Source of the DNA: Patescibacteria group bacterium
Lineage (GTDB): Bacteria; Patescibacteriota; Minisyncoccia; Minisyncoccales; Staskawiczbacteraceae
Direction: 5' to 3'
Assembly: GCA_018829965.1 (NCBI GenBank)
Contig: JAHJTG010000016.1
Location: forward strand, 29,537 to 93,536
Length of the DNA: 64,000 bases
The notes under the pieces were generated by a model. That model searched no databases and was not told the origin of the DNA. It saw only the letters and a list, made by a program, of their open reading frames with translations. Below, in pieces: positions 1-64,000 of this stretch. The position numbers and the translations under genes are program-made. How positions within the stretch are numbered: position 1 is the first letter of the stretch; every line of letters begins with the position of its first letter.

Positions 1-1203
1 CGGGTTAAGCTTGGAAGCGGAGCGCGCGGGCAAATAACCCGCGATGCAGCCAATTAAAAAAGAAAATCCTAGACTGAATATAATCAATTGGGGAGTTATT
101 GATGCCTGTAGATATAAATTACCGGTTGCTTTAACAGCAAATTCTATAGCCTTGGCCAAACCTAATCCTAAAATCATCCCTCCAATTCCTCCAAATAGTC
201 CAAAAAACCCGGATTCTATTAAGAAAATAGTATTAATAGCGGAATTCTTAGCGCCAATAGCCTTCATGATGCCGATTTCTTTCGTTCTTTCTCGAACTGA
301 AGTATACATAGTATTCATAATTCCTACCCCGCCGACGATAATAGCGATTGAAGCAAAACCGAAAATAGCTATTTGTATCATTCCCAATATACTGCCCACG
401 ATATCCATTACTTTTTCAGAACTTAAAACAGAAAATGAAGGAGAATCTGCTCCCCTTACCCTCTTTCTGGTTTCTAAAAGATTGCTTTTAATATTTTCAA
501 TTACTTCGTCTATTTCGTAGCCCTGCTTAGCTCTTGCTAAAACAATCTTAGCTCCTTTTTTTTCACCAGTGATATCTTTAAAAATATCTAAATCAACGGT
601 AATTGTAGAATCGTCCTGTTTATTTCCCAAAGACTTTAAAACTCCGGAAATTATGAATTTCCTTCCGCTAATAAAAGCTTCGTCTCCAACTTTCATCCCT
701 GGAAAAACATCTGTAGGAACAGCTGAACCGACAATAATTTCTTTTTTACCAATAACAGGCCAATCCCCTTCTTTTATGCTCCAGCCAAAGTCATTTTTTA
801 AAATATCCATTCCGTCTTTCCAAGAAACGCCGTTTATTAATATTGTTTTAACTTTTCCTTCGTGTCTAACAGCTTCTCCTTTATAATTCATGGGCACGAT
901 TGTTTCCACTCCTTCTGCTTTTTTAATTGCGTCCATATCTTTTTCCGTTAGCTCAAGGCCTCCACTCATCATAGTTGCCATATCGGTTATCTCTCCAGGA
1001 AAAATCATAATCAAGTCTTTGCCCATCATTTTTAATTGCTGCATTAAAGCTGTTTTTATCCCCTCGCTTAAAGACATTAAGGAAACAATCAAAAATACCC
1101 CGATGACAACACCGATTATAGTAAGCCAACTGCGTAAACGCCTAGCCTTTAAGCTTTTTATGGCAATTTTAAAGTATTCTTTTATGAAGTTTATTTTTCC
1201 CAT
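1..1203 (-). CDS. ABC transporter permease, MacB/FtsX family (3' end runs off the window)
   Basis: Own translation of the minus strand from ATG at 1203: MGKINFIKEYFKIAIKSLKARRLRSWLTIIGVVIGVFLIV..., open to position 1 (...IGIMKAIGAKNSAINTIFLIESGFFGLFGG...YLPARSASKLNP). N-terminal TM, large loop, C-terminal FtsX-type TM block. Starts 2 nt after the ATPase stop. Absent from the ORF track because there is no stop in the window. Confidence 0.85.
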   Translation of the reverse strand, partial: MGKINFIKEYFKIAIKSLKARRLRSWLTIIGVVIGVFLIVSLMSLSEGIKTALMQQLKMMGKDLIMIFPGEITDMATMMSGGLELTEKDMDAIKKAEGVETIVPMNYKGEAVRHEGKVKTILINGVSWKDGMDILKNDFGWSIKEGDWPVIGKKEIIVGSAVPTDVFPGMKVGDEAFISGRKFIISGVLKSLGNKQDDSTITVDLDIFKDITGEKKGAKIVLARAKQGYEIDEVIENIKSNLLETRKRVRGADSPSFSVLSSEKVMDIVGSILGMIQIAIFGFASIAIIVGGVGIMNTMYTSVRERTKEIGIMKAIGAKNSAINTIFLIESGFFGLFGGIGGMILGLGLAKAIEFAVKATGNLYLQASITPQLIIFSLGFSFLIGCIAGYLPARSASKLNP

Positions 1204-1205
1204 AA

Positions 1206-1943
1206 TTATGATTTATGTGAGTTTTGTTCCCATAACACTTTTTCTTCTTGAAAATGGTTATGAATTATCTGCCCGTCCTGAATATGAATTATATTCTGGC
1301 TATAATGGGCAATAGTCGGGTCATGAGTTACAACAATAATTGTTTTCTTTTCTTTTTTATGTAATTCTGATAAAGCTTCCATAATTATTTTCCCTGTGCT
1401 GGAATCCAAATTACCCGTAGGCTCATCGGCGATTATTATTTCCGGGTCGTTAGATAGAGACCTGGCAATTGCAACTCTTTGCTGTTCTCCGCCAGAAAGC
1501 TCGCCTGGCCTGTGATGAGCCCTTTTTTGCATATCAAAAGATGCTAATAATTTTTCCGCTCTTTCTTTTCTTTCTAATTCTGGCACTGATTGAAAAATCA
1601 TCGGCATTATTATGTTTTCCAACGCGTTAAGATTTTGCAAAAGATTAAATTGCTGGAAAACAAACCCAATTTTTTGACCCCTGATTTTAGCTAATTCATT
1701 TTCAGAAAAACCAGAGACATTCTCCCCTTCCAAGAATATTTTTCCTTTTGTCGGAACATCTAAAAGGCCTAAAAGATACATTAAGGTTGATTTGCCAGAA
1801 CCAGAAGGTCCCATTATCGTAACAAAAGAACCCTTCCTTATTTCTAAGTTTATTCCTTTAAGAACAGGAAGTTCTATCTTGCCTAATTGATAGATCTTCC
1901 AGACGTTTTCTAATTTGATTAAAGACTCAGACATGCTTGACAA
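1206..1943 (-). CDS. ABC transporter ATP-binding protein (MacB/LolD type)
   Basis: Walker A GPSGSGKST, signature LSGGEQQRVAIARS, Walker B IIIADEPTGNLD, H-loop VTHD. Immediately upstream of the FtsX-type permease. Confidence 0.93.
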   Translation of the reverse strand: MSSMSESLIKLENVWKIYQLGKIELPVLKGINLEIRKGSFVTIMGPSGSGKSTLMYLLGLLDVPTKGKIFLEGENVSGFSENELAKIRGQKIGFVFQQFNLLQNLNALENIIMPMIFQSVPELERKERAEKLLASFDMQKRAHHRPGELSGGEQQRVAIARSLSNDPEIIIADEPTGNLDSSTGKIIMEALSELHKKEKKTIIVVTHDPTIAHYSQNIIHIQDGQIIHNHFQEEKVLWEQNSHKS

Positions 1944-2040
1944 GGTTTTAATAGTGTATTATGATATATGTATAAATTAAATTGTTTTTTAAGAAATAAA
2001 GGATGGCGTTCGTCCTTTAATACAGAACGTATAAACAGAA

Positions 2041-2553
2041 ATGGATTTTAAAGATTGGAGATTTAAAATGAAAAAACGAAAAGGTTTAACGACGCTGAAT
2101 TTTTTGTTAATGATTATTATTTTTTTATCCTTTGTAGTCTCAGTAGGCTTAATAGACCTCGCCATAAGAACAAACGCGAGGCTAACCAACGAGCAAGTAA
2201 TCGCGGAACCCAACACTGATAGTAGCTATAAGAGCGTTCCTTATGATTCTAACTGCGACGAACCTAACTGTTATACTATCGGCTATTCTGGAGACGAACA
2301 TGGAACTGGGTGCACGGTCAGATATTTAAAAGACCTTATGGTAAGAATATCGATAGTAGTTGACAAGACTGAAGTAAAAGACACAGAGAAGAAGGCTGCC
2401 GAGCTACTCAAAACGGCGAAAAAAATGATTGAACAGAATGACAAGATAATTAGCACAGAAACTATCACAGATATAGACGGAGTAGGATTTATCTGCCAAG
2501 AATTCAAGCTCACTCTTAAGTCCGCTGATCCAAATTCTCCTCCTTCTTCCTGA
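2041..2553 (+). CDS. hypothetical membrane-anchored/exported protein (start may be the MKKRKG Met at 2068)
   Basis: 170-aa ORF with a basic N-terminus and one hydrophobic helix (LNFLLMIIIFLSFVVSVGLIDL). Followed by a good rho-independent terminator on the same strand. Lone plus-strand gene between the efflux adaptor and the ATPase. Confidence 0.55.
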   Translation: MDFKDWRFKMKKRKGLTTLNFLLMIIIFLSFVVSVGLIDLAIRTNARLTNEQVIAEPNTDSSYKSVPYDSNCDEPNCYTIGYSGDEHGTGCTVRYLKDLMVRISIVVDKTEVKDTEKKAAELLKTAKKMIEQNDKIISTETITDIDGVGFICQEFKLTLKSADPNSPPSS

Positions 2554-2577
2554 CACTAGCTTCTCTGGCAACCAAAG

Positions 2578-2611
2578 GCGTTAACTATCAAAAGTTAACG
2601 CTTCTTTTTTT
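2578..2611 (+). terminator. rho-independent terminator
   Basis: gcgttaac-tatcaaaa-gttaacgc hairpin followed by ttcttttttt. Confidence 0.75.
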
Positions 2612-2685
2612 ACATACGAATTTTAAAAAGCAGATTTATCGTTTACCTTCACGGGAACAGTTCCTGCGAACTTTATCTGTGAGTT

Positions 2686-2706
2686 TACGGGGGTGCGACC
2701 CCCGTA
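2686..2706. repeat. GC hairpin TACGGGGG-n5-CCCCCGTA, stop-proximal (copy 1 of 2)
   Basis: tacgggggtgcgacccccgta, 2 nt from the adaptor-gene stop. Near-identical to the copy at 4624-4654. Confidence 0.8.
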
Positions 2707-2708
2707 GC

Positions 2709-4229
2709 TTATTCAATCACAATTTCCTCACCCTCTATCAAACCGGAGATGACTTCTACTTTACCATCACTCCCCTCTAATCCAATCTGTATTCCTATTT
2801 CTTCTTGTTTCTTGTCTTTTAAAACTAAAACTGTAATTTTTCCGTTTTCTTGAACAGCTTCTTTCGGCACCACCAATACATTATTTTTTTCTGCGGTTTT
2901 TATAACAATATCAACCGTCATCCCAGGTTTTGCACCTTCTTTTAATTCATCAAAAGCAATCGTAACTTCGTAATAGACAACTCCGTCAACTAGTTTTCCA
3001 GCTGGATTAATTGTTATTACCTTTCCCGTCAATGTTTCGTTTGAAAAAGCAGCTACCTTAATATCAACTGAATTCCCATTTTTAATCTTAACAATATCTT
3101 CTTCATAGATATCAACCTTTACTTGAAACGGGTCTAAAGAAATCAAAGAAATAGGCAATTCTGTAGCTTGGGCTATTTCACCAACTTTCTTATCCACTTT
3201 TGTCACTATAGCTTTTATTGGGCTACGAAGCGAAGCATCGTTAATCTGTGTTTGTAATAAACTAACGTTTGCCTCTGCCTCATTCACTTTTGCTTGATAA
3301 TAGTCAATGTCTTCCTGTCTTGGCTTGGCTTTTTTAAAAGCGAGTTCGTCTTCAGCTGTTTGAAAAGCGATTTTATCAGAAGAAATGGCCTGCTGGTCAT
3401 CAGTAACGCTAGTTAAACTTGTAATGATATACGACCTATGATTATCTAATATTGTTTTATCAGCAGACGAAACTTTTGAATAATAGGCTGCTGATTCGCA
3501 AGTTTCTCTAATAATCTTTAGAGCATTAGAAGTACTGGTTAATCCAATAATTGTTTTAGAAACTGCGCTGTTAATATTGTCGTTAGTTGAATTACTTTTA
3601 GCTACATCTAAGTACGGCTTAACTATTGTCAAAGCTTCTCCAATCACATCTTTATTGTCTCTCACTTTTGTGCCTTCTTGGTCGCCAGCGTTAAAATAAC
3701 TGGTTTGAATTGTGCCAACAGCGTTATAGGCATTGTAGATTTTCAAATGAGCATCGTCTAGTCCATTTAAAGCATCTTGATAGGCTTTATTCAAATCATC
3801 CTGGGCCGCATTTCTTGCGCTTTCCACGACCTTAATGTCCTCGGCAGTAGAACCAGCTATTAATTTATCGTATTGGGTTTGAGCCACAGCTAAAGATGCT
3901 TCAGCTCCATTAAGCTGAACATAAAGCTGGTTTATTTCTAATTTAGCCAAAGTGCTCCCTTTTTCTACAATATCTCCAACTTTAATATCCATTCTTTCAA
4001 TTCTTCCTGAAGTTTTAAAACCAAGGTTTATTTCTTGAGCACCTTCCACAGAACCAGTTTCTGCAACTTCTTGGATAATATCTCCTCTGACAACTTTAAC
4101 TGTTTTTAAAGCGCTATCCCCTTTTTTAAAAATATTTCCAAAAAGGAAAAAGGCTATTATCAATATAATAACTGATATTATAATTATTTTTTTCTTTGTT
4201 TTTATTATATTTAGTATTTTTTTATGCAT
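2709..4229 (-). CDS. efflux periplasmic adaptor, HlyD/MacA family
   Basis: N-terminal TM (IIIISVIILIIAFFLF), lipoyl-like hairpin motifs, long coiled-coil middle, C-terminal beta-barrel segments. Start placed at MHKKILN (4229); the track ORF extends to 4319 but only adds non-membrane residues. Confidence 0.8.
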   Translation of the reverse strand: MHKKILNIIKTKKKIIIISVIILIIAFFLFGNIFKKGDSALKTVKVVRGDIIQEVAETGSVEGAQEINLGFKTSGRIERMDIKVGDIVEKGSTLAKLEINQLYVQLNGAEASLAVAQTQYDKLIAGSTAEDIKVVESARNAAQDDLNKAYQDALNGLDDAHLKIYNAYNAVGTIQTSYFNAGDQEGTKVRDNKDVIGEALTIVKPYLDVAKSNSTNDNINSAVSKTIIGLTSTSNALKIIRETCESAAYYSKVSSADKTILDNHRSYIITSLTSVTDDQQAISSDKIAFQTAEDELAFKKAKPRQEDIDYYQAKVNEAEANVSLLQTQINDASLRSPIKAIVTKVDKKVGEIAQATELPISLISLDPFQVKVDIYEEDIVKIKNGNSVDIKVAAFSNETLTGKVITINPAGKLVDGVVYYEVTIAFDELKEGAKPGMTVDIVIKTAEKNNVLVVPKEAVQENGKITVLVLKDKKQEEIGIQIGLEGSDGKVEVISGLIEGEEIVIE

Positions 4230-4623
4230 TGTTTTTATGGTTTTTAATAAAGTTTTTAATTGACCTATCGCGAGTCTTTTCAACGCTTGCTGAAAAACAG
4301 CAGGCAGGAAGCTCGTCATTTTTTAAATGATACCTTAAACATTCGCAACAAGTCCCCTTCCTCTCGCAATCTGGATAAGTGCAGGGACAGGCTTCTAAAT
4401 TCTTTTGTTTTTTTTACACTCCATCTATTCTATTGGATTAGTTTATTGTATATTATATCGCTTTATTATTATTTTATTATAACAAAAAATTGCCTATAGG
4501 GCAATTTTACTAGTTTTAACTATACGATAATCTGTCGCACAATGAGTTAAAAAATGGAAACCTGATTTCCTCCTCATGTCCTCCGCCTAACATTTCCCGC
4601 TACATTTCTAATTTCTAATTATT

Positions 4624-4654
4624 AAGCTTACGGGGGTCGTACCCCCGTAAGCTT
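4624..4654. repeat. GC hairpin AAGCTTACGGGGG-n5-CCCCCGTAAGCTT (copy 2 of 2)
   Basis: aagcttacgggggtcgtacccccgtaagctt, downstream of the prmC stop. Confidence 0.8.
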
Positions 4655-4671
4655 TAATCTCTATTAAAAAT

Positions 4672-5529
4672 TTAAATTTGTATTATTATATATCGCCATT
4701 TGTTAAATTGGTCTTTATGAAATCGGTAATTTTTGTATCCGAACTTCTTTAACAATCTTTCAATCTCTTTTTTCTGTTCAGGGCTGAACTCCATAAATAT
4801 TTTTCCTCGCCCTTCCGAAGCCTTGCTGAGTCCGTCCGTAGCTTTAAGTGAAGGAGGAGCGAAGGAGGGTGCTTCTTTTAGAAACCTCCTGATGCAAAAA
4901 AACCCGTCTTTACCGCCGAATATTGCTTTTTTAGGTTCGTGTTTTAGAACAGCTTTTTGAACTTTCTTTAAGTTTCCTTTGCTGATATATGGAGGATTAG
5001 CAAAGATATAATCATACTCTCCTTTTATCTTGCTAAAAACATCGGATTGAATTATCTTATATCTTTTTTTATCTATATTGTTCAGCTTTAAGTTTAATTC
5101 AATTTGTTTTAAAAACCTTTTATCCTTTTCAGCAAAATCAACCTTGCTATTTTTAATATTCTTAAGAATTGCCAAGCCAATACACCCTGACCCAGAAAAG
5201 ATATCTAAAATATTCAGCTTAATATTTCCTGTTTTTACTTTTTCAGCCGTATATCCAGCCGTGTAAAAAATTCGCGATCGCGAATTTTTTACACGGCTGG
5301 AATAATCCTTTTTAATTCCTTTAATCGCCTCCCTCACCCAATACTCTGTTTCCTGCCTAGGGATTAAAGGCTTTTTAGATAAATCAATTTTACAGCCTAA
5401 AAAACTAACAAAGCCGATGATATAGTCTATCGGCTCGCCGTTTTGCAATCGCTTTAAATCCTTTTTAAATCCTTTTGTTACTTTTCCGTTATATTTTTCC
5501 TTTAATAACCAACTGGCTTCTTTTTGCAT
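4672..5529 (-). CDS. prmC: release-factor glutamine N5-methyltransferase (PrmC/HemK) carrying in-frame repeat insertions
   Basis: SAM motif LDIFSGSGCIGLA and catalytic NPPY (FANPPYI). Two GC-rich insertions (5254-5299 and about 4800-4875) interrupt otherwise collinear HemK sequence. Confidence 0.88.
   Translation of the reverse strand: MQKEASWLLKEKYNGKVTKGFKKDLKRLQNGEPIDYIIGFVSFLGCKIDLSKKPLIPRQETEYWVREAIKGIKKDYSSRVKNSRSRIFYTAGYTAEKVKTGNIKLNILDIFSGSGCIGLAILKNIKNSKVDFAEKDKRFLKQIELNLKLNNIDKKRYKIIQSDVFSKIKGEYDYIFANPPYISKGNLKKVQKAVLKHEPKKAIFGGKDGFFCIRRFLKEAPSFAPPSLKATDGLSKASEGRGKIFMEFSPEQKKEIERLLKKFGYKNYRFHKDQFNKWRYIIIQI
5254..5299. repeat. perfect 46-bp palindrome inside the prmC reading frame
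   Basis: ccagccgtgtaaaaaattcgcgatcgcgaattttttacacggctgg is its own reverse complement. Translated as SSRVKNSRSRIFYTAG. Confidence 0.95.
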
Positions 5530-5588
5530 ACAATTTATTAAATGAGTTTGGAGAAATTAGTGAGGTCGGGACCTCACTAATAATTTTT

Positions 5589-5780
5589 AACTGTTAAACG
5601 AGGCAATAAGTTTAAAAGTAAATTTCGCAGGCAATTTAGCATGGTTTCGTCGATTGGCGACCGCAACACCCGGTGTTGTCGCAACACCGGGTGTTGCGGA
5701 GTGTGTTGCGGAGTAAATTTAAATAGCCCTGAGACGCTGGACGAAGGGACTATCGGTACTTTTAAACTCGTTGCCGAACG
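5589..5780 (-). repeat. F1 long-hairpin element (CGCTCGG...CCTCGCT superfamily), copy a
   Basis: Plus strand aactgttaaacgagg-[ggcaataagtttaaaagta ... tacttttaaactcgttgcc]-gaacg. Ends 1 nt from the rlmE stop. Interior holds nested GC palindromes (gcaacacccggtgttg x2). Confidence 0.85.
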
Positions 5781-6377
5781 CTATTGTCGAGTAAATTTTT
5801 TCGCCACAATGTAAAACTCCTTACTGTGTTTTATAACTGCCATAGGCCTGACTCTTTTTAAAACCTCAAAGTGTTTTTCTACCTCTTTCACAAATTCATC
5901 TACGCATTCCCCTTCAAAGATTTTAGATATGAAACTTCCGCCTCTTCTTAACACAATCTTTGCTATTTCAAATGCTTTTTCAGAAAGTTCTAAAGACTTT
6001 CCCACATCAGACCATATTACTCCGGTAGTCTTTGGAGCCAAATCAGCAACTAATGCATCGCACTTTCCTTGCCATGCTTTCAAATCATCTTCTGTTATTT
6101 CTAAAATATCTTTTTTAATAAAAGAGATATTGTTCCTCGGAGGTATTTTAATATCCTCAATATCAATGCCCAATACCCTGCCCTTCGGACCAACCGTATC
6201 TGAAATATATATTATCCAAGAACCCGGAGCGCAACCTAAATCTAAAACCACGTCATTTTTCCTAATGACTCTGAGTTTATCATTTATTTCTTTCAGCTTA
6301 TAGACTGACCTTGCGGGATAACCCTCTTTTTTTGCTTTGCGAGTATAGAACTCGCGTTTTTTATCTTTGCGGTACAC
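5781..6377 (-). CDS. rlmE: 23S rRNA 2'-O-ribose methyltransferase RlmE/FtsJ (present ORF starts with GTG at a repeat junction)
   Basis: ARSVYKLKEIN and DLGCAPGSW SAM motif, plus the DxxxK-type FtsJ core. The first codon GTG straddles the left end of MITE F3a. Confidence 0.88.
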   Translation of the reverse strand: MYRKDKKREFYTRKAKKEGYPARSVYKLKEINDKLRVIRKNDVVLDLGCAPGSWIIYISDTVGPKGRVLGIDIEDIKIPPRNNISFIKKDILEITEDDLKAWQGKCDALVADLAPKTTGVIWSDVGKSLELSEKAFEIAKIVLRRGGSFISKIFEGECVDEFVKEVEKHFEVLKRVRPMAVIKHSKEFYIVAKKFTRQ

Positions 6378-6506
6378 CCCGTTAGAAGTCCTTGACGAAA
6401 AAATTTATAAATAAATTTTTTCTATCAACAGAACAAAACATTAATTTAATAAACATTTGATTACCATATTAGTTGTTTGCTTTAATAAAAACAGACTTCT
6501 AACGTG
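6377..6506. mobile_element. F3 MITE copy a (TIR CCCCGTTAGAAGTC / GACTTCTAACGTG, TSD GTACA)
   Basis: 13-14 bp terminal inverted repeats. Identical 5-bp GTACA at 6372-6376 and 6507-6511. Interior related to copy c. Confidence 0.85.
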
Positions 6507-6526
6507 GTACATATTTGTATTATAAC

Positions 6527-6556
6527 AAAAAAAACCCGCTATAGACGGGCTTTTTA
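6527..6556 (-). terminator. putative rho-independent terminator after rplU
   Basis: Minus strand: aaaaaGCCCGtctatagCGGGTtttttttt. Short GC stem plus an 8-T run. Confidence 0.5.
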
Positions 6557-6562
6557 GAGAAT

Positions 6563-6877
6563 CTACTCTGCCTCTATCTTTAATATCTCTACTTCGGTAT
6601 AGGGCTGTCTGTGCCCCATCTTTTTATGAAAACGTTTCTTAGCCTTGTATTTATATATGGTAATCTTATCTCCCTTCCCCTGCTTTAAAATTTTTCCTAC
6701 AACCTTGGCTCCTTTTACTAAAGGAGTACCGATTTCTACTTTCTTGTTTCTTTCCAATAATAAAACTTCGGAAAAAATAATTTCCTCCCCTTCTTTTTTC
6801 TCTATTTTCTCAATCTTTAATTTTTCTTCGGGGGAAACAATATATTGCTTCCCACCGGTTTTTATTACTGCCAACAT
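6563..6877 (-). CDS. rplU: 50S ribosomal protein L21
   Basis: MLAVIKTGGKQYIV... and C-terminal GHRQPYTEV, typical of L21. Confidence 0.95.
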   Translation of the reverse strand: MLAVIKTGGKQYIVSPEEKLKIEKIEKKEGEEIIFSEVLLLERNKKVEIGTPLVKGAKVVGKILKQGKGDKITIYKYKAKKRFHKKMGHRQPYTEVEILKIEAE

Positions 6878-6894
6878 AAGTATTTTTGTTTTTT

Positions 6895-7043
6895 AACTGT
6901 TAAGCGAGGCAGTAGTTATAAAAGTGCCCCTCGCAGGCGATTTTGCATGGTTCCGCCTCGTGGCGGAAAAATCGCCGAGAGTGGAGATGACCAAACCTCG
7001 CAGGGGTTTGGATTATCGCCACTTTTATGGCTACTACCGAGCG
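6895..7043 (-). repeat. F1 long-hairpin element, copy b
   Basis: aactgttaagcgagg-[ggcagtagttataaaagtg ... cacttttatggctactacc]-gagcg. Ends 1 nt before the rmuC stop. Confidence 0.85.
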
Positions 7044-7044
7044 T

Positions 7045-8079
7045 CTATTCAATTAGAGACTGTTCAACCTCTTTTATAGTTTTAATATTATTTTCCGTAC
7101 CTGTTATTTTTACCACATCTTTATCTATTTTTGCAAGCTCTTTTGACGCTTTATTGTAAGAACCGACTGTTATATTCAAATGCCCGCCCATTTTCTTCAT
7201 ATATTCGCTGTATGTTCCCAAATGCCTTCCCAGCCTTTCAACTTCTTTTATAACCTCCTTTGCCTGTTCTGATATCTTCTGATTTTTCAATCCTTGCAAA
7301 ACCGTCTGCAAATAAGCAAGAAATGATGTCGGGGAAACAATTATTACTTTCTTTCTGCCAGCGTAATATATCAGATTATTCGTATCTTCGGTTATCGTCC
7401 CCACTTTATTGATAAGCAAATCGTAATATACAGCTTCAGAAGGAATAAACATAAAAGCAAAATCCATTGTGTTTTCTTCTGGTTTTACATATTTTGATGT
7501 CTCTTCAATCCTGGCTTTTAAATCTTGGACAAAAGCATTCTCATATCTCTTTTTGTCTTCTGGATTCCTTGATTCTAGAATGCGGTTATAGTTTTCCAAG
7601 CTGAACTTTGAATCAATCGGAATAATGCGCTTGTCTACAAAAACCACTGCGTCAACTATTGTCCCGTCTTTAAACGAATACTGCATTTGAAAAGAACCGG
7701 GAGGCAAAACATTTTTTAAAACAGTTTCAAGATAATACTCTCCTAAAACTCCTCTTTGTTTGGGATTTTTCAAAATATCCTGAAGGCTCTGCAACTGGTC
7801 GGCAAAACCTACGACCTGACGGTTGGTTTCATCAAGTTTAGTTAGTTTTTCAGTAACATCGCTGATAATTTTAGCGCTTTGTCCGAACTGCACTTGAATA
7901 GTTTTATTTGATTCAGACAACTGGCTTTCCAAAGTTTTCCTGATATCGCTTAATTGCTGTTGAATCATTAAAGAGGCATCGCTTTTTGTTTCAGATTTCT
8001 TCTTAAATAATAAAAAAAACACTCCTGTCAAGCCGAAAAAAATTAAAACCAAAAAGCTGATTATTATTGCTTGTTCCAT
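7045..8079 (-). CDS. rmuC: DNA recombination protein RmuC
   Basis: N-terminal TM, long coiled coil, C-terminal RmuC nuclease-like block (VDAVVFVDKRIIPIDSKF...FMFIPSEAVY). Confidence 0.85.
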   Translation of the reverse strand: MEQAIIISFLVLIFFGLTGVFFLLFKKKSETKSDASLMIQQQLSDIRKTLESQLSESNKTIQVQFGQSAKIISDVTEKLTKLDETNRQVVGFADQLQSLQDILKNPKQRGVLGEYYLETVLKNVLPPGSFQMQYSFKDGTIVDAVVFVDKRIIPIDSKFSLENYNRILESRNPEDKKRYENAFVQDLKARIEETSKYVKPEENTMDFAFMFIPSEAVYYDLLINKVGTITEDTNNLIYYAGRKKVIIVSPTSFLAYLQTVLQGLKNQKISEQAKEVIKEVERLGRHLGTYSEYMKKMGGHLNITVGSYNKASKELAKIDKDVVKITGTENNIKTIKEVEQSLIE

Positions 8080-8124
8080 TAAAGTTATATTATATTATTT
8101 TACTCAAAGATTCAACACTGTAAT

Positions 8125-9111
8125 TTACCTGAGAAATATCTCTGTAATCAGAAAAGCTATATAAAGAAAGAGCAAAAACAGACCTTCTTTTTTAGTGATT
8201 TTCTGACCCGTTTTAACAACTAATAAAAAGAAGAAAGCGGCAATCACTGTAAATATTCTAGCTGTTATAAATGGAGAAAAATCTTTGATTTCAAAAGGTG
8301 AAACCAAAGCAACTATTCCTAATACTAAAGTAGCGCAAACAATAACAGAGCCCATTATATCTCCGAGAATCATCCAATTTTGATTTTTTTTTGCTGAAAT
8401 AAATATAAAATATATTTCTGGGAAACAATTCGCTAAACCAACAATAAGGATACCGATGATAGAAAGCGGAATATTAAAAGAAATGGAAAAAAATTGAGCG
8501 CTTTTTATAATCCCCTCCGAAGCTAACAAAAGCATGCCCAAAAGAAAAACAATTTTTAATAAACTTTTAAAAAAATCGATTACTCCCGCGATAGATTTTC
8601 TTTCTTTATTGTCATATATTTTTTTAAATCTATCTTCTTTTGAAAAAATCCAGAAGGTGTAAAATAAAAATGCGAAAATCAAAACTAACCCATCTCCCCT
8701 ACTTAAGTTTCCATCAGAAATTAAAAGCAAGGGTAGTAAAACAATTGCTGTTGTAAAAAGAGCGCTCGTTTGAACCATTCTGCTTCCGGTTGATAAATTT
8801 CCGTGTGTTAAAAAAACCGCTAAAGCCAATACTAACGACAAATCAACCATATTCCCGCCGAGTATATCTCCAAAAGCAAGCTGAGGTAAACCATGAAGAA
8901 CAGCACTTATATCCACAAAAAGGTTCGGGATAGAAGTGGCGAAAGCCATAACAAAAAAAGCGACTATAAATTCGCGCCACTTTAAAAATTTTGCAATTTT
9001 TATAAGAGAATCTACTAATATTGAACCCAGCCAAGGCAAAGCAAGACAAGAAGCAATAAAAATAAGCAGATAGAGCCAAATCATACCCAGTATATCAACA
9101 TCCAGAGCCAA
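8125..9111 (-). CDS. Ca2+/cation antiporter (CaCA/YrbG family)
   Basis: About 10 TM helices with two alpha-repeat-like motifs (AFATSIPNLF...GDILGGNMVDLSLVL and GLANCFPEIY...GDIMGSVIVCATLVLG). Confidence 0.75.
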   Translation of the reverse strand: MALDVDILGMIWLYLLIFIASCLALPWLGSILVDSLIKIAKFLKWREFIVAFFVMAFATSIPNLFVDISAVLHGLPQLAFGDILGGNMVDLSLVLALAVFLTHGNLSTGSRMVQTSALFTTAIVLLPLLLISDGNLSRGDGLVLIFAFLFYTFWIFSKEDRFKKIYDNKERKSIAGVIDFFKSLLKIVFLLGMLLLASEGIIKSAQFFSISFNIPLSIIGILIVGLANCFPEIYFIFISAKKNQNWMILGDIMGSVIVCATLVLGIVALVSPFEIKDFSPFITARIFTVIAAFFFLLVVKTGQKITKKEGLFLLFLYIAFLITEIFLR

Positions 9112-9238
9112 ACATAATATAATTATGTTTTCGGCTTGAATGGTGTTTAATATTTAATAAGTTGATATTCAGTAATACTAACTCTCGCAGTGGGTTTAGC
9201 ATTATATTGCCGAAAACACTGGATGTTGTATTACTGGG

Positions 9239-10366
9239 TCATAAAAATTTAAAAAAGTAAATTATTTCGTAAATTATTCCCATAATAAAAATGGAGATCA
9301 ATGGATAAGCTAGAAATCTTATTTTTCTTTTTTCAACCTTTCTATACATTAAAAGAATCAATATTCCTTCCGCAGCTAAAGCAACTGCACCAATAAACCC
9401 TATAACTCCGATAAAATCTTTAAAACCAACAACGTAAAGAATAAGCGGTATGAAGCAAGTTAACGCCCAAGAAATATTCTTTGGTATTTTAATATCATAC
9501 CATAAAACTTTCTTAAGATTTAATCCTATAGCGATAAAAGATGTAAAAGTGGCTAAAATCCCAGCGATAAACATAATATTAACAATTCCATTTCCCAAAA
9601 CATTTTTTAAACCAGAAATTGCCTCGTAAGACGTACTCGAGCCAGATATTGAGGTTATTAAAAGTATGAATAAAAAATAACACAAAGCCGGAATAATAGC
9701 GCTGGCAATAACTACTTTTTTTATCATTTTTTTATCTCTACCTAACATCTCTTCAATCTCAGGAATTAATGTAGCTCCCCATAAAGCAAATAATATCGGG
9801 CCGTAAGGCAAAAATAAATTACCTGAGCTTTTTACCTGAAATGGCAAGTTTTCTAATCTTATAAACCCGAGCCCGTTTTGAAAAACAATAAGCAACGAGA
9901 TAAAAAATAAAAGCATGCCCCAAAATTCAATCTTGGAAATTGCCTTTGTCCCCCAAAAGATAAAAAGGGCTCCTGTAAGAAAATATATAAAAGTGTAAAT
10001 AAAATTACTACCTCCAAAAATAGGCACTAATAAATTACTTAAAAAATCTCCGCCGATAATAATATAAGCTAAAATAGTACCGAATGACCCTAATATTATT
10101 ATTATCGTGGCTGCTATTCTCCCTGCTTTCCCTAAGTGAAATTGGCTATAGCCCGGCAGACGTAAAAAATCAGGAGTTTTTAAGGCAACTTCCGCGAAAA
10201 ACAAATGAATCAGAAGTACCAAAGCCGTCAAAACAACTAAATATCCCAACATCACCCAGAGCCCTACCTTTACAGTAATATACGGCAAAGAAAAAAGACC
10301 AACCCCGATAATGGTGCCCGATAAAGTAGCTACTGTTAAAATGTATTTTTTAAAAGACGAGGTCAT
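9239..10366 (-). CDS. amino-acid permease (APC-superfamily, Trp/Tyr-permease-like)
   Basis: 375 aa, about 11 TM helices, N-terminal GTIIGVGLFSLP motif typical of amino-acid/H+ symporters. Confidence 0.6.
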   Translation of the reverse strand: MTSSFKKYILTVATLSGTIIGVGLFSLPYITVKVGLWVMLGYLVVLTALVLLIHLFFAEVALKTPDFLRLPGYSQFHLGKAGRIAATIIIILGSFGTILAYIIIGGDFLSNLLVPIFGGSNFIYTFIYFLTGALFIFWGTKAISKIEFWGMLLFFISLLIVFQNGLGFIRLENLPFQVKSSGNLFLPYGPILFALWGATLIPEIEEMLGRDKKMIKKVVIASAIIPALCYFLFILLITSISGSSTSYEAISGLKNVLGNGIVNIMFIAGILATFTSFIAIGLNLKKVLWYDIKIPKNISWALTCFIPLILYVVGFKDFIGVIGFIGAVALAAEGILILLMYRKVEKRKIRFLAYPLISIFIMGIIYEIIYFFKFL

Positions 10367-10380
10367 AGTTTTATTCTATC

Positions 10381-10405
10381 AAAAAATCGCCTGATTGGCG
10401 ATTTA
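10381..10405 (-). terminator. rho-independent terminator after the DEAD-box gene
   Basis: Minus strand AATCGCCaatcaGGCGATTttttt. Confidence 0.6.
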
Positions 10406-10407
10406 AT

Positions 10408-11760
10408 TTAGCGCTTTCTATAATCAAAACGGCTTGATGGCCTACGACCAGACGGCCTACTATTTCTATGTGAAAAATAACTGCCTCTATTAAAACCACT
10501 GGGAGCATTAGATTGTCCCGATTCTATCGAGTATCCTTGATGGTTCCGACTTTGTCGAGAATCCTCGACTTTGTCGGGACTTTGCCATCTGGACTGACTT
10601 GAATGAGCTGGAAGATCGGGTAATCTTGAAATAGGAAGATATAGTCTGGTTAATCTTTCAATTTCTCTAACTTTAGCCCCTTGATCTGGTAAAACAAAAG
10701 AAATAGCTTTACCTGACATACCGGCCCTGCCAGTTCTTCCGATACGATGGACATAGTCTTCTGGATTTTCAGGAAGGTCATAATTAATAACTAATTCAAT
10801 ACCTTTAACATCTATACCGCGTGAAGCAATATCAGTTGCCACAAGCACCCTATATCTACCTATCTTAAATCCCTCTAATGCTTCTTTTCTTTGTCGGAGT
10901 GATTTATTTGAATGTATTTCTGCCGCAGAAACTCCAATATTGCGTAAATCTTCACAAATTCTCCTTGCGTTAAATTTAATTCTTAAAAAGATTAAAACGC
11001 TTCCCTTATATTCTTTAATCAATTTTCTCAATAACGAAGGCTTTTGGTCTTTTCTAACAACAAACAATTCGTGCTCAATATTTTTAGCAGTAGTCCCGGT
11101 TTTAGCTATCTCTACCCTAACAGGAAGCTTCATGTGATTGCTGGCAATTTTTACAATGCCATCTGGCATTGTTGCCGAAAATAACATAGTTTGTCTATCT
11201 TTAGGTAATACTTGTAGTATTTTAGCTATCTGTGGAGCAAAACCCATATCAAACATTCTATCGGCTTCATCTAAAACTAAGACTGTAACATCGCGCAAAT
11301 TAAGAGTTCTCTGTTGAAGATGGTCATTAATCCTTCCTGGAGTACCAATAACAACATTAGGATTATTACGGATCGCTCTTATTTGATTATAAATAGGGGC
11401 TCCACCGATTAACACAACTGTTTTTATGCCAAATCCTCTCCCTATCTTTTCTATAGCCTCACTCACCTGTATAGCTAATTCACGGGTTGGTAATACGATT
11501 AATCCCCTTCCCTTACCAGCTTTTAAAAGCCGCTGGACTAAAGGAATACCAAAAGCTAAGGTCTTACCTGTGCCTGTTTGAGCTATACCAATAATATCTT
11601 TGCCTTCAATAGCTGCAGGAATTGCTTTGTGTTGTATTGAGGTTGGAACTTTAAAATCCATTCTTAAAAGTACATCAAGAATCTTTGGAGCTATCCCAAG
11701 ACCGCCAAAAGTCATTTCTGTTTCGCTTAATATATGTTTTTCTGTTTGTTTGTTTATCAT
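10408..11760 (-). CDS. DEAD-box ATP-dependent RNA helicase with R/S/G-rich tail
   Basis: Q motif, AQTGTGKT, PTRELA, DEAD, SAT, HRIGRTGRAG. The C-terminal tail contains an in-frame GC-rich repeat (10517-10580). Confidence 0.93.
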   Translation of the reverse strand: MINKQTEKHILSETEMTFGGLGIAPKILDVLLRMDFKVPTSIQHKAIPAAIEGKDIIGIAQTGTGKTLAFGIPLVQRLLKAGKGRGLIVLPTRELAIQVSEAIEKIGRGFGIKTVVLIGGAPIYNQIRAIRNNPNVVIGTPGRINDHLQQRTLNLRDVTVLVLDEADRMFDMGFAPQIAKILQVLPKDRQTMLFSATMPDGIVKIASNHMKLPVRVEIAKTGTTAKNIEHELFVVRKDQKPSLLRKLIKEYKGSVLIFLRIKFNARRICEDLRNIGVSAAEIHSNKSLRQRKEALEGFKIGRYRVLVATDIASRGIDVKGIELVINYDLPENPEDYVHRIGRTGRAGMSGKAISFVLPDQGAKVREIERLTRLYLPISRLPDLPAHSSQSRWQSPDKVEDSRQSRNHQGYSIESGQSNAPSGFNRGSYFSHRNSRPSGRRPSSRFDYRKR

Positions 11761-11870
11761 TTAAAAAATATGTGGCTAAAGAGCCACACAACCACTATAC
11801 ATTAAATTATTAAAAATGTCAAAAAAAAGCCCTTGATGTTTCCATCTTGGGCTTTTTGTTTATATTCCTC

Positions 11871-12851
11871 TTACATTAAAGCAAGAGAATTTCTTCTTAG
11901 GTTTATTAAATTAAGCGCTTTTTTTTCTTTCGTCTTAATTTGCTTAACCGCCTTCACAGTGTCAGAAATAACCTTCATACTTTTACAACATTCTTCTGTT
12001 TGCTCACCAATTTTAACTAAATCTTTATATGAGAAAGCAGAAAGAAAATCATTTAATGAAATATCGGGAGCTTTAAGAAAAGCTGGCAGAGATTCTTTCA
12101 TTACCGTGAGTAAAGATATTAATGAACCTCTTCTTCTTTCGGGTCTACTAGCTATTCCTCCTACCTTTAACCCTGCCTCTGCTGCCTTAATTTCTACATA
12201 GTGCCTAGCCGTTTTCATACGCATCTTCTTCTCTGTCGTCTCTTTTGCTATTGCAAATTGTAAATCACCAGGTAAAGCTGTCAGCAAGATAGCAATTGCA
12301 AATTTAAGGCGCTCTTCAAACCTAACACTATAATCCATCATGGCGACAACTCTTGGGTCTAATTTTGTCAGGCTTAAGTGTTGATAAACCCAACAATTAG
12401 ATTTGGCAAACATAGCTGCAATTTGATTAACATTGTATTTACCTTTTGCATGAATCCGCCTTATAGCTAAAGCAACTTCGTATGGCGTATGTCCCTCTCT
12501 ACCAAAATTTGCAACAACTGATCTAATAAGACGTTCGTCTTCTTCCTCATTCGGAAGAACTATTGCCTGTATAACCTTACGACCAATCCATCTGCATGCT
12601 AGCCAACGGCGTTCACCATCATTAATTGAAAAGTATTCTGGATCCTTAGGATCTACCATTACCGAAATCGGCACTTTCTGGCCAACTTGGTTAATACTTT
12701 CACCTAAAGCCTGGATCGCCTTCTTATTAAAATGTTTTCTCGGTTGATCCGACCATGGCCTCACTTTTTCAACGAACAAAGTTCTTACTGAGCCTCTTTC
12801 TTGCCTTGCCTTTTCTACTGCCTCTTTCGTTAAAACGTTTCCATCAGACAT
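11871..12851 (-). CDS. ParB/Sulfiredoxin-like N-terminal-domain protein
   Basis: ParB-N signature around FSINDGERRWLAC (GxRR box) followed by an HTH-like segment. No adjacent parA. Confidence 0.65.
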   Translation of the reverse strand: MSDGNVLTKEAVEKARQERGSVRTLFVEKVRPWSDQPRKHFNKKAIQALGESINQVGQKVPISVMVDPKDPEYFSINDGERRWLACRWIGRKVIQAIVLPNEEEDERLIRSVVANFGREGHTPYEVALAIRRIHAKGKYNVNQIAAMFAKSNCWVYQHLSLTKLDPRVVAMMDYSVRFEERLKFAIAILLTALPGDLQFAIAKETTEKKMRMKTARHYVEIKAAEAGLKVGGIASRPERRRGSLISLLTVMKESLPAFLKAPDISLNDFLSAFSYKDLVKIGEQTEECCKSMKVISDTVKAVKQIKTKEKKALNLINLRRNSLALM

Positions 12852-12944
12852 ACATTCTCTCCTTATCTTTAAATTCCTACTGTTATTTATCTACAAACAA
12901 TTTCTTATATATTATACTCTAGATTAATTTTGTCAAACCCCACC

Positions 12945-14411
12945 TTATTTCTTACTCAACGCCCCTAAATCCAGAGTGAAATCCACTTTTATCTTCTCTA
13001 CAAAATTTTGAACGTGACTTACTAATATCATAACGCCGTCAAAATCATTAATTGCTTTTGCAATTACTGGGATATGGCGGAAATTAATATGGTTTGTAGG
13101 CTCATCTAGAATAAGCAAGCCTGGTTTCTCTAATGCTATTGCAGCAAAAGCAACTAATCCCTTCTGACCTTCAGAAAGCGACCCGACCTTAGCTCTCAAT
13201 ATCTCTGCGTCTAAAAGAAACCCGGCTGCGTGAGCTCTCAAACTTTGCTCTGTGCCATCACCTCCCATTGCTTTTATAAGAGTTTGATATACGGTTGCGT
13301 TAAAATCCAATGTTGAAAAATCTTGCCTATAGTATCCAATCTTAACTCCGGCTTTAACGTGCTCCCCCTTTGCATGGCCTGAAGCTAATTTTTCTAAAAG
13401 CGTAGTTTTACCAATTCCATTTGGCCCGACTAAAAGCAATCTTTCTTTTTTATTCAAGGTTACATTCACTTTTTTGCTTACAACTTTGTTCTTTACCGCG
13501 ACTGTGACAGAGTCTAATTGTAAAATCACACCTCCAATATCTTTTTGAGACGGGATGATAAAGTTTCTTATTGTTTTATCTTCTCTCCTTAGTTCTACAA
13601 CCTCACCTTCTAACTCCTCTATCTTTTTTTTCATCTTTGAAGAAACATCTCTTAAATGTCCCCCTTTTTGAGCAAAGAAGTTAGCTTGCTCTTTTCTGCG
13701 AGAAATATCTTTTTCTAATCTAATGTTTTTCATACGCTCTCTTTCTAAACGCATTCTAATTTCTTCAACAACGATAAAGTAATCGCCTGCATATTGCTCA
13801 ACCTTTTTTGAGAATATATCTAAGTATAGTACGCCTTGGGTAAAAGTATTTAAGAAATCTGCATCGTGGGAAATAACAATACAGGTTTTTGGATAATTAA
13901 TAATAAACTTTGTTAAATGGGCAATACCTGCTTTATCTAAATTATTTGTCGGCTCATCTAATAAAAGTAAATCCGGGTCCTGTATTAAAGCTGATGCCAA
14001 AAGAAGCCTTGCTTGCTGTCCTCCAGAAAGAGTTTTAATTACTCTATCGTGGGGAGAAGAAAGGTTTATTATCTCTAAAACATCATCAATTTTTTTATCA
14101 ATATTATATACTTTTTCTGTAAAACACTTTTCAAAAAACTCTTTTATGGTCAAGTCTAAATACTCGCGAGGAATTACTTGTTTAGCTGTAGCTATTGTTA
14201 AATCCTTACTCACATTAACCGAACCTGAATCAGGTTTTGATTCACCAGTTATTAATTGAAGGATCGTACTCTTCCCTGCGCCATTCTGTCCCATTAATGT
14301 AATCTTTGAACCTCTACGTACAGAAAAGCTAGCCTCATTTAAAATTGGCTGGTTTACTCCCCACTCAAAAGAAACATTACTAAATTTTACTATTATTTCA
14401 TCTGCTGACAT
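12945..14411 (-). CDS. ABC-F family ATPase (two ABC domains, no TM)
   Basis: GQNGAGKST / LSGGQQARLLLA / LLLLDEPTNNLD, then GPNGIGKTT / LSEGQKGLVAFA / LLILDEPTNHIN, with a charged linker between them. Confidence 0.9.
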   Translation of the reverse strand: MSADEIIVKFSNVSFEWGVNQPILNEASFSVRRGSKITLMGQNGAGKSTILQLITGESKPDSGSVNVSKDLTIATAKQVIPREYLDLTIKEFFEKCFTEKVYNIDKKIDDVLEIINLSSPHDRVIKTLSGGQQARLLLASALIQDPDLLLLDEPTNNLDKAGIAHLTKFIINYPKTCIVISHDADFLNTFTQGVLYLDIFSKKVEQYAGDYFIVVEEIRMRLERERMKNIRLEKDISRRKEQANFFAQKGGHLRDVSSKMKKKIEELEGEVVELRREDKTIRNFIIPSQKDIGGVILQLDSVTVAVKNKVVSKKVNVTLNKKERLLLVGPNGIGKTTLLEKLASGHAKGEHVKAGVKIGYYRQDFSTLDFNATVYQTLIKAMGGDGTEQSLRAHAAGFLLDAEILRAKVGSLSEGQKGLVAFAAIALEKPGLLILDEPTNHINFRHIPVIAKAINDFDGVMILVSHVQNFVEKIKVDFTLDLGALSKK

Positions 14412-14454
14412 GAGACGTATATTATCTTATTTTTTAGTAAATATCCAATTTATT

Positions 14455-14483
14455 TAAAAAATCGCCGAAGTGGCGATTTTTTC
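14455..14483. terminator. bidirectional rho-independent terminator
   Basis: aaaaaATCGCCgaagtGGCGATttttt. Confidence 0.65.
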
Positions 14484-14497
14484 ACCTTTTTTATTAC

Positions 14498-15760
14498 CTA
14501 AATAAGCGAAATCTTTTTCAGTTCTTTTGCCATTCCCTTGGACGCCTCTCTTAGCTGTTTATCTACATTGAAAGCCTTCTCGTTTACATAAAAAGCCATA
14601 TCATTTATTGCTACAAGTTTTAACCCAGCTAAAGAACGTAGTCTAGATAAAGCCACATAACCCATTCCTTCAACAAAACACTTAGAAAGGTCTATTTCTG
14701 CGGCATCTAAGTTCATACCTTGGCTTTTATGCACTGTTATAGCCCAAGCCAACCGCAATGGCAATTGATTTATTCTTGCTATTATCTTCCCTTCTTCGTC
14801 AACCGTCCAGCCAGCTAGCTTTGCAGTAATTTTTCGGCCATAAATGGTTTCTACAATCGGCAAACCCTCAGTATCAAAATCAATCACCTTACCTTGTGTT
14901 CCGTTCACATAGCCAACTTCAAAATTGTTTTTCAAAAACATCACCCTTGCTCCTTTTTTTAAAACTAAGCGCTCTGGCGCCAAACAACTTTTCTTTAAAG
15001 CATTTATAACATCTCGTTTGCCGGTGGCGGTCATATGATAAATAAATTCCTCGCCAGTAATCTTTTCTAATTCAATGCTATTTACTGTGTCAACATCAAT
15101 ATTGTGGGTATATAATTTTGTAGGGATTTCTAAAAAGTTATCTTGTTGGGGTCTACCCATTAATATTTTTTTTGATTCTTCAACGCTATTATTTCTAATA
15201 TGGTTTAATAAATCAAACAAATTTTTATCTTTGTGCCTGTGCTGTTCTTCAAGATAACAAACTTTCATATCCATATTTTTCCACGCCTTTGATTCAACCA
15301 CAAACTTTACCTCGCCACTTTTACTTATCGGTGGAAGCTGGAAAAGATCGCCAGAACAAATAACCTGCATCCCCCCAAATGGCATAAAACTTACTTTAAA
15401 CTGCTGACAGGCACGGTCAACCGCATCAAACTGGGCAGCCGTAAGCATTGATATCTCGTCAATAATTAAAATCTTAGTATTCTTATAATGCTTTTTTAAA
15501 TAGGACTTTTTCATTAACTTCTGAATATCTTTTTTGGTAAGGGTTTCTTTTATCCCAAGCCCTGACCACGAATGCAAAGTTGTCCCATTCATATGAGTAG
15601 CGGCAATCCCAGTGCTGGCTGTAACTGCCACCGATTTATCATTCTCTTTTAAATAATCTATATATTTGTTTAATAAAAAAGTTTTCCCGCTTCCAGGCGG
15701 GCCGGTTAGGAATACGTTGTATCCCATTTTCATTATTTTTAACGCTTCTTCTTGGGTCAT
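14498..15760 (-). CDS. PIF1/RecD-like SF1B DNA helicase
   Basis: GPPGSGKTF Walker A, LIIDEISM Walker B, QLPPI motif, C-terminal AITVHKSQG. Confidence 0.88.
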   Translation of the reverse strand: MTQEEALKIMKMGYNVFLTGPPGSGKTFLLNKYIDYLKENDKSVAVTASTGIAATHMNGTTLHSWSGLGIKETLTKKDIQKLMKKSYLKKHYKNTKILIIDEISMLTAAQFDAVDRACQQFKVSFMPFGGMQVICSGDLFQLPPISKSGEVKFVVESKAWKNMDMKVCYLEEQHRHKDKNLFDLLNHIRNNSVEESKKILMGRPQQDNFLEIPTKLYTHNIDVDTVNSIELEKITGEEFIYHMTATGKRDVINALKKSCLAPERLVLKKGARVMFLKNNFEVGYVNGTQGKVIDFDTEGLPIVETIYGRKITAKLAGWTVDEEGKIIARINQLPLRLAWAITVHKSQGMNLDAAEIDLSKCFVEGMGYVALSRLRSLAGLKLVAINDMAFYVNEKAFNVDKQLREASKGMAKELKKISLI

Positions 15761-15786
15761 TTTAAAGTTTGAATTATAAAATGGTT

Positions 15787-16626
15787 TTAAAGTAGATACA
15801 ATTCTTGGTTATATCCGCCGATACCAACAAACTCTGCCTCACCTTTCAAAATCTTTTCGTATGGCTGACACGAAAAACAACCTTGAGATCCACGAGGACA
15901 TTCAAAACGGCCAATCCCCCGAGCCTCTTTAACTTTTCTAGCAATAGTTAAAACTTTTTCCCGCGCGCTAGTAATTTCTGGTAAAGCAACGCTTGAAGGA
16001 GTATCTGCATTGTCTAAATACCAGTAAGCAGCACCAGAAACTTTTCTTTTTTGCAGAGCGTTTAGAAGTAAAATGTAAATTGGCAGTTGAAGGGAATCCT
16101 GCCCTTCTTCGTTCTTTCCAGTTTTAAAATCAATCACCCGAATACTATCGTCTGCCTCAATATATTCTAACCAATCAATCTTCCCGCATAAAATTATATT
16201 ATCTTCCTCTGATAAAAAGAAATTCGGCAACATCTCACTTTCTTCATTTTTCAGTTTTATTGTTTTCTTCAATAAAGGTCCTGGATTTTTTGCGACTCTC
16301 TCTATCATTTGCTTCGCACGCTCTTTTGCATCCGACTCTTCTTTTTCTGCTCTAAATCCGCCAATTTTTCCAGAAACTTTTTTCCAATTTTCTTCAAATG
16401 CTTCCAATAACGATTTTTTAAATCTATCTTCCACCTTATACTTCGTTAAACTCTCTAATGTTTCGTGCACAGCCGAGCCTAATGATAAAGCCGGACTTAC
16501 TAAGTTTATCTTTCTGTTGTCCTTACTTTTATATATATTATGCAAATAATATGCCCGAGGACATTTTAAAAAGTCGTTAATGGACGAATGCGACACCCAT
16601 GTTGAATTGTATTTATCTTTTGCCAT
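15787..16626 (-). CDS. Cas4/AddB-type PD-(D/E)XK nuclease with 4-Cys cluster
   Basis: N-terminal CPRAYYL, nuclease core GKIDWLE...VIDFKTGK...QLPIY, C-terminal CPRGSQGCFSC. Confidence 0.8.
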   Translation of the reverse strand: MAKDKYNSTWVSHSSINDFLKCPRAYYLHNIYKSKDNRKINLVSPALSLGSAVHETLESLTKYKVEDRFKKSLLEAFEENWKKVSGKIGGFRAEKEESDAKERAKQMIERVAKNPGPLLKKTIKLKNEESEMLPNFFLSEEDNIILCGKIDWLEYIEADDSIRVIDFKTGKNEEGQDSLQLPIYILLLNALQKRKVSGAAYWYLDNADTPSSVALPEITSAREKVLTIARKVKEARGIGRFECPRGSQGCFSCQPYEKILKGEAEFVGIGGYNQELYLL

Positions 16627-16750
16627 ATTTATGAGCGAAGAAAGAATGAAAACTGAGGAAGGGAGAAAATAACAAAGTTATTTTCGACGACCGAAACTTT
16701 CATTCTGACTGAGCGATTAAATATATAGGCGATTTATCGCCTCTATAATT
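16627..16750 (-). repeat. F2 start-codon-abutting leader element, copy a
   Basis: Gene-sense strand: TTATAGAG-[GGCGATAAATCGCC]-TATATATTTAATCGCTCAGTCAGAATGAAA...TTTCATTCTTTCTTCGCTCATAAAT-ATG. Fills the whole spacer between the UvrD-like stop and the nuclease ATG. Confidence 0.85.
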
Positions 16751-19747
16751 TTAAGTTTGTCTAAAATCGCAAATATCTCTGAAGTCGCAATACTCGCACT
16801 GCCAGCCCGGAGTTGGCTCAAACTTACTATCTTTTATTGCCTCAATTTCTGCGATTATCTTTTCTTTTCTATCCTGCTTTTCTTTATCTGAGCCTAGAAA
16901 TGATGCTTGGCTATTGTTATCTAGGTAGTAATAGGCTAATTCTTTTGGTTTAATATTTAAAACCTCTTCTGCTGCTATTTGATAGATTAATAACTGGGAT
17001 TTATCGTCAGCTTCTAGCTTTTCTTTCGGTTTACCAGTTTTGTAATCAATAATCTTTACTCCATTTTCAGAATCATCAATCCTATCTATCACTCCGTATA
17101 AATTATATCCCCCTACTTTTAAATTGAAAGGTAGCTCTAATGCCAACTCATTGTTAATTTTTAAAATCTTTGGAGGATTCTTTTTAAAATCTTCGTAAAA
17201 ATCCTTAATTATCCTTTTGCCTAGTTTATAATAATCATCTTTTTGTTTTTTTGATTCGTACCACTCGCCAATCCAATTTCGTTCATAAAGCTTTTCCAAT
17301 ATTTTAAATTCATCCCCTTTCCCACTCTTCTTCCCAGTTATTGGGACGTATGACGTCCCAATAACTTTTTTACTAGGGCCGAATAGAGATTCTTGATTTA
17401 CTTTACTGGCTTCGTTTACATTTTTTAAAAAATTGTAAAGAGTGGCGTGCATTGTTTTACCGAACGAAAACACCGCCTTGCCCCTAATAGGAATCTTTAG
17501 AATAAACCCAAACTTGTACTGCAACGGACATTTTTCAAAGGCAGCCAGTTGGGAGAAAGAAAAATGCTCTGGCAAATACTTATTCTCTAATGTCTTAGGC
17601 TTTCTTATCTCTACCTTATCGGCTAATAAGCCCTTCTTTTCTTTAACTGCATCCCCTTTTGATTCTTCGTATCCCATTTCAATTAAAAATCTGGAAAGCT
17701 TCTTTTTTCTTTGACCTCCGTAATCTTGGGCCGATGTGAAATATAATCCTTTTTTAGCTCTCGTCATTGCCACATAACAAATACGCCTTTCTTCTTGCAA
17801 ATGCACGTCGCCTGTTGGTTTAATATCCTTAATTAATTCATCTGGTAATTCAATCGGTTCTTTTCTTTCTATCACAGGGAAACGCCTATCAACCATGCTT
17901 ACCAGAAACACATACTTAAACTCCAAGCCCTTAGCCGCGTGTATTGTCATTATTTTAACCATATCAGGACCTTGTTCTGGGTCAAATTCAAGTTTTCCTT
18001 CTTCTCCTGATTCAAGTTCTAAAGTAAGCTCCTCCATAAAGTTTTTTAAAGCAGGAGCAATTGCTGACTCCTCAAAACTTTGAACCTTATCGTAAAATTG
18101 GTTTAACAGGTCTAACTTCTCTTTTTCGTCTCGATTAATTAAATACTTTAAGTATCCGGAATCATTCATAAACGCCACTAATATCTCAATAACCGTTTTG
18201 TCTTTAACTAAAATGCTGTGTTTTTTGATTATAGAAAGGATAAAGCTTATCTTTTCTTTAGTTTGGGCGCTTACTCCAGTAATCAGCGGGGCTTCTTGCA
18301 ATGCCTCAAAAAGTGATTTGGTTTTTTTATGACCATATTGAGTAATAGTAGCAATATCCTCATCTGATATTTCCAAAAACGGCAAACTCAAAATCCTATA
18401 AACCGCTGCGCATTCATGGTAGTTATCCAATAATTTAAAGTAAGAGATAATATCTAAAATGACTGGCTTTGAATAAAGTCCTCTTGAAGCTAAAAATTGG
18501 TATGGCATGCCCGCTCTTTCTAAGGCTCTGACAAAGGGAATCGCTGTATCGTTTGCTCTTACTAAAATAGCAAAGTCGCTATAACTTGAATCTTTATCTC
18601 TCTTTAAAATTTCAGCAATCTTTTTTATTGTTTTCCTTACTTCTTCGTCTAAGCTTTTGGCACTAATATGTTCTATCACTCCTTCCCCCTTGTTCTCTGC
18701 AATTAACTTTTTATCAATCTTGTTTACAAACTCCAATCTATCAGGGTCGTTTGCTTTAATAAAAACATACGCTTTGTCTAAAATGTTTTGCGTAGACCTA
18801 TAGTTATTTATTAAAGATATTTGTTTGGCTTTTGTCCCGATTTCATCGAGGATCCTCGACGGCGAAGCCGTCGGGAAAAAATCCTTAGCAAACTGCACAA
18901 TATTATTAAAAGAAGCGCCTCTCCATCTATAAATAGCTTGGTCGTCGTCGGCACAGACAGTTAAATTATTTCCCGGTTCGGCTAATATCTTTATTAACTC
19001 ATACTGGGCGTAGTTTGTGTCTTGGAACTCGTCAACTAAAATATATTTAAACTTTTCCCTATACTTTTTTAAAATCAACGGACGCTTTTTAAATAAAAGC
19101 AAACAATAGTTTATTAAATCACCAAAATCCAATACGTCGTTATCTAAAAGCATTTTTTGATAAATATAGTAGGCATTAGCAACTTCTTTTATTCTTTCTG
19201 TCTCTTGGACTTCCGGCAAATCGTCTAAGCTTGTTTTTAAGCTATCTGCATATTTTAAATAGTCTTCTGGGTAAATACCTTGGTCTTTGCAGTGGGAAAA
19301 ATGATAAATTAGGGATTGTATAAACTTCGTGGGGTTCCCCAATGATTTGTAATAATTCAATTCAAATTTATTTAAGTTTTGACGAGCTAACAGCCACCCG
19401 GCGGTTCCATCTAATATTTTAAAATCGGGAGGCAATCCAATATCTAAAGCATTTTCCTTTAAAACTCTTTCGCAGAAGGCGTGGAATGTAGAAATCCACA
19501 AATCCATATATCCAAAGTCCAAAAGCTGGTCTACTCTTTCTTCCATCTCCCCTGCTGCCTTTTCAGTAAAAGTAACTGCTAAAATCTCCTCTGGCTTTGC
19601 CAAGCCCTTTTCAATTAAATTAACTATTCGCTGAGTAATAACCGTGGTTTTACCAGTTCCCGCCCCAGCCACAATTAAAAGAGGCCCCTTACCATGGACC
19701 ACCGCTTCCTTTTGCTCTTTGTTTAGTTTTTCCAAATTTAACGCCAT
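16751..19747 (-). CDS. UvrD/PcrA-type SF1A helicase fused to a C-terminal Cas4-like Fe-S PD-(D/E)XK nuclease
   Basis: AGAGTGKTT, DEFQDTN, helicase motifs through VAMTRAK. C-terminus has CPLQYKF, IDRIDD...IIDYKTGK...QLLIYQ, CEYCDFRDIC. Start set at MALNLEKL (19747), directly after F2 copy b; the track ORF reads on into the repeat. Confidence 0.88.
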   Translation of the reverse strand: MALNLEKLNKEQKEAVVHGKGPLLIVAGAGTGKTTVITQRIVNLIEKGLAKPEEILAVTFTEKAAGEMEERVDQLLDFGYMDLWISTFHAFCERVLKENALDIGLPPDFKILDGTAGWLLARQNLNKFELNYYKSLGNPTKFIQSLIYHFSHCKDQGIYPEDYLKYADSLKTSLDDLPEVQETERIKEVANAYYIYQKMLLDNDVLDFGDLINYCLLLFKKRPLILKKYREKFKYILVDEFQDTNYAQYELIKILAEPGNNLTVCADDDQAIYRWRGASFNNIVQFAKDFFPTASPSRILDEIGTKAKQISLINNYRSTQNILDKAYVFIKANDPDRLEFVNKIDKKLIAENKGEGVIEHISAKSLDEEVRKTIKKIAEILKRDKDSSYSDFAILVRANDTAIPFVRALERAGMPYQFLASRGLYSKPVILDIISYFKLLDNYHECAAVYRILSLPFLEISDEDIATITQYGHKKTKSLFEALQEAPLITGVSAQTKEKISFILSIIKKHSILVKDKTVIEILVAFMNDSGYLKYLINRDEKEKLDLLNQFYDKVQSFEESAIAPALKNFMEELTLELESGEEGKLEFDPEQGPDMVKIMTIHAAKGLEFKYVFLVSMVDRRFPVIERKEPIELPDELIKDIKPTGDVHLQEERRICYVAMTRAKKGLYFTSAQDYGGQRKKKLSRFLIEMGYEESKGDAVKEKKGLLADKVEIRKPKTLENKYLPEHFSFSQLAAFEKCPLQYKFGFILKIPIRGKAVFSFGKTMHATLYNFLKNVNEASKVNQESLFGPSKKVIGTSYVPITGKKSGKGDEFKILEKLYERNWIGEWYESKKQKDDYYKLGKRIIKDFYEDFKKNPPKILKINNELALELPFNLKVGGYNLYGVIDRIDDSENGVKIIDYKTGKPKEKLEADDKSQLLIYQIAAEEVLNIKPKELAYYYLDNNSQASFLGSDKEKQDRKEKIIAEIEAIKDSKFEPTPGWQCEYCDFRDICDFRQT

Positions 19748-19876
19748 AATTATGAGCGAGGAAGGAATGAAAATTGAGGAAGGAAAAAGTAAAAGTTTAC
19801 TTTTATTTTTGGCAACCGAAAATTTCATTCCGACCGAGCGATTAATTATATAGATAGCGAAGCTATCTCTATAATT
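19748..19876 (-). repeat. F2 leader element, copy b
   Basis: Gene-sense: ATTATAGAG-[ATAGCTTCGCTAT]-CTATATAATTAATCGCTCGGTCGGAATGAAA...TTTCATTCCTTCCTCGCTCATAATT-ATG. Confidence 0.85.
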
Positions 19877-19974
19877 TATTAAATCATTTTACCATAAATA
19901 TCACTCTCAAAACAAAAATCGCTCGGTCACCTGAGGCGATATAGGAGCGATTTTTTAATGCGTTATTTTCGATT

Positions 19975-20280
19975 CTAATCTAATTGAATTACGAGCAATC
20001 CTTTCTCCTTAATCACCCATTCTTGACCAAAATCGTTGAGATTGAATTTTAAGATATAACTTACTTTTTTCTCTATGCTTCTGCCCGTATATTCTTTTGT
20101 TTTCGGGTCATATTCTTCCAATAACAAAACATCGCCTTCTTTTACATCAAAATCGGCCAACCTTAATTAAAATTTCTTTTTACCCGAAACGATTAAGTTA
20201 AAATACTCCGGCCAAATTTTCTTGCGCCACGTAGTGGTCGCTTTCGGCGACCTACTACTGTGGTTTTTTATTATTGACAT
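19975..20280 (-). pseudogene. DUF3850/ASCH-like protein gene interrupted by an in-frame TAA (20167-20169)
   Basis: Own translation from ATG 20280: MSIIKNHSSRSPKATTTWRKKIWPEYFNLIVSGKKKF*LRLADFDVKEGDVLLLEEYDPKTKEYTGRSI... The KIWPEYF...FE(I/L)R...GD.LLL.EYD pattern is continuous across the stop, so TAA replaces an expected GAA. The track ORF (19975-20160) begins at a TTG. Confidence 0.6.
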
Positions 20281-20366
20281 AAATTTATTTGCCTAATTTT
20301 TTTTGTTGACCAGATGGGTATTTTTGTTCCCTTATTCGCGCGAATTAGACCAAGGGAATCTACACG

Positions 20367-20400
20367 GAACATTCTGACATTCTTGAGAATGTCAGAATGT
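20367..20400. repeat. P-palindrome copy 1 (ACATTCTnACATTCT / AGAATGTnAGAATGT)
   Basis: aacattctgacattc-ttga-gaatgtcagaatgtt. Confidence 0.85.
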
Positions 20401-20424
20401 TTTTATATACCTCCAAAATTTTAA

Positions 20425-20706
20425 CTAAGTTCTAAATAATTTTCGCAGTTCTGTTTTTGTCTGATTCAAAATTCTTTTTCTCGCCGGTTTTAAATTTTTG
20501 CCTGCCCGATTGATATAAAAATTAAGCATTGACATCGCTGATTGAAACGACGTTCCTTTCCGGCGCTCGCTCGCGAGCGCCGATTCTTTTAGTGAAAGGG
20601 CGATTTTTTTCGGGTTGTCCCACGTAAAAACGCCTTCTTCCAAGTCAAGAGCATTGCTGTATTTTGTCACTCTATCAGACCAAAATTTGGTTTGCTTTTT
20701 AGTCAT
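20425..20706 (-). CDS. DUF3175-like small protein
   Basis: 93 aa. The pattern WSDRVTKYSNALDLEEGVF...SLK.SA..S.RRK...FQSAMSMLNFYINRAG matches my recollection of DUF3175. Confidence 0.55.
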   Translation of the reverse strand: MTKKQTKFWSDRVTKYSNALDLEEGVFTWDNPKKIALSLKESALASERRKGTSFQSAMSMLNFYINRAGKNLKPARKRILNQTKTELRKLFRT

Positions 20707-20788
20707 TCTATTTTTAAAAATAGAAACTAAAGTTTATATATTTGCGGCGTTCGGTCGGAAAATAAAAGCAATCTTTTCTTTTCCTCCC

Positions 20789-21181
20789 TCACTTGCAATT
20801 ATTGATGATTGTTTTTAAATAGGGCCAGAAAATAAGAATGCCGATAATTGCCGCGCCAAAAATAACCAAAAATACAAAAGCCGAAAGCAAATCTTTTATT
20901 ATTTTAACGCGCGGGTCATGGCTTGGCTGTAAAAAGTCCAAAAAGCGCTCCATAATGGAATTAATCATTTCTAATCCAAGCACGGAAAAAATCATTACTA
21001 AAAGCACGGCCTTTTCTGTTCTGGTGGTCGGGAAATAAAGCATTGCTCCGACAACTAATAGAGCCGCTGTTGCCATATATTTAAAAGCCGGCTCTTTAAC
21101 AAGAACCGTCCATAATCCTTTCCAAGAATTCTGAAAACTCAAAAAAATATTTTTCCTTCTCTGATTATTATTTTGTTCCAT
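20789..21181 (-). CDS. dgkA: diacylglycerol/undecaprenol kinase (DgkA family)
   Basis: 3-TM small kinase. Contains SFQNSWKGL, EPAFKY, LVLGLEMINSIMERFLD, KIIKDLLSAFV. Confidence 0.8.
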   Translation of the reverse strand: MEQNNNQRRKNIFLSFQNSWKGLWTVLVKEPAFKYMATAALLVVGAMLYFPTTRTEKAVLLVMIFSVLGLEMINSIMERFLDFLQPSHDPRVKIIKDLLSAFVFLVIFGAAIIGILIFWPYLKTIINNCK

Positions 21182-21194
21182 TTTATTATTTTAT

Positions 21195-21228
21195 CATTCC
21201 GACATTCTCAAGAATGCGAGAATGTCGT
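21195..21228. repeat. P-palindrome copy 2 (degenerate)
   Basis: cattccGACATTCTCaagaatgcGAGAATGTCg. Overlaps the ArsR-like stop and lies 15 nt upstream of the dgkA ATG. Confidence 0.7.
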
Positions 21229-21495
21229 TATAAATTTGTAGAAAATTTTGCCGTAAGGTGAAAGAAAATGGGCGACTTCCCTATCCCGATATTTTTTATT
21301 AACCAAACCTGCCTGCGTTAATTTTTGCGTATGTCCCGAGATTGTTTTTATATTACATTCTAAACTCTCGGCAATATTGTCTAAACTAATTCCCCCGTTT
21401 TCGGCAACCAGTTTTAAAATCTCGATTCGGCGATGATTAGATATGCCTTTAAAGTGTCTTTCTAATTGTTTTGCGGTTTTTATTTTTGTTTTCAT
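21208..21495 (-). CDS. ArsR/SmtB-family winged-helix transcriptional regulator
   Basis: 95 aa. Contains FKGISNHRRIEILKLV...ISLDNIAESLECNIKTISGHTQKLTQAGLV (HTH_5-type). Confidence 0.75.
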   Translation of the reverse strand: MKTKIKTAKQLERHFKGISNHRRIEILKLVAENGGISLDNIAESLECNIKTISGHTQKLTQAGLVNKKYRDREVAHFLSPYGKIFYKFITTFSHS

Positions 21496-21501
21496 ATCCT
21501 C

Positions 21502-21535
21502 ATTTTACCATAACATTCTCACATTCTCGAGAATG
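21502..21535. repeat. P-palindrome copy 3 (perfect 34 bp)
   Basis: aacattctcacattctcgagaatgtgagaatgtt. Lies 7 nt upstream of the ArsR-like ATG. Confidence 0.95.
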
Positions 21536-21592
21536 TGAGAATGTTTATTTACTCTTTGAATTATGTTTCCAAAATTTTAAGCTTTTCCATAA

Positions 21593-22315
21593 TTATTTCT
21601 TTGAATTTTTGCCGTTAATAACAATTAGGGCGTGAAAATCCTGATATAAACGAAAATCTTTTCTCAAGTTTTCCTCAAATAATTTTTGCAGAAACTGATA
21701 ATCCGTCTTGTCTGCCAAATTACGCTCTTTAACTAATCTTCTGGTATATTCATCTATAACAAAAACTGGTTTATCTAAAGCGTAAAGTAAAATGCTATCA
21801 GCTGTTTCCGGTCCAATGCCTTTTAATTTTAGCAGTTCTTCCCTTAATTCTTTGAGTTCTGTTTTTTTCATTCTTTCCAAACTGCCATCCCGATTTAATC
21901 GAGGATCTCCCGATGAAATCGAGGATCCTCGACTCTGTCGGGACTCGACAGAGTCGGGATAATTCTCCACGATAAATTTGGATAAATTAAATAGATATTG
22001 GGCCTTGGTTTTGTAAAATCCCGAGGGTTTAATTAAAGGCACTAATCTTTTTGCGCCCAATTGATAAAGAGCCTTTAGCGAATTTATCTTTGCTTTCTTT
22101 AAATTATTTAAAGCCAATTCTACGTTTTTCCAATTTGTTCTCTGAGTTAAAATCGCCCCGATTGCTATTTCCTCTCTTTCTCGTCTAATTTTAGACCTTT
22201 TACACCAAAGTTTCCATTGTCCCTTAGGCGTTCCGTATTTCTTTTTTAACTCTTTATATAATTTCTCAAATTGTTTAACGTCGGATGTTAAACATTCACG
22301 TCGGGTGTTAAACAT
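21593..22315 (-). CDS. endonuclease III-related HhH-GPD DNA glycosylase with in-frame GC-rich insertion
   Basis: ILTQRTNWKNV and the HhH motif LKGIGPETADSILLYALDKPVFVIDEYTRR. About 23 extra residues (SRQSRGSSISSGDPRLNRDGS) are encoded by the repeat at 21889-21958. Confidence 0.8.
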   Translation of the reverse strand: MFNTRRECLTSDVKQFEKLYKELKKKYGTPKGQWKLWCKRSKIRREREEIAIGAILTQRTNWKNVELALNNLKKAKINSLKALYQLGAKRLVPLIKPSGFYKTKAQYLFNLSKFIVENYPDSVESRQSRGSSISSGDPRLNRDGSLERMKKTELKELREELLKLKGIGPETADSILLYALDKPVFVIDEYTRRLVKERNLADKTDYQFLQKLFEENLRKDFRLYQDFHALIVINGKNSKK

Positions 22316-22324
22316 TCATTTTTG

Positions 22325-22356
22325 ACATTCTCACATTCTCGAGAATGTGAGAATGA
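22325..22356. repeat. P-palindrome copy 4
   Basis: acattctcacattctcgagaatgtgagaatga. Lies 10 nt upstream of the nth-like ATG. Confidence 0.9.
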
Positions 22357-22486
22357 TTTTATTTTAATTCTCTTTTAAATGCTTTGGATAAAATGGATTT
22401 AGTCTAATTTTTTTGTTGGCCAGAGCATAAATTAATGGTGGCTGACCCCATTTTTTCTCAAGTCTAGTTCAAACTTGTGCGTTATG

Positions 22487-22561
22487 CGCCGCCATCGGGA
22501 TTTGAACCCGAGTCTCCAGCTTGAGAAGCTGATGTCCTAGACCAGACTAGACGATGGCGGC
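22487..22561 (-). tRNA. tRNA-Glu (anticodon CUC)
   Basis: Hand fold: GCCGCCA TC GTC TAGTCTGGTCTAG GAC A TCAGC TTCTCAA GCTGG AGAC TCGGG TTCAAAT CCCGA TGGCGGC G. No encoded CCA. Confidence 0.9.
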
Positions 22562-22646
22562 ATTTATTAAAATTTAACATAAAACTTACTCTCTGTCGAT
22601 AAAAAAATCGCCTTAAAGTTAGAGCGATTTTTTATAACAATTTTAT

Positions 22647-23279
22647 CTATTTCCACTTCATTTTCAACGCCTCGGATATTTCCACGAGGTTTAAACCTAG
22701 AATAGTGCCAACGCAACTTGTTGCCAAGGCGGAATAAACATGCTCTTTTCCGACAGAATCCTGCCAGATAGGTATGCTTTTCCCGTTATGATTTATTTTA
22801 AAATTCGCACCTTCGTTATCTGTGTTGACATCACTTGCCATAAAATCAGCTCCCTGTTCAAAGCCGAAGGTAATATCTTTTAAATTAGCCGTGTCGTTTA
22901 TTTTCACAGCTGATTTATCATCAAAATTCAAAACTAAAAATCCGTAAGAAGGGATTAATTGAGCTAATTCGGATATTTGTTTTATTTCTTTTAAAATCTC
23001 TACCATATGAGTTACAACCAAAATCGGCAATGGAGACAATCTTACCAGCTCAGCCATCTTTTTAAAGATTTTTTCACTTTCTAAATTTGTTTCTATAATA
23101 AAAACGTTTTTTATTAAAATATCAAAAAGATTAGGAGTTTTCTTAATCAACTTCTTAACTTTAAAATTGCTTTCCAAAATATGGGAAATAGATTCAACAG
23201 CCAAACTCTTGCCTTTGCCAGACACTATAATAACTTTTATCTTTTTAAGACGGAAAATAGTTTTGAATATGAAATTCAT
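22647..23279 (-). CDS. short Mur-ligase-like protein (central domain only, degenerate P-loop)
   Basis: 210 aa in the position where murE/murF follows ftsI. IIVSGKGKS stands in place of GxNGKTT. VLNFDD and GKEHVYSALA resemble MurF central-domain motifs. No C-terminal domain. Confidence 0.4.
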   Translation of the reverse strand: MNFIFKTIFRLKKIKVIIVSGKGKSLAVESISHILESNFKVKKLIKKTPNLFDILIKNVFIIETNLESEKIFKKMAELVRLSPLPILVVTHMVEILKEIKQISELAQLIPSYGFLVLNFDDKSAVKINDTANLKDITFGFEQGADFMASDVNTDNEGANFKINHNGKSIPIWQDSVGKEHVYSALATSCVGTILGLNLVEISEALKMKWK

Positions 23280-23372
23280 AATTATGAGTGAGGGAGGAAT
23301 ATATGAAAAATTTTCATATATTCCGACTGAACGATTAATTATATAAATTACTTTTAGTAATTTCTATATAAT
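23280..23372 (-). repeat. F2 leader element, copy c
   Basis: Gene-sense: ATTATATAG-[AAATTACTAAAAGTAATTT]-ATATAATTAATCGTTCAGTCGGAATATATGAAAA...TTTTCATATATTCCTCCCTCACTCATAATT-ATG. Starts at the ftsI stop. Confidence 0.85.
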
Positions 23373-25052
23373 TTAATCGTCTGAATAGTCTTGCGGTATC
23401 TGCCAATAGTTTAAAACATATTGAGCTAATTTTGAAAATATTGGAGCAGCTGATAAACTTGAGCTTCTGCTTGTAGGATTATCTAATTTTATCAATGCAA
23501 CGAATCTTGGATTCAAAGCTGGAGCAAACCCAACAAAGCTGTGAATGGTTTTATCTGGATAATAACCAGCTTTATCTTCGTAAGCTATTTGAGCTGTTCC
23601 TGTTTTCCCTGCGATATAGTAGCCGGGGACTTTTGCTCGTCCAGCGACACCATTATCAACCACGCTGATTAACATTGTTGTTAACTGGGAAGCAGTGCTC
23701 TGATTGATTACTTCCCTCAAAACCTTTGGTGAAGTTTGAAGCTCTTCTCTTTGATTGTTTACAATTTTCTCTACTATGTATGGTTTTACTAACTTTCCCC
23801 CATTAGCGAAAACACAAAAAGCTCTGATGAACTGAATTGGGGTCATTTCAATACCCTGGCCAAAACTTGCAGTAGCAAAATTAATTTCTTTTCCGTTTCT
23901 TAAGTTTTGATTCTTAGAATAAACCTCACCCTGTAAATCAATACCTGTTTTTTCTCCAAAACCGAATTTATCAATATAGTCTAGATAAACATCGTGGGAA
24001 ATTAGTTTTGAAACAAAGATAGCTCCTGTATTAAGGGATTTCTCTAAAACCCCTGTCATTGTTTGCTCCCCGTATTTCTTATCATCAAAATTACAAATAT
24101 TTCTTGTACCAATTTTTACACAACCCTCATCTATATAACTTGTTTCTGGAGTTACTTTTCCTTCGTTTAAAGCAATCGCCATAGTAATAGGTTTTAATAT
24201 AGAACCCAATTCAAAAATCTTTTGTACTACTGAGTTTTGAAATATTGCTAAATCTTTTTCTTTAGAATATTGATTCGGGTCAAAGCTGGGATAATTCGCA
24301 AGCGCTACAATTCTGCCTGTCTGCGGATCCATTACTATAATCTGACCGGAGTCAATATTAAAATCTTCTTTTGCTTTTTTTAATAAGCTTTCTGCTTCAA
24401 ATTGAATACTGTAATCAATTGTTAGATATAAATCAGAACCGTCTAAACTATTTACTTCAATGCTGGCAGGATTAAAAAAAACAGAACTGCGGGACCCTTC
24501 TGTGAAGCTTTTTTCTCCTTTTAAAATACTGTCGTAATATCCCTCTACGCCATACTGGCCGATTTGCTCTTCGCCTCCGACGAAACCAATCACCTGGGCA
24601 GCTATTTTTGTTTGAGGGTAATATCTACCTGGTTGGTTTTCTAAATGCACTCCTTTTAAACCCGCTCTCTTAATCTTTGCAACCTCGTCTTCTGTTAATT
24701 TGTTTTTAATCAATGTATAGGAGTCCCCTCTTTCAATCTTAGAAAGAATCTGTTTTGATGTGTCTCCGATAATTTCGCTTAAAGCATCTGCAGTCTCTTC
24801 TTTATTCTCAATCTCCTGAGGATTTATATATACTAACCACTTGTCGTTGTTTATAGCCAAACTCTTAGTTTTACCAGCAAAGAAAACTTCTCCTCTTTCT
24901 CCCTGAATCTCTTGGAAAATAGCTTGCTGGCCTAAAGCTTGAGCTTGATAGAACTTATGATTTAATATCTGGAGATAAAATAAGCGGCTAATAATAGCCA
25001 CTCCAAAAAGAACGATGAGTATGAAGATAAAATTAATTCGTCCGTTTCTCAT
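23373..25052 (-). CDS. ftsI: penicillin-binding protein 2/3 (FtsI-type transpeptidase)
   Basis: N-terminal TM, dimerisation domain, transpeptidase motifs S-x-x-K (GSILKP), SxN (SLNTG), KTGT. Confidence 0.9.
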   Translation of the reverse strand: MRNGRINFIFILIVLFGVAIISRLFYLQILNHKFYQAQALGQQAIFQEIQGERGEVFFAGKTKSLAINNDKWLVYINPQEIENKEETADALSEIIGDTSKQILSKIERGDSYTLIKNKLTEDEVAKIKRAGLKGVHLENQPGRYYPQTKIAAQVIGFVGGEEQIGQYGVEGYYDSILKGEKSFTEGSRSSVFFNPASIEVNSLDGSDLYLTIDYSIQFEAESLLKKAKEDFNIDSGQIIVMDPQTGRIVALANYPSFDPNQYSKEKDLAIFQNSVVQKIFELGSILKPITMAIALNEGKVTPETSYIDEGCVKIGTRNICNFDDKKYGEQTMTGVLEKSLNTGAIFVSKLISHDVYLDYIDKFGFGEKTGIDLQGEVYSKNQNLRNGKEINFATASFGQGIEMTPIQFIRAFCVFANGGKLVKPYIVEKIVNNQREELQTSPKVLREVINQSTASQLTTMLISVVDNGVAGRAKVPGYYIAGKTGTAQIAYEDKAGYYPDKTIHSFVGFAPALNPRFVALIKLDNPTSRSSSLSAAPIFSKLAQYVLNYWQIPQDYSDD

Positions 25053-25433
25053 TTACCTCTGGGCTAATGAACTATCTAGAATTTGGATGTATCCTATTCT
25101 TTTAACTTGAGTAAAGTTTAATTCTGCTGCCTTGCTTTGAATGTTTTCTAAATAACTGATTTGAGCAAGCCTTATTTCTAAATTCTTGTTTCCTTGAATG
25201 AGATTATCAACTTGCGCTTGATAGCTTTTAATCACATATCCCCCTCGAATCATTTCATTTATTTGGAAAACATACAAAACCGAAAAGAACAACACTCCGC
25301 AAAAACCAAACAACAAAAGAGCTTTCCAATTAATCTTCGGCAATCTAATTGTCGCCATTTTGGCGAGCCTCGCCATCGGGCGGGAAGATGCCTTTTGCAA
25401 AGAGAGTGTTTGAACTAATGCATGTGTTGTCAT
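25053..25433 (-). CDS. ftsL: FtsL-like cell-division protein (true start probably an internal Met)
   Basis: Single TM (ALLLFGFCGVLFFSVLYVF) followed by a coiled coil. Sits between rsmH and ftsI. Confidence 0.65.
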   Translation of the reverse strand: MTTHALVQTLSLQKASSRPMARLAKMATIRLPKINWKALLLFGFCGVLFFSVLYVFQINEMIRGGYVIKSYQAQVDNLIQGNKNLEIRLAQISYLENIQSKAAELNFTQVKRIGYIQILDSSLAQR

Positions 25434-25568
25434 AACTTTGAAAACTCTAAGTTCTAATTTCTAAATCCTAAATAATTTCAAAATTCAAATATCTAAATTA
25501 TAAACACTTTTGAACTTTGGGTTTTGAAATTGTAATTTATTTAGAGTTTAGGATTTGGGATTTAGAAT
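25434..25568. repeat. F4 inverted heptamer-array element, copy a
   Basis: (TCTAAnT)n ... taaataatttcaaaa / ttttgaaattgtaatttattta ... (AGGATTT/GGGATTT)n. Fills the rsmH-ftsL spacer and abuts the ftsL-ORF ATG. Confidence 0.8.
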
Positions 25569-26522
25569 TTATGTTTTAACTATTGCTCTTAATTTTGCTG
25601 ACCTTGAACGATTATTTGATTTAATTTCCTCTAATGAGGCTGTAATCGGCTTTTTTGTTAATATTTTTATTACGCCGTCTTTTGATTGGTCTCTAAAAAA
25701 GTTTTTAACGATTCTGTCTTCCAGAGAATGAAAGGAGATAACCACTAATCTTCCTCCGGGTTCTAACACCTCTATTGCTTGAGGTAAAACATTCTTCAAA
25801 TTCTCTAACTCCTGATTAACTGCGATTCTTAATGCTTGGAATGTTCTTGTTGCAAAATGGATTCTTCCTCTTTCATATCCTCTCGGTACTGCTTTTTTAA
25901 TAACTTCTATCAAGTCAGTTGTTGTTTCAAGTTTTTTTACCCTTCGAGCTTCTACGATCGCTTTAGCGATTCTTCTTGATAATCTTTCCTCCCCGTATTC
26001 TCTCAAGATTGCTTCTATGTCGTTCTCTCTCCAGCTGTTTACTATCTGCCTTGCAGTCAGCTCGTTATCCTTTAAATAACGCATATCAAGCGGTTCATTT
26101 TTCATAAAGGCGAATCCCCTGCCTGAATCGTCTAGGTGCCAACTAGACATTCCTAGATCCAGTAAAATCCCATTTACCCCGTTAGAGGTTTGTCCCCCTT
26201 GTTCATCTTGTTCCCCTTCCGAGCCTCCTTGACCTCTAACTGGGCGAGCTGACCCGAAGTTATTATCTCGGATAATTTCTTTTAAATTTGTATAAGAACC
26301 AACAACAAGAATGATTCGATTCTTGTAATTTTCAATTTCCAATTTACAATTTTCAATTTGTTGACTATCTAAATCGATTCCTAAAAGTTTTCCATTCGGA
26401 CCGCTTCTCTCTAATATCGCAATCGCATGACCGCCTTCGCCTATTGTGCAATCAATAAAGTTTTCATTGCTCTTTGGATTTAAATATTCAAGGACTTCTT
26501 TTGGCAGAACGGGTATATGCAT
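25569..26522 (-). CDS. rsmH: 16S rRNA m4C1402 methyltransferase RsmH with in-frame F3-like insertion
   Basis: MHIPVL, DCTIGEGGH, ILLDLGMSS, RGFAFMKNEPLDMR, SFHSLEDRIVK. About 25 extra residues come from 26177-26244. Confidence 0.92.
   Translation of the reverse strand: MHIPVLPKEVLEYLNPKSNENFIDCTIGEGGHAIAILERSGPNGKLLGIDLDSQQIENCKLEIENYKNRIILVVGSYTNLKEIIRDNNFGSARPVRGQGGSEGEQDEQGGQTSNGVNGILLDLGMSSWHLDDSGRGFAFMKNEPLDMRYLKDNELTARQIVNSWRENDIEAILREYGEERLSRRIAKAIVEARRVKKLETTTDLIEVIKKAVPRGYERGRIHFATRTFQALRIAVNQELENLKNVLPQAIEVLEPGGRLVVISFHSLEDRIVKNFFRDQSKDGVIKILTKKPITASLEEIKSNNRSRSAKLRAIVKT
26177..26244. mobile_element. F3-related short inverted-repeat element inside rsmH
   Basis: Left end ccccgttagaggtttg versus F3b ctccgttagaagtttgc. 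Right end acctctaactggg versus F3 acttctaacgggg. GC-rich interior, translated in frame. Confidence 0.65.
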
Positions 26523-26523
26523 T

Positions 26524-26940
26524 TTATTTCGCTTTCTCGCTTTTATTCATATTTTCATCCTGTTTGGTTATATAACTATTCCATCTTTTTGCGTCCCAGA
26601 CTTCTAATTCTTTATTTAATCCGCAAATTACTACTTCTTTCTCTAAACCAGCGTATTTTTTTAAATAATCTGGAATAAGAATTCTGCCTAATTTATCAAA
26701 GCTGACCTCCATAGCGCCGGCAAGAATAACTCTGGCAAAACCGCGTGCTTCTGGTTCGGTAATCGGGAGTCCGCCTAATTTCTTCAACATATCCTGCCAG
26801 CTCTTTTTGGTATAAACAACTAAACACTTAGTTATGCCCTTGGTGATTATAACTCTTACTCCAAGTTCGCCTCTAAACTTAGCGGGCATAGCTAATCTTT
26901 TTTTAACGTCAATTTTATATCTATATTCACCAGTAAACAT
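26524..26940 (-). CDS. mraZ: transcriptional regulator MraZ
   Basis: MFTGEY.YKID.K.R..MP.KFR, two SpoVT/AbrB-like halves. First gene of the dcw cluster. Confidence 0.93.
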   Translation of the reverse strand: MFTGEYRYKIDVKKRLAMPAKFRGELGVRVIITKGITKCLVVYTKKSWQDMLKKLGGLPITEPEARGFARVILAGAMEVSFDKLGRILIPDYLKKYAGLEKEVVICGLNKELEVWDAKRWNSYITKQDENMNKSEKAK

Positions 26941-26981
26941 ACGAATAATTTTTAAATAATTTCTTAATGGCTCAAATTTTA

Positions 26982-27201
26982 AACTGTTAAGTGAGGCGAC
27001 GAGTTTAAAAGTAAATTTCGCAGGCTCAATCTTTCAGTTAAGCGAGGCAATAATGTATGCGGGTGCACTTCGGAGCCAAGCTGTAAATGAGGACTCGGAA
27101 TAATATTGCCTACGTGCTTGGCGAGAAATAGGCGCGGCGGAGGAATAAATCTATTTTGGCTTAAGCCGACGCCGTGCTCCCGCATATATTATTGCCGAGT
27201 G
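26982..27201 (-). repeat. F1 composite: truncated arm of copy-a type plus a full copy nearly identical to copy e
   Basis: aactgttaagtgaggcgacgagtttaaaagtaaatttcgcagg (compare 5589-5630), then agttaagcgagg-[ggcaataatgtatgcggg ... cccgcatatattattgcc]-gagtg. About 100 nt match 44305-44425. Confidence 0.85.
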
Positions 27202-27202
27202 T

Positions 27203-27352
27203 TATCCACAGGTTAATTAGGTTCTCCCACACTTATCCACTATTATCCACTACATATCCTTTATACCCCACTTTATAGGATTGGGTCAACACTTATAAAC
27301 CCAAGCTCATTTCCCTAGGGAAAACACTTATTTCTCCACAGGAAATCCACTA
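27203..27352 (-). promoter_or_regulatory. array of seven GTGG(A/G) boxes in helical phase upstream of mraZ (candidate MraZ operator; also DnaA-box-like)
   Basis: CCAC cores on the plus strand at 27206, 27227, 27237, 27247, 27268, 27336 and 27347 (spacings 21, 10, 10, 21, -, 11). Includes TTATCCACA, TTATCCACT x2 and TTCTCCACA. Confidence 0.55.
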
Positions 27353-27380
27353 TTGAATAAATTGTGATTCCCTTTTTCAG

Positions 27381-27416
27381 CAAAACTAAAAAACCAGCCT
27401 CATCGGACTGGTTTTC
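27381..27416 (-). terminator. putative rho-independent terminator
   Basis: Minus strand: AAAACCAGtccgatgaggCTGGTTTTttagtttt, downstream of the 27438 stop. Confidence 0.5.
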
Positions 27417-27437
27417 TAAAACCTTGTTTCTTTTAGA

Positions 27438-28970
27438 CTAAGGACATTTGTATATTTTGCCAGAACAATATCCTTTATTCCCAGGATTAATTGTAGTCTC
27501 ATGGCTTGCTCCTAAAATATCCATACAGAAATATCTTACCTCATCAACACATTTTAAACCTGGAGAACATTCCATGGCTGAATCTGAAATTAAAGACGGC
27601 AACTTCACATAGGCACAATAATAATTCTTAGATTTATTAATAATTACTTCATTGCCACTAATTGCCTTTATCTCGTCGCAATAAGGTTTTATGCTATCGT
27701 TCTGACAAGAAACATTAGTGTAAGCACCATCTTTCATATACATTAAATTCATTTCGTTATTTAATTCAGCCATACTGCTTTCAATTTTTAAGTTCCTATA
27801 CTGCGGAAACGCTTCTTCAAATTCTTTAAAGATTACTGGCGCCTCGACTGCTATTGGCTGATCAAACTTTGAATTAGTTATTTCAATACCTAAACCAACC
27901 ACTCCTTCTTGATCGCCAGTAATCTTAGCAAGGTCTATGCTTTTGTCTAACTTGAATCCATAAAGAAAATTATCCTTCATGCCTATTGAAAGCTCAGCAT
28001 TAATCTCTCCTATCTTATTTAAAAACTCTGAAACCATCCCTTCTATTGCGCCATCAGGTAATGACGTTAATGATTCCTGGCCATATTGCTTCATTGCCTC
28101 GCTTGCTAAAGCTTCTACTAAACTCGCTACCTTGTTATTATCCAACGCAACTAAATAGTGATACATTTTTTGACCACCGATTATTTGATTAGATAATTGC
28201 TTTTTTACAGCATAGAATTTGTTTTCAGATAATATTCTTTTGATTTGCTCGGCAAGAACGGCTCTTTGAGCGTTGTCATTTTGCAGAAATTGATTATACG
28301 AAAATTGGGTGATTGGAATTTTAATCCAACTCCCTATTACACTGTTTAAATCAATCCCCATCATCATTAAAAGTGGCTCTACAGAAGGGGCATTAACTTC
28401 CCCGATATTAAAATATCCTTCGCTAAGACTAACCATTTTCACATTAAACTTTGCTGAATTGACTGTTACCGAAGCCCCGACTCCATTAATCAATGATATT
28501 CCATAATCTCCTTGTATTCTCGGGTTGTTTACATCCTTATCCCAATCACCACTAAAAGTAATTGTCGCTGCCATAGAATCCTGACTATTTACATCTAAAT
28601 CTATCTTTGCTTCAGAATGAGCTGATTTTATCGCTATCATCTTCTCCATCATTAAAGCTGTAATCTTTTCCGGATCAGGCCTGAAAGGATTCCAAACAGG
28701 ATCCCAGATTCTCATGGCTAAAGATGTCCCAACGCCAACAATTGCTAATACTATTACAGCAATTATGACCTTAATCAAAATACCTGATTTTTTCCCTGGC
28801 TGTGGCTGTTTAAGCCCAATAGATGAAGAAGGAATTGGAGTTGGAACGGGAGGCGGAGTTGGAATTGGATTAGGATGTGGAGGCGGTGGAGTGGGACGAG
28901 GAGGAATTGGATTTAGTTTAGGGGACATCATTGTTCCCCCACTGATTGGTTGGCCTGGTATTTGTTCCAT
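27438..28970 (-). CDS. hypothetical membrane-anchored surface protein (Pro-rich N-terminus, Cys-rich C-terminus)
   Basis: N-terminal PIPPRPTPPPPHPNPIPTPPPVPTPIP, one TM (ILIKVIIAVIVLAIVGVGT), large extracytoplasmic region. The last approx. 95 aa contain 10 Cys. Confidence 0.6.
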   Translation of the reverse strand: MEQIPGQPISGGTMMSPKLNPIPPRPTPPPPHPNPIPTPPPVPTPIPSSSIGLKQPQPGKKSGILIKVIIAVIVLAIVGVGTSLAMRIWDPVWNPFRPDPEKITALMMEKMIAIKSAHSEAKIDLDVNSQDSMAATITFSGDWDKDVNNPRIQGDYGISLINGVGASVTVNSAKFNVKMVSLSEGYFNIGEVNAPSVEPLLMMMGIDLNSVIGSWIKIPITQFSYNQFLQNDNAQRAVLAEQIKRILSENKFYAVKKQLSNQIIGGQKMYHYLVALDNNKVASLVEALASEAMKQYGQESLTSLPDGAIEGMVSEFLNKIGEINAELSIGMKDNFLYGFKLDKSIDLAKITGDQEGVVGLGIEITNSKFDQPIAVEAPVIFKEFEEAFPQYRNLKIESSMAELNNEMNLMYMKDGAYTNVSCQNDSIKPYCDEIKAISGNEVIINKSKNYYCAYVKLPSLISDSAMECSPGLKCVDEVRYFCMDILGASHETTINPGNKGYCSGKIYKCP

Positions 28971-28986
28971 ATGTTTTTATATTTTA

Positions 28987-31632
28987 TTAATTTATTTTCT
29001 TTTTAGTTTTTTCTTCCCCTGCCCGCAATGCTTCCGGCCTGCCCGCAGTTTCTACAGCGTTGCAGGCGGGCATAGCCGATGCAGGCGGGTCTATTTTTAC
29101 TAATTCAAATTTTTCTGGAGAAATTTCAAATCTATCTCCTCTTTTAAGATTATCTGATAAAAGAGCTTGAGCAACTGTGCTCTCAATATTATTCTGAATA
29201 ACTCTTCTCATTTCTCTTGCCCCAAAAGCTGGCTTGTAAGATAGTTCAACAACTTTTTCTTTCAATGATTCTGTAATTATAAAGTCTACGTTTTTTTCCT
29301 TTAAGCTCTTTTTCAAAGATGCCAGCATTAATTGGGAAATATCTAAAAGATTATCTTTTGTCAAAGGTTTGAAAATAACAACTGCGTCAAAACGATTGAT
29401 AAACTCTGGCCTGAATATTCCTTTATTAAATAAACTGCTTAAAAGTTTTTCTTTATCGATCGGCTCGTTTTTTCCAGTCGCTTCAAATATCACTTCTGAG
29501 CCAGCGTTAGAAGTACATATAATAATAGTGCTGGTAAACACGGTTTTTCTTCCTTGACCATCGGTTATATTGCCTTCGTCTAAAACCTGCAAGAATAAAT
29601 TTAAAATATTTGGATGAGCTTTTTCAATTTCATCTATCAGCAATAAAGAAAATGGCTTTTCTCTCACTGGCGTAGTTAATAACCCCTCTTCTCCTCTGAC
29701 TCCCAACAAACGAGGGATATCGGCAATAGCTTGGAATTCTGACATATCCAGTCTTATCATCCTTTCTTCCCCGCCAAAATAGATTTGGGCTAGTGCTTTT
29801 GAGGTTTCTGTTTTACCAACGCCAGTAGGACCCAAGAACAAGAAAGATCCTATCGGCCTTTTTTTAGATCCAATCCCCGCTCTTGCCCTCCTCATTGCGA
29901 TGGAAATTTCTTTTACTGCTTCTTCTTGGTTAATAATTCTAACGTGAATTAACTTTTCTAAATTAAGTAAAGTCTTTTTCTCTTCAACCTCAATTTTACC
30001 AACAGGAATTTCTGTTTTTGTAGAAATAACTTTTGCTACATGCTCTGGCAAAACTACTTTTTCTTTGGCAGACCTAGCTACATAAACTGCAACGTCTTGC
30101 AATAAATCAATTGCTTTTTTAGGGAACGGCTGATTCGGAATATATCGAGCAGATAAAGAAACCAATTCTCTTATTGCAGGATAGGTTATAAAAATCTTGT
30201 ATTTTCGCTCTAATTCTAAGGCTAAGTTTTGAAGAATTCTAATCGTTTCTTGCTCTGAAACTTCTGAAATTTCTATTTTTCCAAACATTTCTAACAAAGA
30301 AGGATTATTTTCTAGTCTGGTGTGAAGCCCGCTATAATCAGTTGTTGCCACAAACCTGAATTCTGGAGCTTTTAGATATTTTCCAATAACACCAGAAATA
30401 TCAACCATGCCGGGTTGATTTACTTCAATCCCTATATAGTTGTGAAATTCTTTAATAACTAAAACTATATTCCCTGCCGTAACAACCTCTTGGAAGATTC
30501 TATCTAATGTATTTTCCACTTCTTCGGGATTATTAATCCTGGAAAGCAAGGCTGTCATATCCAGTTCCACCACTCTGTAATAATTTAGTTCGGGAAGACT
30601 TTTTCCCAAACAGGTTTTTTTAGCCAATCCTTCAATAATACTTTCTCTGCCAGCTCCTGGGTCTCCAATAATCAGAACATTTTTAAGGCCTGATTTAGCT
30701 AAAGCCATTTGGACTTGCTCTATTTCTTTTTCATGACCAATAATAGCTTTAAAAAGCCACTTTCTAATATTCTTTGTCCAATCAATAGAATATTGGTCTA
30801 AGATAATTGTGTACCCCGACGCCCAATCTTTACCCATAGAACCATAGACAGACAAGTTTTCTTTTTTCCAAAACTTTCTATTTTCTTCTATTTTTCTATC
30901 AAGATAATCAAACCATAAGGTAAGGTTTTCAAAATCTTCTGTCTTAAGATTTGCATCAATTAATATTTGTTCAAAAAATCCTGCGTGGGATATGCCAATT
31001 AAAATATCCATCTCTTCAATCCTTGTATGTTTACGCTCATTAGCCGTTTCCGCTGCTTGGAGTATGACTTTATTAAAATCTTCTGAATATAGTCCTATAG
31101 GGTTTTTGTCTCTTTTTGATTTTTCTAAAGAGTTTTTCAAATTATGTAATACATTTATTGGATCAAGCCCCATGCGCATAAAAATATAGCCTACCACTTT
31201 ACTCTTTTCTAAGGCCGCGTATAACAAAGCTGTTGCAGAAACTTCAGATATTTTTCTTTTCCGACAGAAATGAATAGCGCCTTCAATAATTTTAGCTGAC
31301 CCAAGAGTCAAAAATTCTGCTAAATTATAGTCCTCTGGATTTTTAATTGCATCTGCGAGATTAATTTTTAATTCTGGAGTTTTGAGCTTTATATTAAAAA
31401 ATAGACCGCTTTCCCAAAAGATAAGAAAAAGAAATAAAAATAAGACCGATATCTTTAAAGATATTGTTAAAGAAAGTGGGCCAAAAAGAGAAAAACCGAC
31501 AAAAGCGAGCGACAAAACAAACAATATTGAAAAGAAGTTTTTAAAAAACTTAGCAAACCTAAAAAGAGGAAACTTTTCCTGTTTTACCGCTCGAAATATT
31601 TTTGTTTCTTTTAAATTAAATTGTTGTGCCAT
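28987..31632 (-). CDS. membrane-anchored Clp/Hsp100-family AAA+ ATPase (ClpB/ClpC-like, degenerate first AAA domain)
   Basis: Start at MAQQFNL (31632), 2 nt after the upstream stop. Two or three N-terminal TM helices, Clp_N repeats, D1 with GDPGAGRES / VLVIKEFH (Walker A Lys and Walker B acid lost), D2 with GPTGVGKTE / LLLIDEIEKAH. The C-terminal tail is encoded by GC palindromes. Confidence 0.8.
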   Translation of the reverse strand: MAQQFNLKETKIFRAVKQEKFPLFRFAKFFKNFFSILFVLSLAFVGFSLFGPLSLTISLKISVLFLFLFLIFWESGLFFNIKLKTPELKINLADAIKNPEDYNLAEFLTLGSAKIIEGAIHFCRKRKISEVSATALLYAALEKSKVVGYIFMRMGLDPINVLHNLKNSLEKSKRDKNPIGLYSEDFNKVILQAAETANERKHTRIEEMDILIGISHAGFFEQILIDANLKTEDFENLTLWFDYLDRKIEENRKFWKKENLSVYGSMGKDWASGYTIILDQYSIDWTKNIRKWLFKAIIGHEKEIEQVQMALAKSGLKNVLIIGDPGAGRESIIEGLAKKTCLGKSLPELNYYRVVELDMTALLSRINNPEEVENTLDRIFQEVVTAGNIVLVIKEFHNYIGIEVNQPGMVDISGVIGKYLKAPEFRFVATTDYSGLHTRLENNPSLLEMFGKIEISEVSEQETIRILQNLALELERKYKIFITYPAIRELVSLSARYIPNQPFPKKAIDLLQDVAVYVARSAKEKVVLPEHVAKVISTKTEIPVGKIEVEEKKTLLNLEKLIHVRIINQEEAVKEISIAMRRARAGIGSKKRPIGSFLFLGPTGVGKTETSKALAQIYFGGEERMIRLDMSEFQAIADIPRLLGVRGEEGLLTTPVREKPFSLLLIDEIEKAHPNILNLFLQVLDEGNITDGQGRKTVFTSTIIICTSNAGSEVIFEATGKNEPIDKEKLLSSLFNKGIFRPEFINRFDAVVIFKPLTKDNLLDISQLMLASLKKSLKEKNVDFIITESLKEKVVELSYKPAFGAREMRRVIQNNIESTVAQALLSDNLKRGDRFEISPEKFELVKIDPPASAMPACNAVETAGRPEALRAGEEKTKKKIN

Positions 31633-31634
31633 AT

Positions 31635-32015
31635 TTAAAGAATATTCAAAACAAATAATAAGCCGGCTAAAGAAAGCAGAGGTAGTAATAACCAACCTAC
31701 GAAAACAATTGCGCCGAAAAGAAAAACGCAGATCTGGAAGATGACCCCGACAATAATCAAAGTAATTCTGCAAATCGCCCCGATAAACCGTGAAAAGATA
31801 TTAGAGGTAATTGTTTCAAAATATCCCATAAGGTCAAACCCCCGAGGATATCCCCATTTGTATCTTCTCCAGGGAGAAAAAAGAGTTTTAAAAAGCAATG
31901 GAGTTGAAAAGAAATTTACGCTGAATTGAATATAGTTTTTCCAGACCTTTAACAAAAACTTCGGAGCTTCGTAAAAATGCCAAAAAAACCAGGAAATTAT
32001 AATATTATTTGACAT
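31635..32015 (-). CDS. hypothetical integral membrane protein
   Basis: 126 aa. Hydrophobic C-terminal half (ITLIIVGVIFQICVFLFGAIVFVGWLLLPLLSLAGLLFVL). Tightly packed with its neighbours. Confidence 0.5.
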   Translation of the reverse strand: MSNNIIISWFFWHFYEAPKFLLKVWKNYIQFSVNFFSTPLLFKTLFSPWRRYKWGYPRGFDLMGYFETITSNIFSRFIGAICRITLIIVGVIFQICVFLFGAIVFVGWLLLPLLSLAGLLFVLNIL

Positions 32016-32023
32016 AGATTTAT

Positions 32024-32380
32024 TTAACTGACTGGACTATTTTTAACAGCAACTAATTTAATACCCAAACCAGCGATTTTCCCGCCTCCTAATACTAAGA
32101 TTCCAACTAATATTGACCAGCTTATTAAATTCATAGTTTTTGGAAGCATGTCTGCTGGAAGTAAATCACCTATCTGATTTTTGATTATGTCTTCCATCAT
32201 TTTTTGCGGGTCTTGGGTATTAACGCTATTTGAAGAGGTTTTTGATACTAATGGGACAGGAAAAAGCTCGGGAACTTTTGATTCGCCGGTAAAGATTTTA
32301 TAAGAGGTGAAAAGAGTACACCCGATTATAACTAAACCGATTGCGAGAAGTGAGTAGCCTATGATTTTATTGTAATGCAT
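32024..32380 (-). CDS. hypothetical membrane protein (2 TM)
   Basis: 118 aa with N- and C-terminal hydrophobic helices. Confidence 0.5.
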   Translation of the reverse strand: MHYNKIIGYSLLAIGLVIIGCTLFTSYKIFTGESKVPELFPVPLVSKTSSNSVNTQDPQKMMEDIIKNQIGDLLPADMLPKTMNLISWSILVGILVLGGGKIAGLGIKLVAVKNSPVS

Positions 32381-32470
32381 ATTTTTAATAATAGTTTTAA
32401 TTTATCTCAGTGGACGGTGTCCCGCCATCGGCGGGACGACCATTTCGACTTGCCCGCCTAAATTTTGGTG

Positions 32471-32542
32471 TGGGCGACACAGGGCTCGAACCTGTAACCT
32501 TTCCGATGTGACCGGAATGCTCTGCCATTGAGCTAGTCGCCC
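32471..32542 (-). tRNA. tRNA-Val (anticodon CAC)
   Basis: GGGCGAC TA GCTC AATGGCA GAGC A TTCCG GTCACAT CGGAA AGGTT ACAGG TTCGAGC CCTGT GTCGCCC A. No encoded CCA. Confidence 0.9.
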
Positions 32543-32612
32543 AAAATTTGGGCGGGTGAATGAACGAAACGCTGTGTTATTTCTATTTTAACACTTCTAT
32601 AATCATAAGCAA

Positions 32613-32646
32613 TAAAAAAAACACGGAAATCGCTTTCCGTGTTTTA
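32613..32646 (-). terminator. rho-independent terminator of the 32794-33336 gene
   Basis: Minus strand ACACGGAAAgcgaTTTCCGTGT followed by 8 T. Confidence 0.75.
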
Positions 32647-32793
32647 CCTCGACGAGCTTACGCCCACTCAGGCCTAAAGTTTTTTCTTAATTAAAAAACT
32701 TTTTTGCATTTCATAGGGCTTACGTTTCCAAAAGTTCAAGAAACCAAGATTCAATAAAGAGCCAAGCTTCCAAATTCCCAAGGATTTTGAAGA

Positions 32794-33336
32794 TTACTTG
32801 CGACGACCGAGGAAGCGAGCGCCCTCATTCCAATCATTCTCGAAATAGTACAGGTTCAAGTCCCGATCATCAGCCCTGCCGCACAAATACGGCACGCGGA
32901 GAGAGCCAGCGGGATGCCGCCAGGACGACTTTAGAGCAACTATCGGAAATTGTCGTTGAAGCTCCGGTTGATCTTCTCCTAACGCAAGTAGGTCCACGAT
33001 ATCTCCGGGGTCACAACCAGCTTTAGACATCTCGTCAATTGCATCATCGCTTAAAATACGCCGATTGAATTGGAAAAGAACGAGCTCTTTCTCCTTTTTA
33101 CCACTACCTACGACCGGAAAATTCTCTTGAGTGATATCGCTATTCACCTGATCATATTTACCAGCTTTAATCATTTCCATTAAGGGCTTAGTGTAGTCCA
33201 CTGTGAGGTTGTAAACGATCCGGTCTTTCAGGACTACAATTAATTCTCCTGAAAGAAATTTTTGCACTCCTTCTATGCCACCAAGTTTGTTTACTATCGC
33301 TTCAATTTGACCAAGGGTTAAATTTCCGTACTTCAT
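32794..33336 (-). CDS. hypothetical protein, compositionally atypical (GC-rich 3' half)
   Basis: 180-aa ORF with its own promoter, an AAGGTGA Shine-Dalgarno sequence and a terminator. No family recognised. Confidence 0.6.
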   Translation of the reverse strand: MKYGNLTLGQIEAIVNKLGGIEGVQKFLSGELIVVLKDRIVYNLTVDYTKPLMEMIKAGKYDQVNSDITQENFPVVGSGKKEKELVLFQFNRRILSDDAIDEMSKAGCDPGDIVDLLALGEDQPELQRQFPIVALKSSWRHPAGSLRVPYLCGRADDRDLNLYYFENDWNEGARFLGRRK

Positions 33337-33441
33337 AAATCACCTTACCTTTCTCGGCTGTTTGCCGAAAGAATTCCCTCTGCCCGAGGTTATAGGGATC
33401 GCACAATGCGATATTTTAAAGAGCTTAATTAATACATTTAT

Positions 33442-33471
33442 ACTATACCATACAGCATCATACCTTGTCAA
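33442..33471 (-). promoter_or_regulatory. sigma70-type promoter (TTGACA, 18-nt spacer, TGgTATAGT)
   Basis: Minus strand ctaTTGACAaggtatgatgctgtatggTATAGTa, about 105 nt upstream of the 33336 ATG. Confidence 0.6.
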
Positions 33472-33478
33472 TAGTTAA

Positions 33479-34330
33479 CTAATCTATTATCTCCGCTAGT
33501 AACTTATTAATATAATCCATCGAAGAATCGTTCAGAATTACTACATCATAAGTATGTTTATATGCTTCCAAGCTCTCTTCTACTCTCTCATTCAGAAATC
33601 CTACTTTAATTAAATTTTCGTAATCAAAACCCTTAACCATTCCTATATCGCTTAAGCTGTCTCCTAATAATAAGACATTTTTCCTGTCTTTTATTTTACT
33701 AAAGAATGGAGAATCATTAATTATTGTTTCGTCTTTATTCATCCCGTGGATAATCGGCTGCTTAACAGCAATAGCTTTGCCGTTTTTATCCCACTCGTAT
33801 GAATTGGAAATGATATAAATATTTTCGTATAGTTTTCCTTGTTTTTCCAAAAGCATTGAAATAGCATCTCCCCCTACTCCGCTTGAAGATATAATAAGCA
33901 AAGGGATATTATGATTTTTTAAAAAATCTATAAACCCTGAAAAGCCATCTCTGAATTTAACCTTTCCAGATTCAACAATTTTTTCTATATCCTTCTTATT
34001 CAACCCTGACTTAATTAATAAATCAAAATGGGTTGTCCACCACTCTTGCATTGCTTTTTTCTTTTCCTCAAAGGAAACTTTCGGGTCTATTTCAATCTGA
34101 TAATATTTATCATGAAGCTCTTTAGCTTTTTTAGTATAATCGGGAGTCATATAATTGCCGTCGTACAAAATAGATATAATAGAAGAAACGCTTTTCCCGC
34201 CAACAAAAGCTGATGTGAGCGTTCTATCAAAATCAGCTAAAACATGTAGCCCCCTAGCCCCTTTTTCAGAAATCGCTTTCTTTATTTTCTCTAACTCCTG
34301 CGGGTTTGAAATGATGATATTTTCTTCCAT
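33479..34330 (-). CDS. HAD-superfamily hydrolase, pyrimidine 5'-nucleotidase (UMPH-1)-like
   Basis: Motif I DFDRTLT, a cap domain inserted after motif I, ISSSGVG, C-terminal LLLGDSLSD. Confidence 0.6.
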   Translation of the reverse strand: MEENIIISNPQELEKIKKAISEKGARGLHVLADFDRTLTSAFVGGKSVSSIISILYDGNYMTPDYTKKAKELHDKYYQIEIDPKVSFEEKKKAMQEWWTTHFDLLIKSGLNKKDIEKIVESGKVKFRDGFSGFIDFLKNHNIPLLIISSSGVGGDAISMLLEKQGKLYENIYIISNSYEWDKNGKAIAVKQPIIHGMNKDETIINDSPFFSKIKDRKNVLLLGDSLSDIGMVKGFDYENLIKVGFLNERVEESLEAYKHTYDVVILNDSSMDYINKLLAEIID

Positions 34331-34390
34331 GTTTTCTTTATTTTAGATTAGCTTTATTTTAAAAAATTTTCAATAATAAAAACTTTATAC

Positions 34391-34420
34391 AAAAAAAACC
34401 GCTCGCAAGCGGTTTTTTCT
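34391..34420. terminator. bidirectional rho-independent terminator
   Basis: aaaaaaaaCCGCTcgcaAGCGGtttttt. Confidence 0.75.
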
Positions 34421-34427
34421 TTTTCTA

Positions 34428-34566
34428 AACTGTTAAGCGAGGAAAGTAATTTCTTTTACGATTCGGAGCGAATTGGATTGGTGTCGCCTTAGGCGACCAA
34501 TTCGCGAGTAGTAGCAAATTTTTCGCTGGAAAAAATTCGCGTGTAAAAGAAATTACTTTCCGAGCG
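34428..34566 (-). repeat. F1 long-hairpin element, copy d
   Basis: aactgttaagcgagg-[ggaaagtaatttcttttac ... gtaaaagaaattactttcc]-gagcg. Perfect 19-bp outer stem. Abuts the rplL stop. Confidence 0.88.
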
Positions 34567-35085
34567 CTACTTTAACTCTACTTTCGCTCCTACTGCTTCA
34601 AACTTCTTTTTGATGTCTTCTGCTTCCTCTTTCTTGGCGTTTTCTTTAACCATTTGAGGAGCTGCGGCTGCGGCATCAACTAAGTCCTTTGATTCCTTTA
34701 ATCCTTTGCCAGTAATATCTCTTACAATCTTAATAACGTCAATTTTCTTTTGTCCAACATCTTTTAACTCTATGTTAAATGAAGTTTTCTCTTCTTCTGG
34801 AGCTACTGCTACGGCCGGAGCTGCTGCTACGACTGGAGCTGCTGCTGATACGCCGAATTTGCTTTCTAATACTTTTACCAATTCGGCTAGATCTAAAACT
34901 GACATTTTCTCTATTTCTCCAACTAATGATTGAAATTTAACTGGAACTTCTATTTTTTTTTCATTGTCCATCGGAGGTTGAGTAGTTGTAGTACCGGTTA
35001 AATCCGGCTTACTTCCAGGATCAACGGAAGTAGTTTTGGTATTAGAAGTTGCCGTTGTGGGTTTGTTTTCTTTTTCTTCTGTCAT
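34567..35085 (-). CDS. rplL: 50S ribosomal protein L7/L12 with approx. 45-aa T/P-rich N-terminal extension
   Basis: Core [23 protein letters not shown], Ala-rich hinge, C-terminal domain [24 protein letters not shown]...[10 protein letters not shown]. An alternative internal start is Met-39 (34971). Confidence 0.9.
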
Positions 35086-35103
35086 ATATTTTTATTATTT
35101 TAA

Positions 35104-35625
35104 TTATTTTTTAATTGCGCTTAAAGCGTACAATAGACCTTTAATGTTTCCTTGTAAAACATTTACAAAACCTGAAACTGGTGAAGCAATACTGCCTACC
35201 AATTTTGCTAATAATTCATCCCTTGAAGGAATCCTTGATAAGGTAAGAATCATTTCCTTATTAGCATACTTATTTTCAAAAATACCTCCTAAAATCTTTA
35301 AGTTTTCGCTTTCTTTACTAAATTGAGCTGAAATTTTGGCTGGAGATACTTCGTCTTCTATTCCGAAAACTATAGCTAATTGTCCAGGAATATTCTTTTT
35401 TGCTTCTTCCCAGATAACAGCGTTAGCTCCCTCAAAAGCAATACCCCATAATGTCTTTTTAGAAACCTTAAGGGTACATCCAGCTGCCTTTAATTTTTGC
35501 CTAAAAGAAAAGATATCTTTGGAATTAACCTTAGAAAAATCAACAAAAACTATTGATTTTTTGTTCTCAATTCTTTTCTTTAAATCTTCTACTGCTTTTT
35601 TCTTTTGATCTTTTGTTAGGGCCAT
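35104..35625 (-). CDS. rplJ: 50S ribosomal protein L10
   Basis: 173 aa. VFVDFSKVNSKDIFSFRQKL and the C-terminal helix region. Immediately upstream of rplL. Confidence 0.92.
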   Translation of the reverse strand: MALTKDQKKKAVEDLKKRIENKKSIVFVDFSKVNSKDIFSFRQKLKAAGCTLKVSKKTLWGIAFEGANAVIWEEAKKNIPGQLAIVFGIEDEVSPAKISAQFSKESENLKILGGIFENKYANKEMILTLSRIPSRDELLAKLVGSIASPVSGFVNVLQGNIKGLLYALSAIKK

Positions 35626-35760
35626 AATAGTTTTGCTTCACAAAAGAAACTCTAAATTCTAAGCTCTAAACTCTAAACTCGTCGTGTTTGTAATTTTTAA
35701 TTTAGAATTTTGAATTTATTTAGGATTTAGAATTTCGGATTTAGAATTTTTACAAAATAA
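35626..35760. repeat. F4 inverted heptamer-array element, copy b
   Basis: aaactctaaattctaagctctaaactctaaactcg ... tttagaattttgaatttatttaggatttagaatttcggatttagaattt. Starts at the rplJ ATG. Confidence 0.8.
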
Positions 35761-35771
35761 AATGCCTGCTA

Positions 35772-35857
35772 CCGCAGACAGCTTAAAACAAGTAAAAAAC
35801 TTGTAGCGCCTCGATGGGATTTATTTCCGGCTTATTCCGAAAACCCATTGTCTGTGG
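35772..35857 (-). promoter_or_regulatory. structured RNA upstream of rplJ (candidate L10 autoregulatory leader)
   Basis: Minus strand: CCACAGACA-[AUGGG..CGGAAUAAGCCG..CCCAU]-..-[ACAAGU UUUUU ACUUGU]-..-UGUCUGCGG. A closed multi-stem junction in the position of the L10 leader. Confidence 0.4.
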
Positions 35858-36055
35858 CTTATTTCGTATATATTAATATCTTACACGATAGGATATGGAT
35901 GTCAACCCTTCCACTAATTTTTACAACAGAAATTGAATACTGATAATGACAGCCGCAGTCATCCACCTTTTTTGAAAAGGTGAAGGACGCAGGCGCTTCG
36001 CATATTATACAAACTACTATAGCGGCCTCTGCTGAAATTAGTGAAGGATCAATAG

Positions 36056-37054
36056 TTAAATGCCATATTTAGCCCTAGCCTTATTATGTTCTGCGAATGT
36101 CTTACTAAAAATTGTTGTGCCGTCAGGAGTTGATAAAAAGTATAAATAATCGCTTTCTGTTGGATATATAGCGGCCACTATGCTATCTAATCCCGGATTT
36201 GAAATAGGTCCCAAGGGCAAACCCCTATATTTATATGTGTTATATGGCGAATCTATTTTAGTATCTTCTGTTAAAACTTCTGTGCTTTTTTTACCAGTGA
36301 TATATACTACTGTTGCACATGACTGAAGGGGTATCCCAAGTTTTAATCTTTTCCAGAAAATTCCAGAAACAAGCTTCTTGTCTTCTAAAGTTCTTACTTC
36401 CCTCTCAATTAAAGAGGCCATTGTAATAACTTCAAAGATTGACTTCCCTTGACGAGCGATTTCTTGCCTTAATTCCGAAGATAATTTTCTATCAAAATTA
36501 GATAGAACCTTTTTTATAACCTCTCCAACAGCGGTCCCTGGAATAATTTTATAAGTATCTGGAAAAAGATAACCCTCTAAGTCTGCACCTATGGGCTTAT
36601 CATTTAAAAAATTGAAATCTTGGTTAAAATCTTTTTCAACCAAATTAAAAAACTCTTCTTTGTTACAAATTCCTTTTTCCTCAAAGTATTGAGCTATATC
36701 CTTCAAATTCCATCCTTCAATTATAGTTATCTTTTCTTTTTTAACATCTCCTTTGATAAACTTCCCGAGCATATCATCAATATTCATTGCAGGAGATAAT
36801 TCATATGTACCTATTTGGAGTTTTTTTGCCTTGCCAAGAAGTGAAGTATAAAATCTAAAAATAGACGGGTGTTTTATTAATCCTTGATTTCTTAAGCCAA
36901 TCGAGATTGCTTTTGCTCCTTGACCTTTTTGAATATTAAAATCAATTATTTCATTAGAGCTTTGATTTAAAGGTAAATAAATTTCGCTCCATAAAAAAAC
37001 AACACCTATGATAAAAATTAGCGCTGTTAATAATAAAATTGGTTTTTTGCCCAT
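36056..37054 (-). CDS. mltG: endolytic murein transglycosylase MltG (YceG-like)
   Basis: N-terminal TM, LysM-like segment, catalytic region MASLIEREV, and GLPLGPISNPG. Confidence 0.9.
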   Translation of the reverse strand: MGKKPILLLTALIFIIGVVFLWSEIYLPLNQSSNEIIDFNIQKGQGAKAISIGLRNQGLIKHPSIFRFYTSLLGKAKKLQIGTYELSPAMNIDDMLGKFIKGDVKKEKITIIEGWNLKDIAQYFEEKGICNKEEFFNLVEKDFNQDFNFLNDKPIGADLEGYLFPDTYKIIPGTAVGEVIKKVLSNFDRKLSSELRQEIARQGKSIFEVITMASLIEREVRTLEDKKLVSGIFWKRLKLGIPLQSCATVVYITGKKSTEVLTEDTKIDSPYNTYKYRGLPLGPISNPGLDSIVAAIYPTESDYLYFLSTPDGTTIFSKTFAEHNKARAKYGI

Positions 37055-37060
37055 TGTCTG

Positions 37061-37696
37061 CTATTTGCTTATTAGAGGAACGAAAACAAAGCCCGGGTAT
37101 TCTATTTCCTCGTATTTATTATCTGTTTTTTTTATAATCGTTTTAATCGAATTCCCTACTGGAGCTACTATTTTACCACCGATTTTCAGCTGTTTTTTCC
37201 AGGCAAGAGGAATTTTTGCGCAGGATGCAGACACTAATATTTTATCAAACCCTTCGACAAGCTCAGGGTCGGTAGCAAGACCAGAATACCTTTTTGAACC
37301 GTCCCCTAAAACATACTTAACAATTCCTTTTTCTATAAAGCTATACTTTGCCACATTCTGCTCGCCAAATTCTTTTAACTCCGGGATTAATTCAATAGAA
37401 ACTATTTTGCCTGTCTCCCCTACTATTTGAGCTAAAAGAGCTGTTGTCCAGCCAGAGCCGGAACCAATGTCTAAAATCTTCTCGCCTATTTTCGGCTGTA
37501 ATTGCTCTAACATAAAAGCAACCACTGCAGGTTGCGATATGGTTTGATTAAAACCAATGGGAAGCGCTTCATTAAGCTCGGCAAGTTTTTTCATTCCTTC
37601 TGGCAAAAAATCCTGCCTCTTTATTTTTATAAAGGCGTCTTTTATAGAATCGGTTTTCAACCAACCTTCTTGAATTAAAGAATCTATAAGATTCAT
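37061..37696 (-). CDS. pcm: protein-L-isoaspartate O-methyltransferase
   Basis: QTISQPAVVAFMLE, LDIGSGSGWTTALLA, GGKIVAPVG. Confidence 0.9.
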   Translation of the reverse strand: MNLIDSLIQEGWLKTDSIKDAFIKIKRQDFLPEGMKKLAELNEALPIGFNQTISQPAVVAFMLEQLQPKIGEKILDIGSGSGWTTALLAQIVGETGKIVSIELIPELKEFGEQNVAKYSFIEKGIVKYVLGDGSKRYSGLATDPELVEGFDKILVSASCAKIPLAWKKQLKIGGKIVAPVGNSIKTIIKKTDNKYEEIEYPGFVFVPLISK

Positions 37697-37822
37697 AATA
37701 AACTCTAAATTCTAATATCTAAATTCTAAATAATTTCAAAACTAAAATATTTAAACTCGAAAAGTGTTTTGAATTTTGTGATTTAGAATTTGGGATTTAT
37801 TTAGGATTTAGTGCTTAGGATT
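37697..37822. repeat. F4 inverted heptamer-array element, copy c
   Basis: aaactctaaattctaatatctaaattctaaataatttcaaaa ... tttgaattttgtgatttagaatttgggatttatttaggatttag. Abuts the pcm ATG. Confidence 0.8.
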
Positions 37823-38200
37823 TTACAGTAACTTTCCTTGTCTTAATTTTTTAGTGATAGTTTCGGCTTTTTCTTTGCCTTCTTTGGTGATAGTAAATTC
37901 AGTTTTAGGATCTCCTTTAATAAGTTTCTGATTTCTCAATGCTCTTAATGGTCTGTCTAATTTCCTCGCATCCGGCCATTGAGGGTAGCTCTTAAAGCCA
38001 AAAACATCTGGGAATAAAATAAAGGATTGATTGACTAATTTCTCAAACTTACAATCTTGCTTGTTTGATAATATTGAATAAATACTAAAAAGAATCAAAT
38101 CACCTATCGACATCTTGGGAAAAGCTGTTTTTGTTTTATTTTTTTTATCTTTACTCATAATAGATGAACTTATTTTATTTTTCCCAAACAATATGTCCAT
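37823..38200 (-). CDS. hypothetical protein (first gene downstream of the R-M pair; start uncertain)
   Basis: 125-aa ORF overlapping the HNH gene by 26 nt. Internal Mets at residues 15 and 30 would remove the overlap. Confidence 0.45.
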   Translation of the reverse strand: MDILFGKNKISSSIMSKDKKNKTKTAFPKMSIGDLILFSIYSILSNKQDCKFEKLVNQSFILFPDVFGFKSYPQWPDARKLDRPLRALRNQKLIKGDPKTEFTITKEGKEKAETITKKLRQGKLL

Positions 38201-38759
38201 TTATATTGTGCTTTTCATAAGTCTCCAATACATCTACACAAAATTTAACCAATTCTTGGTTCTTTTCTCTTTTTGCTAATTCATATAAACGAATGAACAT
38301 TTTCTTACCTGTCTCGGTTTGCTTTAAATTCTTTTTAATAAAATTGTGTTGAGAGCACAAAGTTTGACCATTTTCTATTGTTGCTTCACCGCCTAAATCT
38401 TTGGGCTTTATATGATCAATGTGCAAATCCATGCCATCTTTTTTTCCCCTTCCGCAAATAACACACTTATAGCCATCTCTTTTTAAAATAGCTTCTTTTT
38501 GTAAAACACTAAAATCTTCCAATTTTCTTTTATGTGCTTTATCAGGATCATATTTATAAATTCCTTTAGAAATTTTAATCAAAAATCCGCTTTGAGACAA
38601 TTTACGAATAGCTCTATCTGGATCACGAAAGACATTTCCAGTTCTCTTTTTATAAGTCGTAACAACCCAATCTACAACTTCGGGGTGTTTTATATCTCTA
38701 TTTGGATTTTTCTTAAAAAACTCAATGATTAAGTCTTGTTGAATTACATTATTTTTCAT
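38175..38759 (-). CDS. HNH-family endonuclease (candidate type II restriction enzyme)
   Basis: CVICGRGKK...HIDHIKPKDLGGEATIENGQTLCSQHN (Cys pair plus H-N-H). Directly downstream of a DNA methyltransferase. Confidence 0.75.
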   Translation of the reverse strand: MKNNVIQQDLIIEFFKKNPNRDIKHPEVVDWVVTTYKKRTGNVFRDPDRAIRKLSQSGFLIKISKGIYKYDPDKAHKRKLEDFSVLQKEAILKRDGYKCVICGRGKKDGMDLHIDHIKPKDLGGEATIENGQTLCSQHNFIKKNLKQTETGKKMFIRLYELAKREKNQELVKFCVDVLETYEKHNINGHIVWEK

Positions 38760-38785
38760 AATTTTATTTAATTTATTAAGTTTGA

Positions 38786-39607
38786 TTAATTAATTTTCGC
38801 TTCTATCTGTAATCGATTAATCGCTATATCGCAATATTCTTTATCAATATCAACACCAATACTTTTTCTATTATGTGAATATGAGGCGATCAAAGTTGAA
38901 CCGCTTCCTAAAAAGGGATCTAAAACCGTATCACCTATAAAAGAAAATAATTTTATACATCTTCTTGGTAGCTCAACAGGAAATGGCGCAGGATGGCCAC
39001 CTGCTCCTTTTTTACTTTGACCATTAAATGTCCAAACACCATTTGTCCAATCCATAAACTCTTGCTTTGTAATATCATTTTTTCTACTACTTCCAGTTTT
39101 TTTCCAACTATCTTTATATAAAACTAAGATCAATTCTACTGGAGCAATAACATATGGAGCAGAAGCCGACATAAACGAACCCCAAGCAGTACGACGAGAT
39201 ATATTCCCCTCGTTCCAAATTATTGTTGAGTGATATTTCCAGCCAACATCCTTTGCGATTTTTGTAATATCTGCACCAACTGATTTTTGGCCACCTTTAT
39301 TTTTATCAAGCGGAATATTTAATAAAAAGCGCCCTTCATTTTTTGCTAAATCAAAACATTTTTTAATCCATTTTTGGGTAAATTCTAAATAATCTTCATA
39401 AGTCAAATTATCGGCATGAGAATTATAATGAATATCAACATTATAGGGCGGAGAAGTAACTATCAAATCAACTGAATTTTTTGGAATAGCTGTAATCTTC
39501 AAAATATCGTCTTTATAAATCAGAAGATTATCCCTTTCAAAATAGGGTTTTTGAGATTGCACATTATTAATATTTTTATTTTCTTCTATTATCGTTGTAT
39601 TTATCAT
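38786..39607 (-). CDS. beta-class N4-cytosine/N6-adenine DNA methyltransferase
   Basis: Catalytic DLIVTSPPYNV precedes the SAM motif VLDPFLGSGST (circularly permuted beta order). Confidence 0.88.
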   Translation of the reverse strand: MINTTIIEENKNINNVQSQKPYFERDNLLIYKDDILKITAIPKNSVDLIVTSPPYNVDIHYNSHADNLTYEDYLEFTQKWIKKCFDLAKNEGRFLLNIPLDKNKGGQKSVGADITKIAKDVGWKYHSTIIWNEGNISRRTAWGSFMSASAPYVIAPVELILVLYKDSWKKTGSSRKNDITKQEFMDWTNGVWTFNGQSKKGAGGHPAPFPVELPRRCIKLFSFIGDTVLDPFLGSGSTLIASYSHNRKSIGVDIDKEYCDIAINRLQIEAKIN

Positions 39608-39726
39608 TTAATTGATGTTTTGTAAAATGTTAGATTCTTTTCGCTTATTTTCTTTTTTGCCATATAATTTTTGAAATTTTATATTGCGGGCTTGCCTCGC
39701 CGAAGGTCGCTTAAGGTGACCGAAGG

Positions 39727-39797
39727 CGGGTCCGCCTGGACTCGAACCAGGAACAGTGGTTTTGGAGACCACAATTATACCATTTAACTACGGACCC
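39727..39797 (-). tRNA. tRNA-Trp (anticodon CCA)
   Basis: GGGTCCG TA GTTA AATGGTA TAAT T GTGGT CTCCAAA ACCAC TGTT CCTGG TTCGAGT CCAGG CGGACCC G. Confidence 0.9.
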
Positions 39798-39856
39798 ATA
39801 TATGGCAAGGCAGGCGGGGAGATTCCTATGATAGCCATTTCACCACACCCCCATTT

Positions 39857-40198
39857 CTATTTTTCATTCCAATCGTTTCTTTTATCTTTTCTACACCCCT
39901 TGTAAGAAAAACCCTTCGGGTGTCTTTTCTTTAACTTATTTATATTCTCTTTCAATACATCATTTAAATTCCAACCGTAAAAATTACAAATCATTGCAAT
40001 ATACCACATAGTATCGCCTAAGTTTTCTCTTATCCCGTTCTTCTGGTCGTCATTCTGAGAATATGTCTTTTTTATACAACCGGCCACATCTCCGGCTTCT
40101 CCAGAAATGCCCAAACCCCAAGTCATTATTTCCTTTTCCTTATCTTTAAACTTTTTTGACGTTGTTTTACAAAGCTTTTGATAATCTTTTAGATTCAT
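39857..40198 (-). CDS. MazG-like nucleotide pyrophosphohydrolase
   Basis: 113 aa. GLGISGEAGDVAGCIKK ... ENLGDTMWYIAM (EExxE/D-type all-alpha NTP-PPase pattern). Confidence 0.7.
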   Translation of the reverse strand: MNLKDYQKLCKTTSKKFKDKEKEIMTWGLGISGEAGDVAGCIKKTYSQNDDQKNGIRENLGDTMWYIAMICNFYGWNLNDVLKENINKLKKRHPKGFSYKGCRKDKRNDWNEK

Positions 40199-40203
40199 AT
40201 TTT

Positions 40204-40240
40204 AAAATTATCGTTTTTCTTCCTTGTGTAGTGTATGTTT
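40204..40240 (-). pseudogene. 37-bp relic of the rpmG 3' end (direct repeat of 41023-41059)
   Basis: 33/37 identity by hand alignment. Reads KHTLHKEEKR* versus KHTLHKEGKR* in intact rpmG. Confidence 0.7.
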
Positions 40241-40256
40241 CAAATGGGTAGTAACC

Positions 40257-40832
40257 TTATAAAATCTTTTTTTCTTTGAACCTTTCTATATCTTCTAGCA
40301 GCAAAAGCCTTGAGATAGTTGCGTATTTCTGCATCCCTAAAGACGGAGCATGAGCAAAGCCGACATATTCAATTTTTTTCTCTTTATATTTTATATAACA
40401 AATAGCGGGTATCAAATCGGTATCGGAACTTATTAAAACAGCCGTATCATATATATTATCAACCGCTCCTACTATCAAGTCGACTGCGATTTTAACATCT
40501 GTGCCCTTCTCTTTGTACATTTTTCCAATAGGCATAATCCTGCCACGTTTTATTGTAAAGCCATCTTTTTCAAGATTAGTAAAAAACTTTTGCTGTCCAT
40601 AAACTAACTGTTGGCTTTTTTCTGTCTTGTCTGTATTCCTGAAAACGCCTGTATAATATCTTTTTGAAACACATATTCTTTCTCCGACTAAAAAATCTAT
40701 CATACCCTTAAAGCTAAACTTAACGCCAGCAGGATAATTTATCTCTTTATCTTTTAAGTAACCGTAAAAATTGCTTCCATCTATGTAAATAGCGACTCTT
40801 TCTTTACCCTTTTTATTTATTTGATTATCCAT
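40257..40832 (-). CDS. NYN-domain (LabA-like) putative RNase
   Basis: RVAIYIDGSNFY, GTDVKIAVDL, LISSDTDLIPAI. Confidence 0.8.
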   Translation of the reverse strand: MDNQINKKGKERVAIYIDGSNFYGYLKDKEINYPAGVKFSFKGMIDFLVGERICVSKRYYTGVFRNTDKTEKSQQLVYGQQKFFTNLEKDGFTIKRGRIMPIGKMYKEKGTDVKIAVDLIVGAVDNIYDTAVLISSDTDLIPAICYIKYKEKKIEYVGFAHAPSLGMQKYATISRLLLLEDIERFKEKKIL

Positions 40833-41026
40833 ATGGCATAATTATACTACTGATTATAATAAAAAACTACCCTTGCCGAAGCAGGGGTAGTGTTCATATT
40901 AGATTTATCATACTCCCGTATAATTCATTGTCAATACCCTCGTAATAATCTAAAGCTTTTTTTTGTCGCACCCTCCTTCGCCCTAAACCCTGCGGGGTCG
41001 GGCTTCGGACGGGCAAAGCAATAAAA

Positions 41027-41188
41027 TTATCTTTTTCCTTCCTTGTGCAGAGTATGTTTTCTGCATCTCTTGCAGAATTTTTTCATTTCTAATTTCTTTT
41101 CAGCTGCTTTCTTTGATTTTTTTGTAAAGTAATTTATCTCCTTACAAACAGTACATAGAATCTTTGAAGCTTGTTTTTTCTTTGCCAT
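41027..41188 (-). CDS. rpmG: 50S ribosomal protein L33 (below the ORF-track length cutoff)
   Basis: Own translation: MAKKKQASKILCTVCKEINYFTKKSKKAAEKKLEMKKFCKRCRKHTLHKEGKR* (53 aa; CxxC...CxxC zinc ribbon, KHTLHKE). Confidence 0.9.
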   Translation of the reverse strand: MAKKKQASKILCTVCKEINYFTKKSKKAAEKKLEMKKFCKRCRKHTLHKEGKR

Positions 41189-41274
41189 ATTTATGAGCGA
41201 GGAAAGAATAAAAATTAATTTTTATTCTGACCGAGCGATTAAATATATAGGCGATTTATCGCCTCTATAATTTT
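41189..41274 (-). repeat. F2 leader element, copy d
   Basis: Gene-sense: TTATAGAG-[GGCGATAAATCGCC]-TATATATTTAATCGCTCGGTCAGAATAAAAATTAATTTTTATTCTTTCCTCGCTCATAAAT-ATG(rpmG). Confidence 0.85.
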
Positions 41275-41288
41275 AAATAATTTTAATC

Positions 41289-41547
<259 letters not shown>

Positions 41548-41557
<10 letters not shown>

Positions 41558-42138
41558 AATAAATTAACTAATATATTTCTTAATTTTGTATTAGCGTAGT
41601 AAACCGTTAAAACGCCGTACTTACTTTTATTCCTATAATTTCCTAATTTCCCTGTAATAGTTATTGTCGGCTTATAAAATTGTTCTTTTTTTATTTTTAA
41701 TTCTCTCGTCCAATAATTATACGCCTCATTTAAGTTAATATCTGAAAATGTGTGTAAGTGAAACTTTAAATCTTTTTTATCTATATTGAAGAATATAACG
41801 AGAAATTTAATAAATTTTCTCAATAAAGATGCGTCGGAATTTCCTAACTTAACTGTGTTTTTATTTGCCTTATTACCTTCGCCCCAATACAATCCGATCC
41901 CCAATCCGAATAATTTAGCCTCTTCCATATTTTTTGGCGGAATAAACTTAAAAGGATCTCCTTTGGGATGATTTTTTACGTAGATAGCCTCACTTATCGT
42001 CCTTTTAGAAATACAATATTTTTTAAGCCAATAATTTATTCCTCGCTCAGAACATTTGAATATTTCTGCAATTTCTGCTGTAGATTTTTTATTCTTTATA
42101 TATAATTCTTTAAGTTTTCCTTGCGTTAAATTTTTCAT
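41548..42138 (-). CDS. LAGLIDADG-family homing endonuclease (single motif) with N-terminal HTH
   Basis: HTH STAEIAEIFKCSERGINYWLKKY, LAGLIDADG motif LFGLGIGLYWGEGNK. Stop codon (CCG ATG TAG) lies inside the first 10 nt of tRNA-Thr. Confidence 0.8.
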
Positions 42139-42227
42139 AATAACAATATATATTTATTATAAACTATTGTTATTATATGTTCAATCTATTCCTCACCAAA
42201 TATATAGTCTACCATGAAGTTGAATTG

Positions 42228-42310
42228 TGGGCGCGGCAGGACTTGCACCTGCGAAGGTCAGGGACCGTCAGATTTACAGTCTGATGCCTTTGCTGCTCAG
42301 CCACACGCCC
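42228..42310 (-). tRNA. tRNA-Tyr (anticodon GUA), long variable arm
   Basis: GGGCGTG ... CAGACTGTAAATCTG ... variable arm ACGGTCCCTGACCTTC ... GCAGG TGCAAGT CCTGC CGCGCCC A. Confidence 0.9.
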
Positions 42311-42341
42311 GTAATTTCTTTTGTATTCTAACACAGAATAC

Positions 42342-43043
42342 TTAATTTTCAATGATTTTTCTGTTCTTCTCTCTCCACTCTTTAATTTTTTTATGATCTC
42401 CGGAAGTTAACACTTCAGGAACCCGCCATTTTTTAAAAACTTCCGGCCTAGTATATTGAGCGTATTCTATAAATCCCCCACTCTTTGTAATCCGTTCTTT
42501 TAATAATTTTTTCTTGCCAATAACTTTTGGGACTAACCTTGATATAGTTTCGACAACAATCATTGCCGGCAACTCTCCGCCCATTAAATCGTAATCCCCT
42601 ATTGATAATTCTAAATCTGCGATATTTTTAGCTACTCTTTCATCAACTCCTTCGTATCTTCCGCAAATCATAATTATTCTTTTTGATTTTGAAAGTTGAT
42701 GCGCTATCTTTTGATTAAACTTTTGTCCCCTTGGAGTAAATAATATCACCTTCGTTTTTGAATTTTTGGCTTTGAATTTTGGGCTTGTTTGGGATTTGGG
42801 ATTTGGGATTTGGGATTTCTTTAAATCTGCCACAGCTTTAAATATTGGCTCTACTTTCATTACCATGCCTAACCCACCTCCAAAAGGCTTATCGTCAACT
42901 GTTTTATGCTTACCATCTGCCCAATCTCTTAAATTGTGGATATTAACAGAAATCAGCTTATTTTTTATAGCTTTCCCGATAAGGGATTCTTTAAAATAGC
43001 TTTTGAAGATATCCGGAAAAATAGTGATGATATCGAATTTCAT
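42342..43043 (-). CDS. trmD: tRNA (guanine37-N1)-methyltransferase TrmD with heptamer-repeat insertion
   Basis: MKFDIITIFPDIF, DDKPFGGGLGMVMK, ICGRYEGVDERV, SIGDYDLMGGELPAM. About 23 extra residues (KKSQIPNPKSQTSPKFKAKNSKT) lie at 42753-42821. Confidence 0.92.
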   Translation of the reverse strand: MKFDIITIFPDIFKSYFKESLIGKAIKNKLISVNIHNLRDWADGKHKTVDDKPFGGGLGMVMKVEPIFKAVADLKKSQIPNPKSQTSPKFKAKNSKTKVILFTPRGQKFNQKIAHQLSKSKRIIMICGRYEGVDERVAKNIADLELSIGDYDLMGGELPAMIVVETISRLVPKVIGKKKLLKERITKSGGFIEYAQYTRPEVFKKWRVPEVLTSGDHKKIKEWREKNRKIIEN

Positions 43044-43180
43044 ATTTGCTTCGCAAATCGCTGATTAATGCGGATTTTAACTGATTTATACTGATAACAT
43101 ATCCGTATAAATCCGCGGTTTATAAAAACGAAAACGGCACCACCTTAATGATAGCACCGTTCCCGAAAATCTGTAAATTA

Positions 43181-43498
43181 TTACAGAGAAAGATTATCTA
43201 TTTCTTCTGAAGGTTTCTTTTCTTCAGTTGCTCTTGGAGCGCGACCACCTTCTGGCTCTTCAATCTTTAGATTGACACGAGCGTGGTTCTTTAGACCAAC
43301 TATTCTAACCAAGTTTCTAATTGCCTTGGCAGTTGCTCCTTCGCGACCAATAATTTGACCCATATCCTCTGGGTTTACTTTTAAAGAAAGCAGAACTCCC
43401 ATTTCATCAACTTTTCTATCAACCTCTACGTCTTTTGGATTGTCAACTAATGCTTTTATTAAAAATTCAAGAAATTCTTTATCAAGTTCTTTTGCCAT
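43181..43498 (-). CDS. KH-domain RNA-binding protein (YlqC/UPF0109)
   Basis: LSLKVNPEDMGQIIGREGATAKAIRNLV. Lies between rpsP and trmD as in many bacteria. Confidence 0.85.
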   Translation of the reverse strand: MAKELDKEFLEFLIKALVDNPKDVEVDRKVDEMGVLLSLKVNPEDMGQIIGREGATAKAIRNLVRIVGLKNHARVNLKIEEPEGGRAPRATEEKKPSEEIDNLSL

Positions 43499-43677
43499 AT
43501 TTTATCAATAAGTGAATAATACTAATAATTATCTTACAGTAGCCCTCGTTTTTTGGACGAGGTTCACCTTTTAGGGCGCGACCTTTGCTGAGATTCTCCA
43601 TTACTAACAAACAAGAGAATCAGAATTCTTTATAGCTACTGTTTTATATTTTACTCTTTTTTAAAAGGATGTCAAAT

Positions 43678-44223
43678 TTATTGTGGAACACCCGGTGTTC
43701 CGTCAACACTTGTTCCACCAACACCGGGTGTTGATTTTGCCTCTTCTTTTGCCTTTACTTCTTCCTTCTTAGATTCCTCTTTCTTCTCTACTACAACCTC
43801 TGGCTTTGCTTCTTCTTTCTTTTCTTCTTTCTTTGGTTCTTCCTTTGGTGTTTCTACGGCTGGAGTTACCGGTGCTATTGGTGTTATAGTCGCTTCTACA
43901 ACTGGTGCTATTGGGGCTGGTGCTGTCGGGGCTGCCGCCACTCCTTCTTTCTTCTTGCTTTTAACGTGAGTTGCTATTTTTTTACCTTCTATTACTTTTT
44001 CTCTTATTAAAAGGTTATGGATACTGACTGATGGCTGCGCGCCTTTTGAAATCCAATATTTTATTCGAGCGTTTTTTAAAGTCTTCTTTTTAGTAAAAGG
44101 ATTATATGTACCTAAAATCTCAACGCAGTCCCCAGCGCAAGAAGATTTTCTTTTATCAACAACTACAATCCTATAAGACGGCTGATTCTTTTTTCCTATT
44201 CTTGTGAATCTTATAACTAGCAT
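43678..44223 (-). CDS. rpsP: 30S ribosomal protein S16 with approx. 95-aa low-complexity C-terminal extension
   Basis: MLVIRFTRIGKKNQPSYRIVVVDKR core, then an A/P/E/K-rich tail. The last approx. 18 codons are encoded by GC palindromes at 43685-43733. Confidence 0.92.
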   Translation of the reverse strand: MLVIRFTRIGKKNQPSYRIVVVDKRKSSCAGDCVEILGTYNPFTKKKTLKNARIKYWISKGAQPSVSIHNLLIREKVIEGKKIATHVKSKKKEGVAAAPTAPAPIAPVVEATITPIAPVTPAVETPKEEPKKEEKKEEAKPEVVVEKKEESKKEEVKAKEEAKSTPGVGGTSVDGTPGVPQ

Positions 44224-44287
44224 AATATATTAATTTTAAATTTTAAATTTTAAATTTTTAAATAATTTCTTAATGATTCAACTCCTA

Positions 44288-44425
44288 AACTGTCTAACGA
44301 GGCAATAATGTATGCGGGTGCACTTCGGAGGTCGCCTAAGGCGACCGAGAAATAGGCGCGGCGGAGAAATAAATTTGTTTTTACTTAAGCCGACGCCGTG
44401 CTCCCGCATATATTATTGCCGAGCA
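44288..44425 (-). repeat. F1 long-hairpin element, copy e
   Basis: aactgtctaacgagg-[ggcaataatgtatgcggg ... cccgcatatattattgcc]-gagca. Ends 2 nt before the rnc stop. Confidence 0.88.
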
Positions 44426-44427
44426 AA

Positions 44428-45117
44428 TCACCAGGATTTTTTAACTAAAGCGTTTTTTGCCGCTGATTCTTCTGCCTCTTGTTTTGAAGAACCTTCGCCC
44501 TCTGCAATTGGTTCATCTTTTAAAAATACTCCGACCACGAAGCTTTTTGAATGGTCTGGCCCCCACTCTTTAGCTACCCTATAAACAGGGGTAATGCCAG
44601 CTCTTTCTTGGGCTTCTTCCTGAAAACGGGATTTTGAATCTTTAAAAAGGTTGTTTTCTATAATATTGGGCAATTTTACAATTAAATGTTTTTTTAAAAA
44701 CTTATCACAAACCTCATAACCGGAATCAAGATACATAGCGCCCATTAAGGATTCAAAAGTGTTTGCCAAAATATATTGTTTTGCTTTTCCGTCCTCTTTT
44801 GCCTCTCCTTTGGATAATAATAAAAATTCTCCTAAATCTAATTCTTGGGCTGTTTGAGCCAACATTTTGGCATTTACCAATGATGCCCTCCAATTAGTTA
44901 AATCCCCTTCTGGTTTTGAGGGATATTCATGATATAGATACTGGCTAATAACAAGCTCTATTACCGCATCGCCTAAAAACTCTAACCTTTCATTGTGGCT
45001 TAAATTAAAATCAGGATTTTCGTTTAAATAAGACCTATGAACAAAGGCCTGCGTTAAAAGGTCTTTATTTTTAAATTTTATATTTAATTTCTTTTCAAAA
45101 TCAGAAAATTCTTTCAT
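44428..45117 (-). CDS. rnc: ribonuclease III
   Basis: NERLEFLGDAV signature and a C-terminal dsRBD (GPDHSKSFVVGV...GSSKQEAEESAAKNAL). Confidence 0.93.
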   Translation of the reverse strand: MKEFSDFEKKLNIKFKNKDLLTQAFVHRSYLNENPDFNLSHNERLEFLGDAVIELVISQYLYHEYPSKPEGDLTNWRASLVNAKMLAQTAQELDLGEFLLLSKGEAKEDGKAKQYILANTFESLMGAMYLDSGYEVCDKFLKKHLIVKLPNIIENNLFKDSKSRFQEEAQERAGITPVYRVAKEWGPDHSKSFVVGVFLKDEPIAEGEGSSKQEAEESAAKNALVKKSW

Positions 45118-45192
45118 TATCTTCTTACGAATTACGAATATTTTCGAATTACGAATTCGTAATTCGGTGACATTCGTAATTCGTAGGGTTAT
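45118..45192. repeat. F6 CGAATTACGAAT palindromic element, copy 1
   Basis: cttacgaattacgaatattttcgaattacgaattcgtaattcggtgacattcgtaattcgtagg. Abuts the rnc ATG. Confidence 0.85.
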
Positions 45193-45621
45193 TTATTCTT
45201 CTATTCCAATTTCTTTGTAAACCGTACCCAACACTCCATTGATAAATTTGCCGGAACTTTCTCCGCCAAATGTTTTTGCAAGTTCAATGGCTTCATTTAT
45301 AGCAACTTTCGGAGGAACTTCTTTTTTATCGCTGTAAATCAACTCATAAAGGCCTATTCTCAAAACATTTCTATCAATAAGAGATATCTGCAAAATTGGC
45401 CACTCTGGAGCTGCTTTTTCAATAATATTATCCAGTTTCTTTAAATGCTTTGTCGCGCCTTCTATTAAGTCCCAAACAAATTTAGTATCTTCAAGGCCCG
45501 GTCCAAAATTTTGAATATTTCTTTCCACGATTTTATCCAAAGTGTTTTTCTTTTGGCCATAAAAATCCCATTCATATAAGCTCTGCATTGCGATTGAACG
45601 TGATAAATGTCTACTAGCCAT
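45193..45621 (-). CDS. nusB: transcription antitermination factor NusB
   Basis: 142 aa. [14 protein letters not shown]..., [31 protein letters not shown]. Confidence 0.9.
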
Positions 45622-45692
45622 TTTTCTTACGAATTACATATTAAACCGAATTACGAATTCGTAATTCGAAAGTATTCGTAATTCGTAGGATA
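45622..45692. repeat. F6 CGAATTACGAAT palindromic element, copy 2
   Basis: cttacgaattacatattaaaccgaattacgaattcgtaattcgaaagtattcgtaattcgtagg. Abuts the nusB ATG. Confidence 0.85.
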
Positions 45693-45977
45693 TTATTTCT
45701 TTGATAGTCCTTCCATGGTCATTGGCTTGTCTTTCCCTCCCTCTTTCTCTTTGGTTTTCATTTCCTTTTCCCTCTGTTTTCTTTCTTTTTTAGTCAGTTT
45801 CCCTAAAATATCAACCACTTCTTTATTGTTATAAAATCCGCAATACTTGCAAACTATATGCGGTTTAAGCGGTTTTTTACATTTCGAACACAACATTAAA
45901 ATAGGCGCCTTTAAAAAAAGGTGCATTCTCCTTTGATCCCGTCTTGAGCTTGTTTTTCGTCTTTTTGGTACGGCCAT
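45693..45977 (-). CDS. rpmF: 50S ribosomal protein L32 with K/E-rich C-terminal extension
   Basis: MAVPKRRKTSSRRDQRR...CSKCKKPLKPHIVCKYCGFY, then approx. 35 extra charged residues. Confidence 0.9.
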   Translation of the reverse strand: MAVPKRRKTSSRRDQRRMHLFLKAPILMLCSKCKKPLKPHIVCKYCGFYNNKEVVDILGKLTKKERKQREKEMKTKEKEGGKDKPMTMEGLSKK

Positions 45978-46082
45978 TCTTTTTAGATTTTAGGATTTAG
46001 GATTTAGGGTTTAGTAAGTTGACTAAACGCTGAACGCTAAACGCTAATTTTTAGTTTACCAAATAATTTAATTCTTAGCAAG

Positions 46083-46186
46083 CTCCGTTAGAAGTTTGCG
46101 ATTGTATAAATTAATGGCAAAATTCCAACTGGAATTTTGCCATTAATTTTTTATAATTATTTTTGCAGTGGCAAACTTCTAACGGG
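46083..46186. mobile_element. F3 MITE copy b
   Basis: TIR ctccgttagaagtttgc / gcaaacttctaacgggg (15 bp perfect core). Flanks gcaag / gtaag (4 of 5). The interior is itself a hairpin (aattaatggcaaaattcca...tggaattttgccattaatt). Confidence 0.8.
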
Positions 46187-46251
46187 GTAAGTTTTATAGC
46201 CCAAATAATATGATATAATAAGAAAATATTATTTTCTAAAAAGATAATACG

Positions 46252-48693
46252 ATGTTCAAGATTTCTAGCGTCATTAAAAAAAATTTAGCAAAATACGGCA
46301 TTTGGATAATTTTTTCGATTTTTATCTTAACAACTTTTAGTTTCTTTTGCGATAAAACATTTGATAATCAAGAAATAGATTATTTAAGGATTTCTCAGAG
46401 GAGTGTTGAAAAGATTATCTTTGATAATTATGGAGATCAAATGCCTTTTTGGTTTTTATTGGTAAAATTTTATACTGGGGTATTCGGTAAATCTGAAATT
46501 TCTCTTAAGATATTATCAATCAGCATATTTCTTTTGTCGGCTTTTGTTTTATATAAAATCTGCGAAATTTACGGTTTAAATAAACATTTAACTACCAGCT
46601 TGTTTTTATTCAATCCTTTGTTATTAAGGGAAATCGCTTTCACCTTCAAGCACTGGTCATTTCTAGTTTTAACGGCTCTCTCGGCTCTTTATTTTTTTGA
46701 AAAATTTAAGAGCACTAAAAGTAAAAAATATCTTTTTCTTTTATTCTCAATAATTATTGCAGGAATTTATTCAAATCTTATTTTTTTAATTTTTCTCTGT
46801 GCTTTTACAATTTACATATTAGCGAACTTAATATCAAAACAGATTTCTTTTAAGATTTTCGCACTTTTTCTAATTATATGCGCATTTTCTACCTTACCGT
46901 TTCTTTATTATTACGAAAAAGCCGCACACCAATTAATTGATGTGCAGGGAAACCACATGGATTGGGGCACATCAACAAGGGGTCTTGATTTTATAAAAGA
47001 ATCTTTAGGCGCTATTGCTGGCGTTAAGTACTTGGATAAACATAATTTGCTTTATAATGGATTTATTTGGCTGATTTTATTACTTATTATTATTCAAATA
47101 ATTCCTTTCAAAAAAATCCGAGAAAATATTAAGCTATCTTATGCAAAACTTTGGTTAGCTTCAACTATTTTTTTTATTTTGATATTTCTAATGTTTTGGA
47201 CATCACGCACGCCAGTAGAATCCAGATATTTCGCCGTAACTGTCCCATTTTTTTGTCTGGCGATTTTCCCGAAATCAAAAAGGCTTTATGCTTTAATAAC
47301 CGTTATTTTACTTTTTTCATTAACTATTTTTTCTTCATGGCAAATGGCTAAAGGTTATCATTTTGATAATTGGAAGGGTGTAACTTCTTTTTTACAACCC
47401 AAAATCAAAGAAAATACCCAAATTTTAATACTCTATAAGTTTAACGTAGGAGATTTACTAATGGAATATTATCTAAAAAAACCTGTAACGCGGCTGTATA
47501 GCTTAGAAAGTGCTTCAATTTTATATTCTGACGATATTTGGGTAGTCAGGCGACACGGTAAATATGACGCAATCTATAAGATAGCCGATGAATATAATAT
47601 AGAAGAATATAAAGAATTTGAACCGATAATACTTTTTCACTTAACGAAAAAATCACCGGAAAAAAACAAAAGTTTAATTTTTAATAACCCTTTGATAGAA
47701 ATAGAAAAAGGTAGAAAAACTCAAAAACTCGAGTTTTTAAACGGCGCAATCAGCGCCTGGAACTGTAAAAAGGATTGGCAGAGAATCCGAATAGATAAAA
47801 TAACTTCTGGTAATAAAGAAAAAGTGTGTCTTTTTACCCACCCGAGAAACAATACGAAAATTAATCTTATTTACAAAGACATTAAACTTAGCAAAAGCAT
47901 TAAATTCTCCTCTGGAATCTCCGATTCTATGGTAATTGGAGATAAAAGCCCGGTTTATATGGATGTCTACATTGATAATGTTTTTATAAAAAGAATTATC
48001 AATCCTGACACAAAAGGATGGCTAACCACAAAAATTGACACTAACCAATACGAAAACAAATCAGCAGATTTAAAACTTGTTGTTTACACCGACTATGACG
48101 AAAAAAGACACTTCTGCTTTGACGCCGAAGTCGTTGACGAAAATGCGCCAAATGATTATTTTTACAACAATATCAAAAAAGCAATAGCCAAAGTAGAAGA
48201 CCAACCCTATAGCATCTATCAAACCGCTTCAATTTGGCCACACAATGAAACTAAACCTCCTTTTTTAGACTCTAAAATTTTTGAACGCTGGGATTGCGAA
48301 GAAAATTTAATAACAAAAAGTAAAATCTGGAACACAATAGGAAAATCTTTTGCTATTTCTGGAAATGAATTTAAAGAAGCTATCTGGTTCCATCCAATAG
48401 CCAATAAGATGAAATCCTTGGAATACAATAATATCAACTTATATGTCGATAAAATTATCGGCTATTACGGAATAAATGATTATGCTCTGCCAAAAACATT
48501 GAATCCGATCCTAACATTTACAATCACGGCTAACGGAGAAAAAATATATGAAGAGAAGTTTAAACCGACGGCTGGCTGGAAAGATTTCGATGTACCGTTT
48601 AATAAAGTTTTAAATAGCATAGTCTTCAGTATCACGACAACAAATGACAGATGGAATCATTTTTTCTTCAATGCCTTTTTGGAAAATAAATAA
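46252..48693 (+). CDS. large polytopic membrane protein, GT-C (ArnT/PMT-like) fold candidate, with approx. 400-aa C-terminal extracytoplasmic domain
   Basis: 813 aa. More than 10 N-terminal TM helices laid out like lipid-carrier-dependent glycosyltransferases, followed by a soluble domain. First gene of the plus-strand glycosylation block. Confidence 0.5.
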   Translation: MFKISSVIKKNLAKYGIWIIFSIFILTTFSFFCDKTFDNQEIDYLRISQRSVEKIIFDNYGDQMPFWFLLVKFYTGVFGKSEISLKILSISIFLLSAFVLYKICEIYGLNKHLTTSLFLFNPLLLREIAFTFKHWSFLVLTALSALYFFEKFKSTKSKKYLFLLFSIIIAGIYSNLIFLIFLCAFTIYILANLISKQISFKIFALFLIICAFSTLPFLYYYEKAAHQLIDVQGNHMDWGTSTRGLDFIKESLGAIAGVKYLDKHNLLYNGFIWLILLLIIIQIIPFKKIRENIKLSYAKLWLASTIFFILIFLMFWTSRTPVESRYFAVTVPFFCLAIFPKSKRLYALITVILLFSLTIFSSWQMAKGYHFDNWKGVTSFLQPKIKENTQILILYKFNVGDLLMEYYLKKPVTRLYSLESASILYSDDIWVVRRHGKYDAIYKIADEYNIEEYKEFEPIILFHLTKKSPEKNKSLIFNNPLIEIEKGRKTQKLEFLNGAISAWNCKKDWQRIRIDKITSGNKEKVCLFTHPRNNTKINLIYKDIKLSKSIKFSSGISDSMVIGDKSPVYMDVYIDNVFIKRIINPDTKGWLTTKIDTNQYENKSADLKLVVYTDYDEKRHFCFDAEVVDENAPNDYFYNNIKKAIAKVEDQPYSIYQTASIWPHNETKPPFLDSKIFERWDCEENLITKSKIWNTIGKSFAISGNEFKEAIWFHPIANKMKSLEYNNINLYVDKIIGYYGINDYALPKTLNPILTFTITANGEKIYEEKFKPTAGWKDFDVPFNKVLNSIVFSITTTNDRWNHFFFNAFLENK

Positions 48694-48779
48694 TCTTATA
48701 GAAATAACTTCGTTATTTATATAATTATTGCATTCGGTCGAAATGAAAATTAATTTTCATTTCTTCCTCATTTATAATT
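48694..48779 (+). repeat. F2 leader element, copy e (only plus-strand copy; same orientation relative to its gene)
   Basis: TTATAGAAATAACTTCGTTATTTATATAATTATTGCATTCGGTCGAAATGAAAATTAATTTTCATTTCTTCCTCATTTATAATT-ATG. Confidence 0.8.
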
Positions 48780-49484
48780 ATGAGCATTTCAATTATTATC
48801 CCTTTTTATAATGAAGAGGATTGCATAGAAGATTGTATTTTACAGACAAAAAAAGTTTTTAAAAAAACTGACTATGAGATAATAGCCGTCAACGACGGCA
48901 GTAAAGATAATTCTCATAATATAGTTTCAAAAATTACCGAAACCAACCCAAAAATAAAATGCATATCTTGCTCACAAAATAAAGGTTATTCTAATGCTAT
49001 TCAAGAAGGTATAAAAAACTCTATTAAAGATTACGTTTCTTTTATTGACGCTGACCTTCAATATCCGCCAGAAGAATTAATGAAAATGTATGATTTTGCC
49101 CTAAAAAACGATTTGAAATTCGTTATAGGCGCTCCTCAAAAAAAATATCAAAAACCTATTAGGATGCTGCTTTCTTCCGCCTATAACTCTTATATTGCCC
49201 TACTTTTCGGATTAAAATTGAAAGATGCTAATTCTTTGAAACTGATGAAAAGAGAAAATCTTGAAAAAATAAATTTTAGATACGGATATGGAATGATTGA
49301 AATTGAGGTATTGCTCGGTTTTAAAATGCAAGGAATACCCATAAACACTTATCCAATAAATGTCCGAGAAAGAATCGCAGGCAAATCAAAGTGTAGTTTT
49401 AAAATAATTTATCGTACCCTTATAGATTGCGCAAAGCTTAGATTCTTAAAAAATAAACTATTGAAAAATGTTCAACCAAATTAA
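48780..49484 (+). CDS. GT2-family glycosyltransferase (polyprenyl-phosphate sugar synthase-like)
   Basis: ISIIIPFYNEE, VNDGSKD, DADLQYPP (DxD). Confidence 0.85.
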   Translation: MSISIIIPFYNEEDCIEDCILQTKKVFKKTDYEIIAVNDGSKDNSHNIVSKITETNPKIKCISCSQNKGYSNAIQEGIKNSIKDYVSFIDADLQYPPEELMKMYDFALKNDLKFVIGAPQKKYQKPIRMLLSSAYNSYIALLFGLKLKDANSLKLMKRENLEKINFRYGYGMIEIEVLLGFKMQGIPINTYPINVRERIAGKSKCSFKIIYRTLIDCAKLRFLKNKLLKNVQPN

Positions 49485-50610
49485 AAAAAGCGATATTCTC
49501 AAAATCTCTTTAATTCTATTAGTTTTAATCTCTTCGGTTCTTTTTCTATACCGCCCTCATTTTAAAATAAATTTTGGCGGTGGAGATAATTTAGAATGGT
49601 ATGAAGAGGCCAAAGAAAGAGACACTTTGACAAAAATTTTCGATTTTCAATACTATTCTGGGAGATATGGTCCCAGCTCTTATTTTAACCCAGTCCAGTT
49701 GGTCATTTGGCGATACATGACAACTAATTATGGACAGCGGTCATATCCCTACCATTTTCTCTGTATTTTAATTCATTTAATTAATGTCGTTCTCGTCTTT
49801 TTTATTCTTAATAATTTTATTAAAAATAAATTCTTTTCTTTTTCAGCGACTTTAAGTTTTGCAATTTACTATCTAAATTTTAAAACGATCGGCTGGATTG
49901 CGGCGACAATTACTACAGGTTTAACCGCTTTTTTCTTGCTTTCCACTTTCTTATTATTTTTGAAATATTTTCAAACAAAAAATAGATTATTGTATTTTTT
50001 ATCGTTATTAACTTTCCTTATAGGAACTTTTGCAAAAGAAACCGTTGTATTTGTGGCTCCTATATTATTGACTTATTATCTTACGACTCAGAGAAAAAAG
50101 ATTTTCAAATTTATAAAAACTGATTTGATTTTCTTACCTTATTTAGTGTTATCACTGCCTATAATCTTAATTACCTCTACGAGACTAAGTAGTTCTGCGC
50201 TAATTAATAATTGGGGCGGATTTAATTTTGGAATACATATGTTTTATAGGTTTATTGATTTTCTTATTTATCTAATTACTGTAATCCCCGTATCTTTTAA
50301 TATTCAAATAACTATTACGATGTTTATTTTAATTTCTTTCCCCATTTTAATTTATTATGGAATAAAAGATAAAAATTTATTATTTCTCGCTATCTGTTTA
50401 TTCTTATTAATTTTAATTTATATTTACTCTAATTTCCGCGATATTTATAATTTAGGTAGATATTTATATCTGCCTTCAGTCGCCTGGTTTGGTCTGCTGT
50501 ATTACATAGTTTCAAATATAAAAAACCTAAAAATAAAAATACTAAGCTCTTTCTGTTTAATCAACTACACAATAATCTTGAATCTATTTTTAATATTAAC
50601 AAAAGGATGA
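49468..50610 (+). CDS. polytopic membrane protein (GT-C-like / glycan polymerase-like)
   Basis: 380 aa, about 10 TM helices. Overlaps the upstream GT2 stop by 17 nt. Confidence 0.45.
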   Translation: MFNQIKKSDILKISLILLVLISSVLFLYRPHFKINFGGGDNLEWYEEAKERDTLTKIFDFQYYSGRYGPSSYFNPVQLVIWRYMTTNYGQRSYPYHFLCILIHLINVVLVFFILNNFIKNKFFSFSATLSFAIYYLNFKTIGWIAATITTGLTAFFLLSTFLLFLKYFQTKNRLLYFLSLLTFLIGTFAKETVVFVAPILLTYYLTTQRKKIFKFIKTDLIFLPYLVLSLPIILITSTRLSSSALINNWGGFNFGIHMFYRFIDFLIYLITVIPVSFNIQITITMFILISFPILIYYGIKDKNLLFLAICLFLLILIYIYSNFRDIYNLGRYLYLPSVAWFGLLYYIVSNIKNLKIKILSSFCLINYTIILNLFLILTKG

Positions 50611-50981
50611 AAGATAAATTAAAAAAACTGATTCCAATTTTTATCCTTACTTATTGCCTGATTATTGTTCCGACTATTTTGTATAAATATAGTGTTTATT
50701 TAGATAAACCAAATAATTATATATGGGAGCAAGTAAAAGAATATCTAATCTATTCCGGAAAATATAATAATGAACCGATTGTTTTTAATCCAAGCTGGTT
50801 AAAAAACTATGCTACCGACTATAGTCGATTCCAAAAATTTAATATTGTGAGAAAAAATAATAATTTTTACAGTTATTGGTTAATTTCGATGGATAAAAAA
50901 TCCGTCCCAAAAAATTATCAGGCGGTTGCAACTAAGGAAATTAAAAATTTATTTGTCTTTAAATTAATACAGGTAAAATGA
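50607..50981 (+). CDS. hypothetical membrane-anchored protein
   Basis: 124 aa, one N-terminal TM. 4-nt overlaps with both neighbours. Confidence 0.45.
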   Translation: MKDKLKKLIPIFILTYCLIIVPTILYKYSVYLDKPNNYIWEQVKEYLIYSGKYNNEPIVFNPSWLKNYATDYSRFQKFNIVRKNNNFYSYWLISMDKKSVPKNYQAVATKEIKNLFVFKLIQVK

Positions 50982-51763
50982 TTGCTTTAACAATAGATTG
51001 CGAACAATGGAACTGCCCTTTATTAGAAGGGAAAAAAGTTAATGAAAATAACGAAACTTCTTTCAGTAAAAAAGGAAATGAAATTATTTTGGATTTGCTT
51101 GATAAATATAAAATAAAAGCCACTTTTTTTATTACAGGATACTTTGCCGAAAAAGAGCCTGAACAGGTAAGGCTTATAAAAGAAAACGGCCATGAAATCG
51201 CCTGCCACGGATATAATCATTTTTATCGCGACAATAAAGATTTAGATATAAAACAAGACATAGTTAAAGCAAAAGGAATTCTGGAAAAAATAACCGGGGA
51301 AAACATAAAAGGTTTCCGAGCGCCGCAAATGCAGTACTCTGAAAAACTAATTGAAATATTAGACGATTTAAATTTTAAATATGACAGCTCCCTACATCCC
51401 TGTTATCTGCCGGGATATTACAATAATTTAACTAAACCGACTGAAATCTTCAAACCATTAGAAAATTGTGACGTTATAGAAATACCCGCTTCGGTCAGCT
51501 CTTTTCGTTTTCCAATCAGCTGGTTATTTATTAGATTATTCGGCATCAACCGAGTAATTATCGCTTGTAAAAAGTTACTGAAAAAAAATATGAGACCGGT
51601 TCTATATTTCCACTCTTGGGAATTTATTGAAATGGAAAGTAAATATGTGCCTTTTTATTATAACTTTCACACCGGCAAATCTTTCGCGAAAGACATTGAA
51701 AAATTAATACGCGAATTTAAAAACGCTCCTTTTGTGCCCTTAGAAACCTTAATTAAAATTTAG
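50978..51763 (+). CDS. polysaccharide deacetylase (CE4 family)
   Basis: ALTIDCE, ATFFITGYFAEKEPEQVRLIKENGHEIACHGYNH, GFRAP. Confidence 0.8.
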   Translation: MIALTIDCEQWNCPLLEGKKVNENNETSFSKKGNEIILDLLDKYKIKATFFITGYFAEKEPEQVRLIKENGHEIACHGYNHFYRDNKDLDIKQDIVKAKGILEKITGENIKGFRAPQMQYSEKLIEILDDLNFKYDSSLHPCYLPGYYNNLTKPTEIFKPLENCDVIEIPASVSSFRFPISWLFIRLFGINRVIIACKKLLKKNMRPVLYFHSWEFIEMESKYVPFYYNFHTGKSFAKDIEKLIREFKNAPFVPLETLIKI

Positions 51764-52486
51764 ATGACGAGTGTAAAAAATTATATTATTGTAATCCCAG
51801 TATTTAATGAGGAAAAAAGAGTTGAAAAAGGGATTTTAGGATTAGAAAATTTTGTTTATCACAAATTAAAGGAATATCCGATTAAAATTATTATCGCTGA
51901 TGGAAAGAGCACTGATAAAACAACTGAAATTGTTAAAAAGTTGGAAAAAAAGTTTAATAACCTGCGATTAAAAGAAATCGGAAGAAAAGGGAAAGGATTT
52001 CAATTAAAAAAAACATTTTTAGAAGAAAAAGCTGATTTTTTTATTCAAATGGATATTGACTTAGCAGTTCCTTTAAAATATATGGAAGAATTAATTTTTT
52101 GGTTAGAAAAAGGTTGCGATATAGTAATCGGCTCAAGATTTAAAAAAGAAAGTAAAGTAAAAAGAAGTATTTATAGAAGAATATTAAGTTCAGGTTATAG
52201 TTTTCTAGTAAGATTATTTTTTGGAACCTCAATTATGGATTATCAATGTGGCTTTAAGGGATTAAATTCTGAAAAAATAAAGTTAGTCCTCCCTGAAACT
52301 AAAGATAATAAATGGTTTTTTGACACAGAGTTAATTTTAAGAGGATTAAAAAAAGGATTTAAAATTAAAGAAATTCCAATAGAATGGGAAGAAAAATCGA
52401 GTTCTAAGTTAAATATCTTAAAAGACGGTTTTTTAATGTTTTTTTCACTTTTGAGATTAAGGTTGAGAAACCGTAATCGAAATTAA
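51764..52486 (+). CDS. GT2-family glycosyltransferase (polyprenyl-phosphate sugar synthase-like)
   Basis: IIVIPVFNEE, ADGKSTD, MDIDLAVP, GSRF, QCGFKG. Confidence 0.85.
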   Translation: MTSVKNYIIVIPVFNEEKRVEKGILGLENFVYHKLKEYPIKIIIADGKSTDKTTEIVKKLEKKFNNLRLKEIGRKGKGFQLKKTFLEEKADFFIQMDIDLAVPLKYMEELIFWLEKGCDIVIGSRFKKESKVKRSIYRRILSSGYSFLVRLFFGTSIMDYQCGFKGLNSEKIKLVLPETKDNKWFFDTELILRGLKKGFKIKEIPIEWEEKSSSKLNILKDGFLMFFSLLRLRLRNRNRN

Positions 52487-53764
52487 TGAACTATCGGCTA
52501 GTTCGTTAATTATATTAAGATAACTGTTTAATCCGTGGCAAACAGAGTCGGTTCTTATGTATTCCTGTCTTTGATCCCAAGGAATGCCACCGAGCGCCAT
52601 TTCTGGATTTTTAACACCAGACATACTTTCTTTTGGATAAGTGTTTTGGACGAGCCATCTTGTCGCCAAAACTACCGCCTCTTTATATTTTTCGCAGTCA
52701 TTTTTGTTTTCCTTTTGGCAAAAATCATAGAGCTCGGACATAACCTCGCTTATCCAGCCAACACCGCTGGTTGAATAAACGCCTTTCCACTGGCCATAAG
52801 TTGAAAGCTTATTCGGATCATCCATCTGGTCGTTTAAAATCCTATTAGCCATTTCAAAAACAATTTTTTCATAATAATCGCTTTTTTTAGCGCGATAAAA
52901 ATCAATCAAAGACATAACAACCCAAGAGTTTGATATAGGATTTATTTCACGGTAATCATCTTTGATATAATTTCTGCCAACTTCCTCATACTTTCCCGCT
53001 AGATATTTGGCAATATTTTCCGCTCCTTTATAATAATTTTCTTCTTTTGTCGCTAAATAAAGTCGTGAAAAAGCAGAAAGGACCTGCCCGTTATAAAGCA
53101 GAGATTCTTTTGTCCCAGAAAACCATTTTTTACTTTCACTATCGTACCTTATATAAGATTTCGTTGAACCATTGCTTTTTTTCATAGTTAACAGCCAATC
53201 CCCTGCCAACTTGGCAGATTCCAAATATTTTTTGTCGCCAGATAACTCATATAATTTTATTAAAGTAAAAATAGTTTTAGCGCTAGTGCCGGTAAAATAT
53301 TTCAGCTCTTTTTCTTTGATATCTAAATCATAAGAATAATAAAAAGCGCCAAAAACCTTTTTATCTTCTTTATTCTGCATAGAAAGGATAAAATCAGCGC
53401 TGTTATAAATTTGCTTTAAAAGTTCTTCGTCTTTTTCAGAGTTGTAAATTTTCAAAAGAGTATAAATAGTAGAAGAAGTGTAAATTGTATATAATTTATT
53501 TTCAAAAGTGTCGTCAGTTGGGTAATAATATTTATGCGCTCCATTTTCGTTTTTATCTATTGTCCTTAAAAGATAATCTTTTCCTTGCTGGATTTTTTCT
53601 TGAATTAAATTTTTATCAAGATAGCGTATTTCCGGCCATTGTCCTATGTTTTTTTCAATTTTGTTATTTATAACTGAACCTGAAAGTAGGACTGATAAAA
53701 TAATTGCCGCCAAAATTAAAATGGAGAAAATAAAAACTTTATTAAAAAATATTTTCTTGTTCAT
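52457..53764 (-). CDS. hypothetical exported protein (repeat-helical, possibly alpha/alpha-toroid)
   Basis: 435 aa with a signal-anchor N-terminus. Recurrent aromatic/Gly-containing helical repeats. Its 3' end overlaps the convergent GT2 gene by 30 nt. Confidence 0.45.
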   Translation of the reverse strand: MNKKIFFNKVFIFSILILAAIILSVLLSGSVINNKIEKNIGQWPEIRYLDKNLIQEKIQQGKDYLLRTIDKNENGAHKYYYPTDDTFENKLYTIYTSSTIYTLLKIYNSEKDEELLKQIYNSADFILSMQNKEDKKVFGAFYYSYDLDIKEKELKYFTGTSAKTIFTLIKLYELSGDKKYLESAKLAGDWLLTMKKSNGSTKSYIRYDSESKKWFSGTKESLLYNGQVLSAFSRLYLATKEENYYKGAENIAKYLAGKYEEVGRNYIKDDYREINPISNSWVVMSLIDFYRAKKSDYYEKIVFEMANRILNDQMDDPNKLSTYGQWKGVYSTSGVGWISEVMSELYDFCQKENKNDCEKYKEAVVLATRWLVQNTYPKESMSGVKNPEMALGGIPWDQRQEYIRTDSVCHGLNSYLNIINELADSSLISITVSQP

Positions 53765-53822
53765 AAGCTTATCGTTAAAACTTTCTAATTTAAATAATAA
53801 CGCAAGTAGATGAGATAGTAAA

Positions 53823-53951
53823 CCTCGTTAGAAATTTTTGACGAAAAATATTTTTTCAAAATATTTTTCTCGCACTCGTAAAAAATGACCTCTAATAATC
53901 TACTTTATTTCTACAAACGGCCTTATTTTAGGCAGGCAAACTTCTAACGGG
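53823..53951. mobile_element. F3 MITE copy c (TSD GTAAA)
   Basis: TIR cctcgttagaaattt / gcaaacttctaacggg. Identical GTAAA at 53818-53822 and 53952-53956. Left interior matches copy a (ttgacgaaaaa). Confidence 0.85.
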
Positions 53952-53956
53952 GTAAA

Positions 53957-53990
53957 TAAAAAAGGCAAAGAGATAATTTTCTTTGCCTTA
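53957..53990 (-). terminator. rho-independent terminator
   Basis: Minus strand GGCAAAGaaaattatctCTTTGCCtttttt. Confidence 0.7.
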
Positions 53991-54010
53991 AGATTTTTAC
54001 TTTGCCGGTT

Positions 54011-54907
54011 TTAATCAGCTTTTGAGATAATCGGGGTTAGCGGCAATAAAGACTTCGTAATTTCAGGTTGTTTAGATTTAGTTATTGTGTTTACATCTTC
54101 TGTCGGCGTTGTTGGCAAGTTTGCTGTTGCAGAATTTAATAATTCTGTCTCCGCGACTAATGCCTTAAAAATACGAACTACTTCAATATTTGTAGTATTA
54201 TTGGAATCAGCAGAAAACTTATCAAGTTGATCGACCACATAATTTGGATTAACGGGATGTCTCTGGCTTTTCCAGGCTAATGGGTCAAAGCGAATAGAAT
54301 TATTTGAGTCAACTAGCTTCAGTTTCTGTAGCTTAGAAATCTCAATTCTTATTTTTGGATATTTCCAAAATTTGAGAAATTCTAAAATAGCTTTTTTGTA
54401 CTCGTCGGCCGCAATGTTTTGCACAGAAACCGCTATAGTATTTTTATTTGGGAATTCTTCGCCGACCATTTTTAAGAGCTCTTTTTTCTGTTGACACTTT
54501 TCATGAATCAGTTTCGCAACCTGAGTCTCGAAAGACTTTCTTAGCACATAATTTACTTCATTATTTTCGGAAACTGGAACCCTTTCAAAAGCCTCTCTCA
54601 AATTTGCTGTTTGCACATAAAGAGGAACTAGTGAGGTTTCTTTTTTTATAACACTTGGTCTTTCCATTACCGCAGATGAGTTAATTCTCGACCTGTTCAC
54701 GATATTAAAAAATAGCACATTGCCACGAACAGGAATTAATTTTCCATCCCTTCCCTTAGGCGGTAATTTGACTGCTGCCCTTGCTGCGTCACTCACAGGA
54801 GGACATTTCCCCTTTAATTTCGGGCAAAGAAACCCGAATATGCCGAATACTACAACTACAATCCAGAGTTTGATTATTATTTTCTTCATATATATCCTTT
54901 CTTTCAC
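54011..54907 (-). CDS. hypothetical exported protein
   Basis: 298 aa with a signal/anchor (IIIKLWIVVVVFGIFGFL). No recognisable family. Confidence 0.5.
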   Translation of the reverse strand: MKERIYMKKIIIKLWIVVVVFGIFGFLCPKLKGKCPPVSDAARAAVKLPPKGRDGKLIPVRGNVLFFNIVNRSRINSSAVMERPSVIKKETSLVPLYVQTANLREAFERVPVSENNEVNYVLRKSFETQVAKLIHEKCQQKKELLKMVGEEFPNKNTIAVSVQNIAADEYKKAILEFLKFWKYPKIRIEISKLQKLKLVDSNNSIRFDPLAWKSQRHPVNPNYVVDQLDKFSADSNNTTNIEVVRIFKALVAETELLNSATANLPTTPTEDVNTITKSKQPEITKSLLPLTPIISKAD

Positions 54908-55099
54908 TATTAACTTTTTAATGTTCAGATTTAATGTTTTTACATTATTTTAATTATATCACTTTGAAACACTCTGTCAATCTTTCTATCCCCTTTAAAA
55001 GATACACAGGCCTATTTGTTTACATTTGCGGTTTTATTGCTAAAAATACAAATTGACTGGAAGATAGTAGCGGAGTAAAATTAAAAAAATTGGTATTAT

Positions 55100-55828
55100 A
55101 TGAAAAATATTTCAATCGTCATCCCAGTTTATAACGAAGAAGGGATAATAAACCGAGTAATTACAACTTTGTGCGATTTCTGCAAAAAAAATCTCCGAAA
55201 TTATAATTGGAAAATAATTATTGTTGATAATAATTCAACCGACCGTACTATGGAGATAGCAAAAAATCTTGTAAAAGAATTTAACGGCGAGATTTTCTAT
55301 AAATTTATCCCTCAAAAAGGTAAGGGCTTAGCTATTAGGGAAAGCTGGAAAAGTTTTGATGCCGATATTTATGTTTTTATGGATGCCGATTTAGCCACCG
55401 ATTTATCTGCCTTACCCACTCTTATAAGGGAATTGGAAAATGATAATAATTTGGTTATAGGGTCGCGTTTCATCAAAGGTTCTTTTGTCAAGCGCTCTCT
55501 GAGTAGAGAGATAGTTTCTAGAATTTTCAGTATTATTACCCGTTTAATGTTTGGCCTTAAGATAAAAGATTACACTTGCGGTTTCAAGGGCGTTGATAAA
55601 AATGTTATAAATAAAATATTATCACAGGTTAAAAATAATACTTTCTTTTTTGATACCGAACTGGTAATCCGTTCGGCTATTGACGGATTAAAAATAAAAG
55701 AAATACCAATTATCTGGGAAGATAGGGATAAAAACAAAAGCAGGGTTAACGTTTTAAAAGTGACGAAAGAATATTTGTGCGCATTGTCAAAATTAAAAAA
55801 AGACATAAAAGCTAAAAATATTTTATGA
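55100..55828 (+). CDS. GT2-family glycosyltransferase (polyprenyl-phosphate sugar synthase-like)
   Basis: ISIVIPVYNEE, VDNNSTD, MDADLATD, GSRF, TCGFKG. Paralogous to 51764-52486. Confidence 0.88.
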   Translation: MKNISIVIPVYNEEGIINRVITTLCDFCKKNLRNYNWKIIIVDNNSTDRTMEIAKNLVKEFNGEIFYKFIPQKGKGLAIRESWKSFDADIYVFMDADLATDLSALPTLIRELENDNNLVIGSRFIKGSFVKRSLSREIVSRIFSIITRLMFGLKIKDYTCGFKGVDKNVINKILSQVKNNTFFFDTELVIRSAIDGLKIKEIPIIWEDRDKNKSRVNVLKVTKEYLCALSKLKKDIKAKNIL

Positions 55829-57333
55829 GTTATCCTAAAAAAAGAAACATCCTGATAATTTACAGTATTATTGTTTTGATATTTTCCTATTTCACCTATT
55901 TCAAAAATTACGATTATCCTCCGGCCACTTTCTGGGACGAAGTTTATCATATTACTTCCTCTCAAAGATATATTACAGGAGTAATGTTTATGGAAGTGCA
56001 TCCGCCACTGGGAAAACTGTTTATCGCACTTGGAGAATATTTAATCCACCCAAACGATAACATTGCGCCTGAAGAGTTGCTCAAGCACACTCAAACGCAT
56101 TCTGTAGCGAAAATGGATTACATAAAAGATTTTCCGGTAGGATATTCGTTTAAAGGCGTCCGATTTTTTTCCGCTTTGTTCGCCTGGCTTTCGGCCATCG
56201 TCTTTTTTTACATACTCTATTTAATTTCCAAAAACCCTCATATTTCCCTTCTTTTTTCTTCCCTTTATATTTTTGAAAACGCCCTAATCGTCCATTCCCG
56301 CGCCGCTATGTTAGAAGGTAGTCTTTTATTTTTCGTTCTTTCGGCAATAATTTATTTTGTTTATTTAGCCCAAAAACAATCAAAAAAAACTTGGCTCAAC
56401 TATTTTATCTTAGGAATATTGGTCGGACTGGCCATATCTGTCAAAGTCACCGGAGGTATAACAGTTTTTCTATTTCCATTTCTTTTCCTTTTAGACCAAA
56501 AAGAGAAACTGAAAAACTGGAAAGAAAATAAATTACCGCTGATTAAAAAAATAATCGTTAAGGGATTAATTTTTACCAGTGGCTTTATCGCTATTTTTTG
56601 TTTGGTTTGGTATATTCATTTCTCTTTAGGCAAGACAATAATGGACAATAAATATTACAATGCATCCAATACATACAAAGAAGTTTTGAAAAATGGGGCT
56701 ACTTCTGATCTCAAGTATTTTCCGACGATGTTGAAAGACAACCTCGTTTTTATGGTTAATTACAACAAAGGCGTCCCAAAGCTTGATATCTTCAACCCGG
56801 GTGAAACCGGCAGTTATCCAATCACTTGGCCACTAGGAGAAAATTCTATAAGATATCGCTGGGAAAAAAGCGGCAATAGTGTGCGGTATATATACTTGCA
56901 GGTCAATCCAATAACTTGGTTTTTAGGGCTAGCCGGAATAATTTTGTCCTTCATTCTAATAATCGGCCGAGTGATTTTTAAAGATCCGGCTAAAAACAAA
57001 AATCTATTTTATTTCATAACAGTTTTCGCAACGCTTTATGTTATTTATATGGCAATAATGCTCCAGATAGAACGAGTAATGTATTTACACACTTACTTTA
57101 TTCCTCTTATTTTTTCTTTTATTTTAATTTTTCTCGTCTTTAATTACATTTTTGAAAGCAAAATTTTGGCTAAATCCAAAAAACTTTATCTTTGCTTAAT
57201 CCTATTTGTAATTATAATCGTCGGGGTTTACAAATTCTTCAGCCCGCTCACCTATTACCAACCGCTGACTACCGAACAATTTGAAAAACGGATGTGGTTT
57301 AATAACTTCTGGAAACTGAAACCGATAAAATAG
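55825..57333 (+). CDS. GT39/PMT-family lipid-carrier-dependent glycosyltransferase
   Basis: Loop-1 acidic motif FWDEVYH, EVHPPLGKLFIALGEYL, about 11 TM helices. ATGA overlap with the upstream GT2. Confidence 0.8.
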   Translation: MSYPKKRNILIIYSIIVLIFSYFTYFKNYDYPPATFWDEVYHITSSQRYITGVMFMEVHPPLGKLFIALGEYLIHPNDNIAPEELLKHTQTHSVAKMDYIKDFPVGYSFKGVRFFSALFAWLSAIVFFYILYLISKNPHISLLFSSLYIFENALIVHSRAAMLEGSLLFFVLSAIIYFVYLAQKQSKKTWLNYFILGILVGLAISVKVTGGITVFLFPFLFLLDQKEKLKNWKENKLPLIKKIIVKGLIFTSGFIAIFCLVWYIHFSLGKTIMDNKYYNASNTYKEVLKNGATSDLKYFPTMLKDNLVFMVNYNKGVPKLDIFNPGETGSYPITWPLGENSIRYRWEKSGNSVRYIYLQVNPITWFLGLAGIILSFILIIGRVIFKDPAKNKNLFYFITVFATLYVIYMAIMLQIERVMYLHTYFIPLIFSFILIFLVFNYIFESKILAKSKKLYLCLILFVIIIVGVYKFFSPLTYYQPLTTEQFEKRMWFNNFWKLKPIK

Positions 57334-57345
57334 TCCGCCACTAAC

Positions 57346-57377
57346 AAAAAGAGCGCCCAAGGCGCTCTTTTTGTTTT
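57346..57377. terminator. bidirectional rho-independent terminator between convergent genes
   Basis: aaaaAGAGCGCCcaaGGCGCTCTttttgttttt. Confidence 0.85.
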
Positions 57378-57388
57378 TAAATTTCTGC

Positions 57389-58663
57389 TTAAAACGGCGC
57401 GATCTCTCTCCATTTAGGCAATCCGCTTCCTCCTGATTTCACTAATATGTTATTAGGAGAAGTTAAACAATAACCGACTTCAGGATCATCAACTTTTAAC
57501 TTCATAGAGTAACTACCGCTAATATTATAGGTATGGTAAGTGTTTCCTTTATCACTGCCGACTTGACCGTCGCCAAATATCCAAGAGTATGTTATCCCGT
57601 CGCCATTTTGGCATGAATAAGAAGCACCGCTTACGTAGTAGCAAATTGACGAATCCAAGAATGTAACCAAGCTTCCAACTACAGGAACTAACGGTGAAAA
57701 ACTAAATTGAGGATAAGGCCAAGCGTGAGCAGCGGTTATAAATGTTGTTGGTATAGCAGACCAGCCAGAATCACCATGTTGGTCCCAAACTTTTGCCCGA
57801 ACATAATAAGATGTTCCGTAAGGGATGCGATCAGTAGCAGAAGGATTCAAACTTACCTGAACTATCTGGCTATTAATACTTCCTACTGGGTTTGAAACAA
57901 GAAAACTTCTGTTAATCTCTGGAGAAGAGAAATCGGAATCATTATCTACCTGAAAAGCAAAGCTTATTTCATTTTCTCCATCTATGTCGCGATATGTCCA
58001 TTGGAAAGAACCTACTATGCCATTACAATAATTTTCAGAATTAGGTACGAAAACAAAGCTTCCACTTTCAATATATGGTGACGGATTTTCTTCCTCCTCT
58101 TCTTCCTCTTCTTCCTCTTCTTCCTCTTCTTCCTCTTCTTCCTCTTCTTCCTCTTCTTCCTCTTCTTCCTCTTCTTCCTCTTCCTCCTCTTCTTCCTCTT
58201 CTTCCTCTTCTTCCTCCTCCTCCTCTTCTTCCTCTTCTTCCTCTTCTTCCTCTTCTTCACCACAAGGCCAGTCATGTTCACAATCTACAACACAACAAGG
58301 TTCGCACCAACAAACAGTTGTACAACTCTCATCACAATAAACATAACCGGTATAACACCAACTATCCCCTAGACAACACTTTTCATAAAAATAGTTGCAA
58401 GGTGGAACAGAAATTCTATCACCACAAGGTAGCCCGGATCTATCACAACAATCTTTTTCAGGGGTACCATAACCAGAACAACTTTCATCGCAACCACCAG
58501 TAGATATATTTCCAGAACAACAAGCTTCTTCAGCATCTACGTTCTCTATTTTTTCTATTTTAAAAAACCATAAACAAAAAACAATCAATGCGAATATCAA
58601 TAAAGTTGTTTTTAAAAAGGACAGGAAGGGAATTAATTGAAAATGATTTTTTCTAAAAAACAT
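57389..58663 (-). CDS. exported protein: Cys-rich module, approx. 57-residue poly-Glu tract, Ig-like and PKD domains
   Basis: Start at MFFRKN (58663) avoids overlap with the upstream gene. TM/signal LLIFALIVFCLWFF. More than 20 Cys in about 95 aa. Glu run 58088-58258. C-terminal PKD signature YSWIFGDGQ...HTYNISGSYSMKLKVDD. Confidence 0.75.
   Translation of the reverse strand: MFFRKNHFQLIPFLSFLKTTLLIFALIVFCLWFFKIEKIENVDAEEACCSGNISTGGCDESCSGYGTPEKDCCDRSGLPCGDRISVPPCNYFYEKCCLGDSWCYTGYVYCDESCTTVCWCEPCCVVDCEHDWPCGEEEEEEEEEEEEEEEEEEEEEEEEEEEEEEEEEEEEEEEEEEEEEEEEEEEEEEEEENPSPYIESGSFVFVPNSENYCNGIVGSFQWTYRDIDGENEISFAFQVDNDSDFSSPEINRSFLVSNPVGSINSQIVQVSLNPSATDRIPYGTSYYVRAKVWDQHGDSGWSAIPTTFITAAHAWPYPQFSFSPLVPVVGSLVTFLDSSICYYVSGASYSCQNGDGITYSWIFGDGQVGSDKGNTYHTYNISGSYSMKLKVDDPEVGYCLTSPNNILVKSGGSGLPKWREIAPF
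58088..58258. repeat. GAA/GAG trinucleotide tract (mostly 9-nt unit ctcttcttc), 171 nt
   Basis: Uninterrupted (ttc/ctc)n on the plus strand. Codes poly-Glu on the minus strand. Confidence 0.95.
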
Positions 58664-58671
58664 AAAAATAA

Positions 58672-59253
58672 TTATTGAATACCCTTTAATTCTAATAGAA
58701 CCTTTATCAAACAAGTTCGTCTTGCAAAATCAGAAACTTTAAAGCTTTTATCTTCTGAACAAAGAGCGGAGCTTTTTTCGTTAATCGCTTTTTCGGTAAG
58801 CGCTACTCCGCTCAGACACTCTTCCTTTAATTCAGGGGCGTCGATGATTTTTTCGCATATTTGAGTATCTAATATATTTATTGACTTATGAATTACGCTA
58901 GTATAGTTATCCACGGGAAAATAAATCTTTTCGTCTTTTTCTTTACATTTGCTAAAACATTCAAGCGTTAAATCTATATCTTTAATAGAACTGCAATATT
59001 TAGTAGGTTCAATTTTTAACACTTCTTTATTTTCCACCTCATAAGTATAATAACATTTATTTTGAAGCTGAAGAGATGGCGCTTTAGAGCAATCCTCAGG
59101 ATTAAAATTCTTCAAAAGAACGCTCTTTTTAATACAATCGTCGTCTTTGCACCTTTCTATGGATGGTTTTAAATAAAAAAAGGCAAAAACAGCCGTTAAT
59201 ACTAAAACTATTACTATTGAAACTACTAGTATTAAAAGCTGTTTTTTATTCAT
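58672..59253 (-). CDS. Cys-rich exported protein
   Basis: 193 aa, N-terminal TM (LLILVVSIVIVLVLTAVFAFF), 13 Cys in recurring C-x(n)-C modules. Confidence 0.55.
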   Translation of the reverse strand: MNKKQLLILVVSIVIVLVLTAVFAFFYLKPSIERCKDDDCIKKSVLLKNFNPEDCSKAPSLQLQNKCYYTYEVENKEVLKIEPTKYCSSIKDIDLTLECFSKCKEKDEKIYFPVDNYTSVIHKSINILDTQICEKIIDAPELKEECLSGVALTEKAINEKSSALCSEDKSFKVSDFARRTCLIKVLLELKGIQ

Positions 59254-59273
59254 TTTATTATTTTAGCACGATT

Positions 59274-60377
59274 TTACTGGCAACCGCCACCCGCACTGCC
59301 AGAAGGGGTTACTTGCTGAGAACTCTCATATTGTTCAGAAAAACTAGACGCCGCACTTTTCTCGCTTAGTTTTTGTGAGCAAATTTCTAGATTTTCACTG
59401 AAACCACAACATAATAAAGTTTTTACCGCCTCAGCTGTTCTTCCGCCAAACCAGAATTCCGAACCTCGTTCCCCATTTAAGAACATTGTCGGAGAGCCGT
59501 TTGCCCCGTATTTTTTTTGCAAGTCAAAATCCACTTGCGCATATTTTAAACCACGACTGCTATCCGTCATACAAGCATTTAATCCACTTGTATTTATTTT
59601 AGCAGATACTAAACAACTTTCCATGTCTCCTTTTTTAATATGGCAGGAAATATAGTTCCAGTATTTGCTCCCCTCTTCTTCCCTTATACAAATCTGCCTT
59701 AAATTTTCCTGCGCTTCCGCGTCCCCATGCATTGATGTTATTTTCTCGCCCGAAATAGAACCGAGATATTCTACTTTTATATTTTCGACTAAAGAGGGGA
59801 TATTTTTAACAACTTCGGCTAAAACTCTCTGCATTTGCAAACCAAAAGGACATTTGCTTACCACAAAAGCTTCTAATAATGCTTTTTTGTCTTTTTTAAT
59901 TTCTTCACAAGATGTTTTCTGCGCATTATTATTTGCTGTTTCAGCGGTAGTTCCGCCTGTATTCCCAGTAACTGCTTTTTCGTCTAAATTATATGCCTGT
60001 GGAAAAAACAGCTTTCCATCAATTGTGGTGTACCCTATTGTTTCGTTCGTCCCTATTTTAAACCGCACTTTAATAAATCCGTCTTCTTTAATCGCATCTA
60101 TTAAAACAGCTGTTGACTGTCCTTTTAATATTTTTTCGTTAATATAAGTGATTGTTTTCTGGGCAATTTCCTGTGAAGAAGAATGTTCTGTTATCCCTAA
60201 GAATTTGAAATTTATTAATCCGCCTGAAAAACCAACAATCGCAACCGTAATAATAATACCGGCAACTGCAATCGCCGGAAGCATAAAATTTTGGGATAAT
60301 AATTTTTTGCTTGGCTTCAACTCTTTAAAAAATTTGGCCACTGCCGAAAGAATATCTTTTTTATTTAACTTAGACAT
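59274..60377 (-). CDS. membrane-anchored thioredoxin-fold (DsbA/glutaredoxin-like) protein
   Basis: N-terminal TM. Thioredoxin-like block EAFVVSKCPFGLQ...GSPTMFLNGE (active-site-like CPFG, cis-Pro-like SPT). Confidence 0.5.
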   Translation of the reverse strand: MSKLNKKDILSAVAKFFKELKPSKKLLSQNFMLPAIAVAGIIITVAIVGFSGGLINFKFLGITEHSSSQEIAQKTITYINEKILKGQSTAVLIDAIKEDGFIKVRFKIGTNETIGYTTIDGKLFFPQAYNLDEKAVTGNTGGTTAETANNNAQKTSCEEIKKDKKALLEAFVVSKCPFGLQMQRVLAEVVKNIPSLVENIKVEYLGSISGEKITSMHGDAEAQENLRQICIREEEGSKYWNYISCHIKKGDMESCLVSAKINTSGLNACMTDSSRGLKYAQVDFDLQKKYGANGSPTMFLNGERGSEFWFGGRTAEAVKTLLCCGFSENLEICSQKLSEKSAASSFSEQYESSQQVTPSGSAGGGCQ

Positions 60378-60462
60378 AGGTTTTATTTATTGAAAATATT
60401 TTTTAAATTAATAAACTTTATTATTTTTATTATACATTAAAACCTACTTGCAAAAAAGGATG

Positions 60463-61386
60463 TCAAATTGTGAATAACTTTTTTACCGGATAAAAAGACT
60501 TCCTATGTATGGGACAAGACCCGAATTTTTTCAGCATTTTTATATGTAGTTTCGTCGGATATCCTTTGTGCTTATCAAATCTGTATTGGGGATATTTTTT
60601 ATGAAACCTTTCCATTATTCTATCGCGACTGACTTTAGCGATAATACTAGCTGCTGAAATTGAAATAACTTTTTGGTCGCCCTTAATAATACTTTTTTGT
60701 GACAAACCTATATTCAACCTAAAATTTCCGTCAATCAACAAATAATCTATATTTTTGAACTTTGGATTTAGAATTTGCTCCGACTTTGTTCCGACCTTGT
60801 CGAGAATGCTCGACTTTGTCGGCATCGAGAGTCCTCGACGATGTCGGGATTTAGAGTTTAGTATTTTGGATTTAGAATTTAAATTAGCGACGGCCTTAAT
60901 CATTGCTAATTTTGTCGCTTCTAAAATATTAATTTCGTCAATGATTTTTTCCGAGACCTTTCCTATCCCCCATTTGATGTTTGGGTGAGTAGTAATAACA
61001 TCGTAAAATTGCTCTCGTTTTTTAGGTGAAAGTTGTTTTGAATCTTTGATGCCAGAAATCCAAAACCCTAAATTAGAAATCCCAAACAAATCCAAATTAC
61101 TAAATTCTAAATTCAAAATGCGTTTAGACTTTTGAGTTTTTGAATTTTGAACTTGCTCCGACTTTGTTCCGACCTTGTCGAGAATGCTCGACTTTGTCGG
61201 CATCGAGAGTCCTCGATTATATCGGGATTTAGGATTTAGGATTTTGGATTTAGGATTTTTCAGCATTACTGCTGCTGCAACCACCGGTCCCGCGAGCGGT
61301 CCGCGACCTGCCTCGTCTAATCCAACAACCGCTTTACATTCTTTCTTCCACAATTTTTTTTCTTCATTAAAATTAGGATATTTCAT
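60463..61386 (-). CDS. rnhB: ribonuclease HII carrying two in-frame copies of a composite repeat
   Basis: GLDEAGRGPLAGPVVAAAV, IKDSKQLSPKKRE, LLIDG, AASIIAKVSRD, HKGYPT, HRKSF. Extra segments at residues 43-112 and 170-212. Confidence 0.9.
   Translation of the reverse strand: MKYPNFNEEKKLWKKECKAVVGLDEAGRGPLAGPVVAAAVMLKNPKSKILNPKSRYNRGLSMPTKSSILDKVGTKSEQVQNSKTQKSKRILNLEFSNLDLFGISNLGFWISGIKDSKQLSPKKREQFYDVITTHPNIKWGIGKVSEKIIDEINILEATKLAMIKAVANLNSKSKILNSKSRHRRGLSMPTKSSILDKVGTKSEQILNPKFKNIDYLLIDGNFRLNIGLSQKSIIKGDQKVISISAASIIAKVSRDRIMERFHKKYPQYRFDKHKGYPTKLHIKMLKKFGSCPIHRKSFYPVKKLFTI
60751..60879 (-). repeat. composite heptamer-arm plus GC-core repeat, copy 2 inside rnhB
   Basis: ggatttagaatttgctccgactttgttccgaccttgtcgagaatgctcgactttgtcggcatcgagagtcctcgacgatgtcgggatttagagtttag... 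Translated NSKSKILNSKSRHRRGLSMPTKSSILDKVGTKSEQILNPKFKN. Confidence 0.85.
61051..61260 (-). repeat. composite heptamer-arm plus GC-core repeat, copy 1 inside rnhB
   Basis: The same approx. 105-nt core as 60776-60880 (few mismatches) plus an additional heptamer arm at 61060-61140. Translated KNPKSKILNPKSRYNRGLSMPTKSSILDKVGTKSEQ... Confidence 0.85.
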
Positions 61387-61417
61387 AAAATAGAATAATA
61401 ATATATAAAAATACCCT

Positions 61418-61451
61418 CCGTGAAAATCACGCTATAGCGTGATTTTCACGG
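61418..61451. promoter_or_regulatory. 34-bp perfect palindrome upstream of rnhB (operator-like)
   Basis: ccgtgaaaatcacgctatagcgtgattttcacgg. About 45 bp including the flank is identical to 62022-62070. Confidence 0.6.
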
Positions 61452-61459
61452 ATACGTCA

Positions 61460-61999
61460 CTATATCAATTTAAAAACTTTTTCGAAATAATTTTCATTAT
61501 CAATCGACTCTAAAATACCGAAACGAACATACTTATTTAAATTAAAAAATTTAACTAAAAGTCCTATTTCTTTTTTACATTCATAGGGAGTTATAAAAAT
61601 ACTCTTCTGCAATTTACAAAATCCTATTTTCTTTAATTTTTGGCGAAGCGCGTCTCTTCCTCTTTTATATTTTTCTGGAATATCAAAGGCAACTATTCTC
61701 CATTTCCCATCCCATTTCCCTTTTTTGTTTTTTAAATTATCAAGCTGATAATTTAATGCTTTTAATTCACCTTTTTTTGTTAACAATATTTCTATTAAGC
61801 CGTTTTCTTTTTTGTTTTTTTCTATAAACTTAAAGCGATAGAGATCGCTTATTTCTCTTTTTAATTCTTTTTGGTTTATTTTCTTCCATTCTTTAGAAAC
61901 CGTTCTTAATATTTTTAACTGCTTACCATGCGTATAACTACAACCAAAAGCTATCCCGCCCAATAAAAGTAATAATATTTTTTCTTTTACTGTATTCAT
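61460..61999 (-). CDS. PaaX-like regulator-family protein (winged-helix N-terminus, Cas2/VapD-like C-terminal fold)
   Basis: C-terminal WDGKWRIVAFDIPEKYKRGRDALRQKLKKIGFCKLQKSIFITPY matches my recollection of the PaaX C-terminal domain. Confidence 0.5.
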   Translation of the reverse strand: MNTVKEKILLLLLGGIAFGCSYTHGKQLKILRTVSKEWKKINQKELKREISDLYRFKFIEKNKKENGLIEILLTKKGELKALNYQLDNLKNKKGKWDGKWRIVAFDIPEKYKRGRDALRQKLKKIGFCKLQKSIFITPYECKKEIGLLVKFFNLNKYVRFGILESIDNENYFEKVFKLI

Positions 62000-62028
62000 T
62001 ATTTTGTTATATCACAAAAACATAAAAT

Positions 62029-62076
62029 ATACCCTCCGTGAAAATCACGCTATAGCGTGATTTTCACGGAGGGTAT
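62029..62076. promoter_or_regulatory. 48-bp perfect palindrome upstream of the PaaX-like gene (operator-like)
   Basis: ataccctccgtgaaaatcacgctatagcgtgattttcacggagggtat. Confidence 0.6.
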
Positions 62077-62523
62077 ATAAACGATAATAAATAAACAATA
62101 AAAAAATGAAAACGATATCCTCCCCGCACCCCTATGGGTCGGTTTTCCTGTAGGGGAATAAAAAAAATCGCTCGTTTGTCTATGAGACAATAAACGAGCG
62201 ATATCTGGAACCCCTACCTTTCAGGAGGAAAGGGGTTGACAATAAAATCGGGAGATAAACAGCAAAACAAGCTAAAGGAATAAAAATATGGATGATTGAA
62301 CGAGCAGTCGCACCCGGTGAAGAAATGCAAACTGCTCGCAGGAGGAGGAAGAAGAAGATTTCGGTTTTTATCAGATTGTTAGATATTCAGAATATCTTTT
62401 AATTTAATTGTCCAAAGAACAATTAATTAATTATTATATCATAATAAAAAATACCAGCCTGTCCGTCAATAGCATGTTATCCCCCTGCTTGCTTCAGATA
62501 TTTTAATGAGTTAGAATATCAAT

Positions 62524-62687
62524 AAACCCGTTGCGTAATAATTAATCTACTGCAAATTGAATCTTTCGGCTACAAAATCATAAAATCTCCTCGTCTTATC
62601 CATTTCATTGATAAAACTCGTCGCTTTTCTGATTTTTCGCCCGCAAATCTTCAATTTTCGTAACGAAAATTATTACGCAACGGGTTT
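62524..62687. repeat. perfect 20-bp inverted repeats enclosing 124 bp (MITE-like or long hairpin)
   Basis: aaacccgttgcgtaataatt (62524-62543) and aattattacgcaacgggttt (62668-62687). Confidence 0.8.
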
Positions 62688-62773
62688 AATTACAATGAAA
62701 TTTTCTCACCTCTTCACCCCCACACCAGAAGTTTTTGAAAAAACTTTGGTGTGGGGGCAAGCGTCCACCCTTT

Positions 62774-64000
62774 ATGACAAAATTCACACACTTACATGTT
62801 CACACCCACTATTCCCTATTAGATGGTCTGCCTAAAATTGATGAGCTTTTAAATTATACGAAAAAATTAGGGATGGATTCTATAGCTCTTACCGACCATG
62901 GTGTTCTTTACGGTGCAGTTGAGTTTTATAAAAAGGCAAAGGAGATTGGAATAAAACCAATAATTGGCTGTGAGCTCTACCAATCATATGAAGGAATGAC
63001 CCAAAAGAGACCGAATATTGATTCAAAAAGATATCATTTGATTCTTTTGGTAAAAAACGAAGAAGGTTATAAAAATTTAGTTAAATTAGTTACAAAAGCC
63101 CAATTAGAGGGCTTTTATTATAAACCAAGAATTGACGAAGATTTGCTGGCGCAACACTCAAAAGGCTTAATCTGTCTTTCTGCCTGCTTGCAGGGAAAAA
63201 TTCCTCAATTGATTTTGGCAAACAGATTAGAAGATGCAAAAAAACAGGCCTTAAAATATCAGGAAATTTTTAGCAAAGATAATTTTTATCTTGAGATACA
63301 ACATCATCAAAACATTCCAGAACAGGAAAAAATAAATAAAAATTTAATAATTTTTTCAAAAGAATTAAATATTCCTTTAGTGGCAACTAACGACAGCCAT
63401 TATTTAAAACCTGAAGACACTGAAGTCCAAGATGTTTTGATGTTAATTAACACTGGGGCTGATTCCAACGACCCCGAAAGATTAACAATGAAAGATAATA
63501 ACTTCAGCCTAAGAAAGCCGGAGGAAATGGCAGAATTGTTTAAAGAAACTCCGGAAGCCATAGAAAATACTCAAAAAATTGCTGAATCTTGTAATTTTCA
63601 GTTTGAACTCGGAAAAACAAAACTTCCTACTTTCCAAGTTCCGGATGGCAAAACCGCGGAACAATATTTAGAGGAGCTTTGCTATAAAGGAATTCCTGCC
63701 AGATACGGAGAAAATCTCCCGATAAATTCAGAAAATTTATCGAGGACTCACGATAGCTCTACTATCGGAGCAGACCCGAAAGTAATTGAAAGATTAAACT
63801 ATGAACTTTCTGTTATTAAAAAAACTGGTTTTGCCGGATATTTTTTGATTGTCCAAGATTTTGTTAATTGGGCGAAGTCAAACAGAATTGTTGTAGGACC
63901 CGGCAGAGGTTCGGCCGGCGGGTCTTTAGTAGCTTATTTAACTAATATCACCAATGTTGACCCATTAAAACACAATCTCCTTTTTGAAAGATTTTTAAAT
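62774..64000 (+). CDS. dnaE: DNA polymerase III alpha subunit, N-terminal PHP domain (3' end beyond the window)
   Basis: Own translation from ATG 62774: [67 protein letters not shown]... Open in frame to 64000 (...GPGRGSAAGSLVAY). Confidence 0.93.

Follow-up and report, generated by a model that had tools for sequence, protein, structure and literature searches.

Staskawiczbacteria-like Parcubacteria carry a lineage-specific interspersed repeat, the F1 element: a two-hairpin DNA module of about 100 bases which fills the gap before many unrelated genes and ends exactly at the downstream start codon, the ATG itself being part of the repeat. The host lineage comprises tiny groundwater bacteria without the usual ribosome-binding signal, and F1 apparently adds an undescribed family to the few known bacterial interspersed hairpin repeats. 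Five F1 copies, one F3 unit and four to five F2 copies lie in the 64,000-nucleotide stretch analysed here (the window; Table 1), and 79 unique F1 copies were found in metagenomes. The original prediction drew attention to conserved mismatches on one strand of these hairpins and read them as a possible target of a transposase; the observation is largely real and the interpretation is partly supported, in that the purine-purine mismatches on one strand are real, yet no tie to a known transposase was found here. The best explanation at present, to which we assign a probability of about 0.45, is a MITE-like portable gene-start cassette that combines a promoter with a 5' hairpin leader and acts in the sense transcript.

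Architecture of F1 and its place before genes

Read outwards from the gene, F1 consists of the start codon, an 8-nt spacer (TCATAATT), a long imperfect hairpin (H1, 57-113 nt, with size classes that include 64, 68 and 72 nt), TATATAAT and, outermost, the small hairpin H2. The module, 90-170 nt long in all, occupies the entire gap between two genes. The stop codon of the upstream gene is often the TAG within TATAGA at the H2 edge, and its distance from TATATAAT is 14-40 nt in most co-directional cases. The imperfect inverted termini of the module are TATAATTAATCGCTCGG and CCTCGCTCATAATTAT. In the F1b copy, H1 rises from an AT base of 7 bp through a 3x3 loop (T.T, G.A, A.G), GC, a GA/AG loop, GG:CC and an AA/GA loop to a 9-bp stem and a nested second ladder with its hairpin (about 19776-19822); F1a likewise carries a nested inner unit within H1, and its H2 is GGCGATAAATCGCC.

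Table 1. Positions of the repeat copies, their parts and the neighbouring genes in the window.
Feature	Position	Strand	Remarks
F1b, whole copy	19745-19874	-	F1 module before the helicase-nuclease gene
F1b start codon (CAT on +)	19745-19747	-	within the repeat; CATAATTATG, a 10-nt palindrome
UvrD/AddA-like helicase-nuclease gene	16751-19747	-	starts at F1b
F1b hairpin H1	19746-19851	-	folds; covariance model R1 match 19745-19852, 72.7 bits
F1b left terminus GCGAGG	19756-19761	+	purine strand; sense CCTCGC, -14 to -9 from ATG
F1b right terminus CCGAGC	19834-19839	+	with next GA repeats left-arm hexamer GAGCGA
F1b TATATAAT, -10-like box	19845-19852	-	gene-sense strand, 4 nt upstream of first ladder base
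F1b small hairpin H2	19847-19874	-	TATAGA-stem-loop-stem-TATATA; loop GCGAAGC on +, GCTTCGC on -
F1a	16624-16750	-	between addA-like stop (16751-16753) and PD-(D/E)XK nuclease start (16626)
F1c, short form	41186-41275	-	before ribosomal protein L33 (41027-41188); termini at 41197/41231
F1d, short form	23277-23372	-	before Mur-ligase-like gene (22647-23279)
F1e, inverted orientation	48696-48782	+	before + strand glycosyltransferase (48780-49484)
F3-type unit, reversed	20735-20803	+	base TATAATTGC/GCAATTATA; purine strand is gene-sense strand of both neighbours
F2 copy	6895-7045	-	between ribosomal protein L21 and the stop of gene 7045-8079; GCGAGG/CCGAGC (6904/7037) closes a branched hairpin, then TTAACAGTT
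F2 copy	34425-34566	-	directly after L7/L12 stop codon; termini at 34437/34560; followed by bidirectional terminator at 34395-34420
F2 copy	27038-27203	-	upstream of mraZ; core 94% identical to 44 kb F2 copy
F2 copy	44294-44424	-	between RNase III and ribosomal protein S16
RNase III gene	44428-45117		
NYN nuclease gene	40257-40832		

The metagenome search pattern fixed CAT and TATATAAT as anchors, leaving the ladder and stem unconstrained in the 73 unique short F1 copies fetched in this way. A real ORF starts at the CAT of each of the 79 copies, always at the same distance. Although that pattern demanded the CAT, a retrieval of genome sequences that relied on the right end alone also found it in 16 of 17 hits; TATATAAT is retained in F1e and in copies found by the covariance model alone. 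Rfam searches of the window with gathering thresholds and E-values returned four tRNAs and no match for the element, the best sub-threshold hits reaching 23 bits (cut-off 50) and 15.5 bits (cut-off 45). No further F1 copies came from a regular-expression search of the first 17 loci, no covariance-model match from 73 kb of loci encoding PD-(D/E)XK (AddB-like) nuclease homologues, and no result from an exact-product look-up of the window helicase. A viral origin or phage use of F1 was set aside, there being no IMG/VR matches. So was a tie to the adjacent reverse TRANSCRIPTASE at L024 and L075, judged coincidental as one orthologous locus among 79 copies; this reverse TRANSCRIPTASE resembles a DGR-type RT (LGNLxSQ motif).

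The genes that follow F1 are mutually unrelated housekeeping genes and include those for L2, L22, S3, S14, L17, L33, both the alpha and beta subunits of ATP synthase, DnaA, DnaN, RecA, RuvA, AlaRS, ThyA and AddA, among others, and modules at least 90% identical stand before unrelated genes. Consecutive ribosomal-protein cistrons are among them: at one locus (L004) hairpin modules precede S10, L3, L2, S19, L22, S3, L16 and S17. Modules thus placed inside operons are found between addA/addB-like genes, in the gap upstream of atpD (presumably atpG-atpD), at dnaA-dnaN and in the S10 cluster. F1a replaces 25 nt of the orthologous sequence at L103, the codons MTEQKI included, so that the start codon comes from the repeat.

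In the host, SD-like motifs precede 3 of 62 genes against a background of 12%, and the 16S tail on a related F1-bearing contig, L031 (GGATCATTTTTTTA), lacks CCUCC. Loss of the anti-SD in a subgroup of Parcubacteria has already been published, and the role of the conserved SD-helix-contacting h26 in that subgroup is an open question (PMC9297842). Since only about 8% of genes carry F1, it cannot be a general initiation signal. An SD function for its GGAGG was rejected, the motif being on the wrong strand in a host without SD use and with a 16S tail devoid of CCUCC. The idea that the purine strand encodes a short ORF, with GGAGG ahead of an ATG or GTG, was likewise rejected, as no more than about 55% of copies have RTG and the frame shifts among the 64-, 68- and 72-nt classes; no peptide or conserved frame was found on the purine strand of F1 copies.

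The H1 ladder and its strand asymmetry

H1 contains a ladder with a period of 4 nt, two G:C pairs followed by two purine-purine pairs (GCGAGG/CCGAGC), whose strands are TGAGCGAGGGAGG and CCGACCGAGCGAT. The ladder is two-fold symmetric, the hexamer GAGCGA (TCGCTC on the sense strand) being present on both arms, and this 'CGAG block' is common to F1 and the larger F2 and F3 hairpins, in all of which it is a probable recognition feature for a factor. The shared GCGAGG...CCGAGC termini of the original prediction are found in F1b, F1c and the F2 copies at 6904/7037 and 34437/34560, and variants of them bound F1a, F1d, F1e and the F2 copies at 27 kb and 44 kb. The folds also bear out the two conserved plus-strand loops described for the paired arms (5'-GA/3'-AG, then AA/GA) and add a third that had gone unmentioned, the T.T, G.A and A.G of a 3x3 loop beside the AT-rich base. 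The GA/AG clamp flanked by G/C occurs 71 times in the collected DNA, a set enriched in F1, compared with 0-9 occurrences for other tandem mismatches.

Across the 73 copies the H1 mismatches are near-invariant and the flanking pairs covary. Successive loop positions read G.A in 53, A.C in 14 and A.A in 4 copies; A.G in 71; G.A in 39 and A.A in 30; and A.G in 70. Between the loops a T-A pair in 23 copies is exchanged for C-G in 22 (Fisher p=6e-8), with further exchanges of G-C (59) for A-T (6) and of A-T (35) for G-C (26). In a pairing test on 30 H1 copies 93.6% of positions were paired, two-sided changes were seen at 13 of 23 pairs and none of 500 shuffles matched the observed value; compensatory changes maintain the H1 helix. 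A kink-turn or box C/D-like motif, which has tandem sheared G.A pairs beside a 3-nt bulge on one strand, was discarded because the loops are all symmetric (3x3 or 2x2) and without a bulge.

The strand asymmetry itself holds: the conserved non-Watson-Crick positions are all purine-purine on the strand antisense to the gene, and sense H1 RNA presents tandem U.C/C.U loops together with A.C mismatches. Sporadic single mismatches in H1 follow the same pattern, 28 being purine-purine and 5 pyrimidine-pyrimidine (p=7e-5). Purine-strand H1 RNA, whose z-scores are -5 to -8, gains 3-9 kcal/mol in folding over the sense strand; for DNA the gain is 0.3-2.8 kcal/mol. This asymmetry contradicts the apparent direction in which F1 is used.

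A proposed gene-start cassette and the processing alternative

As a gene-start cassette, F1 would use TATATAAT as a -10 box with transcription beginning at the foot of H1, such that the mRNA would open with a 5'-terminal stem-loop whose weak lower ladder (-9 to -18) would lie at the usual place of the SD helix. The ribosome would initiate without SD pairing because the lineage has lost the anti-SD, while H2 may end or stabilise the upstream transcript, and the family would spread and turn over in the manner of MITEs. Three situations argue for a promoter inside the module. At L100 it sits after a classical terminator; at L024 and L075 it constitutes the whole divergent intergenic region of about 95 nt; and at L004 a unit of H2 and TATATAAT without H1 stands 14 nt from the L2 start, the orthologous site at L009 having H1. 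Because L100 has a separate terminator, the idea that H2 alone terminates the upstream gene was rejected. The inner sequence of H2 varies, while its flanks are conserved, as is a single G.A mismatch (read on the gene-sense strand); 318 of its 380 stem cells are Watson-Crick.

Against the cassette, a sigma-70 promoter scan gave no -35 match and did not flag the module; a classical sigma-70 promoter with a -35 box was thus undetected in the scan and a -10 box alone is arguable. Both the conserved mismatches and some of the wobble pairs are more favourable on the antisense strand, and the sense RNA is predicted to fold less well by the 3-9 kcal/mol given above.

With regard to MITE-like behaviour, F1 is multi-copy and non-coding, has terminal inverted repeats, can be nested or reversed, and is present or absent at orthologous sites (L100 versus L061/L076, at 94% protein identity; the window versus L103, at 87%; L009 versus L004; L016 versus L047; L064 versus L010). 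However, three comparisons of filled with empty sites show 7-25 nt replaced, with no clean insertion and no common target, and no target-site duplication was found at these three sites. The AATTAT/ATAATT flanks are palindromic and do not form identical direct repeats in F1a or F1c.

H1 might instead be a processing site for an RNase III-type endoribonuclease in a polycistronic sense RNA, cleavage at its foot freeing the downstream cistron with a very short leader. We consider this unlikely, although it would suit an organism relying on leaderless or short-leader initiation, and -10-like boxes 6-9 nt from start codons elsewhere in the host suggest short leaders. The modules inside operons are in keeping with it, as are the RNase III gene of the window and the two-fold symmetry of the ladder, which with the same hexamer on both arms suits a dimeric enzyme. 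The AU of the start codon forms part of the AT base of the helix, where one pair has undergone a compensatory change from A-T to T-A (Fisher p=1e-4), although the four T-A copies may derive from a single ancestral change. The tandem pyrimidine mismatches of the sense strand, however, weaken the double-stranded RNA that RNase III needs, and some modules lie after a terminator or in a divergent gap, where no read-through from upstream is expected.

Orientation, wobble pairs and readings centred on the purine strand

The orientation of the repeat is tied to gene direction, as originally stated: all five F1 copies in the window follow the downstream gene, as do about 95% of F1/F3 copies and 6 of 6 scorable F2 copies. 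The four reversed exceptions are the F3-type unit of Table 1 and three units in related loci; eight nested units all have the same orientation (p=0.008). The proposed check of orientation against replication direction came out for the gene and not the replication strand, since F1e flips with its gene where the GC skew only falls to about zero, without a change of sign. Orientation by gene places the purine strand on the presumptive leading-strand template and not on the strand exposed as single-stranded DNA.

This weighs on the proposal that H1 is a single-stranded DNA hairpin whose purine strand is recognised by an HUH/Y1 enzyme, either as a REP/REPIN with its RAYT or as a derivative of IS200/IS605, the association with gene starts being secondary. 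We regard it as improbable. In its favour, stable DNA hairpins built on CGAG-type ladders, with their G:C and sheared G:A pairs, have been shown in vitro (PMC10085684), and the purine strand of F1 folds better also as DNA; the mismatches are conserved while neighbouring pairs covary, the otherwise unrelated hairpins of F1, F2 and F3 are closed by the same clamp, and the presence/absence, nesting and reversal of F1 agree with it. The commonest H2 loop reads GCGAAGC on the purine strand, the mini-hairpin DNA motif (PMC13037366). Like REP, BIME and REPIN sequences, F1 is an interspersed imperfect palindrome with strand-specific conserved bases at the hairpin foot; for both, reading as a single strand is presumed and transcription is plausible. 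REPs, however, are palindromes of 20-40 bp with an unpaired GTAG or CGTC tag; most lie beyond the end of a gene, where the neighbouring ORFs run in one direction or converge, some are found inside genes, and GTAG REPs flank a RAYT gene (PMC3733652). In size, tag and position F1 departs from this: the far longer H1 has TGA/GAT at its foot and neither GTAG nor CGTC in its consensus, and F1, although between unidirectional ORFs, is anchored to the downstream start codon and also occupies divergent gaps. Elements derived from IS200/IS605 have subterminal hairpins at both ends and insert 3' of a fixed tetra- or pentanucleotide without duplication; F1 has two different hairpins, H1 and H2, in place of a matched left and right pair, and in the three comparisons of filled with empty sites 7-25 nt are replaced. 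The absence of an HUH/Y1 transposase gene noted for the window was confirmed in the 48 ORFs scanned, and the precomputed Pfam annotations for six related loci (L001-L002, L103-L106) contain no Y1/HUH domain or RAYT. The HUH/Y1 reading of the mismatches is thus unsupported; should the asymmetry reflect a single-stranded DNA step, it would point to a yet undescribed mobilising enzyme in these organisms with genomes of about 1 Mb.

A cis-antisense small RNA, the other possibility raised originally, would start at the CATAAT box overlapping the start codon, adopt the purine-strand H1 fold and end at H2. The greater stability of the purine-strand RNA speaks for it, as do the terminator-like scores of H2 on the plus strand in F1a and F1b and the CATAATTATG palindrome, which offers a -10-like hexamer in both directions. 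The claim that every imperfect stem position is G.T on the antisense strand survives as an overall lean towards the purine strand but is not universal, some columns running the opposite way. In the window, G.T positions occur only in F1b (1) and F1d (1). Over the 73 copies 37 stem cells are G.T and 18 A.C on the purine strand (p=0.014), an excess to which a single column contributes 13:0, leaving 24:18 (p=0.44); the 68-nt class alone gives 13 versus 3 for the purine strand, whereas columns off4 and off5 lean to the gene-sense strand (5 and 14 cells, off5 at 14:0). Wobble pairs in terminator hairpins favour the functional strand to a similar degree (25:13). Mutation bias was rejected as the source of the excess, as H2 stems in the same DNA lean to the sense strand (20:11), which also counts against an antisense RNA. 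The usual C-to-T bias of the sense or leading strand predicts the direction opposite to the observed excess. An antisense RNA is moreover hard to reconcile with a position ahead of genes that are essential and highly expressed, and of one ribosomal-protein cistron after another in the S10 cluster; for its -35 region it would have to use coding sequence of unrelated genes, and its strand lacks a peptide or conserved frame. On balance it is quite unlikely.

A similarly faint prospect is that, in Parcubacteria that have lost the anti-SD, the foot of H1 is a built-in substitute for the SD:anti-SD helix, in a cassette copied from gene to gene with the purine-strand CGAG-block hairpin recognised during copying. 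Here the CCUCC-like tract of the mRNA itself (-9 to -18) would pair with an upstream GGxCGG tract. The resulting short helix, 8 nt ahead of the AUG, would occupy the cleft of the ribosome in which the SD helix usually sits (the h26 contact), and promoter, helix and AUG would travel together.

The consecutive G:C and sheared G:A pairs of the F1 ladder recur in the CGAG-block hairpins of the AUTS2 promoter, a human promoter repeat whose thermal stability was determined with DNA oligonucleotides in vitro (PMC10085684). The AUTS2 hairpins thus indicate a form that the F1 purine strand can take and are silent on the cell and on DNA or RNA. The Correia repeat-enclosed elements (NEMIS) of Neisseria are multi-copy intergenic sequences of about 100-150 bp with inverted termini and a long hairpin, occurring in long and short forms beside genes with which they are co-transcribed and to which they can supply promoter elements, and varying in presence between strains; their ends are near-perfect 26-bp inverted repeats with a TA duplication. 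F1 shares the short length, copy number, intergenic and gene-adjacent position, inverted termini, long hairpin, long and short forms and presence/absence, but differs in its periodic 2+2 ladder of G:C and purine-purine pairs, its fixed orientation and the start codon supplied at its end, with no detectable duplication and no sequence similarity. Hairpins that set mRNA stability or processing are known from ompA-type 5'-terminal stem-loops and from the intercistronic RNase III sites of T7, the latter with conserved internal loops; both act with an SD sequence and neither is a multi-copy mobile repeat. F1 resembles them in lying at the 5' end of a message or between cistrons, but stops 8 nt short of the AUG, and its host lacks SD:anti-SD pairing. 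For the question of how the start codon is found without an anti-SD, F1 offers a concrete, testable object, set apart from other bacterial interspersed hairpin repeats by its ladder of G:C and sheared-type purine pairs, its repeat-borne start codon and a strand asymmetry that runs against the apparent direction of use.

Anatomy and conservation of F1

The F1 module, an interspersed repeat in which a start codon and an 8-nt spacer adjoin a long imperfect hairpin (H1), a -10-like box and a small hairpin (H2), occurs in five copies in the window. In the copy F1b the plus strand reads CAT (the gene start codon), AATTAT, GA-GC-GA-GG-AA-GG, a 9-bp AT-rich stem, a loop holding a second nested ladder and hairpin, CC-GA-CC-GA-GC-GA, TTAATTATATA and finally H2 as TATATAG-ATAGC-GAA-GCTAT-CTCTATAA. 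The architecture is identical on folding either strand: a 7-bp AT base carries a 3x3 loop, then two 2x2 loops follow, each preceded by 2 bp, and the long stem comes last. The termini GCGAGG (19756-19761) and CCGAGC (19834-19839) and the two purine-purine loops are as the original prediction described them, and the 3x3 loop (T.T, G.A, A.G) is a third that bears purine-purine pairs; termini and 3x3 loop together therefore place the hexamer GAGCGA on both arms. The H1 ladder has a 4-nt period, two G:C pairs alternating with two purine.purine pairs, a motif named the 'CGAG block' in DNA (PMC10085684).

Searched with the right-end sequence, a collection with a single genome for each species yielded 17 loci, in MAGs of Candidatus Staskawiczbacteria and further Patescibacteria. 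A metagenome scan anchored only on the outer 12 and 14 nt, leaving ladder and stem free, gave 83 loci, mostly metagenome fragments from differing organisms, and from these 79 unique copies, 73 of the short form. Across these 73 the mismatch positions are near-invariant (G.A 53, A.C 14, A.A 4; A.G 71; G.A 39, A.A 30; A.G 70) and the pairs between the loops covary (T-A 23 versus C-G 22, Fisher p=6e-8; elsewhere G-C 59, A-T 6 and A-T 35, G-C 26), cell counts that overstate independent events, the copies being related. In a gap-free alignment of 30 copies of 68 nt, standard pairs fill 93.6% of cells and in 13 of 23 pairs both partners vary; none of 500 shuffles reached the observed pairing values, and sliding the partner columns lowered pairing to 38-50%. 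Given this covariation, the near-invariant mismatches and both controls, both the H1 helix and the non-canonical positions conserved in it are real and under selection.

Repeats and associated features in the window
Feature	Position	Context
F1a	16624-16750	F1 copy
F1b	19745-19874	F1 copy, gene on minus strand; abuts the start of a UvrD/AddA-like helicase-nuclease gene, with a short intergenic stretch on its other side
F1d	23277-23372	F1 copy
F1c	41186-41275	F1 copy
F1e	48696-48782	F1 copy, inverted orientation
F2, larger branched hairpins	6895-7045, 27038-27203, 34425-34566, 44294-44424	GCGAGG/CCGAGC clamp; purine strand antisense to genes
Reversed hairpin unit, same superfamily	20735-20803	Base TATAATTGC/GCAATTATA; purine strand is sense strand of both flanking genes
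Perfect 31-34-nt palindrome ACATTCTCACATTCTCGAGAATGTGAGAATGT	20369-20402, 21194-21227, 21513-21546, 22325-22358	Precedes each of four small genes in a row (DUF3175, diacylglycerol kinase, MarR-like, HhH-GPD glycosylase); possible operator of the MarR-like regulator
Palindromic family TTACGAATTACGAATTCGTAATTCG	45122-45187, 45624-45689	Precedes RNase III and NusB
Palindromic family TCCGTGAAAATCACGCTATAGCGTGATTTTCACGGA	61411-61452, 62035-62076	Upstream of genes; 42-nt pair, 100% complementary
Arrays of 8-nt units, TTTAGGAT/TTTAGAAT type	25436-25575, 35641-35750, 37694-37830, 42756-42820, 61054-61258	Mirrored about a centre; intergenic, upstream of genes including ribosomal protein L10
GTTCCGACCTTGTCGAGAATGCTCGACTTTGTCGG, TCGAG-centred palindromes	10515-10577, 18834-18868, 21907-21941, 60788-60847, 61166-61200	Intergenic and within coding sequence (18834 inside helicase gene)
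HNH endonuclease adjoining N6/N4 DNA methylase	38175-39607	Likely restriction-modification pair
196-aa ORF, GLGIGLYWGEGN motif (LAGLIDADG-like)	41548-42138	Between tRNA-Tyr and L33; no Pfam match at 1e-6

Gene starts, turnover and the host

The CAT of every F1 copy opens a genuine ORF; it is a required element of the metagenome search pattern, and is also present in 16 of the 17 genome matches fetched by right end only, while copies found solely by covariance model retain a start codon within 0-21 nt. The genes downstream encode housekeeping proteins with no relation to one another (L2, L22, S3, S14, L17, L33, ATP synthase alpha and beta, DnaA, DnaN, RecA, RuvA, AlaRS, ThyA, AddA-like helicase, PD-(D/E)XK nuclease, glycosyltransferases). 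At the related locus L103 the PD-(D/E)XK nuclease orthologue (87% identical) starts MTEQKIAKDKY, 7 nt past the addA stop; F1a takes the place of those 25 nt (gap and start) and the window protein starts MAKDKY (16567-16626 versus L103:10001-10060). Since F1a replaces the start region of the orthologue, the ATG is part of the repeat. The codons for TEQKI, the five that follow the initiator ATG, were thereby replaced, giving the protein a new, shorter N-terminus. Upstream, the preceding gene mostly has its stop codon 14-40 nt from TATATAAT, and in at least eight cases that stop is the TAG within the conserved H2 TATAGA; with a start codon at one end and a stop at the other, the module fills the entire intergenic gap.

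F1 shows presence and absence at orthologous sites between close relatives, and a covariance-model search found none in 73 kb of loci encoding homologues of the window PD-(D/E)XK (AddB-like) nuclease. Copies at least 90% identical over the whole module precede unrelated genes, and H2 is identical in F1a and F1c. A second unit is nested in the loop of eight long forms, always in the same orientation (p=0.008); reversed units number four (one each in the window, L022, L096 and L061), the window unit being an exception to the orientation rule, and in the sister family F3 the TATAATTGC/GCAATTATA base is perfect. Three empty-versus-filled comparisons revealed replacement of 7-25 nt, not clean insertion, and no target-site duplication.

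Several sites argue for action in the sense direction and for a promoter within F1. At L100 the module follows the classical terminator of an upstream greA-like gene, and in L061 and L076, 94%-identical relatives, just 13 nt separate that terminator from the ATG. A reverse-transcriptase gene, divergently oriented, begins inside H2 in L024 and L075, where the ~95-nt module is the whole divergent intergenic region. The L2 gene of L004 has H2 and TATATAAT 14 nt from its ATG without H1, and at the orthologous L009 site H1 is inserted between the TATATAAT box and the ATG. Hairpin modules (F1 or sister families) precede S10, L3, L2, S19, L22, S3, L16 and S17 in the L004 ribosomal-protein cluster. 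Finally, one F2 copy lies directly 3' of the L7/L12 stop codon and ahead of a strong terminator, and must from this position belong to the sense transcript.

The L004 cluster (L004:1-8000, minus strand) runs tuf-S10-L3-L4-L23-L2-S19-L22-S3-L16-L29-S17, nearly all gaps holding a structured module that ends at or near the ATG: F1, F3-like, H2-only and one 175-nt F2-like hairpin, besides a GC-rich family, CCCCGCCCTCTA..TAGAGGGCGGGG then ATATTATTCACTTCGTTCATAAT, 0-8 nt ahead of the ATG. The reverse transcriptase is a stand-alone RVT_1 protein (L024:917-1909, minus strand; L075:183-1145, plus strand) diverging from the F1-preceded gene, and its LGNLxSQ motif suggests a diversity-generating retroelement.

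The host does not use Shine-Dalgarno pairing. GGAG, GAGG or AGGA occurs at -20 to -4 in 3 of 62 window genes versus 12% in random sequence; A-rich tracts precede window genes. The F1-bearing contig L031 (F1 at L031:2098-2192) carries a complete 16S rRNA (L031:3182-4647, Rfam model 1-1533) whose tail (4634-4647) is GGATCATTTTTTTA where GGATCACCTCCTTA is expected, a U run standing in place of the anti-SD CCUCC, in agreement with the anti-SD loss published for a uL1-less Parcubacteria subgroup (PMC9297842).

Strand asymmetry in F1 and F2

The earlier claim that every imperfect stem position is G.T on the antisense (purine) strand fails with more copies. In the window F1b and F1d have one G.T each and F1a, F1c and F1e none; across the 73 copies the canonical stem cells of the purine strand hold 37 G.T versus 18 A.C (p=0.014), 13 of the 37 coming from one column (A-T 51, G.T 13, G-C 5), without which the ratio is 24:18 (p=0.44). 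Columns off4 (5 cells) and off5 (14 cells) favour the gene-sense strand, all transition-type cells pooled give 40:37, and H2 stem wobbles lean toward the sense strand (20:11). The inner-stem ratio is 29:8 under arm alignment, and 13:3 for copies of the 68-nt class taken by themselves; for comparison, hairpins resembling terminators in this DNA reach 25:13 for the T-tail-bearing strand. From these column counts and this comparison, the wobble excess on the purine strand is moderate and position-dependent, about the strength seen in functional RNA hairpins, and not decisive. Replication direction was taken from GC skew alone.

The asymmetry in the kind of mismatch is robust. On the antisense strand every conserved H1 loop is purine.purine, single mismatches that occur sporadically are purine.purine in 28 cases versus pyrimidine.pyrimidine in 5 (p=7e-5), and folding makes the purine strand of H1 stabler by 3-9 kcal/mol as RNA and 0.3-2.8 kcal/mol as DNA.

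F2 shares this lean and, as predicted, the asymmetric termini: its clamp is that of F1, and the collected DNA contains the G/C-flanked GA/AG clamp 71 times, versus 0-9 for other tandem mismatches. Of the four F2 copies in the window, three fold better on the purine strand, by 9-16 kcal/mol, and one folds equally well on either strand. Minimum-energy folds place 16 G.U pairs on the purine strand versus 7, and this strand runs antisense to the genes on both sides in six of seven copies checked (at L077 the flanking ORFs are on opposite strands). Copies resembling F2 are present in other MAGs.

A proposed sense-strand cassette and its relatives

We tentatively favour a reading, at slightly below even odds (about 0.45), in which F1 is a MITE-like, mobile gene-start cassette working in the sense transcript. 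TATATAAT would serve as the -10 box, transcription would begin at the H1 foot, giving an mRNA with a 5'-terminal stem-loop as its leader, the AUG 8 nt past the stem-loop would be read without SD pairing, and H2 would end or protect the upstream message. The weak point is the asymmetry: the sense RNA has tandem U.C/C.U loops, against stable G.A/A.G pairs in the antisense.

The stabler purine strand would suit H1 as a hairpin of single-stranded DNA that an HUH-type enzyme reads, as the original prediction proposed; no RAYT gene was found among 48 window ORFs and the Pfam lists of six related loci, from incomplete genomes, and we regard this reading as improbable. Equally doubtful is H1 as an RNase III-type processing site freeing near-leaderless cistrons, which would share the sense-strand setting, and with it the unfavourable loops. 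A cis-antisense RNA, also proposed there, would use the better-folding strand; it seems the least probable, by a small margin.

F1 matches no Rfam family and contains no kink-turn bulge, and literature searches turned up no account of it. It does not fit the REP/RAYT system in size, tag or location. By function its closest counterparts are Correia elements, REP/REPIN elements, 5'-terminal stabiliser hairpins and T7 intercistronic RNase III sites, and we rate F1 among the interspersed hairpin repeats that shape gene expression, where its CGAG-block ladder, its repeat-carried start codon and its host without an anti-SD are unusual.

Follow-up and report, generated by a model that had tools for sequence, protein, structure and literature searches.

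What is the long hairpin that lies between the genes for RNase III (rnc) and ribosomal protein S16 (rpsP), and why does it stand two nucleotides from a stop codon? Both questions arise at positions 44288–44425 of what we call the window, by which we mean the whole 64-kb stretch of DNA analysed; a region of ~35% GC in which the minus strand carries nearly all genes up to 46 kb, whose RNase III is 100% identical to an NCBI protein labelled ‘Patescibacteria group bacterium’, and whose RpoA and L12 relatives carry the labels Staskawiczbacteria, Parcubacteria or Paceibacterota. Read in gene sense (minus strand), the TGA of rnc (44428–44430) is followed by TT and then by TGCTCGG, the beginning of an element with a 16-bp outer stem, a three-way junction and CCTCGTTAGACAGTT. 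It is one of a set of long docked repeats, branched hairpins of 130–190 nt for which we use the name ‘L-type’, and falls into the subfamily that we designate B.

Three further copies in the window, all on the minus strand, are docked in the same manner. In subfamily A, the longest copy (5589–5780), within which a GC mini-palindrome is duplicated, lies 0 nt past the TAG of rlmE (5781–5783) and ends 59 nt from prmC; the copy at 6895–7043 lies 1 nt past the stop of an rmuC-like gene (TAG, 7045–7047), ends 17 nt from the start of rplU (L21), and is 79% identical to an element at a different locus in another genome (L129, positions 1119–1257). The second docked member of subfamily B (34428–34566) lies 0 nt past the rplL stop (TAG, 34567–34569), with a canonical intrinsic terminator coming next (34393–34418). 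We confirmed the products of the upstream genes as RlmE, an RmuC-like protein (a weak match), L7/L12 and RNase III; the gene pairs around the elements are RlmE and PrmC, RmuC-like and L21, L7/L12 and a HAD hydrolase, and RNase III and S16. The first-pass annotation had described five elements with conserved termini, four of which ended 0–2 nt from the stops of rlmE, rmuC, rplL and rnc, and on both counts it was correct: the distances are 0, 1, 0 and 2 nt respectively, AACTGTTAAGCGAGG with up to three mismatches is matched seven times in the window against 1.5 expected (no shuffle gave seven), and CCGAGCG seven times against 1.9 expected.

The fifth element, reported as a composite at 26982–27201, is present as well, but needs to be redescribed: we see a full copy of subfamily B (27033–27201, minus strand) and, directly downstream, the 3' fragment of a subfamily-A element (26982–27027, minus strand; GCCTGCGAAATTTACTTTTAAACTCGTCGCCTCACTTAACAGTT), recovered by nhmmer with the rlmE copy as query (E = 1e-4). 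The composite sits upstream of MraZ with no gene's stop adjoining it, the TAA in front of the full copy not being the stop codon of any gene. Over 78 nt that full copy matches the rnc copy at 94% identity; it adjoins a cluster of DnaA-box-like sequences. Two supposed ‘degenerate relatives’ without the canonical ends also proved to be long branched hairpins near stop codons, both on the minus strand: one (9085–9239), in which the motif CTGCGAG occurs, reaches from the TGA of a permease gene, which it overlaps, as far as the ATG of the gene that follows; the other (35907–36047) lies 8 nt past the stop of a YceG-like gene and contains GCCTGCG.

In gene sense, the ends of an L-type copy form a conserved ‘foot’, CGCTCGG ... 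CCTCGCT. Above this, an outer stem of 16–19 bp, free in sequence, closes a three-way junction, from which two inner hairpins arise that can be exchanged; unpaired motifs are conserved there (ACCATGC, and CUGCGAA or CUCCGAA), and a short single-stranded tail extends from the 3' end—CTTAACAGTT in the window genome, CTTAAT.. or CTTTTG.. in relatives. Every copy in the window folds far better than its shuffles (z −5.3 to −8.3), and the antisense fold is more stable than the sense fold in nine of 10 copies, by 2–20 kcal/mol. The modular interiors with swappable GC hairpins noticed at first pass are real; they are mosaic, the palindrome GCAACACCCGGTGTTGC being found in the rlmE copy and also in the L129 copy, whose outer stem is of the rmuC type. 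The tail, CUCGCUUAACAGUUUA, presumably resembles the E. coli rrn boxA plus its flank (a GCUCUUUAACAA-like box of the boxA/nut antitermination type), a likeness that is not kept in relatives, where CTTAATTAAA and CTTTTGTGAA are found instead; a GTTAAGC (GTTRRRY-like) box occurs at one end only, in the unpaired tail. Behind the element there is no U-tract, on which ground an intrinsic (Rho-independent) terminator was rejected, and the rplL copies of the window and of L136 each have a separate canonical terminator further on. A ribozyme formed by the junction, hammerhead or otherwise, was likewise rejected; by inspection the junction strands are unlike the CUGANGA/GAAA core, and Rfam returned no match at the gathering threshold, with only noise at E up to 10.

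The outer stem had been said to differ in every copy yet to stay complementary. The second half of this statement holds: across seven copies, double changes occur at 15 of the 21 outer-stem pairs, with 89.8% of cells paired (63% in shuffles, 31–49% in slid controls), and across 10 copies at 17 of the 21, with 90.5% standard pairs (60% and 36–50%), figures to be read with the knowledge that copies were aligned by foot and position, so that part of the ‘covariation’ is automatic, each copy being a hairpin. The first half does not, for stems recur in other copies—that of rnc in the composite (27048–27063), the rlmE type in the fragment at 26982–27027, and that of rmuC in L129—and are therefore specific to the subfamily and not to the copy. 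Our comparison thus confirms that the stem is kept while its sequence varies freely, and to that extent bears out the first-pass reading of covariation as preserved structure; it falls short of a conserved functional RNA, given the alignment by position, the parity of wobbles between strands, and the similar behaviour of REPIN mobile hairpins, in which compensatory changes are common as well (PMC3116915). Wobble-type mismatches number 7 (sense) versus 10–11 (antisense) in the outer stems and 22 versus 30 over whole elements, and the mismatches in the stem are nearly all transitions, symmetric between strands; there is therefore no sign of selection on one RNA strand, and the absence of a strand-specific wobble bias fits DNA-level constraint or neutral decay.

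The foot itself can be written NN-TC-GG ... CC-TC-N'N', that is, two base pairs, a TC/TC 2x2 loop and then GG/CC. Across ~20 hairpins the loop is unchanged, with the flanking pairs covarying (GC to AT, CG to TA). On the opposite strand the foot reads CGAG/CGAG (5'-NNGAGG/CCGANN-3'); CGAG/CGAG forms stable tandem sheared G·A pairs. The same foot closes ‘hairpin B’ of a second type of module, here called ‘P-type’, in which a stop codon is followed by 3–4 nt, hairpin A (TATAG..CTATATA), ATTAAT, hairpin B, CATAAWT and an ATG; filling whole spacers, these modules look like terminator-promoter-leader cassettes. On the minus strand, the module at 41179–41275 comprises hairpin A (TATAGAG..CTATATA), TTTAAT, hairpin B (CGCTCGG TC ... 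TT CCTCGCT), CATAAAT and the ATG of rpmG (L33); that at 23280–23370 occupies the whole spacer from the stop of a PBP gene to the next start, its foot variant (CGTTCAG/CCTCACT) having a compensated T-A pair; that at 19748–19875 lies upstream of an AddA-like helicase-nuclease gene, the true start of which is the ATG at 19747; and that at 16627–16750, 95% identical to the rpmG module over 60 nt, occupies the whole spacer from the AddA-like stop to the start of a PD-(D/E)XK nuclease gene, with a compensated A-T pair in its foot (CGCTCAG/CTTCGCT). A plus-strand module (48694–48779), between two plus-strand genes, has both flanking pairs changed (CATTCGG/CCTCATT). Foot hairpins also occur antisense to genes: one on the plus strand of the window (20748–20793), whose 3' foot overlaps the TGA of a diacylglycerol-kinase gene (20789–20791), and two copies in L134. 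Since P-type modules and antisense hairpins have the same foot, it is thus the unit common to a wider set of intergenic hairpins, of which the long docked elements are one branch. We dropped from consideration the small antisense ORFs of the P-type modules and, in subfamily A, a mini-ORF led by AUG, since their frames are not conserved.

Beyond the window, we found seven more L-type copies in four related Patescibacteria genomes—two through a gapped-pattern scan of metagenome contigs and five at the relatives' syntenic loci—giving 12 copies in five genomes. Docked 1 nt past a stop codon are the copies after rpoA in L127 (12 nt before the rplQ start, inside the rpsK-rpsD-rpoA-rplQ operon), after rpsG in L129 (the copy compared above), after alaS in L132 and after rplL in L136/L137; L132 also holds a nested pair following frr (18871–19094), and L123 has, past the khpA terminator and ahead of trmD, a copy (11757–11905) with no T-R-R in front. 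The occupied loci are therefore those after rlmE, the rmuC-like gene, rplL, rnc, rpoA, rpsG, alaS and frr, and that before trmD. With every copy as query, nhmmer retrieved no more from ~175 kb; a scan of metagenome contigs with the 17-mer TWAACTGTTAARYGAGG, too short a pattern, gave 119 loci that were chance matches, none with a hairpin; and neither viral contigs, scanned with two gapped patterns, nor phage and plasmid BLAST produced a match.

All 12 copies are oriented in gene sense (two-sided P = 5e-4), and eight of the 11 non-nested copies lie ≤2 nt from a stop codon (P about 3e-8 were copies spread uniformly over the spacer), so that the bias towards stop codons, set beforehand as a check on the wider census, holds. 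A T-R-R stands 0–2 nt before the foot in 10 of the 12, among them the composite and nested copies, which are not at gene ends; the bases that separate it from the foot vary (none, A, T or TT), as does the third base of the T-R-R. We count this loose spacing, set beside the fixed tetra- or pentanucleotide of IS200/IS605 elements, as a point against the mobile-element reading developed below, along with the L123 copy that has no T-R-R. Under a T-R-R target alone the docking has a P of 0.001 to 0.1, according to the number of T-R-R sites assumed to be available, and a narrow ‘safe zone’ from stop codon to terminator would make it less surprising. All copies adjoin genes of their own orientation and none lies beside a counter-oriented gene, so replication and gene orientation are inseparable here; GC skew suggests that the gene-sense strand is the lagging-strand template.

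The flanks are less decisive. TA or TAR is present on both sides of eight to nine of 10 copies, TA being common in this AT-rich DNA, and TA lies behind the tail (AACAGT/T) in nine of 10; matching TAA...TAA or TAG...TAG flanks are seen in four to five of 10 (rplL, L127, L129, the composite and alaS), where the 3' TAA could be conserved tail sequence and not a duplication. These flanks fit either a T-R-R/TA target or duplication of TA, the empty-site comparisons being too diverged to separate the two; that they equally suit a TA-duplicating DDE-type MITE is a further point that we count against that mobile-element reading. The foot as a TCGCT target-site duplication was rejected, with the conserved tail lying outside the foot and the empty sites lacking CGCTCGCT; on the question of duplication the foot variants themselves are mixed, CGTT/CACT favouring pairing whereas CGTT/CGTT and CACT/CACT fit a direct repeat.

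L-type copies are insertions that do not alter the encoded protein; empty orthologous sites, a nested copy, the mosaic interiors and the differing loci occupied between genomes are the evidence that they form a mobile family. The spacer between rnc and rpsP measures 204 nt in the window, as against 27 nt in L122 (where the flanks of the site are 89% identical DNA), 59 nt in L123 and 69 nt in L125, all without the element, and the C-terminus of RNase III is kept at filled and empty sites alike (..KKSW*, ..VKNW*, ..TKGW*). At rplL, the relatives L135, L123, L125 and L139 have no element, and TAA leads straight to a short spacer or to a canonical terminator; in the window and in L136, the element lies between the stop codon (TAG in both) and the terminator, with the C-terminus of L12 (GAKVELK*) intact at filled and empty sites. 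The possibility that the element truncates genes so as to supply a new stop was rejected, the C-termini of L12 (GAKVELK*) and RNase III (..W*) being ancestral. The two rplL copies have no stem or interior sequence in common, and by L12 identity the window is closer to the empty L135 (84%) and L123 (82%) than to the filled L136 (76%), a pattern of sequences which suggests that this position was most likely hit twice, in two non-sister lineages. In L132, one complete copy occupies the very apex of another, which is older and more degraded; in front of the inner copy stands a TGA, where there is no gene end. The L123 and L127 copies are ~85% identical, compared with 81% for the RpoA proteins of those two genomes; on this measure the family appears conserved beyond neutral expectation. 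No within-species insertion polymorphism was seen, two other assemblies, L120 and L121, being 100% identical to the window here, and this too is counted against the mobile-element reading.

We consider it somewhat probable that the L-type family is a lineage-specific, non-autonomous mobile element of a Parcubacteria-like Patescibacteria clade, recognised by its structure and targeting T-R-R. A trans-acting enzyme would recognise the folded foot plus the tail, and not the sequence of the stem; by analogy with the IS200/IS605 and REP/RAYT (HUH) systems, movement would probably proceed as single-stranded DNA, a route that would account for a tail at one end only, for the fixed orientation, for the absence of a clear target duplication, and for stems that drift yet stay paired. 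What we put forward in its support is the orientation, the one-sided tail, the free stem, the nesting at an apex and the ~85% identity between copies. Docking at stop codons would arise from a T-R-R (TA-containing) target combined with selection that, in such compact genomes, permits only the few bases between the stop and the next signal. Once inserted, the element is transcribed within the mRNA, where it probably serves, at a 3' end or between cistrons, as a stabilising or processing hairpin; as part of mRNAs, copies are likely to affect how these end or are processed, as a consequence of insertion and not as the cause of spread. Insertion, orientation, position and the keeping of structure are observed; the mobilising enzyme, the single-stranded intermediate and the target rule are what we infer here, and no transposase, HUH/Y1, RAYT, TnpB or recombinase genes were found in the 64-kb window or in the gene tables of ~110 kb from relatives.

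The main rival to the mobile-element reading, one we hold to be unlikely, is that of a selected cis-acting RNA: a hairpin at the stop that shields the mRNA from 3' exonucleases, is cut by an RNase (RNase III or another, at the foot or the AU-rich tail), or couples expression of the downstream gene to termination of the upstream one, the family having spread through its usefulness. Copies are certainly transcribed in gene sense (at rplL as far as the terminator, and within the rpsK-rpsD-rpoA-rplQ operon) and all 12 have that orientation; unpaired motifs are kept, the internal loop is fixed at the foot and the stems covary, short hairpins with the same foot stand exactly between promoter-like −10 boxes and start codons, and docking at 0–2 nt is closer than one would expect from a T-R-R target by itself. 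RNase III cleaves Correia elements, and Liang, Rudd and Deutscher are said to have found in 2015 that an E. coli REP within about 15 nt of the stop lowers translation of the upstream gene. An RNA selected for its usefulness would not, however, be expected in nested and fragmentary copies, nor is there any function common to the genes adjoining them; close relatives have the same genes without the element, and the foot hairpins antisense to genes (20748–20793 in the window; the two in L134) are equally hard to accommodate. Nor does the fold point to the sense strand, where G·U is not in excess over A·C (7 versus 10; 22 versus 30), the foot is a pyrimidine U·C/C·U loop and, in nine of 10 copies, the structure is weaker than its antisense counterpart. 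One may turn this last observation around and propose that function resides in the strand antisense to the genes, as RNA or as single-stranded DNA, the foot there being a tandem sheared G·A (CGAG/CGAG; 5'-NNGAGG/CCGANN-3'). Here the gain of 2–20 kcal/mol is joined by A·C mismatches (G·U in antisense) at stem pair 7–8 in three independent stems (rnc and composite, rmuC and L129, alaS) and by a −10-like TAAACT or TTAACT located 5 nt before the antisense foot; we nevertheless judge the proposal highly improbable, as the total wobble excess is not significant (30 versus 22), the gap in stability stems partly from the C>G composition of the sense strand, and no convincing antisense promoter was found.

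An ordinary DDE-type MITE that duplicates TA or TAR (IS630/Tc1-like or IS5/PIF-like) would keep the mobility and dispense with recognition of structure; its terminal inverted repeats would be the outer stem, and its position at stop codons would result from TA(A/G) targets together with purifying selection. Such an element is readily reconciled with TA on both flanks in nine of 10 copies, matching TAA or TAG triplets around four to five, long inverted ends, an AT-rich context and empty sites. We think it improbable all the same: the inverted ends are wholly unlike between subfamilies, which leaves a sequence-specific transposase with the 7-nt foot only, a 9-nt tail is conserved at a single end, and orientation is 12 of 12 where symmetric MITEs go in both ways; furthermore, the rnc, rmuC, rlmE and nested copies have no matching triplet, the 3' ‘TAA’ elsewhere is possibly conserved tail and not duplication, and no parent IS with such ends was found. 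About as improbable is a reading in which the stop codon, or translation termination itself, is sensed, either by an integration machinery directed to stops or because these are a new class of structured RNA that abuts them. In its RNA version the class would be widespread in Patescibacteria, with the foot loop as a binding or cleavage site, and, in hosts that mostly have no Shine-Dalgarno sites, would define the 3' ends of mRNAs or tie downstream expression to termination; the P-type modules would then put the same foot to use again at the 5' ends of transcripts.

Returning to the mobile-element reading, the genomes of Patescibacteria are tiny and streamlined, and the group is widely regarded as having little mobile DNA. 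The feature described here is real and statistically solid; read as structured non-autonomous mobile repeats, it belongs to a phylum for which we found no description of such repeats in the literature on MITE- and REP-type elements that we searched. Repeated colonisation by structured repeats of the few bases past the stops of core genes (rplL, rnc, rpoA, rpsG, alaS) would amount to active intragenomic mobile DNA in this group, and to a clear example in nature of insertion that is structure-recognised, direction-specific and precise almost to the single nucleotide beside stop codons. If a HUH-type enzyme is responsible, REPIN/RAYT-like systems would extend to the CPR; if it is the position that has a function, we may be looking at an unrecognised layer of mRNA-end control in organisms not yet genetically tractable. 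At a practical level, the elements inflate intergenic spacers and create spurious annotated ORFs, such as a 68-aa ORF in the composite and an AddA-like gene extended beyond its true start.

How, then, does the L-type element compare with known systems? attC sites, intrinsic terminators and classical MITEs with fixed terminal inverted repeats each fail a defining feature. Like an integron attC site, the L-type element has structure kept over sequence, a variable and sometimes branched top, a location just past the stops of co-oriented genes and a GTTAAGC box; attC was rejected since this GTTRRRY-like box is one-sided and unpaired with no RYYYAAC partner, the neighbours are core housekeeping genes in conserved synteny, and there is no integrase. 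The family-specific terminal inverted repeats of a DDE-type MITE are not what we observe, the 7-nt foot being shared and the 16–19 bp stems differing between subfamilies, though empty orthologous sites, as expected of such elements, are seen at rnc-rpsP and rplL. Correia (Neisseria) and ERIC/IRU elements, which affect mRNA processing and stability, are comparable in being 100–150 bp long, TA-flanked and co-transcribed into mRNA as long hairpins; they differ from L-type copies in having terminal inverted repeats of fixed sequence, in occurring in both orientations and in not docking at stops. Mycobacterial MIRUs and the stop-proximal REPs of E. coli are intergenic and positioned by the stop and start codons of operon genes, but MIRUs are direct repeats with small ORFs, and the E. 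coli REPs are much shorter and placed less precisely. The IS200/IS605-derived PATEs and IS608 come closer: on the mobile-element reading, L-type elements would have in common with them recognition through a hairpin and no need of terminal inverted repeats, and may also share insertion 3' of a short target without duplication, and specificity for strand and orientation. In PATEs, however, the target is a fixed tetra- or pentanucleotide and the left and right ends form separate hairpins, whereas the L-type target is loose (T-R-R plus 0–2 nt) and the element is one global hairpin; and we identified no TnpA/TnpB partner.

Resemblance to REPIN/REP-RAYT systems extends to several features: both are short non-coding repeats, confined to extragenic DNA, that form a long hairpin in single-stranded DNA or mRNA, with two inverted conserved ends and a spacer hairpin that bears compensatory changes, and both persist vertically within a lineage and form clusters and nested arrangements (PMC3116915). 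The asymmetric single-stranded tail is likewise shared, being part of the putative REPIN intermediate, for which an IS608-like single-stranded DNA logic has been proposed (Bertels & Rainey 2011, PMC3116915). There are differences in turn. A REPIN is a doublet of two REP units of 20–40 nt with a GTAG/CGTC tag, and is described as randomly placed outside genes; the L-type element is a branched three-way junction with ends CGCTCGG / CCTCGCT(TAACAGTT) and no shared tag (GTAG precedes the rplL copy alone, by chance), is strictly gene-sense and stop-docked, and belongs to a Patescibacteria lineage in which a RAYT gene was not seen in the window or ~110 kb of relatives. REPINs and the IS200/IS605-derived palindromic elements are thus the closest known relatives in kind, from which the L-type family is set apart by its branching, its foot, its orientation and its docking at stop codons.

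At the rplL site, orthologous spacers that hold an L-type element (a 130–190 nt branched-hairpin repeat, mostly docked 0–2 nt after a stop codon) and those that lack one differ in the stop codon itself: rplL ends in TAG at both filled sites (window 34567–34569 and, in the related Patescibacteria, L136 2917–2919), as against TAA at all four empty ones (L135, L123, L125 and L139); a split that, with two filled and four empty sites, gives a Fisher P of ~0.07. The G of TAG may derive from the element. In the distant relative L125, the nominally ‘empty’ rnc–rpsP spacer contains CTATTGCCCTAAACAGT (10693–10740), similar to the L-type 3′ end (ATTATTGCCTCG-TTAGACAGT) with the conserved terminal ‘foot’ missing by deletion; this stretch may represent an L-type remnant or an excision scar.

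The foot is shared by the short, promoter-proximal P-type modules, found as near-identical cassettes at window 16627–16750, 19748–19875, 23280–23370, 41179–41275 and 48694–48779, each running from terminator hairpin through TATAAT-like box and foot hairpin to CATAAWT-ATG. The downstream genes are unrelated (AddA-like and AddB-like nucleases, L33, a Mur-ligase-like gene and a glycosyltransferase), and most genes of the genome lack a Shine–Dalgarno sequence.

Directly adjoining the composite (a full L-type copy plus a 3′ fragment), and lying between an unannotated 510-aa gene and mraZ, are three DnaA-box-like sequences, in the order TTATCCACA, TTATCCAC, TTATCCAC (window 27201–27260); there is no GC-skew switch at this position.

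On the minus strand at window 41283–41556, two tRNA halves—the 5′ half being GCCGATGTAGCTCAGTGGTAGAGCACTCCC, the 3′ half terminating in GGTCACCAGTTCAAGTCTGGTCATCGGC—are separated by an insert of ~190 nt, a layout kept in a relative (L123 13410–13690). This interrupted gene is detected neither by ARAGORN nor by Rfam at its gathering threshold; the insert gives a sub-threshold match to the group I intron model RF00028 (24 bits, E = 4e-4).

Other intergenic repeats include heptamer tracts of TTTAGGA/TTTAGAA (CCTAAAT on the opposite strand), frequently in inverted blocks, at window 25448–25571, 35650–35750, 45990–46050 and 60846–61251, and at L134 8428–8653 in a relative. Palindromic TACGAATTACGAA repeats lie either side of nusB (45126–45185 and 45625–45690), in each case just 2–7 nt past a stop codon, that of nusB or of rpmF, and perfect palindromes built on TCCGTGAAAATCACGCTA|TAGCGTGATTTTCACGGA occur at 61417–61452, 7 nt downstream of a stop codon, and at 62027–62078.

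Palindromes are also found within coding sequences. The mini-palindrome AACACC(C/G)GGTGTT, common to L-type interiors (window 5663–5697 and L129 1193–1209) and the rpsP 3′ end (window 43685–43734), occurs twice in the last codons of the extended S16 gene, giving TPGV twice, and may be a small mobile palindrome in its own right. Within prmC, a perfect 48-nt palindrome, TCCAGCCGTGTAAAAAATTCGCGA|TCGCGAATTTTTTACACGGCTGGA (window 5254–5301), is carried in frame and translates as SSRVKNSRSRIFYTAG, recalling the RPEs of Rickettsia, which are in-frame palindromic insertions.

Follow-up and report, generated by a model that had tools for sequence, protein, structure and literature searches.

The closest described systems are the Rickettsia palindromic elements (RPEs) reviewed in PMC10969869 (Ogata et al. 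2000, 2002), each of which encodes a conserved peptide. RPEs are short dispersed hairpin repeats that lie in frame in unrelated housekeeping genes and leave the host ORFs intact; the added residues fall at positions that the fold can accommodate, and no transposase has been identified. Intragenic GTAG/CGTC REPs (Di Nocera et al. 2013; PMC3733652) are short GC-rich palindromes, mostly intergenic, a subset of which lies inside genes. Many of these genes function in replication or repair or code for RNA helicases, some ORFs, including that of a repair gene, are hit twice, and the CGTC REPs have no dedicated transposase. MITEs such as Correia, ERIC and BOX (PMC10969869) are small, non-coding by themselves, hairpin-forming and dispersed, with an occasional in-frame fusion to an ORF. 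Translated mitochondrial genes of Nematomorpha retain long inverted repeats (PMC6649704). The repeat described here has likenesses to all four systems.

A 64-kb stretch of patescibacterial DNA (hereafter referred to as the window) was analyzed at its full length. Its rnhB gene (60463–61386, minus strand, 307 aa) appears in the ORF list as a single intact ORF that hosts two inserts. The repeats within them are probably tolerated, translated passenger copies of a dispersed non-autonomous REP/MITE-like element that sits within heptamer arrays. The element family is new; its kind, dispersed intragenic palindromic repeats, is already known.

The rnhB protein matches the Pfam RNase_HII family (PF01351) at 1.6e-34 in three stretches, and a PDB sequence search matches it to RNase HII entries at 9e-42. 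Its AF2 model superimposes on E. coli RNase HII with a target-normalised TM of 0.91 (Foldseek), and the rnhB product is 100% identical to a database entry that bears the name ribonuclease HII and belongs to a Patescibacteria group bacterium. It is the inserts that break the Pfam match into stretches. The preliminary description of the locus held the catalytic motifs to be unaffected, and this is so: DEAG (aa 24–27), DSK (aa 115–117), LIDG (aa 217–220) and the C-terminal HKGYPT/HRKSF are all present, and 120 homologues show no or almost no variation at their columns. Residues D24, E25, G27-R28-G29, D115, K117, D219 and D237, whose columns are invariant in the same set, are all kept. The conserved segment of aa 110–173 lies in the correct order between the two inserts, as judged against T. 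maritima RNase HII (3o3g).

The repeat is a 120-nt unit present in two direct copies within rnhB, 60761–60880 and 61139–61258, that are 92% identical and 378 nt apart. It had been described earlier as a unit of about 105 nt occurring twice in the same orientation (60776–60880 and 61152–61262), which is real and slightly wider in extent. A 62-nt stretch of the unit occurs exactly twice in the window (60777–60838 and 61155–61216) with 0 mismatches, compared to 0 occurrences expected from 100 dinucleotide shuffles, and these are the sole two copies of the exact variant within the 64 kb. All 10 mismatches between the 120-nt copies fall outside this stretch (0/62 vs 10/58, Fisher p = 4.5e-4). The unit is composite, with a 73-nt GC-rich multi-hairpin element nested in AT-rich arrays of TAAATCC-type heptamers. 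The boundaries of the element were set by alignment with four copies from outside the window; on the rnhB coding strand its termini are TCCCGA...GTCGGAGC, and its core hairpin is CCGAC-N3-GTCGAG-N4-CTCGAC-N3-GTCGG. Copy A occupies 60777–60849 and copy B 61155–61227, both on the minus strand (nhmmer E = 2e-20 and 1e-20, respectively). They differ at 3 positions in the 3′ sub-variant region, which on the plus strand reads CGACGATGTCGGGA in copy A and CGATTATATCGGGA in copy B. The ends of the element form only an imperfect inverted repeat of 7 nt (CTCCGAC...GTCGGGA), with 6/7 positions complementary. The four AT-rich copies are all flanked by TT on one side and TTTAG on the other. No clear target-site duplication is visible around the element copies; a possible TT duplication, which would make 73 + 2 = 75 nt and keep the frame, is indistinguishable from the repetitive array.

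Compared to the T. maritima enzyme, the rnhB protein has ~66 extra residues at site 1 (aa 44–109) and ~41 at site 2 (aa 174–214), close to the ~70 and ~43 given before. Insert 1 (61060–61257, minus strand) fills a gap between T. maritima residues 36 and 39 and is laid out as an outer heptamer arm, the 73-nt element, an inner AT-rich hairpin and the second outer arm. The first outer arm (61225–61260, minus strand; (GGATTTA)x5 on the plus strand, read as KNPKSKILNPKS) has a TRF period of 7 with 4.9 copies and 92% matches, and pairs with 61056–61092. This inverted arm and the inner hairpin (61088–61154), defined from inverted repeats and folding, together span 61056–61154 (minus strand) and are read as QVQNSKTQKSKRILNLEFSNLDLFGISNLGFWI. 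The RNA of insert 1 folds into one long hairpin of -78.8 kcal/mol (z = -7.7). Insert 2 (60745–60867, minus strand; gap between T. maritima residues 100 and 102) consists of a heptamer array, the 73-nt element and an array remnant, and ends 5 residues before the LIDG aspartate; its RNA fold has z = -2.9. The array N-terminal of copy A (60846–60885, minus strand) is read as NSKSKILNSKS and has a TRF period of 7 with 5.4 copies. The remnant on the C-terminal side (60761–60776, minus strand; TTTGGATTTAGAATTT) is an exact direct repeat of 60865–60880 (16/16) and runs into 28 nt, AAATCCAAAGTTCAAAAATATAGATTAT, exactly common to the relative P0003. Heptamers of the GGATTTA type border both copies of the element. 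An additional inverted arm, 61056–61118, is found at site 1.

The two insert sites are the most length-variable loops of RNase HII, ranging from 11 to 74 and from 11 to 60 residues in the 120 homologues. In the AF2 model the inserts are low-confidence unstructured loops (pLDDT 44–53 for insert 1 and 52–58 for insert 2) on an otherwise confident RNase HII fold with values above 90. The insert peptide did not resemble a recognizable protein family in searches whose power is low with such short queries: phmmer with a 30-aa query found 0 hits among 1.84 billion representatives, and a 44-aa query gave no candidate sharing words.

Comparison with rnhB of relatives revealed heptamer arrays in both loops without the 73-nt element, at site 1 as a full hairpin. 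Many of the 120 nearest homologues have the array hairpin at site 1. It is kept in 10/10 orthologues examined and folds far better than shuffles there (z = -2.8 to -8.5), as control segments mostly do not. Period-7 arrays in the relatives' loci are concentrated in rnhB. A syntenic relative has the same core hairpin at site 1, read in another frame, and at site 2 the syntenic relative P0003 has a plain (AAAATCC)3 array without the element. In P0059 and P0043, different GC-rich mini-hairpins occupy the matching position of the site-1 hairpin. Many close homologues have no insert at all, with site lengths down to 11 residues.

Both rnhB copies are read in one frame, as ...NPKSKILNPKSRYNRGLSMPTKSSILDKVGTKSEQ... 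and ...NSKSKILNSKSRHRRGLSMPTKSSILDKVGTKSEQ...; the codon listing agrees in this with the preliminary description. The array context common to both is ...ILN(P/S)K^...^Q(I/V)(L/Q)N.K. The 73-nt core has no stop codon in 6/6 frames. In both rnhB copies the heptamer unit in codon phase 0 is AAAATCC and not TAAATCC, which would read TAA, and a copy in gatA has CAAATCC in place of the in-frame stop heptamer. An intergenic copy keeps the heptamer stops, so that stops are purged in genic copies only. The 307-codon frame is open through ~320 nt of AT-rich repeat, where chance in-frame stops would be frequent. The stop-purged arms argue for translation of the inserts and against splicing. An intein or a self-splicing intron was considered and rejected, as RNase_HII is the only Pfam match and there is no Rfam intron match. 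Across their different host genes, family members use at least two reading frames and both orientations, and the family core has three peptide readings, PTKSSILDKVGT, PDKVEDSRQSR and ADFVEHSRQNR. This variation between copies indicates that DNA is conserved and not a peptide. Tolerance of the inserts and selection of the encoded peptide had both been proposed; the variable loops and intact motifs support the former, while the varying frames and orientations speak against the latter.

The window contains five in-frame copies of the GC-rich palindromic family, all in nucleic-acid enzymes. In addition to copies A and B, a diverged member (10516–10580, minus strand) is located in the C-terminal tail of a DEAD-box helicase (10408–11760), where it is read in another frame as SPDKVEDSRQSRNHQGYSIESG; the Pfam DEAD and Helicase_C domains end at aa 347, and the nhmmer E = 6e-14 of this member is that of a seed sequence of the profile. 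A short member (18831–18885, minus strand; nhmmer E = 1e-4) lies between two helicase domains of a UvrD-like helicase-nuclease (16751–19828) and is read as PTASPSRILDEIGTKAKQ, with Pfam domains stopping at aa 317 and resuming at aa 337. The gene of an HhH-GPD glycosylase (21593–22315) hosts a member of opposite orientation (21888–21959, minus-strand feature), read as PDSVESRQSRGSSISSGDPRLNRDG, which corresponds to ~27 extra residues compared to H. pylori MagIII (1pu6); the nhmmer match (E = 2.5e-16, plus strand) is to a copy that was not a profile seed. Pfam analysis of the ~60 window ORFs revealed no transposase, RAYT or TnpB-like gene, and no parent insertion sequence with matching ends was found within the 64-kb window.

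Outside the window, the 73 nt of copy A recur unchanged in L018, where they lie in frame within a gatA-type amidase gene and encode the same peptide, and the 73 nt of copy B recur unchanged in an intergenic spacer (L024). Both loci derive from another metagenome. Three GC-rich Jorgensenbacteria contigs (L014, L020 and L025) carry the element nearly exactly and without heptamer arms, and a Dehalococcoidia MAG (L003) has the overall architecture in common with it. Besides that in the GatA-type amidase gene, internal family inserts are present in ClpB-like, PCMT and UvrC genes of other Patescibacteria; the insert seen in the ClpB-like gene of L022 is missing from its ortholog in the window. Copies are also carried by terminal extensions of the TsaD, L23 and S9 open frames, whose translation hinges on the true gene ends. 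The core was absent from IMG/VR viral contigs, INPHARED phages and PLSDB plasmids, and no vector was found there. None of the loci in the genome and metagenome collections scanned had two core matches 378 nt apart. Stem bases were fixed by design in the collection scans, and the matches are hence uninformative on compensatory change. Comparison with Rfam, of the locus at E up to 1 and of the window as a whole at the gathering threshold, yielded only noise and four tRNAs. A literature search returned nothing relevant on palindromic repeats lying in frame, on MITEs or on REPs in either Patescibacteria or the Candidate Phyla Radiation, which is weak evidence as subscription journals were mostly uncovered.

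The inserts are best explained as selfish or neutral passenger DNA and not as a selected protein domain. The heptamer arrays at both RNase HII loops are most likely older than the element, since relatives carry arrays at the same two loops without it. The 73-nt element would later have entered the array at each loop, whether by transposition with a trans-acting transposase or through array-to-array copying driven by homology. Its copies would persist because the core is stop-free in six frames, the reading frame survives the net insertion and the TAA heptamer has been changed to AAAATCC. As the frame is open, the ribosome would read through the inserts, and ~66 and ~41 extra residues would hang off the enzyme as disordered loops with the catalytic residues intact, presumably leaving it active. 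The preliminary description proposed very high insertion pressure with strong filtering for frame. The altered stop heptamer supports filtering; extreme pressure is not needed, since arrays in both loops provide a shared target or homology and suffice to explain a double hit. By analogy with the intragenic REPs already reported twice in one repair gene (PMC3733652), the double hit in rnhB is unexceptional. The same description took the two hits to be independent. The 3′ sub-variant of each copy matches a different outside copy, A that of L018 and B that of L024, which points to two source lineages; we favor two independent insertions over a single origin of both rnhB copies but do not regard them as proven. 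What the earlier account missed were the nested structure of the unit, the array-filled loops in relatives and the dispersed family in other genes and genomes.

Several observations count against a dispersed passenger element. No transposase gene is found among the ~60 window ORFs, and a target-site duplication would be at most TT; the exact-variant pair lies 378 nt apart in one gene, where local copying may have occurred; L018 and L024, with the exact outside copies, derive from a different metagenome; and a site-1 hairpin kept in 10/10 orthologues could have a function of its own. Local copying would mean that one copy was inserted and then served as the source of the other, through ectopic gene conversion or template switching via the arrays. 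Both window copies of the variant are indeed in the same gene and in the same array context, which gives homology on either side, identity is complete over the 62-nt stretch but not over the flanks, and copy A is enclosed by an exact direct repeat of 16 nt. However, each version of the 3 sub-variant differences is exact in a different outside copy (gatA L018 and intergenic L024), and unlinked genes clearly carry the element as well, so we consider this origin unlikely. A duplication made by the assembler, or a dead rnhB that is open by chance, is highly improbable. The genome is metagenome-assembled and repeats can mislead assemblers, yet contig k127_94920 (3969 bp) of an independent ENA assembly is 100% identical to window positions 58105–62073, both copies included, the identical part of the copies is only 62 nt, below ordinary read length, and the correctly ordered segment of aa 110–173 separates them. 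A pseudogene would hardly have kept all invariant and catalytic residues and a frame open over ~320 nt of AT-rich repeat with the phase-0 heptamer specifically altered.

The inserts might instead have a selected function, as Lys-rich flexible loops that alter substrate or partner binding, as an mRNA hairpin that controls expression of rnhB or stability of its transcript, or through a structure in the DNA. We find this improbable, given the many close homologues without an insert, the reading of the core in other frames and orientations elsewhere, the intergenic copies, the modeled disorder of the inserts and, in a low-power search, the absence of peptide hits among 1.84 billion representatives. 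What speaks for a function is the site-1 array hairpin in so many of the 120 nearest homologues, its folding far better than shuffles in 10/10 orthologues, mostly unmatched by control segments, the concentration of the relatives' period-7 arrays in rnhB, and the different GC-rich mini-hairpins at the same hairpin position in P0059 and P0043. The same data would fit a combined proposal that we judge rather doubtful, namely that the site-1 array palindrome is a maintained coding hairpin and landing pad, and the 73-nt element an undescribed cross-phylum family adapted to intragenic survival. Such a hairpin would be lineage-wide in Parcubacteria RNase HII and might work through RNA or DNA, for instance by controlling how rnhB is expressed. 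Alternatively, since 7-nt units shift the frame, it might be a slippage-prone switch of a repair gene. As a landing pad it might repeatedly capture GC-rich mobile hairpins, and the six-frame-open elements of Patescibacteria and Dehalococcoidia might be specialized for life inside genes.

Taken as a dispersed passenger element, the repeat can be compared with the known systems. Like RPEs, it is dispersed, hairpin-forming and in frame in intact genes at fold-tolerant sites, and it is RPE-like by functional class, its host phylum, Patescibacteria, being unrelated. In contrast to the conserved RPE peptide, the 73-nt core is six-frame-open and read in several frames and both orientations; moreover, the rnhB copies are nested in AT-rich heptamer arrays, and related copies occur in several Patescibacteria lineages and Dehalococcoidia. 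The hosts of the element (RNase HII, UvrD-like helicase, UvrC, DNA glycosylase and DEAD-box helicase) recall those of intragenic REPs, but it is a 73-nt multi-hairpin unit with fixed termini and not a single 20–40-nt stem-loop, and no RAYT gene is found among the ~60 window ORFs. Assignment to the GTAG/CGTC-tagged REPs was rejected, as the ends of the element show no conserved GTAG/CTAC or CGTC tag; copy A contains GACG (CGACGATG), which copy B lacks (CGATTATA). From MITEs the element differs in its imperfect terminal inverted repeats of ~7 nt, an uncertain target-site duplication and the lack of a parent IS in the window. The arms of the Nematomorpha palindromes encode conserved parts of proteins, whereas the rnhB arms encode a dispensable, length-variable loop. 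A diversity-generating retroelement was also rejected: the mismatches between copies are mixed and not specific to adenine (G/A, A/T, T/C, C/T, G/T and others), they are located outside the core, and the window contains no reverse transcriptase.

The genomes of Patescibacteria are very small and are regarded as poor in mobile DNA. Against that background, 64 kb with five in-frame family copies and with heptamer arrays in two genes and several spacers stands out. If the pattern is genome-wide, it would provide a second independent natural system, besides Rickettsia, for selfish DNA colonizing coding sequence and for the way proteins absorb insertions of 20–70 residues. Some of the unusual length differences and low-complexity stretches in predicted Patescibacteria proteins would then be accounted for as well. 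In practice, such inserts inflate protein length, split domain hits and can mislead annotation and homology clustering.

Heptamer arrays without the 73-nt element occur elsewhere in the window. One of them (42754–42818, minus strand) lies in frame in trmD (42342–43043), is read as SQIPNPKSQTSPKFKAK, corresponds to a 17-residue gap relative to TrmD 8byh and forms no hairpin. Intergenic heptamer-array hairpins identified by TRF are located between the ORF at 25053–25433 and mraW (25446–25572, fold z = -3.5), upstream of the L10 gene (35647–35750, z = -2.5), and between the PCMT gene and the next ORF (37699–37823, z = -3.2). Arrays of (TTTAGGA)n and (CTAAACG)n, also found by TRF, are present upstream of the L32 gene (45981–46047) and fold with z = -4.4.

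The rnhB gene (60463..61386, minus strand) encodes an RNase HII of 307 aa whose Pfam RNase_HII match (1.6e-34) is split into three stretches. The preliminary description had reported a composite repeat occurring twice, in frame, within this gene, and the observation is confirmed. Its 62-nt core is found exactly twice, at 60777-60838 and 61155-61216, with zero occurrences expected from shuffles, and a codon listing places both copies in the same reading frame. The repeat unit extends over 120 nt (60761-60880 vs 61139-61258, 92% identity), and all ten mismatches between the copies fall outside the 62-nt stretch (p = 4.5e-4). An ENA contig from an independent assembly is 100% identical over 3969 nt, both rnhB copies included. 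Between the rnhB start and a PaaX_M-like gene (61460..61999, minus strand), which also adjoins rnhB in relatives L026, L027 and L032, lies a perfect 16+16-nt palindrome, CGTGAAAATCACGCTA/TAGCGTGATTTTCACG (61419-61450), that could be a terminator or operator.

The rnhB product has an identical database entry from "Patescibacteria group bacterium"; its next-nearest relatives, from Staskawicz- and Nealsonbacteria, show ~55-59% identity. In one Staskawiczbacteria relative (L029, 1-5229) rnhB is adjoined by a dnaE gene with two inteins, one of them containing a LAGLIDADG endonuclease. The closest relatives of solved structure are the RNases HII of T. maritima (9e-42) and E. coli (2e-36). Compared with the T. 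maritima enzyme, the protein has two insertions, at aa 44-109, between strand 2 and the DSK motif (site 1), and at aa 174-214, ending just N-terminal of the LIDG aspartate (site 2). All family-invariant residues are kept (120 homologues). In an AlphaFold2 model built with these homologues as input, the RNase HII core has pLDDT > 90, and aa 44-110 and 174-214 have pLDDT of 44-58 and almost no secondary structure. Superposition of the model gives a target-normalised TM of 0.91 for E. coli RNase HII and 0.78 for T. maritima RNase H2. Judged from the predicted fold and the retained invariant residues, the enzyme is most likely intact, the inserts forming two floppy surface loops.

Each rnhB repeat unit is composed of a GC-rich core and AT-rich arrays. 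Alignment with outside copies sets the core at 73 nt, with ends GCTCCGAC...TCGGGA on the plus strand; copy A (60777-60849) lies in site 2 and copy B (61155-61227) in site 1. Within the core are one hairpin of 32 nt, CCGAC-N3-GTCGAG-N4-CTCGAC-N3-GTCGG, another, smaller one, TCGAG-N4-CTCGA, and direct repeats of 11 nt; no stop codon was found in any of its six frames. It is surrounded by arrays of GGATTTA-type heptamers. At site 1 the arrays form an inverted repeat from which the core and an inner AT hairpin branch off, and the whole 200-nt insert folds as a single long hairpin (-78.8 kcal/mol, z = -7.7). At site 2 one flank is an array and the opposite flank a 16-nt remnant of an array.

A perfect (TAAATCC)n array presents TAA at every third unit, in any frame. 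The single TAA-phase unit reads AAAATCC or AAAATAC in both rnhB copies and CAAATCC in a copy located in a gatA-type amidase gene (L018), while an intergenic copy (L024) retains stops in its array. These sequences are direct evidence that genic copies were filtered for read-through translation.

The arrays themselves are common in related rnhB genes. Among the 120 closest homologues the site-1 segment ranges from 11 to 74 residues, that of the window being the longest, and the site-2 segment from 11 to 60; many have site-1 peptides of the type NPKFKTLNPKQIQNSKFK...LDLFRISDLGFRIL. In the DNA of nine relatives these peptides correspond to heptamer-array hairpins with a unit sequence that varies by genome. 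Site-1 segments folded better than their dinucleotide shuffles in 10 cases out of 10 (z = -2.8 to -8.5); control segments from the same genes were mostly no better than shuffles. The locus of relative P0003 is syntenic: it shares the upstream PaaX_M-like gene and shows 73-78% nucleotide identity. Its site 2 contains (AAAATCC)3 alone and then a 28-nt stretch that the window has unchanged, and so represents the core-free state. Its site 1 has the core hairpin in another frame, read as ADFVEHSRQNRN, and P0059 and P0043 have other GC-rich mini-hairpins at the equivalent point of the site-1 hairpin. Heptamer arrays thus probably preceded the core at the rnhB sites. Similar hairpins occur in spacers of the window (25446-25572, 35647-35750, 37699-37823 and 45981-46047), and trmD has a one-armed array, in frame, as a 17-residue insertion vs solved TrmD. 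The widespread and strongly folding site-1 coding hairpin of Parcubacteria rnhB is the most interesting open point. In P0003 the 3' end of rnhB (L027, 1560-1616) is also a GC-rich palindrome, CTGCCCCGACGTCCGACGTCGGGGCAGC, whose translation extends the C-terminus by LPRRPTSGQQK; it may be another hairpin absorbed by an open frame, perhaps a terminator.

The core belongs to a dispersed family. A stem-pattern scan of one genome per species returned 17 loci, with a chance expectation well under 1 by our own base-composition estimate, in Saccharibacteria, Wildermuth-, Roizman-, Jorgensen- and Daviesbacteria, Dehalococcoidia and others; a metagenome scan added eight. The L018 copy comprises the exact 73 nt with heptamer arrays, in frame, read as ...NPKSRHRRGLSMPTKSSILDKVGTKSEQIPNSK..., and the L024 copy the exact 73 nt with complete inverted arms, located in a spacer that separates divergent genes. 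GC-rich Jorgensenbacteria contigs have the element with one additional 11-mer and without heptamers. A 73-nt element in a Dehalococcoidia MAG (L003) has the termini and layout of the window's core, which points to horizontal spread or to a superfamily that crosses phyla. Multiple copies of one related CGAC/GTCG-word element are present in this single Chloroflexota genome (JAUSCR01; L003, L005, L011 and L016; GC 0.57-0.61).

A small nhmmer profile detected five members in the window, including both rnhB copies. The others lie in an HhH-GPD glycosylase (21888-21958, opposite orientation, E = 2.5e-16, ~27 extra residues vs MagIII), in a DEAD-box helicase tail (10516-10580, a profile seed) and in a UvrD-like protein, where the member separates the two helicase domains (18831-18885, E = 1e-4). 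Outside the window, the family interrupts PCMT, UvrC and ClpB-like genes and occurs in terminal extensions of TsaD, L23 and S9 open frames; the ClpB-like genes form a pair of filled and empty sites, the 33-residue insert of L022 being absent from the window's ortholog. Copies occur in both orientations and in varying reading frames (PTKSSILDKVGT, PDKVEDSRQSR and others). The family is conserved as DNA, not as peptide. The interpretation offered previously is supported in part: tolerance and frame filtering are upheld, and selection of the encoded peptide is not.

Uniform random insertion would only rarely place both copies of one variant in the same gene, here 0.9 kb out of 64 kb. The earlier account of a double hit, correct as to the in-frame copies, had overlooked the prior array context of both sites. 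About seven GGATTTA-array sites exist in the window, two of them in rnhB, and all four AT-rich copies of the rnhB core variant lie inside arrays, between flanks TT and TTTAG. Given array targeting or array homology, the double hit is unremarkable. Copies A and B differ at three positions in a 3' sub-terminal segment, where A exactly matches the gatA copy and B the intergenic copy. Since each sub-variant has a different outside match, this comparison speaks more for two separate acquisitions than for site-to-site copying. Intragenic gene conversion between the rnhB sites, against which the same matches argue, is unlikely but stays a live rival because both outside copies derive from another metagenome. 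One possibility is a 2-nt duplication accompanying the 73-nt element, which together would make an in-frame addition of 75 nt. No transposase genes were found among the window ORFs, and the core had no match in viral, phage or plasmid collections.

The closest functional parallel is offered by Rickettsia palindromic elements (RPEs), palindromic repeats found in frame within housekeeping genes (review PMC10969869), to which the window's element has no demonstrated relation. The closest structural parallel is provided by intragenic REPs, many of them inside genes for replication, repair and RNA helicases, with two insertions in certain ORFs; CGTC-class REPs have no dedicated transposase (Di Nocera et al., PMC3733652). 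The element failed the tag test for the GTAG/CGTC REP superfamilies. It is best classed as a new family within a known kind of element, and the phenomenon as an already recognised one in a new host group. Three traits set the family apart: its core is open in six frames, it nests in heptamer arrays, and it occurs in several Patescibacteria lineages and in Dehalococcoidia. No prior description was found in the searchable literature, which is weak evidence of novelty.

Other repeats were observed in the window and elsewhere. Arrays of (TTACGAA)n/(AATTCGT)n between the RNase III and nusB genes (45125-45185) fold into a hairpin that is nearly perfect (-31.2 kcal/mol, z = -9.3), and a second array of these units lies past nusB (45656-45687); period-7 palindromic arrays with differing units seem to be typical of spacers throughout the genome. 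Long (GGATTTA)n arrays, with 3-5 consecutive 21-nt matches, are present at ~645-750 in four IMG/VR viral contigs of ~37-40 kb (L047, L049, L050 and L054), each ~650 nt from one contig end, and may mark terminal repeats in a group of phages. A ~65-nt conserved motif directly 5' of three start codons (23270-23355, 41185-41260 and 48690-48785; also L024, 3385-3480) precedes a Mur-ligase-like gene, a small L33-like ORF and a glycosyltransferase gene. Its sequence, taken from the strand opposite to that of the downstream gene, is ATAATTATGAGTGAGGGAGGAATAAAAATTAATTTTTATTCCGACCGAATG.AATAATTATATAAA, with a hairpin, GGAATAAAAATTAATTTTTATTCC, and a TATAAT-like box; the motif has no match in Rfam and looks like a candidate shared promoter or 5' leader. 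At 38175..39607 (minus strand), an HNH endonuclease gene beside an N6/N4 DNA methylase gene likely forms a restriction-modification pair with it.

The S16 gene (43678..44223, minus strand) encodes 181 aa with the domain confined to aa 8-65 and a long repeat-rich extension (tandem repeat at 43804-43934). The L7/L12 gene (34567..35085, minus strand) encodes 172 aa with domains from aa 52 and likewise a long, repeat-rich extension (tandem repeat at 34799-34846). Both are further cases of housekeeping-protein length inflation in this genome. A 9-nt tandem repeat, TCTTCTTCC (58089-58258, 18.9 copies, 95% matches), in the ORF of a Cys-rich, PKD-domain protein (57389..58714, minus strand) encodes 57 glutamates in an unbroken run.
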